This document shows, piece after piece, positions 1 through 44,532 of a DNA stretch of 44,532 nt. The DNA comes from an uncultured Candidatus Poseidoniales archaeon (lineage in GTDB: Archaea > Thermoplasmatota > Poseidoniia > Poseidoniales > Thalassarchaeaceae). The notes beneath the pieces were generated by a model. The model saw nothing but the letters and a program-made list of their open reading frames with translations. It was not told the DNA's origin and made no database searches. Made by a program: the position numbers and the translations under genes. Position 1 is the first letter of the stretch, and every line of letters starts with the position of its first letter. The stretch covers positions 1 to 44,532 of the forward strand of contig CAZXZO010000014.1 in NCBI GenBank assembly GCA_964645485.1, given 5' to 3'.

Positions 1-2578
1 TATCAACATCACTTGCACCATAAGGAGTGTCAGCACATTGGTCGTCATCATTGTCGACAAAATCGTGGTCAGCCTCCCAAGCAAACCTCTTGACTTCGCG
101 TAATTGTGGTGTATCGCTATAGGTGTGATACCAAACCTGTTCCCAACCATTTCCATCAACCAAAATTTTGGGATAAGATGCACCGTCTTCATTGTCAAGG
201 AGAGTAAGAGTCTCCCAACCGTTGGGTGTAGGTGATGCTATTTGCAGAAGTCCATATCCATAGTTGTACCATGTTGAGTGGATATACCCAGCAATGTCAA
301 TATCAACTGAAAGATGTCTGATATTCACTGCGTTAGATTGGTGTAGAATATTGTACTTGAAAGCAGTTCCATTCCATTCAGCGACTTGTACTGTACATTC
401 TTGAGGAGCATCACAAGTGGTGTCAGAAGAGGTGTCGGTGCCGCGGAAAAAGTTGATTAGAAGTCTACCATCATCAGATACAGTTGTGTCAAGGCGGAAA
501 GTGTTGACCATACCACTGTTGGTTACATTGTGAATGTTCCAGCCACCTGAGCCATCTTCAATTGCGAGGCGGATCATATGTGGGTTGCTTGAGTAATAAC
601 TGACATGAGCGACATCATTGACGAAGTTTACCTTGGCAAAAGTGCCGTTTACTTGCACAATTTCCTCACTCCAAACTCCAGGTGAGGTTTCTCTAGCAAG
701 TTTTAGGGTAGAGTATGTTCCAGTATTGTCAGTGTATGAAACTACTCGATTTCCTTGACTGTCTACAGCGAGTTCGGTGTACCAGCCGGTTGAATTGTCT
801 TCGGAAATGGTACTGACGGACCAACTTGTTCCGGTTTTAGTGGCAATTTTCGCTGCGGTTTTGGTTGCAAATCCAAGACCATTGACTTCGGTCTTAGCGT
901 GGAAAGCGATGCTTTCAGTGCCATCTGGTGAGATTTGGATGCTGGCATATCTACCGGTTTCACCACCTTGGTCAACGATTTCTCCCGCAGCCCAAGTTCC
1001 GTCTGTGTTTTGTTTACGATAGACGAGGTTACAATCGTCAGTCATATTGGTCACTCCTCTATCACAAGAATCAGATGTATCGGACATGCCGCGGAAGTGA
1101 GCCAACCGAAGTATCCCATCTGCTCCTTTGATAACATCTACATATTGAGAATCAGAACCTGAGGTAGTCAAAATCTTCTGCTCGTAGTGGCACCCCGAGT
1201 CATCAATTATTTTTCCGATAGGTGTATTCATACAACGGTCTTGTGCATCAGCCAATCCATCTCCATCTGCATCAACTGCAGGGGTAGCGAGAATCAAATC
1301 TGAATTATCGAAATTATGGTATGAGAAAATTTCCTCACCATTGGTGTTCAAAGAAATATCAGCATATGCTCCAACCGAACCAATTCGGTCAATTTTCACA
1401 GTTTCCCATGTAGTTCCGCTACCGCGCATAAGCACGAGGTCGTCGTTTGTCCAATCTTGGTAAACGATGTGCAAATCACCGGTATCATCTGATTCAACCC
1501 TAATGTATTCTCCAAGATTATTACTGCTATTGGCAATCAATGAGTGGCTCCATCCACTTCCTGTATTAACCGCTAAACGGACACTATCCCAGCCAGATAT
1601 ATTTTGGTATGCTATATTTTCATTTCCGCTATCATCAATTTCTAATTGTAACCACCATGCTGGCCAATAATCGCTGCCAGTTTCGTTAATATGAATATCA
1701 GTGATGCTCCAACCAGACCCATCAAATGCGGCATATCTCAAAGATCTATCATACCATGCGTCAATTATTGTCCCGGTGACTGGGTCACTAATTGTATTGA
1801 CTATTGCGCATGTATAGGCCACTCGTGGTCTGCCATCAGCACCGATTTGCAGGCTACTAAACTGGCCCGCATCGGTCCAATCGTCGTAATTTGCACTATC
1901 TTCACCAAATCCATCGTCAATAACTCCGTAAGCCCATGATGAATCACTACTATCCCAATTTGCGAATTTGAGGACGTACTCACCTGAACCGATGTCTACG
2001 TAGAAGGAAAACCATTCAGAATCACTATCATCTATTGCGAAACCAATTCTCCCCTCACCTGAGTAGGGATTTCCATCTCCAGTGTTTTCCCCAGGTGCTA
2101 CTGTGTAGGTCATCCAAGAAGCGCCATCAAAACGCGAAATCCTTAGGACTCCATTGGTAATATCAAAAGATGCAATTCTAGGGTCGTCGTTGGAATCAAT
2201 TGCAATTTCAGAATATTTTCCAATATCACCGAAGGTGTAAACATCATTCACTTCCCATGACCAACCAGTCCATTTTGCAACTTTTAAGTCGCGACCAGCC
2301 GCGGAATAAAATGAAACCCAAATGGTTCCATCATCAGCGATTGCCGAAGAAGTCCATTGTCCAGTGTCACCATCAGAATCTGCTATTTCTTTTAGCCATG
2401 AGGTGGCACCAGAACGCGCTCCTGCAGGCCACAAGTCACTATCTTCTGGCAATTGATTTTCAAAATCATGCTCACTCAAAATTTCTACTGTATTTGGCGC
2501 TCCAAGAATTGGTGCAAGTGAGGTAAATACCAACAGTAAGAGCATTGTAATTGAGCCTGTCACGGTGTGGCGAGTCAT
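1..2578 (-). CDS. Large secreted surface protein, beta-propeller-like repeats plus thrombospondin type-3-like Ca-binding motifs; 3' end runs off the window
   Basis: Absent from the ORF track because it has no stop in the window. Manual translation from ATG 2578 gives MTRHTVTGSITMLLLLVFTSLAPILGA (signal peptide) and an open frame to position 2 (859 codons). Recurrent blade motif GxY/W/FxxxxxD (GQWTSSAIAD, GKYSEIAID, GQFSSLQIGAD, GAYADISLN, GRYASIQISPD, GWYTELAVD). TSP3-like DADGDGLADAQDRCMNTP and DHDFVDNDDDQCADTP. RBS-like GGAGAGTGA upstream. Confidence 0.85.
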   Translation of the reverse strand, partial: MTRHTVTGSITMLLLLVFTSLAPILGAPNTVEILSEHDFENQLPEDSDLWPAGARSGATSWLKEIADSDGDTGQWTSSAIADDGTIWVSFYSAAGRDLKVAKWTGWSWEVNDVYTFGDIGKYSEIAIDSNDDPRIASFDITNGVLRISRFDGASWMTYTVAPGENTGDGNPYSGEGRIGFAIDDSDSEWFSFYVDIGSGEYVLKFANWDSSDSSWAYGVIDDGFGEDSANYDDWTDAGQFSSLQIGADGRPRVAYTCAIVNTISDPVTGTIIDAWYDRSLRYAAFDGSGWSITDIHINETGSDYWPAWWLQLEIDDSGNENIAYQNISGWDSVRLAVNTGSGWSHSLIANSSNNLGEYIRVESDDTGDLHIVYQDWTNDDLVLMRGSGTTWETVKIDRIGSVGAYADISLNTNGEEIFSYHNFDNSDLILATPAVDADGDGLADAQDRCMNTPIGKIIDDSGCHYEQKILTTSGSDSQYVDVIKGADGILRLAHFRGMSDTSDSCDRGVTNMTDDCNLVYRKQNTDGTWAAGEIVDQGGETGRYASIQISPDGTESIAFHAKTEVNGLGFATKTAAKIATKTGTSWSVSTISEDNSTGWYTELAVDSQGNRVVSYTDNTGTYSTLKLARETSPGVWSEEIVQVNGTFAKVNFVNDVAHVSYYSSNPHMIRLAIEDGSGGWNIHNVTNSGMVNTFRLDTTVSDDGRLLINFFRGTDTSSDTTCDAPQECTVQVAEWNGTAFKYNILHQSNAVNIRHLSVDIDIAGYIHSTWYNYGYGLLQIASPTPNGWETLTLLDNEDGASYPKILVDGNGWEQVWYHTYSDTPQLREVKRFAWEADHDFVDNDDDQCADTPYGASDVD

Positions 2579-2586
2579 GTGTATCA

Positions 2587-2601
2587 CTCTCCGGAGGAGA
2601 G
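2587..2601 (-). promoter_or_regulatory. Short hairpin (6-bp stem, 3-nt loop) overlapping the RBS of the surface-protein gene
   Basis: CTCTCC-GGA-GGAGAG on +, 8 nt upstream of ATG 2578. On the coding strand the stem contains GGAGAG of the SD-like motif. Confidence 0.35.
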
Positions 2602-2815
2602 CGATATGGATTAAGTGATGCCCTTCCGGGGATTATTTTCAAGAAATAGTAAGGATAGGGAAATTACTGATAAAAACGGATGAAAGATTGTAATTATTTT
2701 TGCATTTTTCTATATTTTTTACCCACACCGCAACTTTGTTGGCAGAGTGTCTAGAGCCAGTGTGTTAACAGACAAAGCAAAAGCCTCATCTCCTTTGGCT
2801 GTTTGTCATCACATA

Positions 2816-5014
2816 ATGTCGGAGCGGGAGCCATCCTCAATAGATGCGTATCCTCTCCCTGATGACCTAGATATTGATAATGATGGAATCATAACTGCTG
2901 ATGAATTAGTTTCACATTTTGACTCAGATCAAGATGGAGAAGTATCTGTTGACGACTATGTTGAAGTATCAAGACATGATAAAATAGACAAAAATCTTGA
3001 CCGAATTAAGGCACGGCGAAGTGGGAAAAAAGGGTTTTTCCGTGGCCCTGAAAGCATAACTTTTCTCGGCGGAATTACTTATGGAGTAGTATTTTTTAGT
3101 ATCATGTTTGCTCTTTCTTCGGGTTTATTATCCTCCAGTATCAATGATTCAGTATGGCTTGACCAAGGGATTTCCAATACAGTCTTAGATCCGGCAGACG
3201 AAGAATGCTTAGATAGTTCAGGTGTGGTTTGGATTAATATTTGGATTGATAATGATGCAAATAAAATCCGCATGCGTGTTAACAACGCTCAACCTTTTGA
3301 AGATGATGCCAAGGAACTACGAGTCGAATTATCTGAAAGTGAGATGGGAATAATTGGCGAAAAATTAGTAGGAAATAATTCAGAGGGATATTTTGACTTC
3401 TCTCCATATCCTGATGGAGAATATGAGGTTAGAGTTTTCTTTCACAATTTGACTGGAATTGATATGACTAATTTAACCGATGAAGCAGAACTAATCAAAA
3501 TTAAAGAAGCACCTCTTTACACTGATGATGAAGTACTAATTCCATTCGAGATCCACACTAAAGAGCCCACCTTCTTACCTTGGGATAATGAAGAGAAACA
3601 AGAGGCAAAATTAACCGAAAAGGGACAGAGAGTTTGTCTGACGTTCAATCAATTAGGTCAATGGAGTTGGGCCTTGATGACTGCTGAATGGGCTGGGGGC
3701 CGTGAAACAGCGATGTTGACCGGGGGTTCAGCAGGAGTTCCAGCCTGGTGGATGGCTTTCATTTCCCTCTCAATGAGTGTATTTTTCTTGTGTGTGCAAT
3801 ATCCACTAATGTATCGCTTCTATCACAAGGATATTGACGATATTTTATCAGAGGACGAGATAATCAGAGTCGTTCAGCGAGCGTTAAAACGATGTGAAAA
3901 ACAGCTTCATCTAGAAATAGAATGGGACGATTTTGATGCTAGACAACGCTCGCTGTCAATTGACGTATTGGTGCCATATCGTACAACAGAATCAAGAGTG
4001 ATTGAGACCAGTCAAATTAACGCTGAAATGTTGAAATCTGTACTTGATGATTTCAAAATCTATGGTGTTATCACTCCATTACAATTGAAATCGCAACCCC
4101 TTGACGACAATCGTGGAGCCTTTGAAACTCTCTCTCATGGATTACAAGGTATTGAACTGCCCGAATTGAATGCAGACCGCCCGGCTCTGGTTCAAGATTA
4201 CTCTGACTTTTTCGGAGGAATTCACGACACTGCTGCCCTTGAAAAGCGAGTTGTGGGATGTGTAGATGATTTCTTCACGAAGAATAAGAAAATCGTAAAG
4301 GGGCCTCTTTTTGTCGGTGTAGATGAACAACTAATTGCTCTGCGTCTAATCTACAAACCAAACATGAGATTTGCAACCTTCAGGTTTGGTCAAACATACA
4401 TCGATATTCAAGATAAATTGAGAGAGCATTTAGTAAGAACTCTAGATGAACATTTAGGTAATAGAGACATAATCATATCCTGCCGAAATGAGGTCGCTAC
4501 TGTTGCTGACCGTACAGGTGCTGGGAGGACGGAGAGTGGTGTGGGTGAGAATGAGGGCCAGGCTTACGTAGCGCGCCAAGAAGGATTAGCAGGCACCCTA
4601 TTACAAACACAGTTCATGGGGGATATTCTTTCCTCAGTAGAATATGTAGCACACGAGAACCGAGCGAAGATTGACCGTTGGGGTTTCTTTGGCTTGATTA
4701 TCTTTGTTTGGATTCCCTTCATGGCTTCGGGAGTACTTGTGGGTGCAATGATGGGCCTTGTGGCTAGGATGCCATTCTTACGCGTGTTAACAGCGTGCTT
4801 CGTTGGTGGTGCAGCAGCATCGGTTACTTGGGCATATACTGCTGAAGGTATAATTGAAGTCTTACACGCATTTAATGCCGAATTATTCATTCCTATCATT
4901 ATCATCGTCATTTTTATTGCGGCAGTGATGCATATTAGAACCAATAAGAGAAGAAGGCAAGAAGAATTATTCAAGGGTTCACGGGCATTCTTTTCTGGTG
5001 AAATATTAGATTAA
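2816..5014 (+). CDS. Multi-domain membrane protein: N-terminal EF-hand-like loops, extracellular domain, C-terminal small multidrug export (PF06695-like) domain
   Basis: ORF track 2747..5014; ATG 2816 (MSEREPSS) preferred over the GTG start. Loops DIDNDGIITADE and DSDQDGEVSVDD. Two internal TM segments. C-terminal IDRWGFFGLIIFVWIPFMASGVLVGAMMGLV resembles the Sm_multidrug_ex motif. Confidence 0.7.
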   Translation: MSEREPSSIDAYPLPDDLDIDNDGIITADELVSHFDSDQDGEVSVDDYVEVSRHDKIDKNLDRIKARRSGKKGFFRGPESITFLGGITYGVVFFSIMFALSSGLLSSSINDSVWLDQGISNTVLDPADEECLDSSGVVWINIWIDNDANKIRMRVNNAQPFEDDAKELRVELSESEMGIIGEKLVGNNSEGYFDFSPYPDGEYEVRVFFHNLTGIDMTNLTDEAELIKIKEAPLYTDDEVLIPFEIHTKEPTFLPWDNEEKQEAKLTEKGQRVCLTFNQLGQWSWALMTAEWAGGRETAMLTGGSAGVPAWWMAFISLSMSVFFLCVQYPLMYRFYHKDIDDILSEDEIIRVVQRALKRCEKQLHLEIEWDDFDARQRSLSIDVLVPYRTTESRVIETSQINAEMLKSVLDDFKIYGVITPLQLKSQPLDDNRGAFETLSHGLQGIELPELNADRPALVQDYSDFFGGIHDTAALEKRVVGCVDDFFTKNKKIVKGPLFVGVDEQLIALRLIYKPNMRFATFRFGQTYIDIQDKLREHLVRTLDEHLGNRDIIISCRNEVATVADRTGAGRTESGVGENEGQAYVARQEGLAGTLLQTQFMGDILSSVEYVAHENRAKIDRWGFFGLIIFVWIPFMASGVLVGAMMGLVARMPFLRVLTACFVGGAAASVTWAYTAEGIIEVLHAFNAELFIPIIIIVIFIAAVMHIRTNKRRRQEELFKGSRAFFSGEILD

Positions 5015-5036
5015 TCCACTATTTTAGGGGTGGATT
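5013..5036 (+). terminator. Possible hairpin at the end of the 2816..5014 gene
   Basis: AATCCAC...GTGGATT inverted repeat overlapping and following the stop codon. Confidence 0.25.
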
Positions 5037-5067
5037 TCATGGGCCTTGCCCTACTCTCATCATCACA

Positions 5068-5424
5068 ATGGTATGGTGGCAGTTGGCAACAAGATGGTTG
5101 ATTTCAGGTGGTTTGGTCGTTGGCGCAAGCGAGTTGGGGAAACGCAACGAATTGATTGGTGCATTGTTGGTTTCAATTCCTTTAGTGTCCATTTTAGCAA
5201 TTATTTGGCTTTACCGTGACACTTCAGACCCTGACCAAGTTGCAGACTTCACTACCGGGATATTGTGGCTTGTACTGCCTTCTCTTGTTCTATTTGTGAC
5301 ACTCCCCACCTTCTTACGGCGTGGGATGGAGTTTTGGCCGTCGCTAGGGATTGCATGTGGGCTGACAATTATCGCATATTTCATCGGAGTTCAACTAGCA
5401 TCAAGGTATGCAGGAATATCCTGA
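5068..5424 (+). CDS. DUF3147-family small membrane protein
   Basis: 118 aa with about four TM segments. Pattern SELGKRNELIGALLVSIPLVSILAIIWLY...VADF..GILWLVLPSLVLF matches DUF3147 as recalled. Confidence 0.65.
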   Translation: MVWWQLATRWLISGGLVVGASELGKRNELIGALLVSIPLVSILAIIWLYRDTSDPDQVADFTTGILWLVLPSLVLFVTLPTFLRRGMEFWPSLGIACGLTIIAYFIGVQLASRYAGIS

Positions 5425-5427
5425 AAA

Positions 5428-7875
5428 TTATTGAGAAAGGTCTTTGACTTTTTCAACCAAGTCCATCTTCTTTATTCTCCACATTCCAATAGGAGTGAGA
5501 GCAATTGAGATGAATGTGACAATTCCAACTAAATATAAGACAGGTAAAATTTGAGGTTCAATTGTCATGAAGAAGGACCATTGTACAAATGAACTTATCA
5601 TCGCAACCGTGCCAAAATATGCAAAGATTGCACCAAGAACTCCACCGATAATTCCGATTCCTAAATGCTCCCAAAACATCATTGTTCCTAATTTATTCAT
5701 AGGTGCACCTAAGACTCTTAAAGTTGCCAATTCAGTATCTCTCTCAGAGAGATTCATTAGCAAAGTGTTGAATAAAACAGCGACAGCAATTATGATTCCA
5801 AGTCCTTCAACTGCAATATACATTTCTTGTTGTTTTTCCAAAAGCGATTCAAAAGATTGAATCATGTCTTGCTTGATTACAAGTCCGATGGTGACATCAG
5901 CAAGCCCTCCAATGTCCCCCCCTTCTGGAAGTTGTAATAGAATCGAGGTAGTCTCAATTCCAACCAATTGAGCCAAATCGGAGCGGTGGAAGTACATTGT
6001 CCGACTAATTTCACCTTTAGTAATACCAACGATTTCAACATCAATTGGTGTTGACCCAACCATGACGGTTTGTTTGTCCCCTATATTCCATTCAATGAAG
6101 ATGGAGGTCCCTTCATCAATTAGAATTTGTAACGGAGAAACCCCTTGCAGTGGGAGTGACCCGTCTTTGAGTTCTATGACCATCATCGCATCTCCATCAT
6201 CTACTGTTGATAGTTTTTCTAATCCATAACCCTGTAACTCACGAGTGTCATTTTGTAAGCCAATAGGGAATGTAAGCATTGGTTCATATTCAACACTGTT
6301 ATTTTCAGCCCATTCAATAACAGCACCTTCATCGCCAGGATAAACATAAGTCAACACATCCCAGTTCTGATTTTCCTCAACCCCCCCCATCATCATGTCT
6401 TCCATTGACCCCATCATGAAAACCATTGAGCCAAAAATCAACATTGAAAGTCCTACAGCAAAAAAAGTGAACGCCAACCTAACTGGTTTTCTCAAACTTG
6501 AACGCACCGATAATCCGATGGTAGCTGGCAATTTTGAAGTAACTTTTTGTAACCCTCTTGATGAAAGTTTAACCTCGTGATATCCACGAAATACCTCAAG
6601 TGGTTGTAATCTAGATGCTTGCCAAGCAGGTCGAATTCCAGATAACATAACAATGACTAATGCAATCGTGACAATTTCAACAACTAAGTCGAAACCAACA
6701 CCCATACTAATTGGCAATCCAATAAGATCTGAATACATTTCAAGCATGGCAGGAGCGCCAAAATAAATTCCTAGAATAGTGCCAAGAACGGACCCTATAG
6801 TACCGATGAATAATGGGGCGATTAGATAACCCGGCATGATAGATTTTTTTGGTATCCCTAACGTTCGAAGAACAGCAATTTCTCTGGCTTGAGATTGGAT
6901 TAATCTCTGCAAACTAAGGAAAATGGTTATTCCAGCAACAATGGCGAGCATTCCCGTTACATAAGGAAAAGTCTTGCCGGCACCATCAGCATCCGCCCGC
7001 AAGAATTCTACAGATTCTATCCCCGAGCGGTCATAAATTGATGAAGGGTCATCATTATTTGAATTGACAATTATTTCAATTTCAGACATTAGAGCGTTTA
7101 ACTCCTCACCTTCATTTTCATCAGTTGATTGAAGGTCATAATCAGGTGTTCCGGTTATGTCGATTAGTAAACGATTTGAGGAACCAGATTCAAGATTAGC
7201 TAATCTCTCAAGTCCGGTATCGGTCATGTATCCGGTAACATAGGTGCCTGGGTCTGCAGGCAACATCAATCCTTCTTGGGAGAAGTACATATGTTGTGAA
7301 TGAAAACCAATTCCAACTACAGTGTAGTGTTTTTTGCCATGTCCAGCACCAAGTACGAGAGTTTCACCGATTTCAATTTCCATGCCTAAAGCAGCATGGC
7401 TATCAAGAACAATTTCAGTTTCAGTAGCGGCTAGCCGACCAGATGACAACTCACTTTCAGTTGGCATCCAAACGCTGTCAACTTCACCTTCATCTATTCC
7501 ATGCCAAACCCCTGGAATTAGTTCCTCTTCGCCTGAATTTTCTGAATGATACATCAATCCTCTCAAAATCAAACGGGGTTCACAATTTTGTATTGTCAAA
7601 TCAGATTCAACTATTTCATTAGAAAGGGAGTTACAGAGATTTTCAGAAGTACTATCGTTCCAAGTTGAAATTGAATTTTCAACCCAGACATCAGGAAGGT
7701 TGACACCGTCATCACCATCGTAAATTTCTCCATAAAGATTGACAACACCATTTGCATAAGCGCCAAATGTAATTCCAGCGAACACACCAACTGCAACCAT
7801 CAGTATAACTGCTGAAAGCCTTAATTTGGTTCGCCATAGGCTTCTAGCCAATCGTTTGGTCAACAACATTGACAT
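5428..7875 (-). CDS. ABC transporter permease, MacB/FtsX (type VII) family, two FtsX repeats
   Basis: 815 aa. Two signature segments, QSQAREIAVLRTLG and SERDTELATLRVLGA, each after a large extracytoplasmic domain. RBS GAGGTGA 5 nt upstream. Confidence 0.9.
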   Translation of the reverse strand: MSMLLTKRLARSLWRTKLRLSAVILMVAVGVFAGITFGAYANGVVNLYGEIYDGDDGVNLPDVWVENSISTWNDSTSENLCNSLSNEIVESDLTIQNCEPRLILRGLMYHSENSGEEELIPGVWHGIDEGEVDSVWMPTESELSSGRLAATETEIVLDSHAALGMEIEIGETLVLGAGHGKKHYTVVGIGFHSQHMYFSQEGLMLPADPGTYVTGYMTDTGLERLANLESGSSNRLLIDITGTPDYDLQSTDENEGEELNALMSEIEIIVNSNNDDPSSIYDRSGIESVEFLRADADGAGKTFPYVTGMLAIVAGITIFLSLQRLIQSQAREIAVLRTLGIPKKSIMPGYLIAPLFIGTIGSVLGTILGIYFGAPAMLEMYSDLIGLPISMGVGFDLVVEIVTIALVIVMLSGIRPAWQASRLQPLEVFRGYHEVKLSSRGLQKVTSKLPATIGLSVRSSLRKPVRLAFTFFAVGLSMLIFGSMVFMMGSMEDMMMGGVEENQNWDVLTYVYPGDEGAVIEWAENNSVEYEPMLTFPIGLQNDTRELQGYGLEKLSTVDDGDAMMVIELKDGSLPLQGVSPLQILIDEGTSIFIEWNIGDKQTVMVGSTPIDVEIVGITKGEISRTMYFHRSDLAQLVGIETTSILLQLPEGGDIGGLADVTIGLVIKQDMIQSFESLLEKQQEMYIAVEGLGIIIAVAVLFNTLLMNLSERDTELATLRVLGAPMNKLGTMMFWEHLGIGIIGGVLGAIFAYFGTVAMISSFVQWSFFMTIEPQILPVLYLVGIVTFISIALTPIGMWRIKKMDLVEKVKDLSQ

Positions 7876-7884
7876 CTGTTCACC

Positions 7885-8565
7885 TCAATTATCTACCTTT
7901 TCATCTGAAATTATTTTCCCGCTATCTAAGCGAATAACTCTTGTTGCATAATTTGCTAATGACTCGTCGTGTGTCACCATAATAACGGTAATTTCTTCTG
8001 CTTCACATGCTTTGACAAGTACTTCCATCACCTTTGTCGAGGTTGCCGAGTCTAGGTTTCCTGTCAGTTCATCTCCTAACAATAATTTTGGGCTCTTGGC
8101 CAAACTTCTAGCAATTGCAACACGTTGTTGTTGTCCACCACTAATTTCGGCAGGGAAGCGGTCAACTTCTTTTTCAAGTCCAACCAATGAGAGTAATTCT
8201 ACCGCGCGTTTTTTGTCACGTCCACTGGATAATTCTTGAATCAACAGTATATTTTCTAAGACAGTGAGGTCTTGTAAGAGGTTAAAGAATTGGAATACAT
8301 AACCGATGTTGTCTCTTCTAAAGGAGGTCATTTGCTCGGAGTGCCCACGTGGTACTTCTTGACCTTCAAATTTGTATTCCCCGGAGGTTGGATTGTCCAA
8401 TGCGGCGACGCAATTTAGGAGCGTAGTCTTACCTGAACCTGAAGGGCCCAGTAGTATGATTCTCTCTCCTTTATTGATACTGAGATTTATTCCATCAAGA
8501 GCCTTCACAGTCTCTGAAGCCATCACATAATGCCTCTCCATCTCTGAAATTTCAACAAGTGCCAT
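7885..8565 (-). CDS. ABC transporter ATP-binding protein, LolD/MacB-like
   Basis: Walker A GPSGSGKTT, Q-loop IGYVFQFFNLL, signature ISGGQQQRVAIAR, LLLGDELTGNLD, H-loop VTHD. ATG 8565 (MALVEI) preferred over GTG 8574. Confidence 0.95.
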   Translation of the reverse strand: MALVEISEMERHYVMASETVKALDGINLSINKGERIILLGPSGSGKTTLLNCVAALDNPTSGEYKFEGQEVPRGHSEQMTSFRRDNIGYVFQFFNLLQDLTVLENILLIQELSSGRDKKRAVELLSLVGLEKEVDRFPAEISGGQQQRVAIARSLAKSPKLLLGDELTGNLDSATSTKVMEVLVKACEAEEITVIMVTHDESLANYATRVIRLDSGKIISDEKVDN

Positions 8566-8732
8566 TACTATCACTGATTGCGATTAGTTTCCAATAATTA
8601 TAGTTAGCAGTATCTCTGTTGTGATGGTTTTGTCAGGATAATCAAAAAAACCTATTCTACATCAACTCTCAAGTCGGCGGGATTCTTGAATAGTGGTGGC
8701 TAACTTGCGTCACTACCGGAGGGGGTAATTAG

Positions 8733-9410
8733 TTGCGAGAAATCACAATTTTTTGGAAGCGCGAAAGATTATTCCAAAGCGAAGTCAACATAGTGGACCA
8801 AGTTTTTGAAAAATGCGTTTTCCTAGGATATCTCGAACGGAGTTCAACAATTGTTTTGGCAATAATAAGAGGTGTTTGCAAACCCGGGAAAACGCCTTTT
8901 GATATTGGTGAACACGACCATTATGAGATAAAAGAAATTTTGACAGAACCATCTGAAAATGACCCTGCTTGGATGTTCGTCCTCAATATTAAACATCCAC
9001 TAACACTACTGGCGGTAAAAATTGGTAAGTTGACGGTTAAGCCAGGTTCTTGTTTTAATGATGAAGGAATGTTCTACATCCTCAGAGGAAGTCCGCTGTC
9101 AATAAAAGTGATTACTACTGCTGCAAGAATGATGCTAAAACCAGACCGGATATCTGCTACCTCAATATCTCAAACTGATTTGAGAGGGAACCAAATATTA
9201 TCTGATAAACGGATGGATGTTTTACGGATTGCGTATTCTGAGGGATGGTACAACACCCCTAGAGATATTTCACTTGGAGACCTAGCGACTAAAATCGGAC
9301 TAGGTCGAAGTACTGTGTCGGAACACCTCATTAAATCTGAAGCCAAAATTATCCAATATTTCCTTGAAGGCGACCCAGAATTAATTGCTGAAGATAAGGA
9401 TGGAAAATGA
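8733..9410 (+). CDS. Bacterio-opsin-activator-type (HTH_10) transcriptional regulator
   Basis: C-terminal LSDKRMDVLRIAYSEGWYNTPRDISLGDLATKIGLGRSTVSEHLIKSEAKI is the archaeal HTH_10 pattern. TTG start with GGAGGGGG upstream. Divergent from the ABC pair. Confidence 0.85.
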   Translation: MREITIFWKRERLFQSEVNIVDQVFEKCVFLGYLERSSTIVLAIIRGVCKPGKTPFDIGEHDHYEIKEILTEPSENDPAWMFVLNIKHPLTLLAVKIGKLTVKPGSCFNDEGMFYILRGSPLSIKVITTAARMMLKPDRISATSISQTDLRGNQILSDKRMDVLRIAYSEGWYNTPRDISLGDLATKIGLGRSTVSEHLIKSEAKIIQYFLEGDPELIAEDKDGK

Positions 9411-9462
9411 GTTTTTCTTCATTTCTTAAGAGTTCAATTTTTCAAAAATCAAGGTGTGTTGA

Positions 9463-10245
9463 ATGAGGGTTGTGACTTGGAATCTTAATGGCATTCGCGC
9501 TGCCCATCGCAAGGGTTTGGGAGATTTCATTTCAAAAATAAATGCGGATATTTGGCTATTCCAAGAAACGCGGGCTCTGCCTGAACAGATGCCCGATGAT
9601 TGGCAAGAACCACCTGGCGCCGAAGTAATCTGGCATCCAGCACAAAAGAAAGGATATTCGGGGGTAATGACATGTTCAAGAGTTGGGCTTGAGGAGATGG
9701 GGCGTGGTATTGACAGCAATCTTGACCTAACAAGAGACCCAGAAGGTCGAGTTCTACACACCAAGCATGGCGAACTCCACTGCGTCAATATCTATTTGCC
9801 CAATGGTGGGGCAAGTATTGAGAGACAAAATTACAAAGATCAATGGCTGGAAGATTTTTTGATTTGGTCTCAGAAATTTCTTGACTCAGACAAGCCCGCT
9901 CTCCTTTGTGGTGACCTCAATATTGCACATACTGAGAATGACATTTGGAATCCTACAGGAAACCGGTATACATCTGGTTTCTTACAACACGAGCGGCAAT
10001 GGTTCTCTCGATTACTTGGGGTTGGCTGGAATGACCTCTTACGAATCCATTTAGGAGATATTCAGGGTCCATACACATGGTGGTCTAACAGGGGGCGCGC
10101 AAGAGAACTGGATAGAGGGTGGAGAATTGATTACATTCTTGCAAACAATGCTGCAAAGGACCTTCTCAAATCGGCCGAAGTTATGCGGGAGGGGGGCTTA
10201 GTTATCTCAGACCATGCACCTCTAATCGTTGATTTAGATATGTGA
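9463..10245 (+). CDS. xth: Exodeoxyribonuclease III (AP endonuclease)
   Basis: MRVVTWNLNGIRA, LFQETR, KKGYSGV, NIYLPNG, LCGDLNIAH, YTWWSNR, GWRIDYIL, SDHAPL. Confidence 0.97.
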   Translation: MRVVTWNLNGIRAAHRKGLGDFISKINADIWLFQETRALPEQMPDDWQEPPGAEVIWHPAQKKGYSGVMTCSRVGLEEMGRGIDSNLDLTRDPEGRVLHTKHGELHCVNIYLPNGGASIERQNYKDQWLEDFLIWSQKFLDSDKPALLCGDLNIAHTENDIWNPTGNRYTSGFLQHERQWFSRLLGVGWNDLLRIHLGDIQGPYTWWSNRGRARELDRGWRIDYILANNAAKDLLKSAEVMREGGLVISDHAPLIVDLDM

Positions 10246-10340
10246 GAATTAGTACGTAATAATAGTAAGAGATAGTGAGATTACTCGATTTCAATTAATT
10301 TTTGGATTAATATCTTGTCGGACAGACTTTAGCATAGTTG

Positions 10341-10357
10341 CCGCCCCGTAGGGGCGG
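10341..10357 (+). promoter_or_regulatory. GC-rich hairpin (7-bp stem, 3-nt loop) in the leader of the aro operon
   Basis: CCGCCCC-GTA-GGGGCGG, 14 nt upstream of ATG 10372. Confidence 0.4.
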
Positions 10358-10371
10358 AAGGGGTGCAAGTT

Positions 10372-11277
10372 ATGTCAGAAATCACAGTTGATGAATTGAA
10401 ACGCGAACGACTCAAGCAAATACTTCCAACAGGAAGAGGGGTATGGATTCCCATAGACCACGGGGCTTCAGATTGGCCTGTATCTGGCTTGAGCGATGTT
10501 GGTTCATTAGTAGGTGCTATCACTTCTAGCCGGGGCCCAGATGCAATTATTTCACACCGGGGTCCACTTTCCCATCATCAAGATGATACGAGGGAAAATT
10601 GGCGAGGAGGTTGGGTCCTTCATCTCTCAGTTTCGACAAGACATGGAGGGGCTAAATCCGATTTCAAAAGATTAGCCGGCGAGCCGAGCAATGTTGTTGT
10701 TTCTGCTGTTGAGAGAGGCGCCGTTGGGGTAAGTGTTCAAGTTAACCTTGGAAATGAAAACGAAGGTGAAATGCTTGAATTTCTAGCCGCAGTTGCAGAC
10801 GAATGTCACTTTTTGGGAGTCCCACTTTTGGGGATGATTTACCCACGTGGGCCAAACTTGGATGTCTTAGAAGGAGACGAAACCCAGGCTATTGCTCATG
10901 CAGCAAGAATTGGTTGGGAACTGGGTTGTGATGTAGTGAAAGTGCCGTGGACAGGCTCAATCGAGTCATTTCAACAAGTTACCTCCTCAGTTCCAATTCC
11001 AGTGTTAATCTCCGGCGGCGCTAAACAAAACGACTTCAAGGCGGTTATCCGCACAGTGAGAGCCGCAATGGCTGCAGGGGCTGGTGGAGTTTGTATGGGT
11101 AGACAAATATTCTCAGATTCTGACCCAGCAGCGAGAGTTGCTGAAATCGTAGAAGTTGTTCATGGGATTCCGTGGGATGCAGACGGACGGTTCAAATTTG
11201 ACAACGATGAAGCAGACGACTTGGAAGATTTGGTTGAATCATTCCGAGATAGTCTTGGCAAATTCAATAAAAAATGA
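10372..11277 (+). CDS. aroA': DhnA-type class I aldolase, probable 2-amino-3,7-dideoxy-D-threo-hept-6-ulosonate (ADH) synthase
   Basis: IPIDHG, GMIYPRG (catalytic Tyr), ARIGWELGCDVVKVPWTG (Schiff-base Lys), GVCMGRQIF. Sits directly upstream of 3-dehydroquinate synthase II. ATG 10372 chosen (ORF track GTG 10363). Confidence 0.8.
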   Translation: MSEITVDELKRERLKQILPTGRGVWIPIDHGASDWPVSGLSDVGSLVGAITSSRGPDAIISHRGPLSHHQDDTRENWRGGWVLHLSVSTRHGGAKSDFKRLAGEPSNVVVSAVERGAVGVSVQVNLGNENEGEMLEFLAAVADECHFLGVPLLGMIYPRGPNLDVLEGDETQAIAHAARIGWELGCDVVKVPWTGSIESFQQVTSSVPIPVLISGGAKQNDFKAVIRTVRAAMAAGAGGVCMGRQIFSDSDPAARVAEIVEVVHGIPWDADGRFKFDNDEADDLEDLVESFRDSLGKFNKK

Positions 11278-11286
11278 GGTATTTTT

Positions 11287-12330
11287 ATGGAATTATGGCT
11301 TTCCTCTGAAAACAGGGTAGAGCAACATCCTGCAAATGCGATAGTGAGTTCAGATGAAGAACCATTTCCTGAGTGGGCTAGTGATGACAACGAAATTAGA
11401 CGATACCGAGTTGACAATGGAGCAGTCACTGATGATGCTGGCAAAACCATCGGTGCTTTCATTCAGATTGAGGATGATGAGGGCCAAGCCGCCGCATTAG
11501 AATTCATTGGCTTGGCCGAATGGTTGCTAATTGACTGCCCGGATTGGAAGATGATCCCATTAGAAAATTTGGTAGCAGCGGCTGACCAAACTTCTACCAA
11601 AATAGCCGCTAAAATTTCAAATTCTGACCAATTACAAGGCGCGACCTTTGCATTACAGAAAGGTGTAGACGCGCTCATTCTTCCTAATGACGTTGCAATT
11701 TGGGCGGTTGCTCAAGAACTTGCGGCTCAACGATTATCTGACATTGGGGATGTCACAGAATCAAGTTCTATTGTAGTAGAGGAATCTCCTGAACTTGTAC
11801 AATTACAAGTAACTAAGATAGAAACTGGTGGAGTAGGTGACCGAGTGTGTGTAGATTTAGTGCAAATGCTTGAAATTGGTGAAGGTGTGCTTGTTGGTTC
11901 TAGTGCTGCTTCTCTTGTTTTAGTTCATGGTGAGACCTTGTCATCTCAGTTTGTCCCTCCTCGACCGTTCAGAATCAATGCCGGACCAGTACACTCGTAT
12001 ATTCTCATGGCGAATGGTTCAACGAAATACCTTTCAGAATTACTGGCGGGTGATGAAGTGCTGGTAGTTTCTCCAAGTAGTTCAAGAGCGGTTGCTGTCG
12101 GGCGTCTGAAAATTGAGCCAAGACCACTTCTCTTGGTTCGTTTTGAATGCACTTCTCAAATTGGGGGTCAAATTTTCTTACAACAGGCCGAGACAGTCAG
12201 ACTTGTGTTAAACCTTGAAAAGACAGTCTCCGTCACGCACCTTGAGGCGGGGATGAATATTCTCGGTGTTTGTGCAATAGCCGGACGGCATATTGGCCAA
12301 GCAATTAGCGGAGATGTGGAGGAAAAGTGA
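11287..12330 (+). CDS. aroB': 3-dehydroquinate synthase II (archaeal type)
   Basis: WKMIPLENLVA, LQKGVDALIL, GDRVCVDL, EGVLVGS, RPFRINAGPVHSY, TKYLSELLAG, VGRLKIEPRPL, LQQAETVRL, GRHIG. Confidence 0.93.
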   Translation: MELWLSSENRVEQHPANAIVSSDEEPFPEWASDDNEIRRYRVDNGAVTDDAGKTIGAFIQIEDDEGQAAALEFIGLAEWLLIDCPDWKMIPLENLVAAADQTSTKIAAKISNSDQLQGATFALQKGVDALILPNDVAIWAVAQELAAQRLSDIGDVTESSSIVVEESPELVQLQVTKIETGGVGDRVCVDLVQMLEIGEGVLVGSSAASLVLVHGETLSSQFVPPRPFRINAGPVHSYILMANGSTKYLSELLAGDEVLVVSPSSSRAVAVGRLKIEPRPLLLVRFECTSQIGGQIFLQQAETVRLVLNLEKTVSVTHLEAGMNILGVCAIAGRHIGQAISGDVEEK

Positions 12331-13185
12331 ATGGGTGTCATCGGTCAGGGTGAAGGACAGGGTGGCATTAGCCTCCTACACGCTCTTGGTGCTGGCTATG
12401 GTTGTTCAATCGGTGTAAACTTGTCAACTAAAGTACGTTTGAGAGATGATAAGCCCGGCAAAGTTGCTGAAGACCCAAACGGTGTTCTAGAAGCAGTTGT
12501 TGGGGTTTGGGTTGAGGCTGGTTTAGAGAAGCCTGCCGAAGAACTCTTCTGGCAAGCACGGAGTACTGTCCCAATGGGTGTTGGATTGAAAAGTTCAGCA
12601 GCTCTTGCAGTTGCCGCAATCCGGTCCTTGATGGATGCTACCAAAACAGAGTTGTCAAATGCTGAAATCGTTGATTTAGCATCTGGTGCTCAGTTGGCTG
12701 CCGGTGTTTCTTTCACTGGTAGTGTTGACGATTCTTGGGCCGCTGTTGAACCGGGTTGGAAAATCGTCAATCCAAACTTACCAGCAGCTGAAGGCGTGCT
12801 ACTAGAAGGTGAATTTGTTGAACCCGAAGACTGGAAAATCCTAATTATTCCTCGTGGTGAACGTGAATTAATGGCGAATCCAGAGAGATTTTCTCAAATG
12901 GCTCCCCAATTTGAAAAAGCGATTGCAGCAATGGAACAGGGTTCACTTCTTGTCGCTCTTACTGAAAATGGTAGAGCAACAGCCAATGCGTTAGGAGATG
13001 CTCAAGGCCGTCGATTGGCGAATGACTTGCTAGTCTGGGGTGCAAGAGGTGCAGGTATCTCTGGCTCTGGTCCTGCGATTGCTGCAGTAATTCCTGTCCA
13101 TAGTGAAGTAACCTTGAGGAGAATTGTCCAACTTGCAGAGCAACGTGGACACAAAACAATCGTAACTGATGTCTGGGTTGAATAG
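12331..13185 (+). CDS. aroK: Archaeal shikimate kinase (GHMP superfamily)
   Basis: GGISLLHALGAGYGCSIGV, VPMGVGLKSSAA, GVSFTGSVDD, ALTENG, AGISGSGPA. Start codon abuts the previous stop. Confidence 0.9.
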   Translation: MGVIGQGEGQGGISLLHALGAGYGCSIGVNLSTKVRLRDDKPGKVAEDPNGVLEAVVGVWVEAGLEKPAEELFWQARSTVPMGVGLKSSAALAVAAIRSLMDATKTELSNAEIVDLASGAQLAAGVSFTGSVDDSWAAVEPGWKIVNPNLPAAEGVLLEGEFVEPEDWKILIIPRGERELMANPERFSQMAPQFEKAIAAMEQGSLLVALTENGRATANALGDAQGRRLANDLLVWGARGAGISGSGPAIAAVIPVHSEVTLRRIVQLAEQRGHKTIVTDVWVE

Positions 13186-13207
13186 TTGAGGAGGTGTAAT
13201 CCTGTCC

Positions 13208-14281
13208 ATGCGTTTGGGTGATACTTTGACAGTAACCCTATTTGGCGAAAGCCATGGATTGGTAGTTGGTGCACTCGTTGAAGGTGTCCCGCCAGGAATC
13301 AAAATTGATGCAAAATCTCTTGTCGATGATTTGTCAAAAAGGCGGCCAGGCGGCCATTTAGCCTCAAAGCGAAATGAAGATGATGAATGCCATATTATGA
13401 GTGGTGTCAATGAAGGCTTCACTACTGGTTGGCCAGTATTGCTGGTGATTGCCAATAAAGATGTACGGTCTTCTGATTATTCTTTTCTCCCAGACCACCC
13501 CCGTCCAGGACATGCAGACTTACCTGAATTAGTTCGCTCTAAAGGACATTCAGACCTTCGAGGTGGTGGGGGGAACAGTGCTAGATTAACAGCAGGTTTG
13601 GTTGCTGCTGCTAGCATTTGTAGGCCAATTGAAGATAACTCCAATTGGAAGGTGGAAGCACATGTGCGTTCTATTGGTGATGTGGTATCTTCTGGTATTG
13701 AAACACTGCCAATCGGTAGTGGTGAAGAATGGGAACGAACGCGCTGCCGAGACCAAGTGGCTGCAAGAGAAATGGTGTTATTAGTTGAGAAAATGCGGTC
13801 GAAACGAGATTCCATCGGGAGTTCAGTTGAGTTGAGAATTTCAGGACTCCCGCTAGGATTTGGTGAACCATGGTATGATGGAATTGAACCCGCTTTAGCA
13901 AAAGCCTTGATGGCAATTCCTGCTGCGAGAGCAGTCGAATTTGGACGCGGCACTAAAGCCAGTCAAATGCGTGGAAGTGAACATAATGATGCTTGGAGCG
14001 AAAGCGATGGTGTGCCAAAACCAAAAGAAATCCGAGCAGATGGAGCACTTGGCGGTATGGCAACTGGTGGAGATCTTTTCGTAATTATTCATTTCAAACC
14101 ACCTAGTAGTATTGCTCAAGCCCAGAATACTCTAAACTTGGCCTCTGGAGAGGAAGAGGAACTTGTTGTGCTTGGGAGACATGACCCGGTAATTGCTCCT
14201 CGTGCAGTTGCGGTAGTGGAATCATCTGCGCGCCTTGTTTTATCGGATTTATCAATAAAGGGAGGATGGTCGATTGAGTGA
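13208..14281 (+). CDS. aroC: Chorismate synthase
   Basis: LFGESHG, KRRPG, PRPGHAD, RGGGGNSARLTA, DSIGS, AIPAARAVEFG, GSEHND, GRHDP. RBS GAGGAGGTG. Confidence 0.96.
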   Translation: MRLGDTLTVTLFGESHGLVVGALVEGVPPGIKIDAKSLVDDLSKRRPGGHLASKRNEDDECHIMSGVNEGFTTGWPVLLVIANKDVRSSDYSFLPDHPRPGHADLPELVRSKGHSDLRGGGGNSARLTAGLVAAASICRPIEDNSNWKVEAHVRSIGDVVSSGIETLPIGSGEEWERTRCRDQVAAREMVLLVEKMRSKRDSIGSSVELRISGLPLGFGEPWYDGIEPALAKALMAIPAARAVEFGRGTKASQMRGSEHNDAWSESDGVPKPKEIRADGALGGMATGGDLFVIIHFKPPSSIAQAQNTLNLASGEEEELVVLGRHDPVIAPRAVAVVESSARLVLSDLSIKGGWSIE

Positions 14282-15608
14282 TGTGAAAATTTTCAAATTC
14301 GGTGGTTCTTGTCTAAAGCAATCCAATGACCTTGAAGCCGTTGTTCAAAGAATAGTTGAATCATCTCAGGGAAAAACAGTGGTTGTAGTTTCAGCCTTAC
14401 ACGGGGTTACAGACCGTATTCTTGAGAGATTAGAACGCAAAGATAGGGACTCAGTCCCTGCTTTTGTAAGTTCAATCGAGATGATGCATTTAGAAATCTC
14501 ACCAACTTTGGTAAATGATATTCATTATCCAAAGTTTCGTGATGCTTTAGCAGAACTTTCACAGGCTCTCTTGGATAATTGCGAAAACTCAACAGAAGAA
14601 TCCCGAATTAGAGCACAAATCGCTGGAGAGCAAATGAGCAGCATTGCAGTTTCTGCTGCAGTGAGCGCTTGTGGGATTGAGAGTGAACCAATATGGTCTG
14701 AAGATTTTGGAATTGAGATTCACAAAGTGAAAGGAGACTCAGTTATCGATATCAATTCAACCAAGAGTTCCCTTGACCTACCCGATGCATCAGTATTGGT
14801 TGTGACAGGATGGTATGGCATGTTTAACGGAAAACCCGCCCTTCTAGCAAGAGGTGGTTCTGACTTGACTGCAACTTCACTTGCAGCGGTGTTAAATGCA
14901 TCAGAAGTCACAATTTGGAGAGATGTATCCGGGGTGCTTGCTTTATCGCCTAGATGGGCAATACCTTCGCGTAATCTTCCATATTTGTCTTACACTGAGG
15001 CCCAAGAATTAGCATTATTTAGTGAACCAGTTTTACACCCATTCGCGGTTGAGCCACTTCGAAAAGAGGGAATACCATTGCGCTTGAGACCTTTACATAA
15101 TCCGAACAATTTGGGGAGTAGTATTGGCCCCTCTGTAGCGACTGGGAATCCAAGAGTACGGGCTGTTGGTTGCTTACCAAATCTAGTGCCTTTGACAATG
15201 AGGTTGTCAGGGGTAATGTCTGTTGCTAAAGTTGTTGCAGATGCAACTATTTTGTTAGATCGTGCTCGAATCCGAGTTTGGTCGCTCCGCGCAAGACCAA
15301 ACGAGGCTCGTTTTTTAGTCTCGCAGAGAGCATCATCTCATGCTATGCGACTACTCTCAGAAAGTCCTGCTTTGCCAACAGCAAAACTAGGAAATGCGAT
15401 TTCGATTCTCTGCCTTGTGGGAGAATCTATTGGCAACAATGATTCAATCACCGCAGAAATTGAACAATTCGCCGTTCAATCTGATTTGGAATTAACTCAT
15501 TTAGATGAGGGTAAGAGAGACCATGCTTTGCATTACACTGTACCAGATGCGATGACTCAGGAAGCCTTGGTATTGTTAGCGAAAAACTTTGACCTTCTCA
15601 TGCCATGA
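14274..15608 (+). CDS. lysC: Aspartate kinase with C-terminal ACT-like domains
   Basis: IFKFGGS, VVVVSAL, AGEQMS, VVTGWYG, LARGGSDLTAT, IWRDVSGV, LSYTEAQELA, VLHP. TTG start overlaps the aroC stop by 8 nt. Confidence 0.88.
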   Translation: MSDVKIFKFGGSCLKQSNDLEAVVQRIVESSQGKTVVVVSALHGVTDRILERLERKDRDSVPAFVSSIEMMHLEISPTLVNDIHYPKFRDALAELSQALLDNCENSTEESRIRAQIAGEQMSSIAVSAAVSACGIESEPIWSEDFGIEIHKVKGDSVIDINSTKSSLDLPDASVLVVTGWYGMFNGKPALLARGGSDLTATSLAAVLNASEVTIWRDVSGVLALSPRWAIPSRNLPYLSYTEAQELALFSEPVLHPFAVEPLRKEGIPLRLRPLHNPNNLGSSIGPSVATGNPRVRAVGCLPNLVPLTMRLSGVMSVAKVVADATILLDRARIRVWSLRARPNEARFLVSQRASSHAMRLLSESPALPTAKLGNAISILCLVGESIGNNDSITAEIEQFAVQSDLELTHLDEGKRDHALHYTVPDAMTQEALVLLAKNFDLLMP

Positions 15609-15619
15609 GAAATTATTGA

Positions 15620-16546
15620 TTATTCGCTTGTACCGCCTTCACGCATTTTTTGGTAGCGGCCAGGTATATCTGCAACGAATACGATTGCAACTAACATGAA
15701 TACAATCATTGTACCTAGTGCAACACCGTAAACACTCTCAAGTTCAACACTTTCTTCTAGCCGTAAGGCAGAGATTTCAGAAAATAATCCAACAAATCCA
15801 GATATTACATCTTTGAATAATAGAGTTGTAATTGCAACTACTGCTGCAATTATTGGAGTGATTACTAGACTGATGTGATACTTTGTCAATACTTTCTTGA
15901 CGTTCATCACGTATACTTCACCGGTCCGAATGCTGGTATCTAGCATTGAAAACCGAATTACACCATTGGTCAATTCAATGTACATCACTAACAATACTGC
16001 GTATGCGACCAAGGCTATTTTTTGTAGGAGTTCATCATTAAATGATAACCATTCAAAACTTACTTTACTTGCTGCAAATCTAAATGACACGATTACAAAC
16101 AAGACATACGAGATGAGTAGGAATCTTGAATCTCTCGAAATAATGCCCCAGAACCCGCATCCTATTGCGCTGAGTACTAAGAGTAAATGGATCGCCAAAC
16201 CGAGCACTTCAACTCCGATTGTTTCGCCAAACCAAAACCATGCTGTACCTGATACAGGAGTTACGATGTAAGTGAGAACTCCGAGCATTATCATCACTGC
16301 GCCAGAAGCCATTTGCAAAGTTTGTACCATTTTGTCGGCAGGAAGGAATTTCATTTTTGGAACTAAAGGCCCGCCGAATAGACTTTCAACAAATGATGGA
16401 ATATGAACTTCAGGAATTGCATCCTTTGGGATATCTGAAGAACCCGTCATCTTAGCGGCTAATGCCTTTCTGCTAGGTGCAGATGAGCGGACTACCTTTC
16501 CATCATACAGATGGCTGGTGTCACTACTTACTCCTTTTTGTGCCAT
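15620..16546 (-). CDS. Hypothetical polytopic membrane protein, last gene of the MoxR module
   Basis: 308 aa with about six hydrophobic segments; 9 nt from the DUF58 gene. Confidence 0.75.
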   Translation of the reverse strand: MAQKGVSSDTSHLYDGKVVRSSAPSRKALAAKMTGSSDIPKDAIPEVHIPSFVESLFGGPLVPKMKFLPADKMVQTLQMASGAVMIMLGVLTYIVTPVSGTAWFWFGETIGVEVLGLAIHLLLVLSAIGCGFWGIISRDSRFLLISYVLFVIVSFRFAASKVSFEWLSFNDELLQKIALVAYAVLLVMYIELTNGVIRFSMLDTSIRTGEVYVMNVKKVLTKYHISLVITPIIAAVVAITTLLFKDVISGFVGLFSEISALRLEESVELESVYGVALGTMIVFMLVAIVFVADIPGRYQKMREGGTSE

Positions 16547-16555
16547 TTAATCCAC

Positions 16556-17875
16556 CTAGAATCCTCTTGCTCCTGCTAAAGCGGTTGAGAGCAACATGTC
16601 TGGTTCCCAATCCATTACGAAAGCACCAAGGCCACGTAATTCGCTTATGAGAATATCACGCTCGGTCTTCAGAACTTCGTAACCTGTTCTATCAAGGCGT
16701 CTCGCATCAAATTCAAACTCAAGGCTCGATGGAGTGAGAATTGTTGTGTCAAAATCACGGGCGCGCAGGTCGCGCACAGCATTGACAATTGTACTATCAT
16801 CTTCTAAACATGACATAATGATGATTGGACTTCCTTTGTTAATGTGAGGGAGAATACGGTTAGTCACCACTTGTAAGGGTGTAGAACCTCTTGCCATCGC
16901 ACCTGCTAATTTTGTTAGAATAACATAGAGTTGCTTCTTTCCTGTGTCTCTGTCAACACTGACGATTTCATCAGCGTATGAGACGAGTCCAACAGAATCT
17001 CTTCTTGATAAGAAGAAGGATGCCAAGGAGGCTGCAGCACGAGTCCCATAAACCAACGAGTTTCTGCTAACTGGGCCGGTTTCAGCGACAGCTCGACTGT
17101 CTAGAATTAGGATGATATCACTCACTGCGTCACGCTCACGCTCGTTAACCATCAGTTTCCCTGTCCTACCATAAGCAGGCCAGTTGATCGATTTCATTGG
17201 GTCGCCAGCAATGTATTCACGCAGGTTGTAGAATTCAGAACCAGGTCCTGGCTGACGGATGTTCACTGCCCCAGTGAAAATCTTTGGAACCTTACTCTTG
17301 ACAAATGCGTCCTTTAGGTCCTCAGTCTTAGGGAATACAAGGAAGTCGTCATAAACATGCAATTCCTTTTCTTTGTGGAAAAGTCCGAATGAATCCTGAA
17401 TGCGGATGCAAACAGGTCCAATAGTATAGAATCCACGTAGTGGGCACTCAACTGTGTATTCAATGACAGTTTCTCGGCGTGGACCTAATTCCATTAGAAT
17501 GTAGTTCGCTCCCTCTTTGATTCTCATTACTTCTGGAAGGCTATCTCTTACTTCCAATACTTTGGATAGTGGTGACATATTCTGTACCTTGAGAGTAACA
17601 TCAACTGTTCCATCCTCGAATACACGTGCAGCACTGAGTTTTCGCATTGCTTCCAAGCGGCTGAGAGAAGCCCCCGCTTCTTCATCAGAGCGCTCTTCCA
17701 TTCGGCGTCCACTTGCTGACACATCTGCGTGGGCGGCACGAAGTGCTGCCCAAGTCAAAAACGAGAGTAGAACAACTGCAACAGTTACGAGTTGATGGTT
17801 TCGCAAGGTCAAGCCGAGTAGGTAGAGCGCTATCGCTAAACTGCCAAACATGGCAGATTTACGGCTCCATGCCAT
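16556..17875 (-). CDS. DUF58 domain protein (VWA-like MoxR partner) with N-terminal TMs
   Basis: RGFYTIGPV.I..QDSFGLF, GPGSEFYNLREYIAGDPMKSINWPAYGRTGKLMVNERE, ILILDSR, RDSVGLV. Confidence 0.9.
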   Translation of the reverse strand: MAWSRKSAMFGSLAIALYLLGLTLRNHQLVTVAVVLLSFLTWAALRAAHADVSASGRRMEERSDEEAGASLSRLEAMRKLSAARVFEDGTVDVTLKVQNMSPLSKVLEVRDSLPEVMRIKEGANYILMELGPRRETVIEYTVECPLRGFYTIGPVCIRIQDSFGLFHKEKELHVYDDFLVFPKTEDLKDAFVKSKVPKIFTGAVNIRQPGPGSEFYNLREYIAGDPMKSINWPAYGRTGKLMVNERERDAVSDIILILDSRAVAETGPVSRNSLVYGTRAAASLASFFLSRRDSVGLVSYADEIVSVDRDTGKKQLYVILTKLAGAMARGSTPLQVVTNRILPHINKGSPIIIMSCLEDDSTIVNAVRDLRARDFDTTILTPSSLEFEFDARRLDRTGYEVLKTERDILISELRGLGAFVMDWEPDMLLSTALAGARGF

Positions 17876-17919
17876 TCAACTATTCCCTCCATTGCGCATG
17901 TCTGTGTATAATGAAACAA

Positions 17920-19032
17920 TCAGACAGTTGGGACAGGAACCTGTCCAAGAATTGTCTGAATAACTTCATCAGTTTCAAGACCCTTGATTTGGTGCTCTGG
18001 CTTCAGAATTAGTCTGTGTGCTAGTGCAAGAACTGCTACTGACTTTACATCATCAGGAGTCACGAAATCTCGACCGCGCATTGCTGCAGCGGCTCTTCCA
18101 GTCTTGAGTAGTGCTTGAGAACCTCTTGGTGAGGCGCCGACTAGAACACGTGGGTCCTCGCGGGTGCGCGCTACACATTCAACCATGTACATGCGGATTG
18201 CTGGGTCAACATAGACATCTTCAATCGCTTGCTGCATTGCAATCACACGCTGTGGATCAGTGATAACTTCGACATCAACTGCGTCCTTCTTTCTAGTGAT
18301 ACGTCGGGCTAGGATTTCATCCTCATCAGCACGATCTGGATATCCAACGCTCATCTTGAACATGAAACGGTCAAGTTGTGCTTCCGGTAGTGGGTAAGTT
18401 CCTTCTTGCTCCACAGGGTTCTGTGTCGCCATTGTTAGGAACGGTGCTGGCAACTTGTGGGTCACTGTACCGATAGTAACTTGCTTCTCCTGCATAGCCT
18501 CAAGCAGAGCCGCTTGAGTCTTAGGTGGCGCACGGTTAATTTCGTCAGAAAGTAGTAAGTTACAGAAGATTGGACCAGGCTTGAAAGTAAATTCTCCTTT
18601 CTTTGCATCATAGATGTTTGTTCCAGTAATATCTGCAGGTAGCAAATCAGGTGTAAATTGTACACGCTTGAAGTCACAACCAAGTGCGTCAGCGAAAGTG
18701 TTTGTCATCAAAGTCTTAGCTAGACCAGGATAATCTTCGAAAAGTAAGTTACCGTTTGAAAGAATGTTGACTAATACATTGTCAATCACGTGTGATTTAC
18801 CGATAATTACTTTTTGAACTTCAGCACTAATTGCTTGTCCAATAGCTCCTACGGCTGCTAATCGTTCTTTCACTTCAGGGTTACTCTGGTGTCTAGGCGC
18901 CGCTGGAGCAGCTGCTGCTTGAACCGCTGGTGCGGCTGGTGCTGCTGGTGCTGCTGCTGCAGGTGGCGGGGGCGCTGCTGCGCCTCCGGCGGCTGGGTTC
19001 GTTCCGGGCGGGGGGGGTGGTGCTTGTACCAT
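17920..19032 (-). CDS. moxR: MoxR-family AAA+ ATPase with Pro/Ala-rich N-terminal extension
   Basis: LLFEDYPGLAKT, RVQFTPDLLPADITG, LLSDEINRAPPKTQAALLEAMQE, TQNPVEQEGTYPLPEAQLDRF, GASPRG. Confidence 0.95.
   Translation of the reverse strand: MVQAPPPPPGTNPAAGGAAAPPPPAAAAPAAPAAPAVQAAAAPAAPRHQSNPEVKERLAAVGAIGQAISAEVQKVIIGKSHVIDNVLVNILSNGNLLFEDYPGLAKTLMTNTFADALGCDFKRVQFTPDLLPADITGTNIYDAKKGEFTFKPGPIFCNLLLSDEINRAPPKTQAALLEAMQEKQVTIGTVTHKLPAPFLTMATQNPVEQEGTYPLPEAQLDRFMFKMSVGYPDRADEDEILARRITRKKDAVDVEVITDPQRVIAMQQAIEDVYVDPAIRMYMVECVARTREDPRVLVGASPRGSQALLKTGRAAAAMRGRDFVTPDDVKSVAVLALAHRLILKPEHQIKGLETDEVIQTILGQVPVPTV
18895..19032 (-). repeat. Low-complexity Pro/Ala coding repeat (AAP/APA units)
   Basis: 36 of the first 46 residues are Pro or Ala (hand count); GCA/CCA-rich tandem units in the DNA. 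Confidence 0.85.
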
Positions 19033-19065
19033 TTTTCATCTCTCCATTTTCTTCTCATTTGTGTT

Positions 19066-20679
19066 TTACTTTTTACCCCATCGGCGAATTGTCTGAAGTA
19101 ATTCGCGCTGTTTCTCAGGGGAATAGGATACATTTTGTGAATAGGCTAACTCCACTAATCGTGGGTCTCCTATCATAGATTGAATTTCTGCTGGGGTCTT
19201 GATTGCCATCTCGTCACGCGTTAAATCATAGAATACTCTGATTTTTGTCATCAGTGCTTCGCGCATTCTTTGCTTGTAGGTGCTCGGGTCAATCTTCTCA
19301 GGTCTTTCTCGGAATCGAGTAAGGTCAAACACATGGCGCCAGTTTTCCTTTTCAGGAACTACCATAATCGCCACTAGAAGTAATAGTAAGAGATTGAGAA
19401 CAATTAACCACTTTAGGAAATTATCAGATGTTAGTAAAACAATGGTGCTCATAGTTTCTGTAAATGGGTTGGAAATAGAGCCAGTTACGTGGCGGCTTTC
19501 ATCAAACACAATTCGGAACTCTTCCATCTTTAGTTTGATACTGAATGGCAACATTTCGTTGTCAAATTCCATCATGTCATAAATTAGTGCTTTGAAATAA
19601 GCATCATTACCTTTCCAGCCATTATCTCCTTCAAGGTGGCGTTGCCAACAGGAAGTTGACTCGGTGTCACAGTCTTGGCGGACATCTGTTTCAGCTGCTT
19701 TATCAGCAGTCCAGAATCTGTTTGAAATTACTTCATCATCAGCGATGAAAACGATTGAACCAGTGGCTTTTAGAGAACCGAAGGAAGAACCATCCCCACC
19801 TGGAATTTTTCGCTCATCGAGAACTTCCACACCAGGGTAATCCATCCTAAGGATAAGAGACAGGTTACTGATTGGGTTATCTTCATTATCACAAGAATTA
19901 GACCCGATTCTGTCAATACATGAACCTTCACTTGCCTTTGCTAAGACATTAACATCTCGCTTGATGTAATCATCGCTTCCTGGCACATCAGAAGGCAAAG
20001 CCTCCCAACGCATTGCAGTTGGCGCCTTGAACATGACAGGCATGCGGCAATGGTCTAGGTCATCGCCTCTCTCATTGAGCATTGTGTCGCTACAACCGAC
20101 TGGATTTATTCCGAATTGGTCACCTTCGACAATATCGTTTCTGATGCTAGAAACACCCCAAACATTGGTTGGGTTATCATTTCCACCAACTCCATCTTCG
20201 TCGTAGGTTTTCCAACTTTGACTCTCATCAAGGAGTGTTTCACCAAAATAGGTGACTCCAAACTTGACTGCAAGTCGATTTGCATTTTTGCCATCAGTGG
20301 CAACGATTACCTTGCCACCTAGTTCAGTCACGAAGTGGTAAATTGCAGAGGCTTCGGTTTCATCAATTGGTTTTTCAGTACCAGCTATCACTAACAATGT
20401 ACGGTGTGGTTCTTCCCAGTCGTTCACAAGCATTGGGGTTGATAGGGTGTTACGGATTTTGTATCCCTCACCATTCCCCCCTCCAAGGCTCGCTCTCATG
20501 TCTGTAACTTGTGCCAACTGGGTCTTCTCATCAGATGCCTCTGTAACATATGCTGAGTAGTAGGTTTCTTTGTTTGTGGTGACTAATGTCATTGATAACA
20601 TCATCACAATAATTAGGATTGCAAAGGTTGCACCAATGATGGTTCCAAAGTGCTTTGGGCCATCATCGTCTTTTGCCAT
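19066..20679 (-). CDS. DUF4350-like membrane-anchored extracellular protein of the MoxR module
   Basis: ORF track starts at 20862, but ATG 20679 (MAKDDDGPKHF followed by a TM, RBS-like AGGAAGTGA) fits better. TLLVIAGTEKPI..EASAIYHFVTELGGKVIVATD, GSIVFIADDEVISN, IVFDESRH and a C-terminal TM match the DUF4350-type layout. Confidence 0.7.
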   Translation of the reverse strand: MAKDDDGPKHFGTIIGATFAILIIVMMLSMTLVTTNKETYYSAYVTEASDEKTQLAQVTDMRASLGGGNGEGYKIRNTLSTPMLVNDWEEPHRTLLVIAGTEKPIDETEASAIYHFVTELGGKVIVATDGKNANRLAVKFGVTYFGETLLDESQSWKTYDEDGVGGNDNPTNVWGVSSIRNDIVEGDQFGINPVGCSDTMLNERGDDLDHCRMPVMFKAPTAMRWEALPSDVPGSDDYIKRDVNVLAKASEGSCIDRIGSNSCDNEDNPISNLSLILRMDYPGVEVLDERKIPGGDGSSFGSLKATGSIVFIADDEVISNRFWTADKAAETDVRQDCDTESTSCWQRHLEGDNGWKGNDAYFKALIYDMMEFDNEMLPFSIKLKMEEFRIVFDESRHVTGSISNPFTETMSTIVLLTSDNFLKWLIVLNLLLLLLVAIMVVPEKENWRHVFDLTRFRERPEKIDPSTYKQRMREALMTKIRVFYDLTRDEMAIKTPAEIQSMIGDPRLVELAYSQNVSYSPEKQRELLQTIRRWGKK

Positions 20680-20858
20680 TTTTCTGTCACTTCCTTGAGG
20701 TTGAACAGGCCAAAGCCTACGATTGCTAATTCTTGGAATTAAGTTCCCCAAATATATGTTGTTACTGTTAGAGTGGTGTGTTTGTGGTAGTTTCAAAGTA
20801 AGGTGTTGCGTATCATTTGCGAATATACTGCAAAAGGGCGGGAAAAAATGATAATTTT

Positions 20859-21854
20859 TCAATCAATTTTTCTTCGAACAAGAGCACCCAATAAAAGTGT
20901 GATAAAAACCGCACCTGGCCATAAAGGAGTCAAATTTTTTGAGATGATATCTCCTTCACCCGATGTATTACCATCGTTGTTTGATTGCTCATTCCCATTA
21001 GAGGAGTCACCTCTGTCTTCAACAATGCTAAGGGTGCTTTCGTCAGAGTCAGCGGTTTGTGACCTTCCAGCATCCACATCTCCCCTCGATTGAATTGATA
21101 TTTCAATTACACAGTTCTTAGTTGGGTGGCTGTCAGATGTTGTAATATTGAGTATTTGAGTTAAGTTCTGGCCCATTTCGATAGCCACACCTTCAAGTTC
21201 TTCTGCACCTCCAACATCAAGGAGGGGACATGAATCAGTGACAGTCACTTTGTGAACTGAATCAACAGCATTACCTGCGTTTGTTACTGATACTTCTAGA
21301 GAACTAGTTGTGCCGGCATTTAGTGGTCCACTAGATTCTGATAAATCGATAGTTAAATCCACAACCATTGGAATAGTCACATTCCCCTCGCCATCCTTCG
21401 AATCACCGCCAGATGTGAGTGGCGATCCGGAATATCCGGTAACAGTGCCAGTTACAATGAAACGGTCACTTTGGCTTGCAGCAAATGCTGCGACATCAAT
21501 TTGCTTGATTGTGAAATCAAACGATTTATTGGTTTGAGCACTGACTTCTACTGAATCAGGTCCGTTTGCCGAACCGTCAAAAGGTATGTCAAATTCTATG
21601 TCAAGAGTAATAGCAGCCATGTTTTGGTTATCAATCCAAAATTTCACACTCACTTCCCCATCCAACCCAAGTTCAAAGATCGGTTCAGTGTCTTGTGGTG
21701 TGTCGATACCCATTTCCCACCCGGCTGGAATATCAGGGAGGTCCTCTTGTGCTGTGGCTGAGATTGGCATCATCGCCAACACCAGTATCAAGGTCAGAAG
21801 TTTGGCTCGCACATTCACTTCGATACACTCCTCATTGTTGAAACCGTCGCTCAC
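20859..21854 (-). CDS. Secreted, C-terminally anchored surface protein with two Ig-like domains
   Basis: Signal peptide RAKLLTLILVLAMMPISATAQ, beta-rich body (VSVTNAGNAVD), Asn/Gly/Ser linker, terminal LWPGAVFITLLLGALVRRKID. ATGA overlap with the upstream FAD-subunit stop. Confidence 0.75.
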   Translation of the reverse strand: MSDGFNNEECIEVNVRAKLLTLILVLAMMPISATAQEDLPDIPAGWEMGIDTPQDTEPIFELGLDGEVSVKFWIDNQNMAAITLDIEFDIPFDGSANGPDSVEVSAQTNKSFDFTIKQIDVAAFAASQSDRFIVTGTVTGYSGSPLTSGGDSKDGEGNVTIPMVVDLTIDLSESSGPLNAGTTSSLEVSVTNAGNAVDSVHKVTVTDSCPLLDVGGAEELEGVAIEMGQNLTQILNITTSDSHPTKNCVIEISIQSRGDVDAGRSQTADSDESTLSIVEDRGDSSNGNEQSNNDGNTSGEGDIISKNLTPLWPGAVFITLLLGALVRRKID

Positions 21855-22831
21855 TCATGCATAATTTGATTCAAACATCGCCTGGCTAATACTTTCACCA
21901 TTTTACGGCGATAATTTGGCTTTAATCCGGTATTGTTTACGGGTTTTATTGATTTTCGAAGAGATTCGGAAAGAATCTCAATACTTTCTTTTCCACTCCA
22001 TCCCGGCAGCACTGCTGCAACTTCTTCATCGTGAACCCGTGGAATTGATTCTAACCCGGTTGAAGCAATTTTGAGAGTTGATATTTCCTCTCCATCAAGT
22101 TTCCATGCAGCAGCGATTCCAGCTTCTGGGAAATCCCAAGATTCCCGCAATGTCAACTTGTGGTAACAGCCAGTCAATTCAGAACTTTCAGTTGGTAGAG
22201 TTATGTGAGTAACTAATTCGCCTGGTTGTAAAACGTTTCTTGTCATACCGTCTAACTCGAAGAAATCAGAAAGAGGCATCTCTCTTTTTCCACTTGAGGA
22301 AGCGAGGTGGATTGTTGCATTTAGGCATAATAATGCAGGCGCTAAGTCAGCCTGATAGGTAGCAACACACAGTGTATTTTGGTTTGGAATTACTCGGCAG
22401 TCTGCATCAGTACCACATTCACATTTGTGGCACCATTCAATAGATTCGCGCCAATCTTCTGATTGGTTAAACCAATAACAACGAGTATCCAAGCATAGAT
22501 TTCCTCCAACAGTGCCAGAACGGCGAATCATGACTGAAGCAATACTCCCAGCAGCATCTTTGAGTAATGGATGGGTGAGATTGCTCTGGGCTAAATCGTG
22601 TAATCTAACCATTCCACCGATATGAGTTGAAGACAACTCACTCATTTCAGCAACTTTTGCGAGTGAGATGACATTCGCTTTTGGATTAAGATGCCATTTG
22701 TAATTTGGAATTAAGTCGGTTCCACCTGCAATCCAATCAAATTCTTCACCTGCGGCAATAAATTCACCGGCTAAAGCCAAAGCCTGCTCAAGGCTGGTTG
22801 GCATCAGCAACTCAAATGGCGGCATTCTCAT
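21851..22831 (-). CDS. hcrB: Molybdo-flavoenzyme FAD subunit with [4Fe-4S] insert, 4-hydroxybenzoyl-CoA reductase beta-like
   Basis: IAGGTDLIPN, GTVGGNLC, Cys-rich insert DTRCYWFNQSEDWRESIEWCHKCECGTDADCRVIPNQNTLCVATYQADLAPAL (Thauera HcrB as recalled: DTRCIFYNQSEWWR...C..C..CYATYHGDVAPAL), KLTLRESWDFP. The symbol names the closest family; activity is unproven. Confidence 0.8.
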   Translation of the reverse strand: MRMPPFELLMPTSLEQALALAGEFIAAGEEFDWIAGGTDLIPNYKWHLNPKANVISLAKVAEMSELSSTHIGGMVRLHDLAQSNLTHPLLKDAAGSIASVMIRRSGTVGGNLCLDTRCYWFNQSEDWRESIEWCHKCECGTDADCRVIPNQNTLCVATYQADLAPALLCLNATIHLASSSGKREMPLSDFFELDGMTRNVLQPGELVTHITLPTESSELTGCYHKLTLRESWDFPEAGIAAAWKLDGEEISTLKIASTGLESIPRVHDEEVAAVLPGWSGKESIEILSESLRKSIKPVNNTGLKPNYRRKMVKVLARRCLNQIMHE

Positions 22832-25605
22832 GCATCATCACCTCGGTGTCTTCGTTCAGTGTGCTTCCAGGCCGAACCGGCTAAGCGAGGATTGTCAATA
22901 TAGTCTTGAGGTGGGATTACAGAAACTTTCCAATCATCAGATTGTTCATCAGCAGGCATGGTTGCGGTAAATCCGAATAAAGCCCCATTATGGTATGGTT
23001 CAATATTGTCATCATTGCGTCTAGCAATGTCACGCTGTTCATGCTCTCCAGCCCGTTTTGCCAGTGAATCTTGGAGATGTGAGAGTTTGAGTCTTGGTGT
23101 TTCTAACTCAAGTGGGTCTGAGATACCTTGCTCTTTGCATAATTTTTCGATGTTTTTGTGCATCCTGTCCGGTGTGATTGGTAACTCATTGACTCTTACG
23201 CCAATTGCATCATACACCGCATTACACACTGCTGGCAGAATTGGTAGAAGTGGGCCTTCACCTGCTTCTTTTGCTCCGAATGGACCTTCTGGGTCATTGC
23301 TTTCTACAATGATTGGGTAAACCTTTGGCATTTCATGCACGGTTGGAATCTTGTAATCTAACAGATTCGCATTCAGAAGATGTCCGGTTCTACCATATAC
23401 CATCTCTTCAGATAGTACTTGGCCTAATCCCATATGGCAACTGCCAATTATTTGTCCTTCGACTGCCAATGGATTCAGCGCTTTTCCACAGTCGTGTGCA
23501 GCCCAGACGTTGATGACGCTTGTTTGCCCGGTTTCAACATCCACTTTCACCTCGGCAACATATGCTGAAAATGAATAAGCAGGTGCCAATCCAGCGGCTG
23601 CTCCTTTGTGGGCTCGTCCCATCGGTGGAGTTCTGTATGCTCCTGATGCAACTAGCGCACCTCGTTCTTCCTGTGCTTTGTGAAGCGCTTCAAGATAAGA
23701 GACACCGATAGCAGGATCTCGTTTATCGTAAATCCTGCGGTCACCCAAAACTAATTTTTCAGGGTCTCCACCGGTGATAGTAGCGGTAGCATCTAGCAAT
23801 TCTTGACGGATTTTCATTGCTGCCGAAATTGCCGCGTTTGCGTTCATGAATGTCACTCTGCTAGAATATGAACCAAGGTCAACAGGAGAAGTATCGGATT
23901 CTTGTGAACGAACTCGAATCATGTCTAATGGTAGTCCCAATACCTCAGCAACAGATTGAGCAACAACTGTGTCAGAACCCTGTCCAATATCAGCGGCTCC
24001 GGTATGAATTGTTACACCGCCATCCATGTCAATTTTCAGGTGAACAGTTGCATGAGGGAACTTGTTTGGGTCCCAATGAATCGGTAAACCGCTTCCTGAA
24101 ATGAAGAAACCACAACCAACTCCAATGCCATGGCCTAATGGCAGTTTGCGAAATCGCTCATCCCAATTTGAGGCTTTACGCACTTTTTCTAGACATTCTC
24201 TCATCCCAGTACTAGTGATTCTAAAACCCGTGATAGTTGCACTTAGGGGTGGTAACAAATTGGCTAAACGGAACGTCATTGGGTCAACCTGAAGTTTGTC
24301 GGAGAGATCATCTAGTCCTACTTCGAAGGCACAGCGTGAGTTAACAGCGCCATGTCCGCGCATGGCCCCACTGGCAGGCTTGTTTGTCCAAACTCGGGCA
24401 CCGGTGTAATGGAATGCTCCAATCTCGTAAGGTGCGGTGTGAAGAACCCCGTTGTAGTAAGTTGTAACGTGACCGAATGAAGCGAAAGCACCCCCGTCAA
24501 TCAAAGCATCAGTTTCAACTCCGCAGAGACGCCCCTGTGAATCAGCGTGAAGATTCATTTCAATGTGTGAAGGGTGTCTACCTCGATTAACGAAGAAAAC
24601 CTCCTCTCGGTCAAATGTGATTCTTACAGGGCGCCCTGATTTACGTGCTAATATTGCCGCACACATCTCATGTGGGAAGGGGTCAGACTTGCCTCCAAAT
24701 CCGCCACCTACAAACGTTCTATAGACGTTTATTTGATGCATGGGGATTTCTAACACATCAGCAAGTGACCGATGCAAATAGTGCGGCACTTGTTGTGGCG
24801 TATAGACTGTCAATCTCCCTCTTGGGTCCCAATTTGCAACGGTTGCATGTGGTTCTGTAAAGCCGTGGTTAACACCACGGAAAGTCCAATTTGAATGATG
24901 AGACGCTTCCGCATTTTCCGTCATTTTTTCTACTTCGCCAAATTCTTGGAATACCCGCTTTTGGATATTTGCTTCACCAATGTGATATTTACCGCGGTCA
25001 TGAATTGGGTTTTCACTATCTTCCAATCCATCTTTCATATCGTGAATGCTGTCTAATACCTCGTATTCAACCTCAATGAGTTGCAGCGCTTGCAATGCTG
25101 TAGATTCGTCTTCTGCGGCGACAGCTGCCACTAAATCGCCAACATGGCGAACTAAACTGATTGCTAAGGCGTGTTCATCTTTTGTGACTGGTAATACGCC
25201 GAAGGCATTTTTTGCATCAACTCCCGTTGCAATAGCAACTACGCCGTCAAGTGCTTCTGCGGCAGAGGTGTCAATTGATTTTACACGAGCAAAATGGTGT
25301 GGTGAGCGAAGAATTTTTCCAATTAACTCGTTAGATAATCGAATATCATCGCCATATTTTGCTTGCCCTGTAACTTTGTAGCGCCCATCAATCAAAGGTG
25401 TTCTAGTGCCGATTGAAGTACTTGTAACTAGTTCATCGTGGCGGTGAGTGCCCCATGGTTGAGCCAACTTTCCTCCTTGGCTCTTAGGTATCTTTCCTTC
25501 ATCTTGAAGGCTACTGAATTGGTCTTTACCGCCACTACCTGGGCGGGCAAATGGCAATTTCCCGGGCTGCTGCTTGTACCCGACCATTTCCTCTTCGTCA
25601 GTCAT
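22828..25605 (-). CDS. hcrA: Molybdopterin-binding large subunit, 4-hydroxybenzoyl-CoA reductase alpha-like (xanthine oxidase family)
   Basis: IGTRTPLIDG..KVTG.AKY, FGVLP, QVPHYLH, VGGGFGGK, GAMRGHG, ISGSGLPIHW, PHATVHLKIDMDGGVTIHTGAADIGQGS, DLGSYSSRVTFM, KALNPLAVEGQ, GPFGAKEAGEG. RBS AGGTGAT. The symbol names the closest family. Confidence 0.8.
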   Translation of the reverse strand: MTDEEEMVGYKQQPGKLPFARPGSGGKDQFSSLQDEGKIPKSQGGKLAQPWGTHRHDELVTSTSIGTRTPLIDGRYKVTGQAKYGDDIRLSNELIGKILRSPHHFARVKSIDTSAAEALDGVVAIATGVDAKNAFGVLPVTKDEHALAISLVRHVGDLVAAVAAEDESTALQALQLIEVEYEVLDSIHDMKDGLEDSENPIHDRGKYHIGEANIQKRVFQEFGEVEKMTENAEASHHSNWTFRGVNHGFTEPHATVANWDPRGRLTVYTPQQVPHYLHRSLADVLEIPMHQINVYRTFVGGGFGGKSDPFPHEMCAAILARKSGRPVRITFDREEVFFVNRGRHPSHIEMNLHADSQGRLCGVETDALIDGGAFASFGHVTTYYNGVLHTAPYEIGAFHYTGARVWTNKPASGAMRGHGAVNSRCAFEVGLDDLSDKLQVDPMTFRLANLLPPLSATITGFRITSTGMRECLEKVRKASNWDERFRKLPLGHGIGVGCGFFISGSGLPIHWDPNKFPHATVHLKIDMDGGVTIHTGAADIGQGSDTVVAQSVAEVLGLPLDMIRVRSQESDTSPVDLGSYSSRVTFMNANAAISAAMKIRQELLDATATITGGDPEKLVLGDRRIYDKRDPAIGVSYLEALHKAQEERGALVASGAYRTPPMGRAHKGAAAGLAPAYSFSAYVAEVKVDVETGQTSVINVWAAHDCGKALNPLAVEGQIIGSCHMGLGQVLSEEMVYGRTGHLLNANLLDYKIPTVHEMPKVYPIIVESNDPEGPFGAKEAGEGPLLPILPAVCNAVYDAIGVRVNELPITPDRMHKNIEKLCKEQGISDPLELETPRLKLSHLQDSLAKRAGEHEQRDIARRNDDNIEPYHNGALFGFTATMPADEQSDDWKVSVIPPQDYIDNPRLAGSAWKHTERRHRGDDA

Positions 25606-25620
25606 GCAAGTATCACCTGA

Positions 25621-26199
25621 CTATGCGTCTTCTCCCATAAAACCAGGGTGTGGGTCGGAATGTTGGGAAGTGGGGTTTTCGGTTGATTCCCCATCACGAA
25701 TTATCTCAGCGGCCGCTTGAATCGATTCAATAATCGGCTGATAGCCTGTACACCGGCAGAGGTTTCCTTCTATTGCAGTCTTTATCTCAGCCTCAGTAGG
25801 ATTAGTATTTTCGTTTAGAAGTGCAGTTATCACAATTAAAAATCCAGGGCTACAAAATCCACACTGGCTTCCACCGTAGGTTGTAAAAGTCTCTTGGATA
25901 GGTGAGAGGTGGTGTCCGTCTGCGATTCCCTCTACTGTGGTTATTTCACAGCCTTCAACTTCGCTGGTAAGTGTCAGACAAGAAAGTCTTGGTTCACCGT
26001 CCACAAGAACTGCACAACATCCACAAGTGCCCATGTCACATCCTCTCTTCACTCCAAGCATGCCGATTTGGTCACGCAGTACATCTAGAAGAATCGAATC
26101 ACTTGAAATTGATTCAGTGACCTTCTTTTCATTGACAGAAGCAATCCATTCTCGCTTACCTGCTTGAGGCAACATTGGAATACGGTTTGGCTCTGACAT
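25621..26199 (-). CDS. hcrC: 2x[2Fe-2S] small subunit of the molybdoenzyme (HcrC/CoxS-like)
   Basis: KRGCDMGTCGCCAVLVDG..RLSC, QCGFCSPG, GNLCRCTGY. Confidence 0.88.
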   Translation of the reverse strand: MSEPNRIPMLPQAGKREWIASVNEKKVTESISSDSILLDVLRDQIGMLGVKRGCDMGTCGCCAVLVDGEPRLSCLTLTSEVEGCEITTVEGIADGHHLSPIQETFTTYGGSQCGFCSPGFLIVITALLNENTNPTEAEIKTAIEGNLCRCTGYQPIIESIQAAAEIIRDGESTENPTSQHSDPHPGFMGEDA

Positions 26200-26212
26200 G
26201 ACAATTGCCCAT

Positions 26213-26280
26213 TGCCTACTCTGTAGGCATACTGACGAGTCGGGCTCCGTCTTTGATAGTTCGCCTCAGATTTATGAGGC
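26213..26280 (-). promoter_or_regulatory. Two inverted repeats in the acyltransferase-hcrC intergenic region
   Basis: TGCCTAC-TCT-GTAGGCA (26213-26229) and GCCTCA-GATTTA-TGAGGC (26263-26280); both have GCCT...AGGC arms. Confidence 0.35.
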
Positions 26281-26303
26281 ATTAGTTGAGATTTACTGCA
26301 ATT

Positions 26304-27971
26304 TTATGTTCTTACAGATACAGATTCATAATCCTCTTTTCCAGTAAGTGGTTCAACCCAATCAGGGTCTGCAGGAAGAACCAGCCCCTGTCCAATTTTA
26401 TTGAGTGTTTCAGCCAAACTTTTCTGTTCCTCGGTTAATTCATCCCATGGGATTTCGCCTCTGCGCAATCTTTTCCACTGTTTTAGAGTACCAATTGAAC
26501 GTACAGACCGGGCCCAGAGTACAAGGTGAAGGCGAGCTGAAACAGACCATAATGGCATCAGTATGAAAGCCAATAATATCCAATTTATTTTTGTGACATA
26601 TGGTTGTATAAGTGGTAATAGTCCATACAAATTTAGATTCCAGAGTGGGCTAGCAGGAGCGGCAAGTAAAAACGCCACTGGAAATGAAATCAAAATCCAC
26701 CAAATTGGAAGTAATGCGAAGCCCATGACAATTTTGTGAGTGCCAAGTGTGTGATTCTCTTTAAGAGACATTTTAGCGGCAATCGGGCCAGCAAGACGGT
26801 ATGGTGGCCATGAACCGATTAGTGCACCCCAAGTTATGAGTCCAGCCATGAAAATCCAAGAACCGATGATTTGGAAGACAGCAGAAATCAAATCGATTGT
26901 GCCCGGCCTTTTATCTCGATCATACAACTCGTGTTCTTTGAGATTATATTTATCCATTTTTTCAGCATGAGCGCTGACTCTTGACTTCAGGTTGACCGCT
27001 TTGTCTGGTTGATGTTCAGACAACCATAGCCATGCAGCACGAGTGCGTCTAGCGCCCATGACTGCTTCTGCATATGTTGCTCCTGTTTTTCGACCCAGCA
27101 TTCTATTTCGATGTACAGAAAGTAAACCTCTAGCCCTCCAAAGCAGTTTTCGGTCCTCCCACGTGTCAAGTCCTTGGCTACTTCGTTGCAGTTCAGTACC
27201 TAGAGATTCAGTTACTGAATTTACCCATGCTCGTTGTGCCGCAATATCTGCTCCAAACTCTGAGATTGCTTCGTCGCTAGCAACAGGGGCCCCTTCATCA
27301 CCGGGAAGAGGTGGCAATCTCATCGGTTGATGAACAGAGACCAAGGCTCTCTCTCGAAATCGATTGGCATCTGAATAGTGTAGGCCAACAGGGACTAAAG
27401 AAGGTGGTTCTTCACCACTTTCACGAGCCTTAATTAATGCTTTCAACATTATTCTAGCAGGGCCTGTTTTGGTCTTTTGTGGTTGACTCATTAGGTGTGA
27501 AATACCTTCTGGATAAATAGCACACCAACCACCATCAATGAGTACATCAGACAGTGTATCAATGAGGCCACTATTCCCACCAGTTGTTGATTGTTCCGAA
27601 TCACCTGAGGGGGAGATGTCTTGCTTTCTATAGACAGGTTTTGCGCCAGCCGCACGCATGAATTGACCTAGGATAGGTGTTTTGAATAGGGTATGTTTTG
27701 CAACGAACGTCATTTGTCCTGGCAACAATGAGAGCATCAATAATGGGTCTATCAAAGATGCTGGATGCCAAGCCGCGAAAAGGACTCCTCCTTTTTTGGG
27801 AATACACTCTTCATGGACAATTCCGTGCTCCCTAAACCAAGATGCACTAATTTGCCTACACAGCCATCGAATTATGCGATAAACTAATGGTAATCGCTTC
27901 ACATCATTACCTCTGCTTGGATTGGCAACGTGGGGCGTTAGGCAATATGTTGTTCCCTGCATTTCACTCAT
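26304..27971 (-). CDS. Glycerolipid acyltransferase (LPLAT superfamily, HX5D type) with C-terminal TM region
   Basis: Block I WHPASLIDP, block II FVAKHTLFK...GAKPVYRKQD, block III AIYPEGISH, block IV LVPVGLHYSDANRFRERALV. GTG 27902 (MKRLPLVYRII) is an alternative start. Confidence 0.88.
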   Translation of the reverse strand: MSEMQGTTYCLTPHVANPSRGNDVKRLPLVYRIIRWLCRQISASWFREHGIVHEECIPKKGGVLFAAWHPASLIDPLLMLSLLPGQMTFVAKHTLFKTPILGQFMRAAGAKPVYRKQDISPSGDSEQSTTGGNSGLIDTLSDVLIDGGWCAIYPEGISHLMSQPQKTKTGPARIMLKALIKARESGEEPPSLVPVGLHYSDANRFRERALVSVHQPMRLPPLPGDEGAPVASDEAISEFGADIAAQRAWVNSVTESLGTELQRSSQGLDTWEDRKLLWRARGLLSVHRNRMLGRKTGATYAEAVMGARRTRAAWLWLSEHQPDKAVNLKSRVSAHAEKMDKYNLKEHELYDRDKRPGTIDLISAVFQIIGSWIFMAGLITWGALIGSWPPYRLAGPIAAKMSLKENHTLGTHKIVMGFALLPIWWILISFPVAFLLAAPASPLWNLNLYGLLPLIQPYVTKINWILLAFILMPLWSVSARLHLVLWARSVRSIGTLKQWKRLRRGEIPWDELTEEQKSLAETLNKIGQGLVLPADPDWVEPLTGKEDYESVSVRT

Positions 27972-28012
27972 TAATATTGAAGGTAAGGTTCATCCCGAAC
28001 ACCGGCTTCAGG

Positions 28013-28025
28013 CCCCTACAAGGGG
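28013..28025 (+). promoter_or_regulatory. Short hairpin (5-bp stem, 3-nt loop) overlapping a purine-rich RBS-like tract
   Basis: CCCCT-ACA-AGGGG, 6 nt upstream of ATG 28032. Confidence 0.3.
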
Positions 28026-28031
28026 ACTAAG

Positions 28032-30836
28032 ATGACGAACAAAAATATGGTTTTAATTGTGGTTGGAGTGATGCTAGCTGCATTCAACGTAGGAGTAGTG
28101 GGGACAGTGGCAACTGGTGCCGTAGATGGAGCGGTTCAATCTGCTTTTCAGACCTATACCAAAGACACAATTTGCGCCAACGATGATTGCTCAGAAGTGA
28201 ATGAGGATTGGGCGACATCTACCAGCGAGCGCTCTTATTACGCGTGGAATCTTTCGAATTACGATGAAATCAAAAATGATCCATTGGCAACACCAGAGTT
28301 TGAACAGGTTGGTCCTGTAGTTTATGAGATAACTGCTGAGCGAACTTTGGTTGAACACGATGCTGAAGAAGGCACTATTTCCTACTCTGAAATAAAGACA
28401 TATTCGTGGGCGGGAGGTACTCCGTCAAATACAGAAATCACAAATCTCAACATTTTGTTTGAGCCTCAAAGAGTTGGCGCAACTTCGACATTTATCGGAA
28501 TCGTTGCTTCCATGACCCAAGCAGGATTTGCTGCTGGAATGATTGAAAACGATATGGAAGTAGGGGTTCCTAGCAAAAGAACAGCAAATGATTTGGATTC
28601 AACATTAGATGAATTGGCAACCACTCTATCTAACGAGCAAATCGCTAGCAAAACAATGGCAATGCAGGCTTATGCAACTTGGAATGCTTCCTCAGAAGCT
28701 TCCGCAGTTTACAACATGACATTAGTAAATGGCAGCGACCCAACAGTAAACACATGGTCCGACCCTGATTTTTCCGCTGGTTTGGAATTTGCTTTCCGCC
28801 AAGCGGTAGACCCAGGTGATTCATCGGTGAAAATTTCACTTGATAGCAAGTGGGGTCCAGCAGTATTCATGGGGATTGGAACACCAGGAAATTCAATTTC
28901 CGATTTGATGAGTAACCCTGAAACTAATCCGTCTATGGTAAGAGCGGGTTTGTTTGGTTATTTAGCAATGCAAAATGCGACAATTCCTGACTTTGCTGAA
29001 ACTTTTGCCCGTGACCAAGCAATGTACGCTCTAGTCGGTTCATCTTTTGCCAGCAACGGTGGAGGGGATGCAAATTGGGAAGATGATATGGATGAAGTTG
29101 AAGACCGGTTCTACGAAGTATCGGGCTCAAGAATATCAAATCATGATTCACTTAATGACCTTCTTTGGGGGATGGATGGTGATACCCCGCGAGGTATTTT
29201 AGTTTCCGATTCAGGTGGTTTGATGTGGGGTCTAGGCCTACTTTTATCCACTGCTCTTGAAAATCCATTTGCAGTAATGTTCGATTACAACATCGGTATT
29301 TCTGACGTGTCAAATATTGGTGCCTATGGAGGAGGTTGGTTACTGGGAGAAACAGACCACCCGCTAATTTTGAGCGGGGGTTCGGGGACATTAAACTCGA
29401 CAGAATACCTCTATGCTCAGTTCGCTGGGCCAGACCCATTAACCGGGTATTTTGCTAGTGCTAGCCTTAATGTTGCAGGCATGTGGGGTTCGTTTATTGG
29501 CAATACTTACGGCGTTTCTGGAGACGATGTCATTCTGAATTATTCACAAGTTGACAACATTTTATTTGGTCCTATGGGAATTTCAACTGATGCTGTAGTT
29601 GGATTCCTATATGGTGAAACAACTGGACATTCGTTACCAGTTAATCCCGCGACTATGATTCCTGAAACTGGTGGGGTTGAACTTGAATGGACCACTGATT
29701 TAGTTTCTCAATTGTATGGCATTGACGAGAATAGTGCTGCAGCACTTCGTTACTTTGTTCATAAATTGATGTTCAATACGCAAATTCCAAATCTGCTTGG
29801 AAGCATGTTTGGTGAAGAAGCAACAGGATTCCCTGGAGCGACAAAATGGGTTTCTCATACTGTTGACCAATGGTTATTCGGCTGGAGAGATCCTTTGATG
29901 GCTCAACTTGAAGGCAGCCCTACAAATTTGACCTATGGGTGGCAATCTCTTGAGACAAACAAGACTTACTTCGGCTCAGCATCAGAACACGCGCCGAATG
30001 GGGTATCAACCGGTAGTGGGACGATGTACAAGGTGTGTAGTGGGGAAAACCCTCAGTGTGACACGGGGGAGACTCTCGAACAAGACGGGTCGACTTACCT
30101 CCCTTGGCGTACTCCTGAGAATGAAGATGGTACATTTGGTGTAATCACCAATGAGTCCTTGGTTGGTACATCTGGTGGTTTTATCACAGGTGAAGGCGAT
30201 TTGTTGAATTTAGGTGATTATGCAATTTGCGCGCCATTGCAGCAAGCAGATGGAGACCATCTTGGTCTTCTGACTGAAACTTGGACTTGCCACCTCGATA
30301 GCAATGAGAGATTGATTCAAGGCAAATTGATTAATTCTAAGTCTGCACTAGATATTTTCCCTGGTGCGGTGCCAGTTTATTTCGGTGGAGATGTTGAATT
30401 AAAGGTTCAACCGACTGCTAGAATTATTGTGTCAGGTTCTTCTGAGAGTTATTTCTATGTTGATCTAAGGACAATGGAAGAGCAATCATCTTCCACGCCC
30501 GAAATCAGTGACATGCAAGTCATTTTCAAGATTGAGTCTGGCGGAGGTGCTGATGCAGAAACCGTGGCGCTGATGCAGTCTCAAATTGTTGATAACCAGA
30601 ATCAATTTACTTACTGGACTAACTTTGATACCGATGGTGGTTCTTTCTTTATTGACCAAATAACTGCAGTAATTTACCTGAGTGCAATCGGATTAATGCT
30701 GATGGGTGTCTTGGGAATCATTCGAACTGGCCCAACTCAAAGCCCGGCCCTTGGTTCTGAGGATGAAGGTTCAAGGACAGAAAAGGCCGATGCTGTTGAC
30801 GATGATTTACTGAATCAAACCGGTGGAGAGTTCTGA
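28032..30836 (+). CDS. CD36/SR-BI/LIMP-2-family-like membrane glycoprotein (two terminal TMs, large extracellular domain with a long insertion)
   Basis: N-terminal TM (about residues 6-30) and C-terminal TM (about 878-898). Colinear motifs SYYAWNLSNYDEI (68-80), EQVGPVVYE (91-99), GTISYSEIKTY, ITNLNI (136-141), VSHTVDQWLFGWRDPL (607-622), TMYKVCSG (664-671), DGSTYLPWR, LVGTSGGF, VELKVQPTARII (788-799). Nine N-x-S/T sequons between the TMs. Confidence 0.65.
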   Translation: MTNKNMVLIVVGVMLAAFNVGVVGTVATGAVDGAVQSAFQTYTKDTICANDDCSEVNEDWATSTSERSYYAWNLSNYDEIKNDPLATPEFEQVGPVVYEITAERTLVEHDAEEGTISYSEIKTYSWAGGTPSNTEITNLNILFEPQRVGATSTFIGIVASMTQAGFAAGMIENDMEVGVPSKRTANDLDSTLDELATTLSNEQIASKTMAMQAYATWNASSEASAVYNMTLVNGSDPTVNTWSDPDFSAGLEFAFRQAVDPGDSSVKISLDSKWGPAVFMGIGTPGNSISDLMSNPETNPSMVRAGLFGYLAMQNATIPDFAETFARDQAMYALVGSSFASNGGGDANWEDDMDEVEDRFYEVSGSRISNHDSLNDLLWGMDGDTPRGILVSDSGGLMWGLGLLLSTALENPFAVMFDYNIGISDVSNIGAYGGGWLLGETDHPLILSGGSGTLNSTEYLYAQFAGPDPLTGYFASASLNVAGMWGSFIGNTYGVSGDDVILNYSQVDNILFGPMGISTDAVVGFLYGETTGHSLPVNPATMIPETGGVELEWTTDLVSQLYGIDENSAAALRYFVHKLMFNTQIPNLLGSMFGEEATGFPGATKWVSHTVDQWLFGWRDPLMAQLEGSPTNLTYGWQSLETNKTYFGSASEHAPNGVSTGSGTMYKVCSGENPQCDTGETLEQDGSTYLPWRTPENEDGTFGVITNESLVGTSGGFITGEGDLLNLGDYAICAPLQQADGDHLGLLTETWTCHLDSNERLIQGKLINSKSALDIFPGAVPVYFGGDVELKVQPTARIIVSGSSESYFYVDLRTMEEQSSSTPEISDMQVIFKIESGGGADAETVALMQSQIVDNQNQFTYWTNFDTDGGSFFIDQITAVIYLSAIGLMLMGVLGIIRTGPTQSPALGSEDEGSRTEKADAVDDDLLNQTGGEF

Positions 30837-31078
30837 TAATTGTTCGGCTTGATTGCCGGCAACAAATCGCCTTTGTTTTGTTATGAGTTTGCGCTAGTTA
30901 GTTTGATGCACTTGGTGTATTTGCGACACTCCATCTGATTTAGTTCCCAATGAAGAGTGTGTTCAGTGTTGTTCTTGAAAAAACTCTATTTTTGAAACTA
31001 TTTTTGCGAAAATGTAATCCTTTCAGCCTTGTTAATTAGACGAATCCCGGCCCTATTTTTTTGTCATCCGTGATGATG

Positions 31079-31086
31079 TTTATTAA
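31079..31086 (+). promoter_or_regulatory. Candidate archaeal TATA box for the Liv-type operon
   Basis: TTTATTAA, 42 nt upstream of ATG 31129 in a 292-nt intergenic region. Confidence 0.3.
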
Positions 31087-31128
31087 TCGCAGTTAGTTTA
31101 GCCCCCTCACCGAAGGAAGGTCTTAGGA

Positions 31129-33432
31129 ATGAAGAGAATGAAAATAAAAGTAATGTTGGTAGCCTTTACCATGGTAACTTTAGCGTCTGCTGGTTGCCTT
31201 GGTGGAGACAGTGATGATGTAAAGGATGATGTAATTGATGATGTTGAACCAGAGGCTGTAAATATAAAAATCGGGTTGTTAAACCCGGTAACTGGTCCAA
31301 TTGCTATTTATGCTGATGGTTTTACTGATGCAGCAAATTTAGCAATAAGTGAACTCAATGCTGCTAATGATGACTATGAGTTTGAACTTGTAGTTGGAGA
31401 TTCAGGTTGTGATGGCACAGCCGCAGCAACAGCTGCTCAATCCTTAGTTGACGCAGGAGTCGTTGGAATTGCTGGTGCTGCATGTTCAGGCGCCACTCTT
31501 GGCGCAATTGCAGTCGCTAAAGCAGCAGGAGTCCCTATGGTCTCCTACGCAAGTACTTCACCAGCAGTAACTACTGCTGATGATGATGGACTATTGTTCC
31601 GTGTTGTGCCAAGTGATGCACAGCAATCTGTTGCACTTGCAACTGTTGTTGCAGGCAGCGGAGCAACTAACCCAGCAGTCATTGCAATGACCAATGATTA
31701 CGGGGCAGGACTAGGAGACAACTTCAATGCAAGTTGGTCTGGTGACTTGTGCACAAAAGTTGGTTATGACCCAACAGAAGGCTCCTACGATGCCGCAACT
31801 CTAGCTCAAGCAGTTATCGATGCAAGTTGTGACTCAGTTGTGCTGATGTCATATGCAACAGATGGTGCAGCGATCATGGAAGAATTACATGCTCAAGGGT
31901 TCAGTGGGGCCGTATTCGGGGCAGATGGACTTGCAGACTCAGCATTCGGTGATACTTTCACCGACTTAGGTGCTCTTGATGGTCTAGTTGCAACCAAGCC
32001 ACGACCGGGTGCTGCATCCGATGCTAAGGCAAATTTCGAGGCAGCCTACGAAGCAGCTGGGGGTGATGCTGGTGGAATTTATACACACGAAACTTATGAT
32101 GCTGTGAATATTGTTGCAGCGGCTGCAATGCTCGATAGCAGTGACATGAAAGCAAGTCTTGCAACTGTTGGTAGCAACTATGATGGTGCGTCTGGCCAAC
32201 ACACATTTGATGCAAATGGTGATGTTTTAGGTACAGGTTACTCAGTCTGTGGATTCGTTCTGATGGGTGACACAATGGGCTTCTCTTGTCCCAATATGTG
32301 GACCCAAGATGCTGGTATCGCAGCAGCACCCTTTGAAGGTACAACAATCAAGATTGGATTACTAAGCCCACAAACCGGGCCAATTGCAGTTTATTCGGCA
32401 GGTTTTGATGCAGCAGCAGCAATTGCTATTTCTGCTCTAAACTTGGTAGATGCAGACAATTATCAATTTGAGTTGGTTATCGCCGATTCTGGTTGTGATG
32501 GCACTCAAGCAGCAACCGCTGCTCAGACATTGATTGACTCTGGTGTTGCAGCAATTGCTGGAGCAGCATGTAGTGGTGCAACTCTAGGTGCAATTGCTGT
32601 GGCAAAGGAAGCAGGAATTCCGATGATTTCCTACGCTTCTACTTCACCAGCAGTTACCTCTGCTGATGACAACAACCTACTATATCGTGTAGTTTCAAGC
32701 GATGCTCTACAAGGGCCTGCAATTGCAGATGTAATCAAGGCAGGTGGACACACCAATACTGGAATCATCTACATGACTAATGATTATGGTGCAGGTCTAT
32801 ACGATGCGATTGGAGGTGCACTGGATTCAACTTGCACTTCCACTGGTTATGACCCTACAGAGGGTTCGTACGATGCAGCAAGCCTTGCTCAATCAGTAAT
32901 TGATGCCGGTTGTGATTCAGTTGCTCTAGTATCATACGCAACTGATGGTGCTGCAATTGTTGAGGAACTTTCAGGTCTTGGATTCACCGGTGCAATATTT
33001 GGTGCTGATGGAATCGCTGATGCAGGATTCATCTCAGAATTCACAGATAATAGTACATTGTCTGGAGTAACAGCAACCAAGCCAGCATCTGCTGCAGATT
33101 CAGATCGCAGACTAGCGTTTGATGCAGCATGGGCAGCTGGTGGAGGTCCTGAAGGTGCAATTTACACGCACGAGACTTTCGATGCAGTTCTCATTGCAGG
33201 ACTGGCGGCGATGGCGATGGATTCAACAGCCGAAATTACCGACATGCCTACAGCCTTGTCACTAACCGGAATGAACTTCGATGGTGCAAGTGGTATTCAT
33301 TCATTTGATGCAGCAGGCGATGTCGCTGGTAACGGCTATGATGTCTGTTCGTTTGGTCACGATGGAGCAGATGCGTCATTCAGTTGTAGCCAAACCTGGA
33401 CTCAAGATGGCGGAATTGCTGACAACTCCTGA
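31129..33432 (+). CDS. Lipid-anchored ABC substrate-binding protein, branched-chain amino acid (LivK/LivJ) family, tandem duplication
   Basis: Lipobox LASAGCLGG. Two copies of IKIGLL.P.TGPIA...DSGCDG...IAGAACSGATL...SYASTSP...RVV.SDA...NDYG.GL...YTHETY/FDAV, 361 aa apart. Confidence 0.92.
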   Translation: MKRMKIKVMLVAFTMVTLASAGCLGGDSDDVKDDVIDDVEPEAVNIKIGLLNPVTGPIAIYADGFTDAANLAISELNAANDDYEFELVVGDSGCDGTAAATAAQSLVDAGVVGIAGAACSGATLGAIAVAKAAGVPMVSYASTSPAVTTADDDGLLFRVVPSDAQQSVALATVVAGSGATNPAVIAMTNDYGAGLGDNFNASWSGDLCTKVGYDPTEGSYDAATLAQAVIDASCDSVVLMSYATDGAAIMEELHAQGFSGAVFGADGLADSAFGDTFTDLGALDGLVATKPRPGAASDAKANFEAAYEAAGGDAGGIYTHETYDAVNIVAAAAMLDSSDMKASLATVGSNYDGASGQHTFDANGDVLGTGYSVCGFVLMGDTMGFSCPNMWTQDAGIAAAPFEGTTIKIGLLSPQTGPIAVYSAGFDAAAAIAISALNLVDADNYQFELVIADSGCDGTQAATAAQTLIDSGVAAIAGAACSGATLGAIAVAKEAGIPMISYASTSPAVTSADDNNLLYRVVSSDALQGPAIADVIKAGGHTNTGIIYMTNDYGAGLYDAIGGALDSTCTSTGYDPTEGSYDAASLAQSVIDAGCDSVALVSYATDGAAIVEELSGLGFTGAIFGADGIADAGFISEFTDNSTLSGVTATKPASAADSDRRLAFDAAWAAGGGPEGAIYTHETFDAVLIAGLAAMAMDSTAEITDMPTALSLTGMNFDGASGIHSFDAAGDVAGNGYDVCSFGHDGADASFSCSQTWTQDGGIADNS
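31762..32876 (+). repeat. Diverged internal direct repeat marking the binding-protein duplication
   Basis: GGTTATGACCCAACAGAAGGCTCCTACGATGC (31762) vs GGTTATGACCCTACAGAGGGTTCGTACGATGC (32845), offset 1083 nt. Confidence 0.85.
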
Positions 33433-33463
33433 ACGTAGGTTCGAGAAAACAGTGAAGGTTTGC

Positions 33464-33491
33464 CTGTGGCGAGTCTTAGGGCTCGCCACAG
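33464..33491 (+). terminator. Strong stem-loop after the binding-protein gene (terminator or mRNA-stabilising element)
   Basis: CTGTGGCGAG-TCTTAGGG-CTCGCCACAG, perfect 10-bp stem followed by TTT, between the SBP and permease genes. Confidence 0.6.
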
Positions 33492-33697
33492 TTTGCATTC
33501 CTGACAATTTGAGGGATACCTTTAGCATCGCCAATGCCTTGACAAGAAGTGTGAAGAATGGTGGTTGACATCTCAAATTGTTCACTTAGGCCAAGTAGGT
33601 GTGTGTTGAAGAGATGATTAGTGGTATCCTAGAGTATCGCGACATAATTATCACAACTGAACTGAGCGAACTTGTTGATTAGGAAGTGGTGTAGCCA

Positions 33698-36600
33698 GTG
33701 GAATTCGATGAAATTCGCCAAAAATGGGCCTCAATTCCGAGTTTGCATAAGCGAATTACTTTGAGCCTTTTATTATTATTTGACGCTTATCTTGGCCTCA
33801 GTCACCATCAGGGATTAATTGCTTGGTCTTCACTATTTGTGGGCGACTTGGTTTGGATTCTGCAATCAGCCGAGATGATAATTGGAGGATCTTTGGTTAT
33901 CCATACGATGTTCAAAGAGACGACTGGTAAGTTGCGGATGGCCTCTATTGCCTCCTCTCCCATCTTGTTAATTGCCCTGATTTTGGTAACGCTTCAACTG
34001 CTTATCTCGGGTCTTGGCTTTTCTTCAACATTGAACTATAATCTTTCTTCAGTGGGTCTTTCAGGACTTTATTGGGCAGCAGCATATCTGTGCATCGCGG
34101 TAGGTCTAACACTTACGTACAAGGTCCAGAGGTATGGGAATTTTGCTCAAGGAGAAATGATGCTAGTAGGGGGATATGTGGCTGTTACATTGATGTGGTC
34201 TGACAGATTTTTTGAGATGTCAGATGCCCCGATGGATGATGTATTACAATGGGATTTGTTGATATCGGCAGCGGTGGCTGCCTTTTTCTTGGTAGGATTC
34301 CTTGGAATTTTTATCGACAAATTGATTTATCGTCGGTTCCGCGATAAATCAGCATCGCCCCAAGTAATGATGATCGCTTCCTTGGGTGTGGCGATGATAT
34401 TGCGAGCCCTGCTTTATCTTCGATACAGTGCTCGCACTTTCCGATTTGTACCTGATAGAGATTGGAAATCATCGGATGCACGAATTCAGATTGGCACAGA
34501 GAGATTACAGATTCATCTAGGTGAGAGAGGTGATTCACCACTTTGGGAGTTTGCACAAAATGTTTCAGATTATGGCTTTGCATACACAAAAGCAGCACTG
34601 ATTGTTGGGGTATTTGGTTCGGTACTTTTCCTCTTATATTTCTGCCACAAAACCAGACTTGGAAGACAAATGAGAGCGGTTGCAGATAATCCTGATTTAG
34701 CCGCATCTAGTGGTATCAACGTTGAGCGCATTCATTCGTTGAGTGCTTTTCTGTCAGCAGGATTGTCTGGTTTTGGCGGAGCATTACTTGCCGCTGTTCT
34801 GCCTATCAATCCTGAGTTGGGTTTGTCTCTACTATTACCTGCTTTTGCAGTGATAGTGTTAGGCACAATCGGTTCTATTCCTGGTGTCATTATTGGGTCA
34901 TTGATTGTAGGTCTAGTTAGGTCCTCTTCTGAGCCAATTTTGATTGGTGCGGGAAATACTCTTAATCGGCCAACGGCAACAGGATTCGCTGAAGTTATGC
35001 CATTCATTTTCTTGATAGCGGTTTTACTTCTGATGCCCAAAGGTATCGGCGAAGGCATGGAAAATTGGAAAATTGAACGACTGAGGAAACGGCAAAAGAA
35101 AATTGACGAAGGAGTACCTAGATTGCGTGACCGTTACGCACCCATTGGAATTGTATACGGTGGTATTGCCAGCATAGATAAAATGAGGATAAAAGCATCG
35201 TCAAAATTTGACCCTTTTGTCACTCTCAAAAACAAATCTGTTGAGGCGTTTGAGACTCATAGTTCTGCCATTTACTTGAAGGCAACAGCAGTCAAGCGCA
35301 GGCTCTTTAATTTGCCAAAGTCATCATTACAAACGGTGGCATCAAAGTTTGATGTTATTCGCAGTCGGGTTGATGATCATCTTCCGTACGGCCGTGAAGG
35401 AACGCGTGGTTCGTGGGTTACTTTCGTTGTGCTTTTCTTGTTAATGGTGCTACTCGCCTGGGCTCTTCCGAGTGTTAGTTCTTTCACAAAAACTATGCAA
35501 ATAGCGCGCCTAATCACGTTGGTTGCAATATTTTCTCTGATGGCGTTTTCTCTGAACCTTCACACAGGAATCACAGGAATGACCAATTTTGGAGTGATTT
35601 TCTTCGTCGGAATCGGCGCGATTACTGTTGGATTATTGTGTGCACCAGTGGAGACAAATGGATATGGATGGGAACCGTGGAAAGCCACTCTGCTCGCCGT
35701 TGGTCTGGCTGGATTGGCAGGTTGGATGTTGGCATATCCTACCGCTAGATTACGAATGGATTATTTCGCAATCGTGACAATATCTCTTGGCGAAATGTTA
35801 CGCATTTCTTTACAAGCTGAGCCAATGTTACGAGCGGGAACTGTAACTTCTGCAATTGGAATTTCACAGTACACATTACCTCTAGAATCATGGTGGGATT
35901 CTGGAATCTCTTCAACTGTTGGAGGCTGGCTTGGATTTGATGAAGCGGCTCCTTACATTGTATTATTAGCCGTATTATCTACAATATCAATCGTTGTAGT
36001 ATGGTGGCTATTAGAGACCATTTTGGCATCCCCTTGGGGTCGCATTCTCCGTTCGATTAGAGAAGATGAAGAGGTCAGTCAACATCATGGACACAATGTA
36101 CTCACCAACAAAGCCGCTAGTTTGGCTGTTGGAGGAGCCATTGCCGGTTTAGCAGGTGCACTTTGGGCATGGTTAAATTCAGGTATATTCCCTGATTTCT
36201 TGAATCCAGTTCGTTCAACTTTCCTTGTTTGGGCTGCATTTATCGTAGGAGGCAGAGGGAATAATCGGGGAATGATAATTGGTTCTTTCATTATTGTGAT
36301 AACTGAATTTGTCTTTAATGTCATGGTAGTGGCTAGGGGTAATTCTGACCTCGCTTTCCATGACATTGTTGCTAATATCGACCAAGTATTTTCTTGGGTA
36401 GTGGTCGATATTGGTGGATTTATTTGGTCAGACTTGTCGATTTCTCAAACATTTCCAACAGGTAATGTAATCGCAGAATTGGCATATATCAAATTGGGAT
36501 TAATTGGCTTAGTAATTTTAGTTTCATTGATGTTGGCTGAGAAAGGGCTTGTTCCAGAAGTACCGTTGAGGCCAACTCGTCCTGATATGAAAAGTGATAA

Positions 36601-36805
36601 TCCTCTTTTGGCAAACAAAAATAAGTCCGAAAACAAGGATAATGAGGAGCAATCTCCACAAGACCCCGATGAAGTCCTTGATGAGCAAGACAACGAGTCT
36701 GAAAACTCCTCACAACCAGAAATTGAGGATGAAGACGGGCAATCCCCAAAAAATCCGAAAAAGAAGGCCAAGAAATCATCTAGACAAGGGAGTGATGGGA
36801 AATGA
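33698..36805 (+). CDS. livHM: Fused LivH-LivM branched-chain amino acid ABC permease
   Basis: LivH part: AVGLTLTYKVQRYGNFAQGE, TRLGRQMRAVADNPDLA..SGIN, FAVIVLGTIGS. LivM part: NLHTGITGMTNFG, RLRMDYFAIVTISLGE, SPWGRILRSIREDE, WAAFIVGGRG. One continuous 1035-aa frame. Confidence 0.9.
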   Translation: MEFDEIRQKWASIPSLHKRITLSLLLLFDAYLGLSHHQGLIAWSSLFVGDLVWILQSAEMIIGGSLVIHTMFKETTGKLRMASIASSPILLIALILVTLQLLISGLGFSSTLNYNLSSVGLSGLYWAAAYLCIAVGLTLTYKVQRYGNFAQGEMMLVGGYVAVTLMWSDRFFEMSDAPMDDVLQWDLLISAAVAAFFLVGFLGIFIDKLIYRRFRDKSASPQVMMIASLGVAMILRALLYLRYSARTFRFVPDRDWKSSDARIQIGTERLQIHLGERGDSPLWEFAQNVSDYGFAYTKAALIVGVFGSVLFLLYFCHKTRLGRQMRAVADNPDLAASSGINVERIHSLSAFLSAGLSGFGGALLAAVLPINPELGLSLLLPAFAVIVLGTIGSIPGVIIGSLIVGLVRSSSEPILIGAGNTLNRPTATGFAEVMPFIFLIAVLLLMPKGIGEGMENWKIERLRKRQKKIDEGVPRLRDRYAPIGIVYGGIASIDKMRIKASSKFDPFVTLKNKSVEAFETHSSAIYLKATAVKRRLFNLPKSSLQTVASKFDVIRSRVDDHLPYGREGTRGSWVTFVVLFLLMVLLAWALPSVSSFTKTMQIARLITLVAIFSLMAFSLNLHTGITGMTNFGVIFFVGIGAITVGLLCAPVETNGYGWEPWKATLLAVGLAGLAGWMLAYPTARLRMDYFAIVTISLGEMLRISLQAEPMLRAGTVTSAIGISQYTLPLESWWDSGISSTVGGWLGFDEAAPYIVLLAVLSTISIVVVWWLLETILASPWGRILRSIREDEEVSQHHGHNVLTNKAASLAVGGAIAGLAGALWAWLNSGIFPDFLNPVRSTFLVWAAFIVGGRGNNRGMIIGSFIIVITEFVFNVMVVARGNSDLAFHDIVANIDQVFSWVVVDIGGFIWSDLSISQTFPTGNVIAELAYIKLGLIGLVILVSLMLAEKGLVPEVPLRPTRPDMKSDNPLLANKNKSENKDNEEQSPQDPDEVLDEQDNESENSSQPEIEDEDGQSPKNPKKKAKKSSRQGSDGK

Positions 36806-37587
36806 AGGAAGACAACATCGCTCTTAAAGTCTCAAATCTGACAAAAGATTTCGGAGGTTTGCGGGCTGTAAATGATATTTCTTTTGAGGTTGCGAAGGGT
36901 GAATTTGTTGGACTCATTGGGCCAAATGGCTGTGGGAAATCTACAACATTCAATTGCATATCTGGTTTACTTGAACCTACTGCGGGTCAAATTGAGGTGT
37001 TCGGACAAGATGCAGGGAATCTTAGACCTGACGAAATCCAAAGGCTTGGACTGACGAGGACTTTTCAACATACAAGATTGTGGAAAGAGATGACCGTGAT
37101 AGAGAATTTGCTTGTTCCACCGCGGCAGCAATTTGCTCCTAATCCATTAATTTCATTGATGAAACCCCGTTCAAGAAAGGCAGAAAAGGAACGCCTCATT
37201 GATGCTTTTAGTGCCTTAGATATGTTGGAAGTACCACACATGGCGGACAATCTTGCCAGTGAATTATCTGGTGGACAGAGTAAACTAGTGGACATTGGGA
37301 GGTCTTTGATGGGTGCTCCTCAAATTTTACTTCTTGACGAACCTGTTGCTGGGGTTGCCGGGCCTCTTGCGGAGAAGATATTTGGGAATCTGAGAAATTT
37401 GGTCACAAAAACTGGTATCAGTATTTTTGTGATTGAACACAATATGGATTTTATTTTACGGCGTGGTGTTGATAGGATAATTGTCATGGACCAAGGCGGG
37501 ATTTTGATGCAAGGAACACCTGATGAAGTGAAAGAAAGTAGAGAAGTTGTTGAGGCTTACCTCGGTGGCGGTGGTGAGCAAGAATGA
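36802..37587 (+). CDS. livG: Branched-chain amino acid ABC ATP-binding protein
   Basis: FGGLRAVN, GPNGCGKST, GLTRTFQ, LSGGQSKLVDIGR, LLLDEPVAG, IEHNMDF; ATGA overlap with the permease. Confidence 0.93.
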   Translation: MKEDNIALKVSNLTKDFGGLRAVNDISFEVAKGEFVGLIGPNGCGKSTTFNCISGLLEPTAGQIEVFGQDAGNLRPDEIQRLGLTRTFQHTRLWKEMTVIENLLVPPRQQFAPNPLISLMKPRSRKAEKERLIDAFSALDMLEVPHMADNLASELSGGQSKLVDIGRSLMGAPQILLLDEPVAGVAGPLAEKIFGNLRNLVTKTGISIFVIEHNMDFILRRGVDRIIVMDQGGILMQGTPDEVKESREVVEAYLGGGGEQE

Positions 37588-37754
37588 TTCTAGTCTCAAC
37601 AAATCATCGTTACTTTAGCACCGGCTGTGGCCCGTATGATTTCCATCAGAAAACTGAGTATTTTGATGCCACGGCACAGATTTCAAGTCATTATATTGAT
37701 TCTGAGGCAGCAAAAATAATCCAATCAAGAAATTGGAAGGAGGTGAACATTTGA
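37584..37754 (+). CDS. Putative 56-aa microprotein filling the livG-livF gap
   Basis: Manual translation MILVSTNHRYFSTGCGPYDFHQKTEYFDATAQISSHYIDSEAAKIIQSRNWKEVNI. ATGA overlap with the livG stop and TTGA overlap with the livF start. Below the 60-aa ORF-track cutoff. Confidence 0.4.
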   Translation: MILVSTNHRYFSTGCGPYDFHQKTEYFDATAQISSHYIDSEAAKIIQSRNWKEVNI

Positions 37755-38470
37755 CTCGATTATTGGATGTTCAAGGCCTTGAAGGTGGCTACGGTTCTGT
37801 GAAAATTTTGAACGGAGTCGATTTACATGTTGAAAAGGGTGAATTTGTTACTATTATCGGACCTAATGGTTGTGGTAAATCAACTTTCATCAAGGTGTTG
37901 TTTGGCATCGCAACTCATTATACAGGTACAGTAATGCATGAAGGCACGAATGTTTCAGCATGGAGGACAGACCGGTTAGTAAAGAGAGGTATTGCTTATG
38001 TCCCACAAGTGGAGAATGTGTTTCACACCCTAACAGTTCATGAGAATTTGCAGATGGGTGGCATCGGTTTAGGTGTAGGTGTCCTCGAGGAAAGAATTGA
38101 GCGGACGTTTGAGATGTTTCCCGACCTAAAACCCCGGGTTCACGATTTGGCTGCCTCACTTTCAGGAGGTCAACGCCAAATGTTAGCGCTTTCAAGGGCG
38201 TTGATTTCTGACCCACAATTATTGCTGCTAGATGAACCGACAGCGGCGTTGTCACCACTTTATCAAGAGCAAATAATTGAGCGAATTGATGCCTTGCGCC
38301 AGCATGGAATTACGGTATTGATTGTTGAGCAAAATGCTCGACTCTCATTGGCTCGTTCTGACCGTGGATACATCATGTCTGGAGGTGAAATTGTTCATAC
38401 CGGAACGGCAGACGATTTACTAAATGACCCAGATATTGGTAAATATTTCCTAGGAATCAAGGATGATTAA
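37751..38470 (+). CDS. livF: Branched-chain amino acid ABC ATP-binding protein
   Basis: GGYG.VKILNGV, GPNGCGKST, GIAYVPQ..NVF..LTVHENL, LSGGQRQMLALSRAL, LLDEPTAALSP, IVEQNAR. TTG 37751 follows the perfect RBS GGAGGTGA (ORF track starts at 37733). Confidence 0.93.
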   Translation: MTRLLDVQGLEGGYGSVKILNGVDLHVEKGEFVTIIGPNGCGKSTFIKVLFGIATHYTGTVMHEGTNVSAWRTDRLVKRGIAYVPQVENVFHTLTVHENLQMGGIGLGVGVLEERIERTFEMFPDLKPRVHDLAASLSGGQRQMLALSRALISDPQLLLLDEPTAALSPLYQEQIIERIDALRQHGITVLIVEQNARLSLARSDRGYIMSGGEIVHTGTADDLLNDPDIGKYFLGIKDD

Positions 38471-38512
38471 ACTGCCTGATATTCAGTCAAAAGCAACAGA
38501 TTTGAGGAAATT

Positions 38513-39151
38513 TCAGTTTTCGCCACTAATCCACTTGATGAGTGTAGATTCAGCACGGTGAAGGTGTTCGCCAAGAGTGCTTCTGGCAATTCCAATGTGG
38601 TCTGCTAGTTCTCGCATGGATATTTTCTTTGGTTCATCGTAATAACCTAACAAAACCGCTTGTTGAACAACTTCTAATTGGCGCTCTCCTAAAAGTGATT
38701 GAGCTTCGTTTTTAGGGTCGTCGTGGGTGGTTACCGAAACCTTGTCAGGTGGCAAGAATATGTTTACCTGGGCTAAGAATTGGCTAATTCCTGATGGTAC
38801 ACCTCGCAGCGTTATTTCAACTCCTTCGTCTGATATTGAGTAGGGGGGGTACACAGCAATGTCATCAAAACTGATTGCTGAGACAACTAATGGATGCTGA
38901 TTCAACACGACTATTGCTTCCAAACCGTCACCACGATTTGGCAGAACACCCTCAAAGGTAAGAAAAGATACATCATTAATTGATTCAAAGTCAGCACCAT
39001 CTCTCATCTCACACCGAGTTAGTTGGCGCACCCCTTCTGGTTGAACATCCAAATGTGCAACTACTTCAAAAGTTGAGCATATTTTAAGGAGTTCTTGGAA
39101 CTCAGATTTTTCGACAGTTGTCGCAGACCAGTGAATCCTCACTTCTTGCAC
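38513..39151 (-). CDS. Bacterio-opsin-activator-type (HTH_10) transcriptional regulator
   Basis: LGERQLEVVQQAVLLGYYDEPKKISMRELADHIGIARSTLGEHLHRAESTLI. Confidence 0.88.
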   Translation of the reverse strand: MQEVRIHWSATTVEKSEFQELLKICSTFEVVAHLDVQPEGVRQLTRCEMRDGADFESINDVSFLTFEGVLPNRGDGLEAIVVLNQHPLVVSAISFDDIAVYPPYSISDEGVEITLRGVPSGISQFLAQVNIFLPPDKVSVTTHDDPKNEAQSLLGERQLEVVQQAVLLGYYDEPKKISMRELADHIGIARSTLGEHLHRAESTLIKWISGEN

Positions 39152-39234
39152 ACAACTGCGTGGATGGTATCGCCTATCATTCTTCGTTTTTCGTGGTAAA
39201 CTCTAGATGGTCGGGTGATAGTTAATGTGTAAGT

Positions 39235-42200
39235 ATGTCTACAACACTAACCATGGCAGAAGGTATTGAAGATGGTAGAACTCGGTTCCGAGATTTTTCA
39301 AAAGTTAGACAACAAGCAACAATTCAACCACCGGCAGGTGAGCAGTCAACCTATTACCCAGGAGTTTCTGTAGAATCTCCAATTGCAGCGGGTGTAGATG
39401 TTGATAGCGCAAAAATGGGAATGTTATTCTCAATTATTGGTGGTATGATTGCGCTTGCCTTTGCAATCGGACGCTTCATGACAAGTGAACTTGATAGCGA
39501 TATGGAATTTCTTTATCTCGCGATTGGTGCAGGTTTGATGGTAATATTTTCTTACGGATTTGTTGAGGTGCAATATCGCCGTCATCAAACCATATCAATT
39601 GTTCATGATTATGTGCTATCATTTGGTCATTTATTCGCTGTACTAGGTGGGTTTTGGTTATCCCGCTGGGGTTTGTTTTTCTATTGCGGATATTACCCTG
39701 ATTCAGGTGTTTTATGCAATGGGGTTTCTGGTACTGATGGCTGGATGCCAGGTCAGTGGGGTGCGGTTGTTCAAGCCTCTGTGTTTGTTATGATTGGTTT
39801 ATCTCAGTGGCGTCAGAATGAACGGGTTGGAGCAACAATACTGCCGCGTTTAGTAACCACTCTTGCACCGCTTGTGGTGCTATTCATTGGTGCTGAAATA
39901 TGGGTTAATTGGGCTAATGGTTCAATTTCTCTTCCTTTGATTATCAGCATGTTGGCATTGACTGGCATGGGGATGTGGCTTGGTTCGGTTTCGAATAGAG
40001 CTCCTCTATTCCTTTCTTCTGCTTTCCTTTCTTCGGTAATCCCAATAATTTACGAACTGAAAGTTGGTGGTGGAGGCGGCCTCACATTACTGGCAATAGT
40101 CGTGCTTATGCAAGGGATGTTTGCCTCTGCAAGAGGCTTGTCACAGCCAATGATACAACGCGGTTCAATTGGATTAGTTCTGATTGTTTTGATTGCAGAA
40201 TTTTGGGCTGTTGTTGGCGACTTGGATTTAGTGCTTGTTCAGCCAATTGACAATGTGTTAGCAAGTTTGCCATTATTCCTGTGGTTATCACTACTGATTG
40301 GGTACTTCGCTGCAGTCCACATGCGCCGAGTTCCATGGATGCCGATTGGCTTAGCGGTAGGTTTGGCATTTTTGCCAGCACCTGGTTCCGGATTTGCATG
40401 GGCTATTGCGATTGTAATGTTTGTTTACATGGTGACTAAACCTCAAACAAGGCGCTGGGTTTCTGATTGGACTTTCTCAATGTTAGGAACATCTTGGTTC
40501 TTAGTTAATTGGCTATCATCAACTGAACCCGATCCGTTTTCGATATTAGCTTTGGACCCATTATTCCTAGTAATTCCTCCAGCTGCTTTACTTTTCATTG
40601 GAGAAATAGCAAGTAGAGAGGGTAAATTATCCAAGGCACCGTATCATTTGATGGTGGTTTTAACCCTACTATCTCACGAAATGCTGTTCGGGGTTGGGCC
40701 ATATTTACCGATAATATTTGTTGTATACCTTCTACTACTCGTGTTGCGCGAGGCGAGTAATGTTAAATCAGTAGATCTAGATGATAGTGAAGCAAGAAAA
40801 GAGATTTCAGTATTGGTGTTAGTGACCGGTGTTTCAATATTCATTTTAGAACTGATGGGCCGTTTTGAAAGCGGGATTGGAGCAAAAATCGGGGTCTCAG
40901 AATTAGGTGTTGAAGCACTGATTTTTGCGGTCGCCTTGTACTCAATCGGGCGCTCATTACGAGTGGTTGAGTTTGATTTCGGGAAACTCACGAGCATGCT
41001 AATTGATGCTGGTAGCACAGTCTCAGTGTGGGATCCTCAAACAGGGGAATGGTCGTCTCAACCTAGTACATCAATTAACCAAAGGATTGGGGAATGGGGC
41101 CCAGCAATGCGTGGAAGTATGATTCTACCATTGTTGATATTCTCGTTGGCTGCTGCAGGTTCAACTGCGACTTGGACAGTCATGCTGTTGTTGTTACCAA
41201 TAATGGTGCTAATGAGGGAGGTATTGTTTGAGTTACCTCAGGACAATCTTACTCGGGCAGGTGGAGTGTGGTTACTTTTCTTCGTTGGACTTCCCTGGTC
41301 ATTCCGTATCCATGGGTCGTTGATAGATGCAGGTGGAAGTGAAGTTGTTATCGCACAAATAATGTTTGATTTGATAATGTTAGCAGGTCCATTACTAGGC
41401 CAATTTATGTTGATTAAACAGGGTGTAGTTAAGGAGGAAGGCAAAGCTGCAGATTGGCTTCTCATCGGTGTAATGATGGTGGCATTACTCGATGTTTCAG
41501 GAGGTATTTTACTACTCAGCATGATGTTTTTGGCCATGACTCGTGCACTACTACATCGCCGAACAATTGCCATCAATTTGTTGCCAATTGCTTGGGCTGC
41601 TGGAATTTTATTTCTCATTCAGTTGCCGGTTGCAATCATTGATACAATACCGTTCAGTGCATCACTTTTGACGATGAAGTCATCGTTCGTATTTGGAATT
41701 GATTACCCTGCATGGGCGGGAATAGGTTGGGTAATTATTGGTGCCATACCATTGATTGGATTTGCTAGGGATCTCAGGCTAGCAAAGGGTGATGATGCGG
41801 GTAAGCGCACAGAGTTGGTGCAATATCCAACATTAATCCCAATAATCTCAATTTTAGCAGGATTACATCTTCTTGTTTCTGACCCCTATCTACTAGTTCT
41901 AGCAGTAGTGGTTGTTGCTGGAATTGGTGCGTGGGCAACAGGCCAGTTAGCGGTGTTTTGGGTCTGGTCACCAGCATTTTGTTTTTCATTGATGTTCACA
42001 GCGGTTGAACATAATTGGTTTGGGGAAGATGAAATTGCCGAGGTTTTCACAATTGCTTCGCTGGTTACTTGGATAGTGACGGTTCTATTTTGGAAAGGGA
42101 TAATGCAATCCCGCGCTCCAGAAGCAATCCCAGGTAAATATGTGGCACCATCGGGGGATTTTGTTGGATTTGATGCGGAGGTAAAATACCAAAACACTAG

Positions 42201-43248
42201 AAATATTTTAGCAAATGTACAACTTGGTTATGCAGTTATTTTCAGTCTCTTTGGCATGACTGCATGGGGTGGAATCGCATTTTTGGCTACGGCCTTCTTG
42301 TTATTTTGGAGAATGTGGAATCAAAGATATGCAAAATGGATGCTGGCCGCTATTTTCCTTCAATCACTTGCAATTGGAAACACTGTTGAACATCTTTGGG
42401 GAGAATACGGTTTATCCTTGGAAACACAGGGGTTGTGGTTGGTTCTTTCTGGCCTTGTTCTCACTTGGGCTTCGTGGAGAATGTGGGACTTTGAATGGAC
42501 TGAGAAAAGTGACGAGGATATTCTTAATCTGACAAAATTGGCTGGGATTGCTGGCGCTATTTACGTTCCAATAGGTGCTCTTTTCCTATCTGATGAAACT
42601 GGGGCGTGGTTATTTGGTTCTGTATTAGCAGTATTTGGCGGTATTCAGATGATGATTGGCTTTGAGCAGGATGAAAAATGGAGGCGGATTTACACGCTTG
42701 TAGCCATTCCTGTAGGCATATTGATTATTGCTGAAGATATTTCTAATGGGGTATTGCAAGGCGTGATGTATTTGTTAGCGGCTTTGACTCTATTTGGGCA
42801 GGGATTCCTGTACATGAATCGAGCAGGAGTCATGGTTTCAAGCACTGTTGCAAATACACCTTTAGTATCTGAGAACATTGTTGCAGCAAACACGATGGTA
42901 ACTGAAGCTGTTGAGGTTGAAGAACCACAACAAGATGAGGTGGTGGAAGAAGTTGTTGAAACGGTTTCAGAGCCAAAACCAGTTGATGAGGTGTTGCCAC
43001 AGATTGAGCCAGAATCAATTGCTGAAGCATTACAAAAAATTGATCCTGAGCCAGTTGCTCTTACACGATTTCACAGTGGTGAAGGATTTGATATTGAATT
43101 ACCACCTGATGTATTGTTTAGAATCCGTGCTTCGCTTCGTGATGCCGAATACGAAGGATACAAGCCGATTGTAAAGTGGGATCAATATGGTAGAGTCATT
43201 CTTGACTTTGAACCAATTGCATTTTTGCATTCTCATTCAGATGATTGA
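39235..43248 (+). CDS. Very large polytopic membrane protein of unknown function
   Basis: 1337-aa ORF with roughly 35 hydrophobic segments by eye, an acidic Glu/Pro/Val linker and a short soluble C-terminal domain. Confidence 0.85.
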   Translation: MSTTLTMAEGIEDGRTRFRDFSKVRQQATIQPPAGEQSTYYPGVSVESPIAAGVDVDSAKMGMLFSIIGGMIALAFAIGRFMTSELDSDMEFLYLAIGAGLMVIFSYGFVEVQYRRHQTISIVHDYVLSFGHLFAVLGGFWLSRWGLFFYCGYYPDSGVLCNGVSGTDGWMPGQWGAVVQASVFVMIGLSQWRQNERVGATILPRLVTTLAPLVVLFIGAEIWVNWANGSISLPLIISMLALTGMGMWLGSVSNRAPLFLSSAFLSSVIPIIYELKVGGGGGLTLLAIVVLMQGMFASARGLSQPMIQRGSIGLVLIVLIAEFWAVVGDLDLVLVQPIDNVLASLPLFLWLSLLIGYFAAVHMRRVPWMPIGLAVGLAFLPAPGSGFAWAIAIVMFVYMVTKPQTRRWVSDWTFSMLGTSWFLVNWLSSTEPDPFSILALDPLFLVIPPAALLFIGEIASREGKLSKAPYHLMVVLTLLSHEMLFGVGPYLPIIFVVYLLLLVLREASNVKSVDLDDSEARKEISVLVLVTGVSIFILELMGRFESGIGAKIGVSELGVEALIFAVALYSIGRSLRVVEFDFGKLTSMLIDAGSTVSVWDPQTGEWSSQPSTSINQRIGEWGPAMRGSMILPLLIFSLAAAGSTATWTVMLLLLPIMVLMREVLFELPQDNLTRAGGVWLLFFVGLPWSFRIHGSLIDAGGSEVVIAQIMFDLIMLAGPLLGQFMLIKQGVVKEEGKAADWLLIGVMMVALLDVSGGILLLSMMFLAMTRALLHRRTIAINLLPIAWAAGILFLIQLPVAIIDTIPFSASLLTMKSSFVFGIDYPAWAGIGWVIIGAIPLIGFARDLRLAKGDDAGKRTELVQYPTLIPIISILAGLHLLVSDPYLLVLAVVVVAGIGAWATGQLAVFWVWSPAFCFSLMFTAVEHNWFGEDEIAEVFTIASLVTWIVTVLFWKGIMQSRAPEAIPGKYVAPSGDFVGFDAEVKYQNTRNILANVQLGYAVIFSLFGMTAWGGIAFLATAFLLFWRMWNQRYAKWMLAAIFLQSLAIGNTVEHLWGEYGLSLETQGLWLVLSGLVLTWASWRMWDFEWTEKSDEDILNLTKLAGIAGAIYVPIGALFLSDETGAWLFGSVLAVFGGIQMMIGFEQDEKWRRIYTLVAIPVGILIIAEDISNGVLQGVMYLLAALTLFGQGFLYMNRAGVMVSSTVANTPLVSENIVAANTMVTEAVEVEEPQQDEVVEEVVETVSEPKPVDEVLPQIEPESIAEALQKIDPEPVALTRFHSGEGFDIELPPDVLFRIRASLRDAEYEGYKPIVKWDQYGRVILDFEPIAFLHSHSDD

Positions 43249-43305
43249 TTTTTCTTTCAGAAATACCGCCAATAACTCTTTCAACTTATTGGGGAATCAA
43301 GGCTT

Positions 43306-44442
43306 ATGGGTAAGACTGAGATACTAGCACCAGTAATTGTTTTGATGATGTTGATGGCTTTTGGAGGATATGTCCTCATGAATCAACAAGGAGAAAGTGG
43401 AGATGAAGGAGGCGGGCCTAATGATGAGAATTCTTCTCTATCTGAATGGTTTGTTTATTCGGTGGGAAGCAGTGATGAACTTCCGGATTGTGACGATTCT
43501 ACGAAGGGTAGGCTCTACTATGTTGAATCGGAGTCATCATTCTATGTCTGTAAGAGCAACGGTTGGATGTTCATTGATTTAACAGGAGAATCAGGTGCAA
43601 CAGGTACACCTGGTCAGAATGGAACTTCTGCATCAATTATCAAAAATATGGCACCATTAGTTAGCGTATCAAAAGCACAAGGGATTGCCGGTACAGCGGT
43701 TTATTCATCTACAAACGGTTCGTTCATTGGATATTCCGGTTACAATTTTTCAATATTTAGAACGATGGTTGATTTGGATGGGAATATTATGTCAGCAGGT
43801 TGGGATTTCAATCTAGATGGTACTATTGATCAAATTTCCACTGATGCATCTTCGGTGGATTTGATATTCATACCGACATCAAATTGGGTGATGGCAAACA
43901 CCATTCTAGGTTCTGTTAATGTACCAAATAAATTCTTAATGACAACATTTGCTTTCATTGCCATTGATGATGATGGTGCGGCAACGGCTGAATTACATAC
44001 TTTAATTTTTGATTCTTATGAGTTTGGATCTGAATTAGATACGAGTGAGGTAGCATTGGAGTATCCAGGAGAGCCAACAGGGGATACTACCCTGAACACC
44101 TACACAGCAGATGACGCAGATGACGCAGCAAACGATGCAGCTGGTGGAGCAGACACACTGATCCGCATGCAGATGACTGGTAAGGATGACCTAGCATGGT
44201 CATTCGTTAAGGTCACACTAAGTGTCGGTGACAACATCTACACATGCAGCGTAACAGCAGGCGATGACTGTACTATCAGCCAATCCGCTGGCAGTAACGA
44301 CAACGCATGGGAACCTGGGGAGTACATCTTCCTAAGTGAAGGCACAGCAGAAATCTGCAGTTCACAAGGCTGTAACGTCGGTATCTCCGTAACAAACGGT
44401 GGCCACACAGTTGCTGGTGACAGCAGCCAGATGGTTAACTGA
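43306..44442 (+). CDS. Membrane-anchored surface protein: short collagen-like stretch, beta-rich middle, C-terminal pilin-like globular domain
   Basis: N-terminal TM, LPDCDDSTKGRLYYV...FYVC, G-X-Y triplets GESGATGTPGQNG, DLDGNI...DFNLDGTID, and terminal RMQMTGKDDLAWSFVKVTLSVGDN...WEPGEYIFLSE (recalled from MGII pilin-like proteins). Confidence 0.7.
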   Translation: MGKTEILAPVIVLMMLMAFGGYVLMNQQGESGDEGGGPNDENSSLSEWFVYSVGSSDELPDCDDSTKGRLYYVESESSFYVCKSNGWMFIDLTGESGATGTPGQNGTSASIIKNMAPLVSVSKAQGIAGTAVYSSTNGSFIGYSGYNFSIFRTMVDLDGNIMSAGWDFNLDGTIDQISTDASSVDLIFIPTSNWVMANTILGSVNVPNKFLMTTFAFIAIDDDGAATAELHTLIFDSYEFGSELDTSEVALEYPGEPTGDTTLNTYTADDADDAANDAAGGADTLIRMQMTGKDDLAWSFVKVTLSVGDNIYTCSVTAGDDCTISQSAGSNDNAWEPGEYIFLSEGTAEICSSQGCNVGISVTNGGHTVAGDSSQMVN

Positions 44443-44452
44443 TATTTGAGCA

Positions 44453-44532
44453 CTATTCGCCCCAAGGGTGCCAGACGCCGTCTCCATCCTTATCGCGATA
44501 GTGGAATTTTCCATCTTCGTTCTTCCACTCGT
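44453..44532 (-). CDS. 3' end of a gene entering from outside the window
   Basis: Reverse frame reads EWKNEDGKFHYRDKDGDGVWHPWGE-stop (TAG at 44453-44455). Confidence 0.6.
   Translation of the reverse strand, partial: EWKNEDGKFHYRDKDGDGVWHPWGE

Follow-up and report, generated by a model that had tools for sequence, protein, structure and literature searches.

The 44,532-nucleotide window, by which we mean the whole stretch of DNA that was analysed, comes from a Marine Group II (MGII, Poseidoniales) archaeon and carries an uninterrupted ATG-to-TGA reading frame on the forward strand that encodes a protein of 934 amino acids (P0001; Table 1). It lies head-to-head with the gene of a PlsC-type acyltransferase, which also matches TIGR00530 weakly, below the cut-off of that model. 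The region between the two genes, with an AT-rich TTAATATT box some 55 nt before the ATG and a run of GGGG directly ahead of it, presumably holds the promoter and the ribosome-binding region of P0001.

Table 1 Features of the P0001 locus. Positions refer to the window; residue numbers (aa) refer to P0001.
Feature	Position	Strand	Basis
Divergently transcribed PlsC-type acyltransferase, 555 aa (context)	26304..27971	-	Pfam PF01553, E 1e-13
Divergent intergenic region, 60 bp; presumed promoter and ribosome-binding region	27972..28031	.	Sequence reading
P0001, whole gene; 934-aa CD36-family (PF01130) two-pass membrane protein	28032..30836	+	
N-terminal transmembrane helix, aa 7-29, after a 6-aa cytoplasmic tail	28050..28118	+	Hydrophobicity, model helix
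N-terminal CD36 beta-strand segment, aa 40-151	28149..28484	+	Pfam, HMMER, hhalign, model
Variable helical apex module, aa 152-445	28485..29366	+	Alignment gaps, all-helical model
Conserved helical apex module, aa 446-600	29367..29831	+	Invariant columns, helices in both models
C-terminal part of CD36 beta-barrel, aa 601-860	29832..30611	+	HMMER, hhalign, model
C-terminal transmembrane helix, aa 872-898	30645..30725	+	Hydrophobicity, model helix
Acidic cytoplasmic tail, aa 899-934, ending DDDLLNQTGGEF	30726..30833	+	Composition

Kyte-Doolittle windows exceed 1.6 at residues 4-31 and 872-899 and nowhere else in P0001, and the predicted model shows helices at residues 2-27 and 872-898. With just these two hydrophobic segments, one at each end, the protein has the hairpin topology that the first-pass annotation had proposed, with one transmembrane helix per end, short and presumably cytoplasmic tails and a large ectodomain. 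The N-terminal helix is probably an uncleaved signal anchor. The ectodomain comprises about 840 residues, is strongly acidic (13.5% D+E versus 3.7% K+R) and is probably N-glycosylated and disulfide-bonded. Ten N-X-S/T sequons are present in it, including N643-K-T, which is conserved in all 22 homologues, and that at N73, which is found in 18 of the 22. The cysteine pairs C48/C53 and C669/C676 co-vary, as 16 homologues contain both and six contain neither. Aspartate and glutamate make up 25% of the C-terminal cytoplasmic tail, the terminal motif of which is conserved only in the four nearest homologues.

All motifs that the first-pass annotation had quoted were located in the translation, namely YYAWNLSNYDEI...FEQVGPVVYE (residues 69-99), ITNLNI (136-141), VSHTVDQWLFGWRDPL (607-622), TMYKVCSG, DGSTYLPW and LVGTSG (664-715) and VELKVQPTARII (789-800). 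The N-terminal CD36 segment contains YYAWNLSN, GPVVYE and ITNLNI, with model strands between residues 62 and 139, and the C-terminal barrel part, with model strands between residues 606 and 839, includes VSHTVDQWLFGWRDPL and the invariant N643 sequon. Pfam profile PF01130 matches the whole protein in two stretches with an E value of 2.1e-16 and 59.9 bits (cut-off 26.5), with residues 40-162 lying on profile positions 23-140. Residues 1-145 alone still match with E 2.9e-12, while the C-terminal 345 residues (590-934) alone gave no CD36 match. Every homologue scanned also matches PF01130, six further homologues scoring 52-65 bits. A phmmer search of the PDB sequences with P0001 as single query gave no match, whereas a HMMER profile built from 22 archaeal homologues matched LIMP-2 and CD36 chains. 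It aligned the N-terminal segment to LIMP-2 residues 39-100, with the first motif block opposite 'FYFFNVTNPEEILRG..PRVEEVGPYTYRE', and the WLFGW block opposite 'VTHTVDELLWGYKDEI', which are the LIMP-2 counterparts that the first-pass annotation had named for these blocks.

Profile-profile comparison of the archaeal family with eukaryotic CD36 proteins using hhalign yielded a colinear alignment over 602 columns (probability 99.1, E 7e-19); taken separately, the N-terminal part gave E 6e-19 and the C-terminal barrel E 1e-4. In a Foldseek search, the top 13 PDB matches were all LIMP-2 or CD36, and the structural alignment to the solved receptors covers residues 37-850 at a low structure-based identity of 15-18%. 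The model predicts an asymmetric antiparallel beta-barrel with a helical apex, and the alignments indicate that homology runs along the whole ectodomain rather than being confined to one motif. The C-terminal half has diverged too far to be recognised by Pfam alone, so its assignment rests on the profile-profile and fold evidence. The profile match above the curated cut-off, the match to PDB chains, the colinear hhalign alignment and the fold comparison, four independent lines of evidence, thus bear out the membership in the CD36/SR-BI/LIMP-2 family that the first-pass annotation had proposed. In a quickly computed tree of 13 archaeal and four eukaryotic proteins, and hence with few outgroups, the archaeal sequences grouped together and were roughly sorted by family; the archaeal set was motif-filtered, which left out genera g4-g9 of family f1 and three loci of family f2.

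The genomic surroundings of the gene vary. Head-to-head adjacency to the PlsC-type acyltransferase occurs in near relatives only (4 of 20 and 15 of 80 loci), and instead of a neighbour conserved order-wide, the loci compared show three unrelated contexts: the acyltransferase with a Mo-enzyme cluster, TctA with a PLD/PhoX protein, and Trm1 with an AIR-synthase-like gene. The idea of a conserved operon was consequently dropped, since the acyltransferase, the Mo-enzyme cluster and an amino-acid ABC cassette adjoin the gene only in near relatives. With no neighbour shared throughout the order, the operon evidence in favour of lipid uptake is weak. The host genome encodes five acyl-CoA dehydrogenases and one AMP-binding acyl-CoA synthetase-type protein, and published genomics has inferred fatty-acid and lipid degradation as well as PlsC homologues for MGII (PMC6962369). 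Two SQS_PSY genes are also present. As to an uptake of carotenoids for rhodopsin, Bac_rhodopsin and Blh had no match in the genome, which is 82% complete; the controls had no match anywhere either.

Proteins with a CD36 fold bind lipids in animals and mycobacteria (PMC8972800, PMC9678360). By analogy with CD36, SR-BI and LIMP-2, we favour a role in which fatty acids or other lipids pass through a tunnel between the cell exterior and the membrane. The best overall explanation, to which we assign a probability of roughly 0.55, is that P0001 is a native CD36-family protein that moves lipids from the outside to the membrane through its barrel. A helix at either end anchors the protein in the cytoplasmic membrane and leaves the ectodomain exposed. 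The head would capture a hydrophobic extracellular ligand, for which long-chain fatty acids or other lipids released by phytoplankton and particles are the likeliest candidates. This ligand would then travel through the barrel interior to the membrane's outer face and could go on to feed beta-oxidation and possibly PlsC-type acylation. For the inward direction and for long-chain fatty acids or other lipids as ligand, which are argued from analogy, the chances may be about even.

Alternatively, a protein of the same fold and family could act in the opposite direction or in a different role, in envelope biogenesis or lipid homeostasis. It would then shuttle endogenous lipids or lipid-linked glycans between membrane and S-layer space, perhaps in exchange with a membrane transporter, as mycobacterial PgfA/LmcA does with MmpL3. 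A CD36-like fold has been published for actinobacterial LmcA/PgfA (PMC8972800), and PgfA, which is the only experimentally studied prokaryotic CD36-fold protein that we found in our literature search, functions in outward lipid trafficking (PMC9678360). By sequence, however, the archaeal family stands much nearer to eukaryotic CD36, and P0001 to the eukaryotic uptake receptors, than to the PorA/DUF3068 proteins found elsewhere in the Thermoplasmatota, for which hhalign gave a non-significant E value of 0.06; P0001 itself has no match to PF11271 (PorA/DUF3068). The two families show complementary distributions within the Thermoplasmatota. An operon arrangement that would fit the envelope role, with an FtsX-type permease, was seen for one divergent paralogue only (P0065), a close orthologue of which was found in none of the 121 genomes sampled with P0065 as query, and no ABC or FtsX gene adjoins the P0001-type gene in 100 other loci. 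We thus regard an envelope role as unlikely.

A further possibility concerns the head, an all-helical structure of about 450 residues (152-600) at the apex of the barrel that makes up about half of the ectodomain. The model is all-helical from residue 143 to residue 600, in agreement with the insert of about 142-605 delimited by the first-pass annotation, and this hypertrophied head appears to replace the three-helix apex of vertebrate receptors. Its first approximately 290 residues are dispensable: natural forms of 609-635 residues (P0018-P0020) lack 284 residues of the variable apex module according to the alignment gaps, and the module is gained or lost between congeners. The conserved apex module, with invariant columns from G452 to L589, is present in every aligned archaeal homologue including the short forms. 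The variable module matched nothing in Pfam, a feature search of the ESM Atlas with the apex gave no usable match, and the hhalign comparison of the archaeal apex with the inserts that amoebozoan CD36 proteins carry there was not significant (E 0.19). As the apex is unrelated in sequence to known apices, the ligand specificity of animal receptors cannot be transferred to it.

P0001 could be imagined as a surface receptor or adhesin without transport function, the head of which binds particles, algal cells, vesicles or viruses while the barrel serves as a stalk. The size of the head and the variability of its first module between congeners would fit such a role; moreover, the apices of animal CD36-family proteins bind many macromolecular ligands, and apex expansions in eukaryotes have been interpreted as a sign of lineage-specific ligand sensing (PMC10715195). 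Yet in closer homologues the head, where present, shows 56-87% identity compared to 65-91% for the barrel. It thus evolves about as fast as the barrel, which reveals no obvious diversifying pressure, and the most conserved part of the protein are barrel residues, including the WLFGW(R/H/E)DP block, and this speaks for a function of the barrel itself. A pure adhesin is in our view slightly less probable still than an envelope role, and lipid transfer through the barrel remains the preferred reading.

Regarding its distribution, the gene was detected in 77 of the 94 further Poseidoniales genomes that were sampled (33 of 36 and 44 of 58 genomes in the two families), including the closed MG-II chromosome CM001443.1, and in none of 306 other Thermoplasmatota genomes. 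A search of species genomes revealed 184 relatives, the best 80 of which all belong to Poseidoniales, as do all full-length archaeal matches that bear an organism name. A scan of viral contigs revealed no relative, a metagenome scan only three loci, and a homology search by word index that started from four eukaryotic long forms gave back nothing beyond the query. The G+C content of the gene matches that of its surroundings, its neighbours on the contig are of archaeal type (DHQS type II, HTH_10 regulators, a MoxR cluster), and the locus is syntenic in congeners and related metagenome-assembled genomes. Together with its presence in a closed chromosome, this supports the earlier claim of a native archaeal gene. 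That the result is an artefact, either eukaryotic contamination or a chance or partial-domain similarity without homology, could draw on the Pfam match lying for the most part within the first 120 domain residues and on the C-terminal residues finding no CD36 match by themselves, but is rejected as extremely improbable given the archaeal neighbours, the synteny, the spread across the order and the distance of the nearest eukaryotic proteins, which match the family profile at E ~1e-10 compared to <1e-100 for full-length archaeal matches. P0001 is almost certainly a genuine, very divergent and native archaeal member of the CD36 / class B scavenger receptor family.

Class B scavenger receptors play central roles in lipid uptake, in immunity and in the biology of the lysosome. 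Among the archaea of the plankton, the uncultured Poseidoniales are the most abundant group in surface waters. The literature that we searched treats the CD36 family as eukaryote-only, and no paper describing an archaeal member was found in it; the most complete evolutionary survey in it, which is restricted to Eukarya with 279 SR-Bs and makes no mention of prokaryotes, infers at least one ancestral SR-B in LECA (PMC10715195). The statement of the first-pass annotation that the family is regarded as eukaryotic, with no described archaeal member, therefore holds for the papers searched, but has to be tempered insofar as databases already automatically label these archaeal proteins "CD36 family" and the fold of LmcA/PgfA is published. 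An order-wide, well-supported archaeal branch alters the taxonomic frame of the family, and studies of structure and function gain from it natural variants in which barrel and apex are very divergent. It also makes P0001 a testable candidate for lipid acquisition or handling by Poseidoniales. Expression and assay of the ectodomain do not require the archaeon to be cultivated.

To our knowledge, MGII have so far yielded no classical archaeal lipid signature. It may be speculated, as a reading that we consider improbable, that CD36 is not confined to eukaryotes but is an ancient core surface protein of MGII and the main portal for fatty acids into the membrane, present since the order ancestor through either an inter-domain transfer of great age or an ancestry shared with prokaryotic CD36-fold proteins. 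Fatty acids from this portal would then feed both beta-oxidation and PlsC-type ester-lipid synthesis, which could help to explain the missing signature.

Compared to the vertebrate receptors LIMP-2/SCARB2 (PDB 4F7B, 4Q4B, 4TW0, 5UPH), CD36 (5LGD) and SR-BI (all Pfam PF01130), the archaeal protein differs not only in its structure-based identity of only 15-18% but also in its apex, which comprises about 450 residues in P0001 and about 160 in the archaeal short forms instead of a three-helix bundle. The archaeal family has its own cysteine pattern with the two co-varying pairs, and its host has neither endocytosis nor lipoproteins. Mammalian and insect SR-Bs contain three conserved ectodomain disulfide pairs (PMC10715195). 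The best non-archaeal matches to the archaeal profile are long protist SR-Bs with expanded apices, namely the amoebozoan Lmp-type proteins of Dracoamoeba (P0186) and Acytostelium (XP_012755139.1, P0193) and two marine metatranscriptome proteins (P0195, P0196). These long forms of 744-791 residues carry an insert of about 300 residues at the same profile position (~140 to 148); three of the four score 199-271 bits against Pfam CD36 and P0196 scores 88, compared to 60 for P0001. A 'labile apex' with lineage-specific expansions has been described for eukaryotic SR-Bs (PMC10715195), and since the inserts are not significantly similar, the archaeal and protist expansions probably arose independently or have diverged beyond recognition. 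LmcA/PgfA (DUF3068, Pfam PorA PF11271; PDB 7N3V, 7SHW) belong to a Pfam family that P0001 does not match, and LmcA, with a predicted signal peptide, a single C-terminal transmembrane helix and no helical bundle, is also built differently. A possible functional analogue is the bacterial outer-membrane channel FadL, a barrel that passes long-chain fatty acids towards the membrane.

The 934-aa protein encoded at 28032-30836 matched the Pfam CD36 model (PF01130) with an E-value of 2.1e-16 and 59.9 bits, the cut-off being 26.5 bits. The first 145 residues alone still recovered this match (E 2.9e-12), and the last 345 residues alone yielded no CD36 match. A profile built from 22 archaeal homologues matched PDB chains of LIMP-2 and CD36 (E 1e-4 to 5e-4) and aligned both LIMP-2 blocks that the first-pass annotation had cited, including 'VTHTVDELLWGYKDEI'. 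When 1.84 billion representative proteins were searched exhaustively with the archaeal family profile, 303 matches were returned; full-length matches with E < 1e-100 were archaeal, and the first non-archaeal ones were eukaryotic CD36 proteins at E ~1e-10 (from Dracoamoeba and Acytostelium, plus two proteins from marine metatranscriptomes). Profile-profile comparison of the archaeal family with these four proteins gave a probability of 99.1 and an E-value of 7e-19 over 602 colinear columns. An AlphaFold model computed without templates (pLDDT 71, pTM 0.58) placed beta-strands at residues 62-139, helices only at 143-600 and beta-barrel strands at 606-839, and the top 13 PDB matches of this model in Foldseek were all LIMP-2 or CD36. 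Based on the Pfam, archaeal-profile, profile-profile and structural results, membership in the CD36 family is well supported.

A CD36-like fold also occurs in the actinobacterial proteins LmcA and PgfA (PorA/DUF3068, PF11271). The archaeal CD36-type profile did not significantly match archaeal PorA-type proteins (E 0.06), compared with E 7e-19 for eukaryotic CD36, and on these sequence comparisons the protein is therefore a true PF01130 member rather than a PorA-type protein touching the CD36 model by chance. PF11271, stated to be exclusive to actinobacteria (PMC9678360), is lacking in 94 of the 95 Poseidoniales genomes, among them that of the window (present in 0/36 and 1/58 by family). Outside Poseidoniales, 64 of 306 Thermoplasmatota carry it, in proteins of ~750 aa that have as many as three tandem domain matches (L124-L129), and its distribution in the phylum complements that of PF01130.

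All motifs quoted in the first-pass annotation were found at colinear positions, and its two-pass topology was confirmed, as membrane-spanning hydrophobicity is confined to residues 4-31 and 872-899. These enclose an ectodomain of ~840 aa and leave an N-tail of 6 aa and an acidic C-tail of 36 aa. The ectodomain contains ten N-X-S/T sequons, of which N643-K-T is kept in 22/22 homologues and that at N73 in 18/22; glycosylation is predicted. Cysteine pairs 48/53 and 669/676 are co-present or co-absent across homologues, as would be expected of the predicted disulfides. The tail terminus DDDLLNQTGGEF (aa 921-934; 30792-30833), conserved among the four nearest homologues, resembles an acidic dileucine motif. 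Such a motif sorts LIMP-2; in an archaeon the likeness is probably coincidental.

Features of the CD36-family locus and of related loci (L-numbers denote loci in other genomes)
Feature	Coordinates	Strand	Remarks
CD36-family gene	window 28032-30836	+	single long open frame, ATG to TGA, 934 aa
Branched-chain amino-acid-type ABC uptake cassette	window 31129-38470		between CD36 gene and HTH_10 regulator
1337-aa protein	window 39235-43248		no Pfam or NCBIfam match; adjoins locus in 16/80 related loci
Xanthine-dehydrogenase/CO-dehydrogenase-type molybdoenzyme cluster	window 20859-26199		MoCoBD large subunit, 2Fe-2S subunit, FAD subunit
1526-aa protein: lamin-tail domain, PhoX phosphatase, two PLD-like domains	L024:11742-16322	same as CD36 gene	3' of CD36 gene
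Short-form positional orthologue, 619-621 aa	L018:9224-11089 / L039:3001-4857		genome G282, same genus; lacks 284/294 residues of window aa 152-445
P0065, 730-aa CD36-family paralogue, and its apparent operon	L037:8001-13311		1.86-Mb ENA contig; PF01130 E 4e-16, weak PorA match

Eukaryotic contamination, which the first-pass annotation had considered unlikely, is excluded by archaeal-type neighbours (type II dehydroquinate synthase, HTH_10 regulators, a MoxR/DUF58 cluster), uniform G+C content and the spread of the gene in related genomes. The assembly (1.94 Mb, 55 contigs) is 82% complete with 0% contamination. In two families of a single order, PF01130 occurs in 33/36 and 44/58 of the other genomes, with two or three CD36-type copies in some, and is absent from all 306 genomes of ~50 other families of the phylum. 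The best 80 of 184 relatives in a species-genome scan were all named Poseidoniales, Thalassarchaeaceae, Poseidoniaceae or Poseidonia, including the closed MG-II chromosome CM001443.1; Thalassarchaeaceae-type records fall in the window's own family. Recent transfer was ruled out, since all eukaryotic proteins are distant. The expectation that no archaeal member had been described held for the literature, where a full-text search found no paper on one and a pan-eukaryotic class B scavenger receptor (SR-B) survey does not mention prokaryotes (PMC10715195), but not for databases, which already assign PF01130 to these proteins (ESM Atlas clusters are auto-named 'CD36 family protein'). This archaeal branch is of real interest both for how the family evolved and for marine archaeal ecology.

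In several relatives the HTH_10 regulator and the 1337-aa gene directly follow the CD36 gene, and the ABC cassette of the window, whose unusual fusions comprise a 1035-aa permease and a protein of 767 aa carrying two periplasmic-binding domains, therefore looks inserted. The molybdoenzyme cluster accompanies the acyltransferase and CD36 genes in near relatives. In the arrangement with the 1526-aa protein, seen in other Thalassarchaeaceae-type genera, a TctA-type transporter gene precedes the CD36 gene.

By analogy with CD36, we favour a role in which the protein would move extracellular fatty acids or other lipids into the membrane. This is suggested by the conserved barrel, which is its most constrained part, by the fatty-acid genes of the genome (five acyl-CoA dehydrogenases, one AMP-binding acyl-CoA synthetase-type gene), by a PlsC-type acyltransferase lying head-to-head with the CD36 gene in the window and near relatives, and by published genomics inferring that Marine Group II (Poseidoniales), whose own lipids are unknown, degrades lipids and carries PlsC homologues (PMC6962369). 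Against it count a gene neighbourhood that is not conserved across the order and an apex that gives no ligand clue. An alternative that carries real weight is outward lipid or envelope trafficking, as in PgfA. The gene of one divergent paralogue, P0065, is the first of an apparent operon that continues with an ABC ATPase gene, with an overlap of 8 bp, and the gene of an 808-aa FtsX-type permease, whose orthologue in the window (5428-7875) shares 55% identity with it. This suggests that a CD36-fold protein cooperates with a MacB/FtsX-type transporter; the arrangement was found at no other locus examined. A DeoC-DHQS-GHMP-chorismate synthase block flanks both permease loci (that of the window at 5428-8574). 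The protein could also act purely as an adhesin or receptor.

The helical head (aa 152-600) matched no Pfam family or ESM Atlas cluster and, where present, evolves at about the same rate as the barrel. Residues 446-600 are conserved in all archaeal members aligned, and natural forms of 609-635 aa lack most of residues 152-445 (284 positions missing). As one of these occupies the orthologous position in a genome of the same genus, with neighbours identical in kind (acyltransferase, HTH_10, 1337-aa gene), the 290-aa module is dispensable and was gained or lost as a whole within a genus. Archaeal and amoebozoan inserts share no significant similarity (E 0.19). The archaeal insert lies between Pfam profile positions ~140 and ~148, the same place at which SR-Bs of amoebozoans and other protists, 744-791 aa long, have inserts of ~300 aa, and across Eukarya lineage-specific helical expansions of this 'labile apex' have been described at alpha4-alpha5 (PMC10715195).
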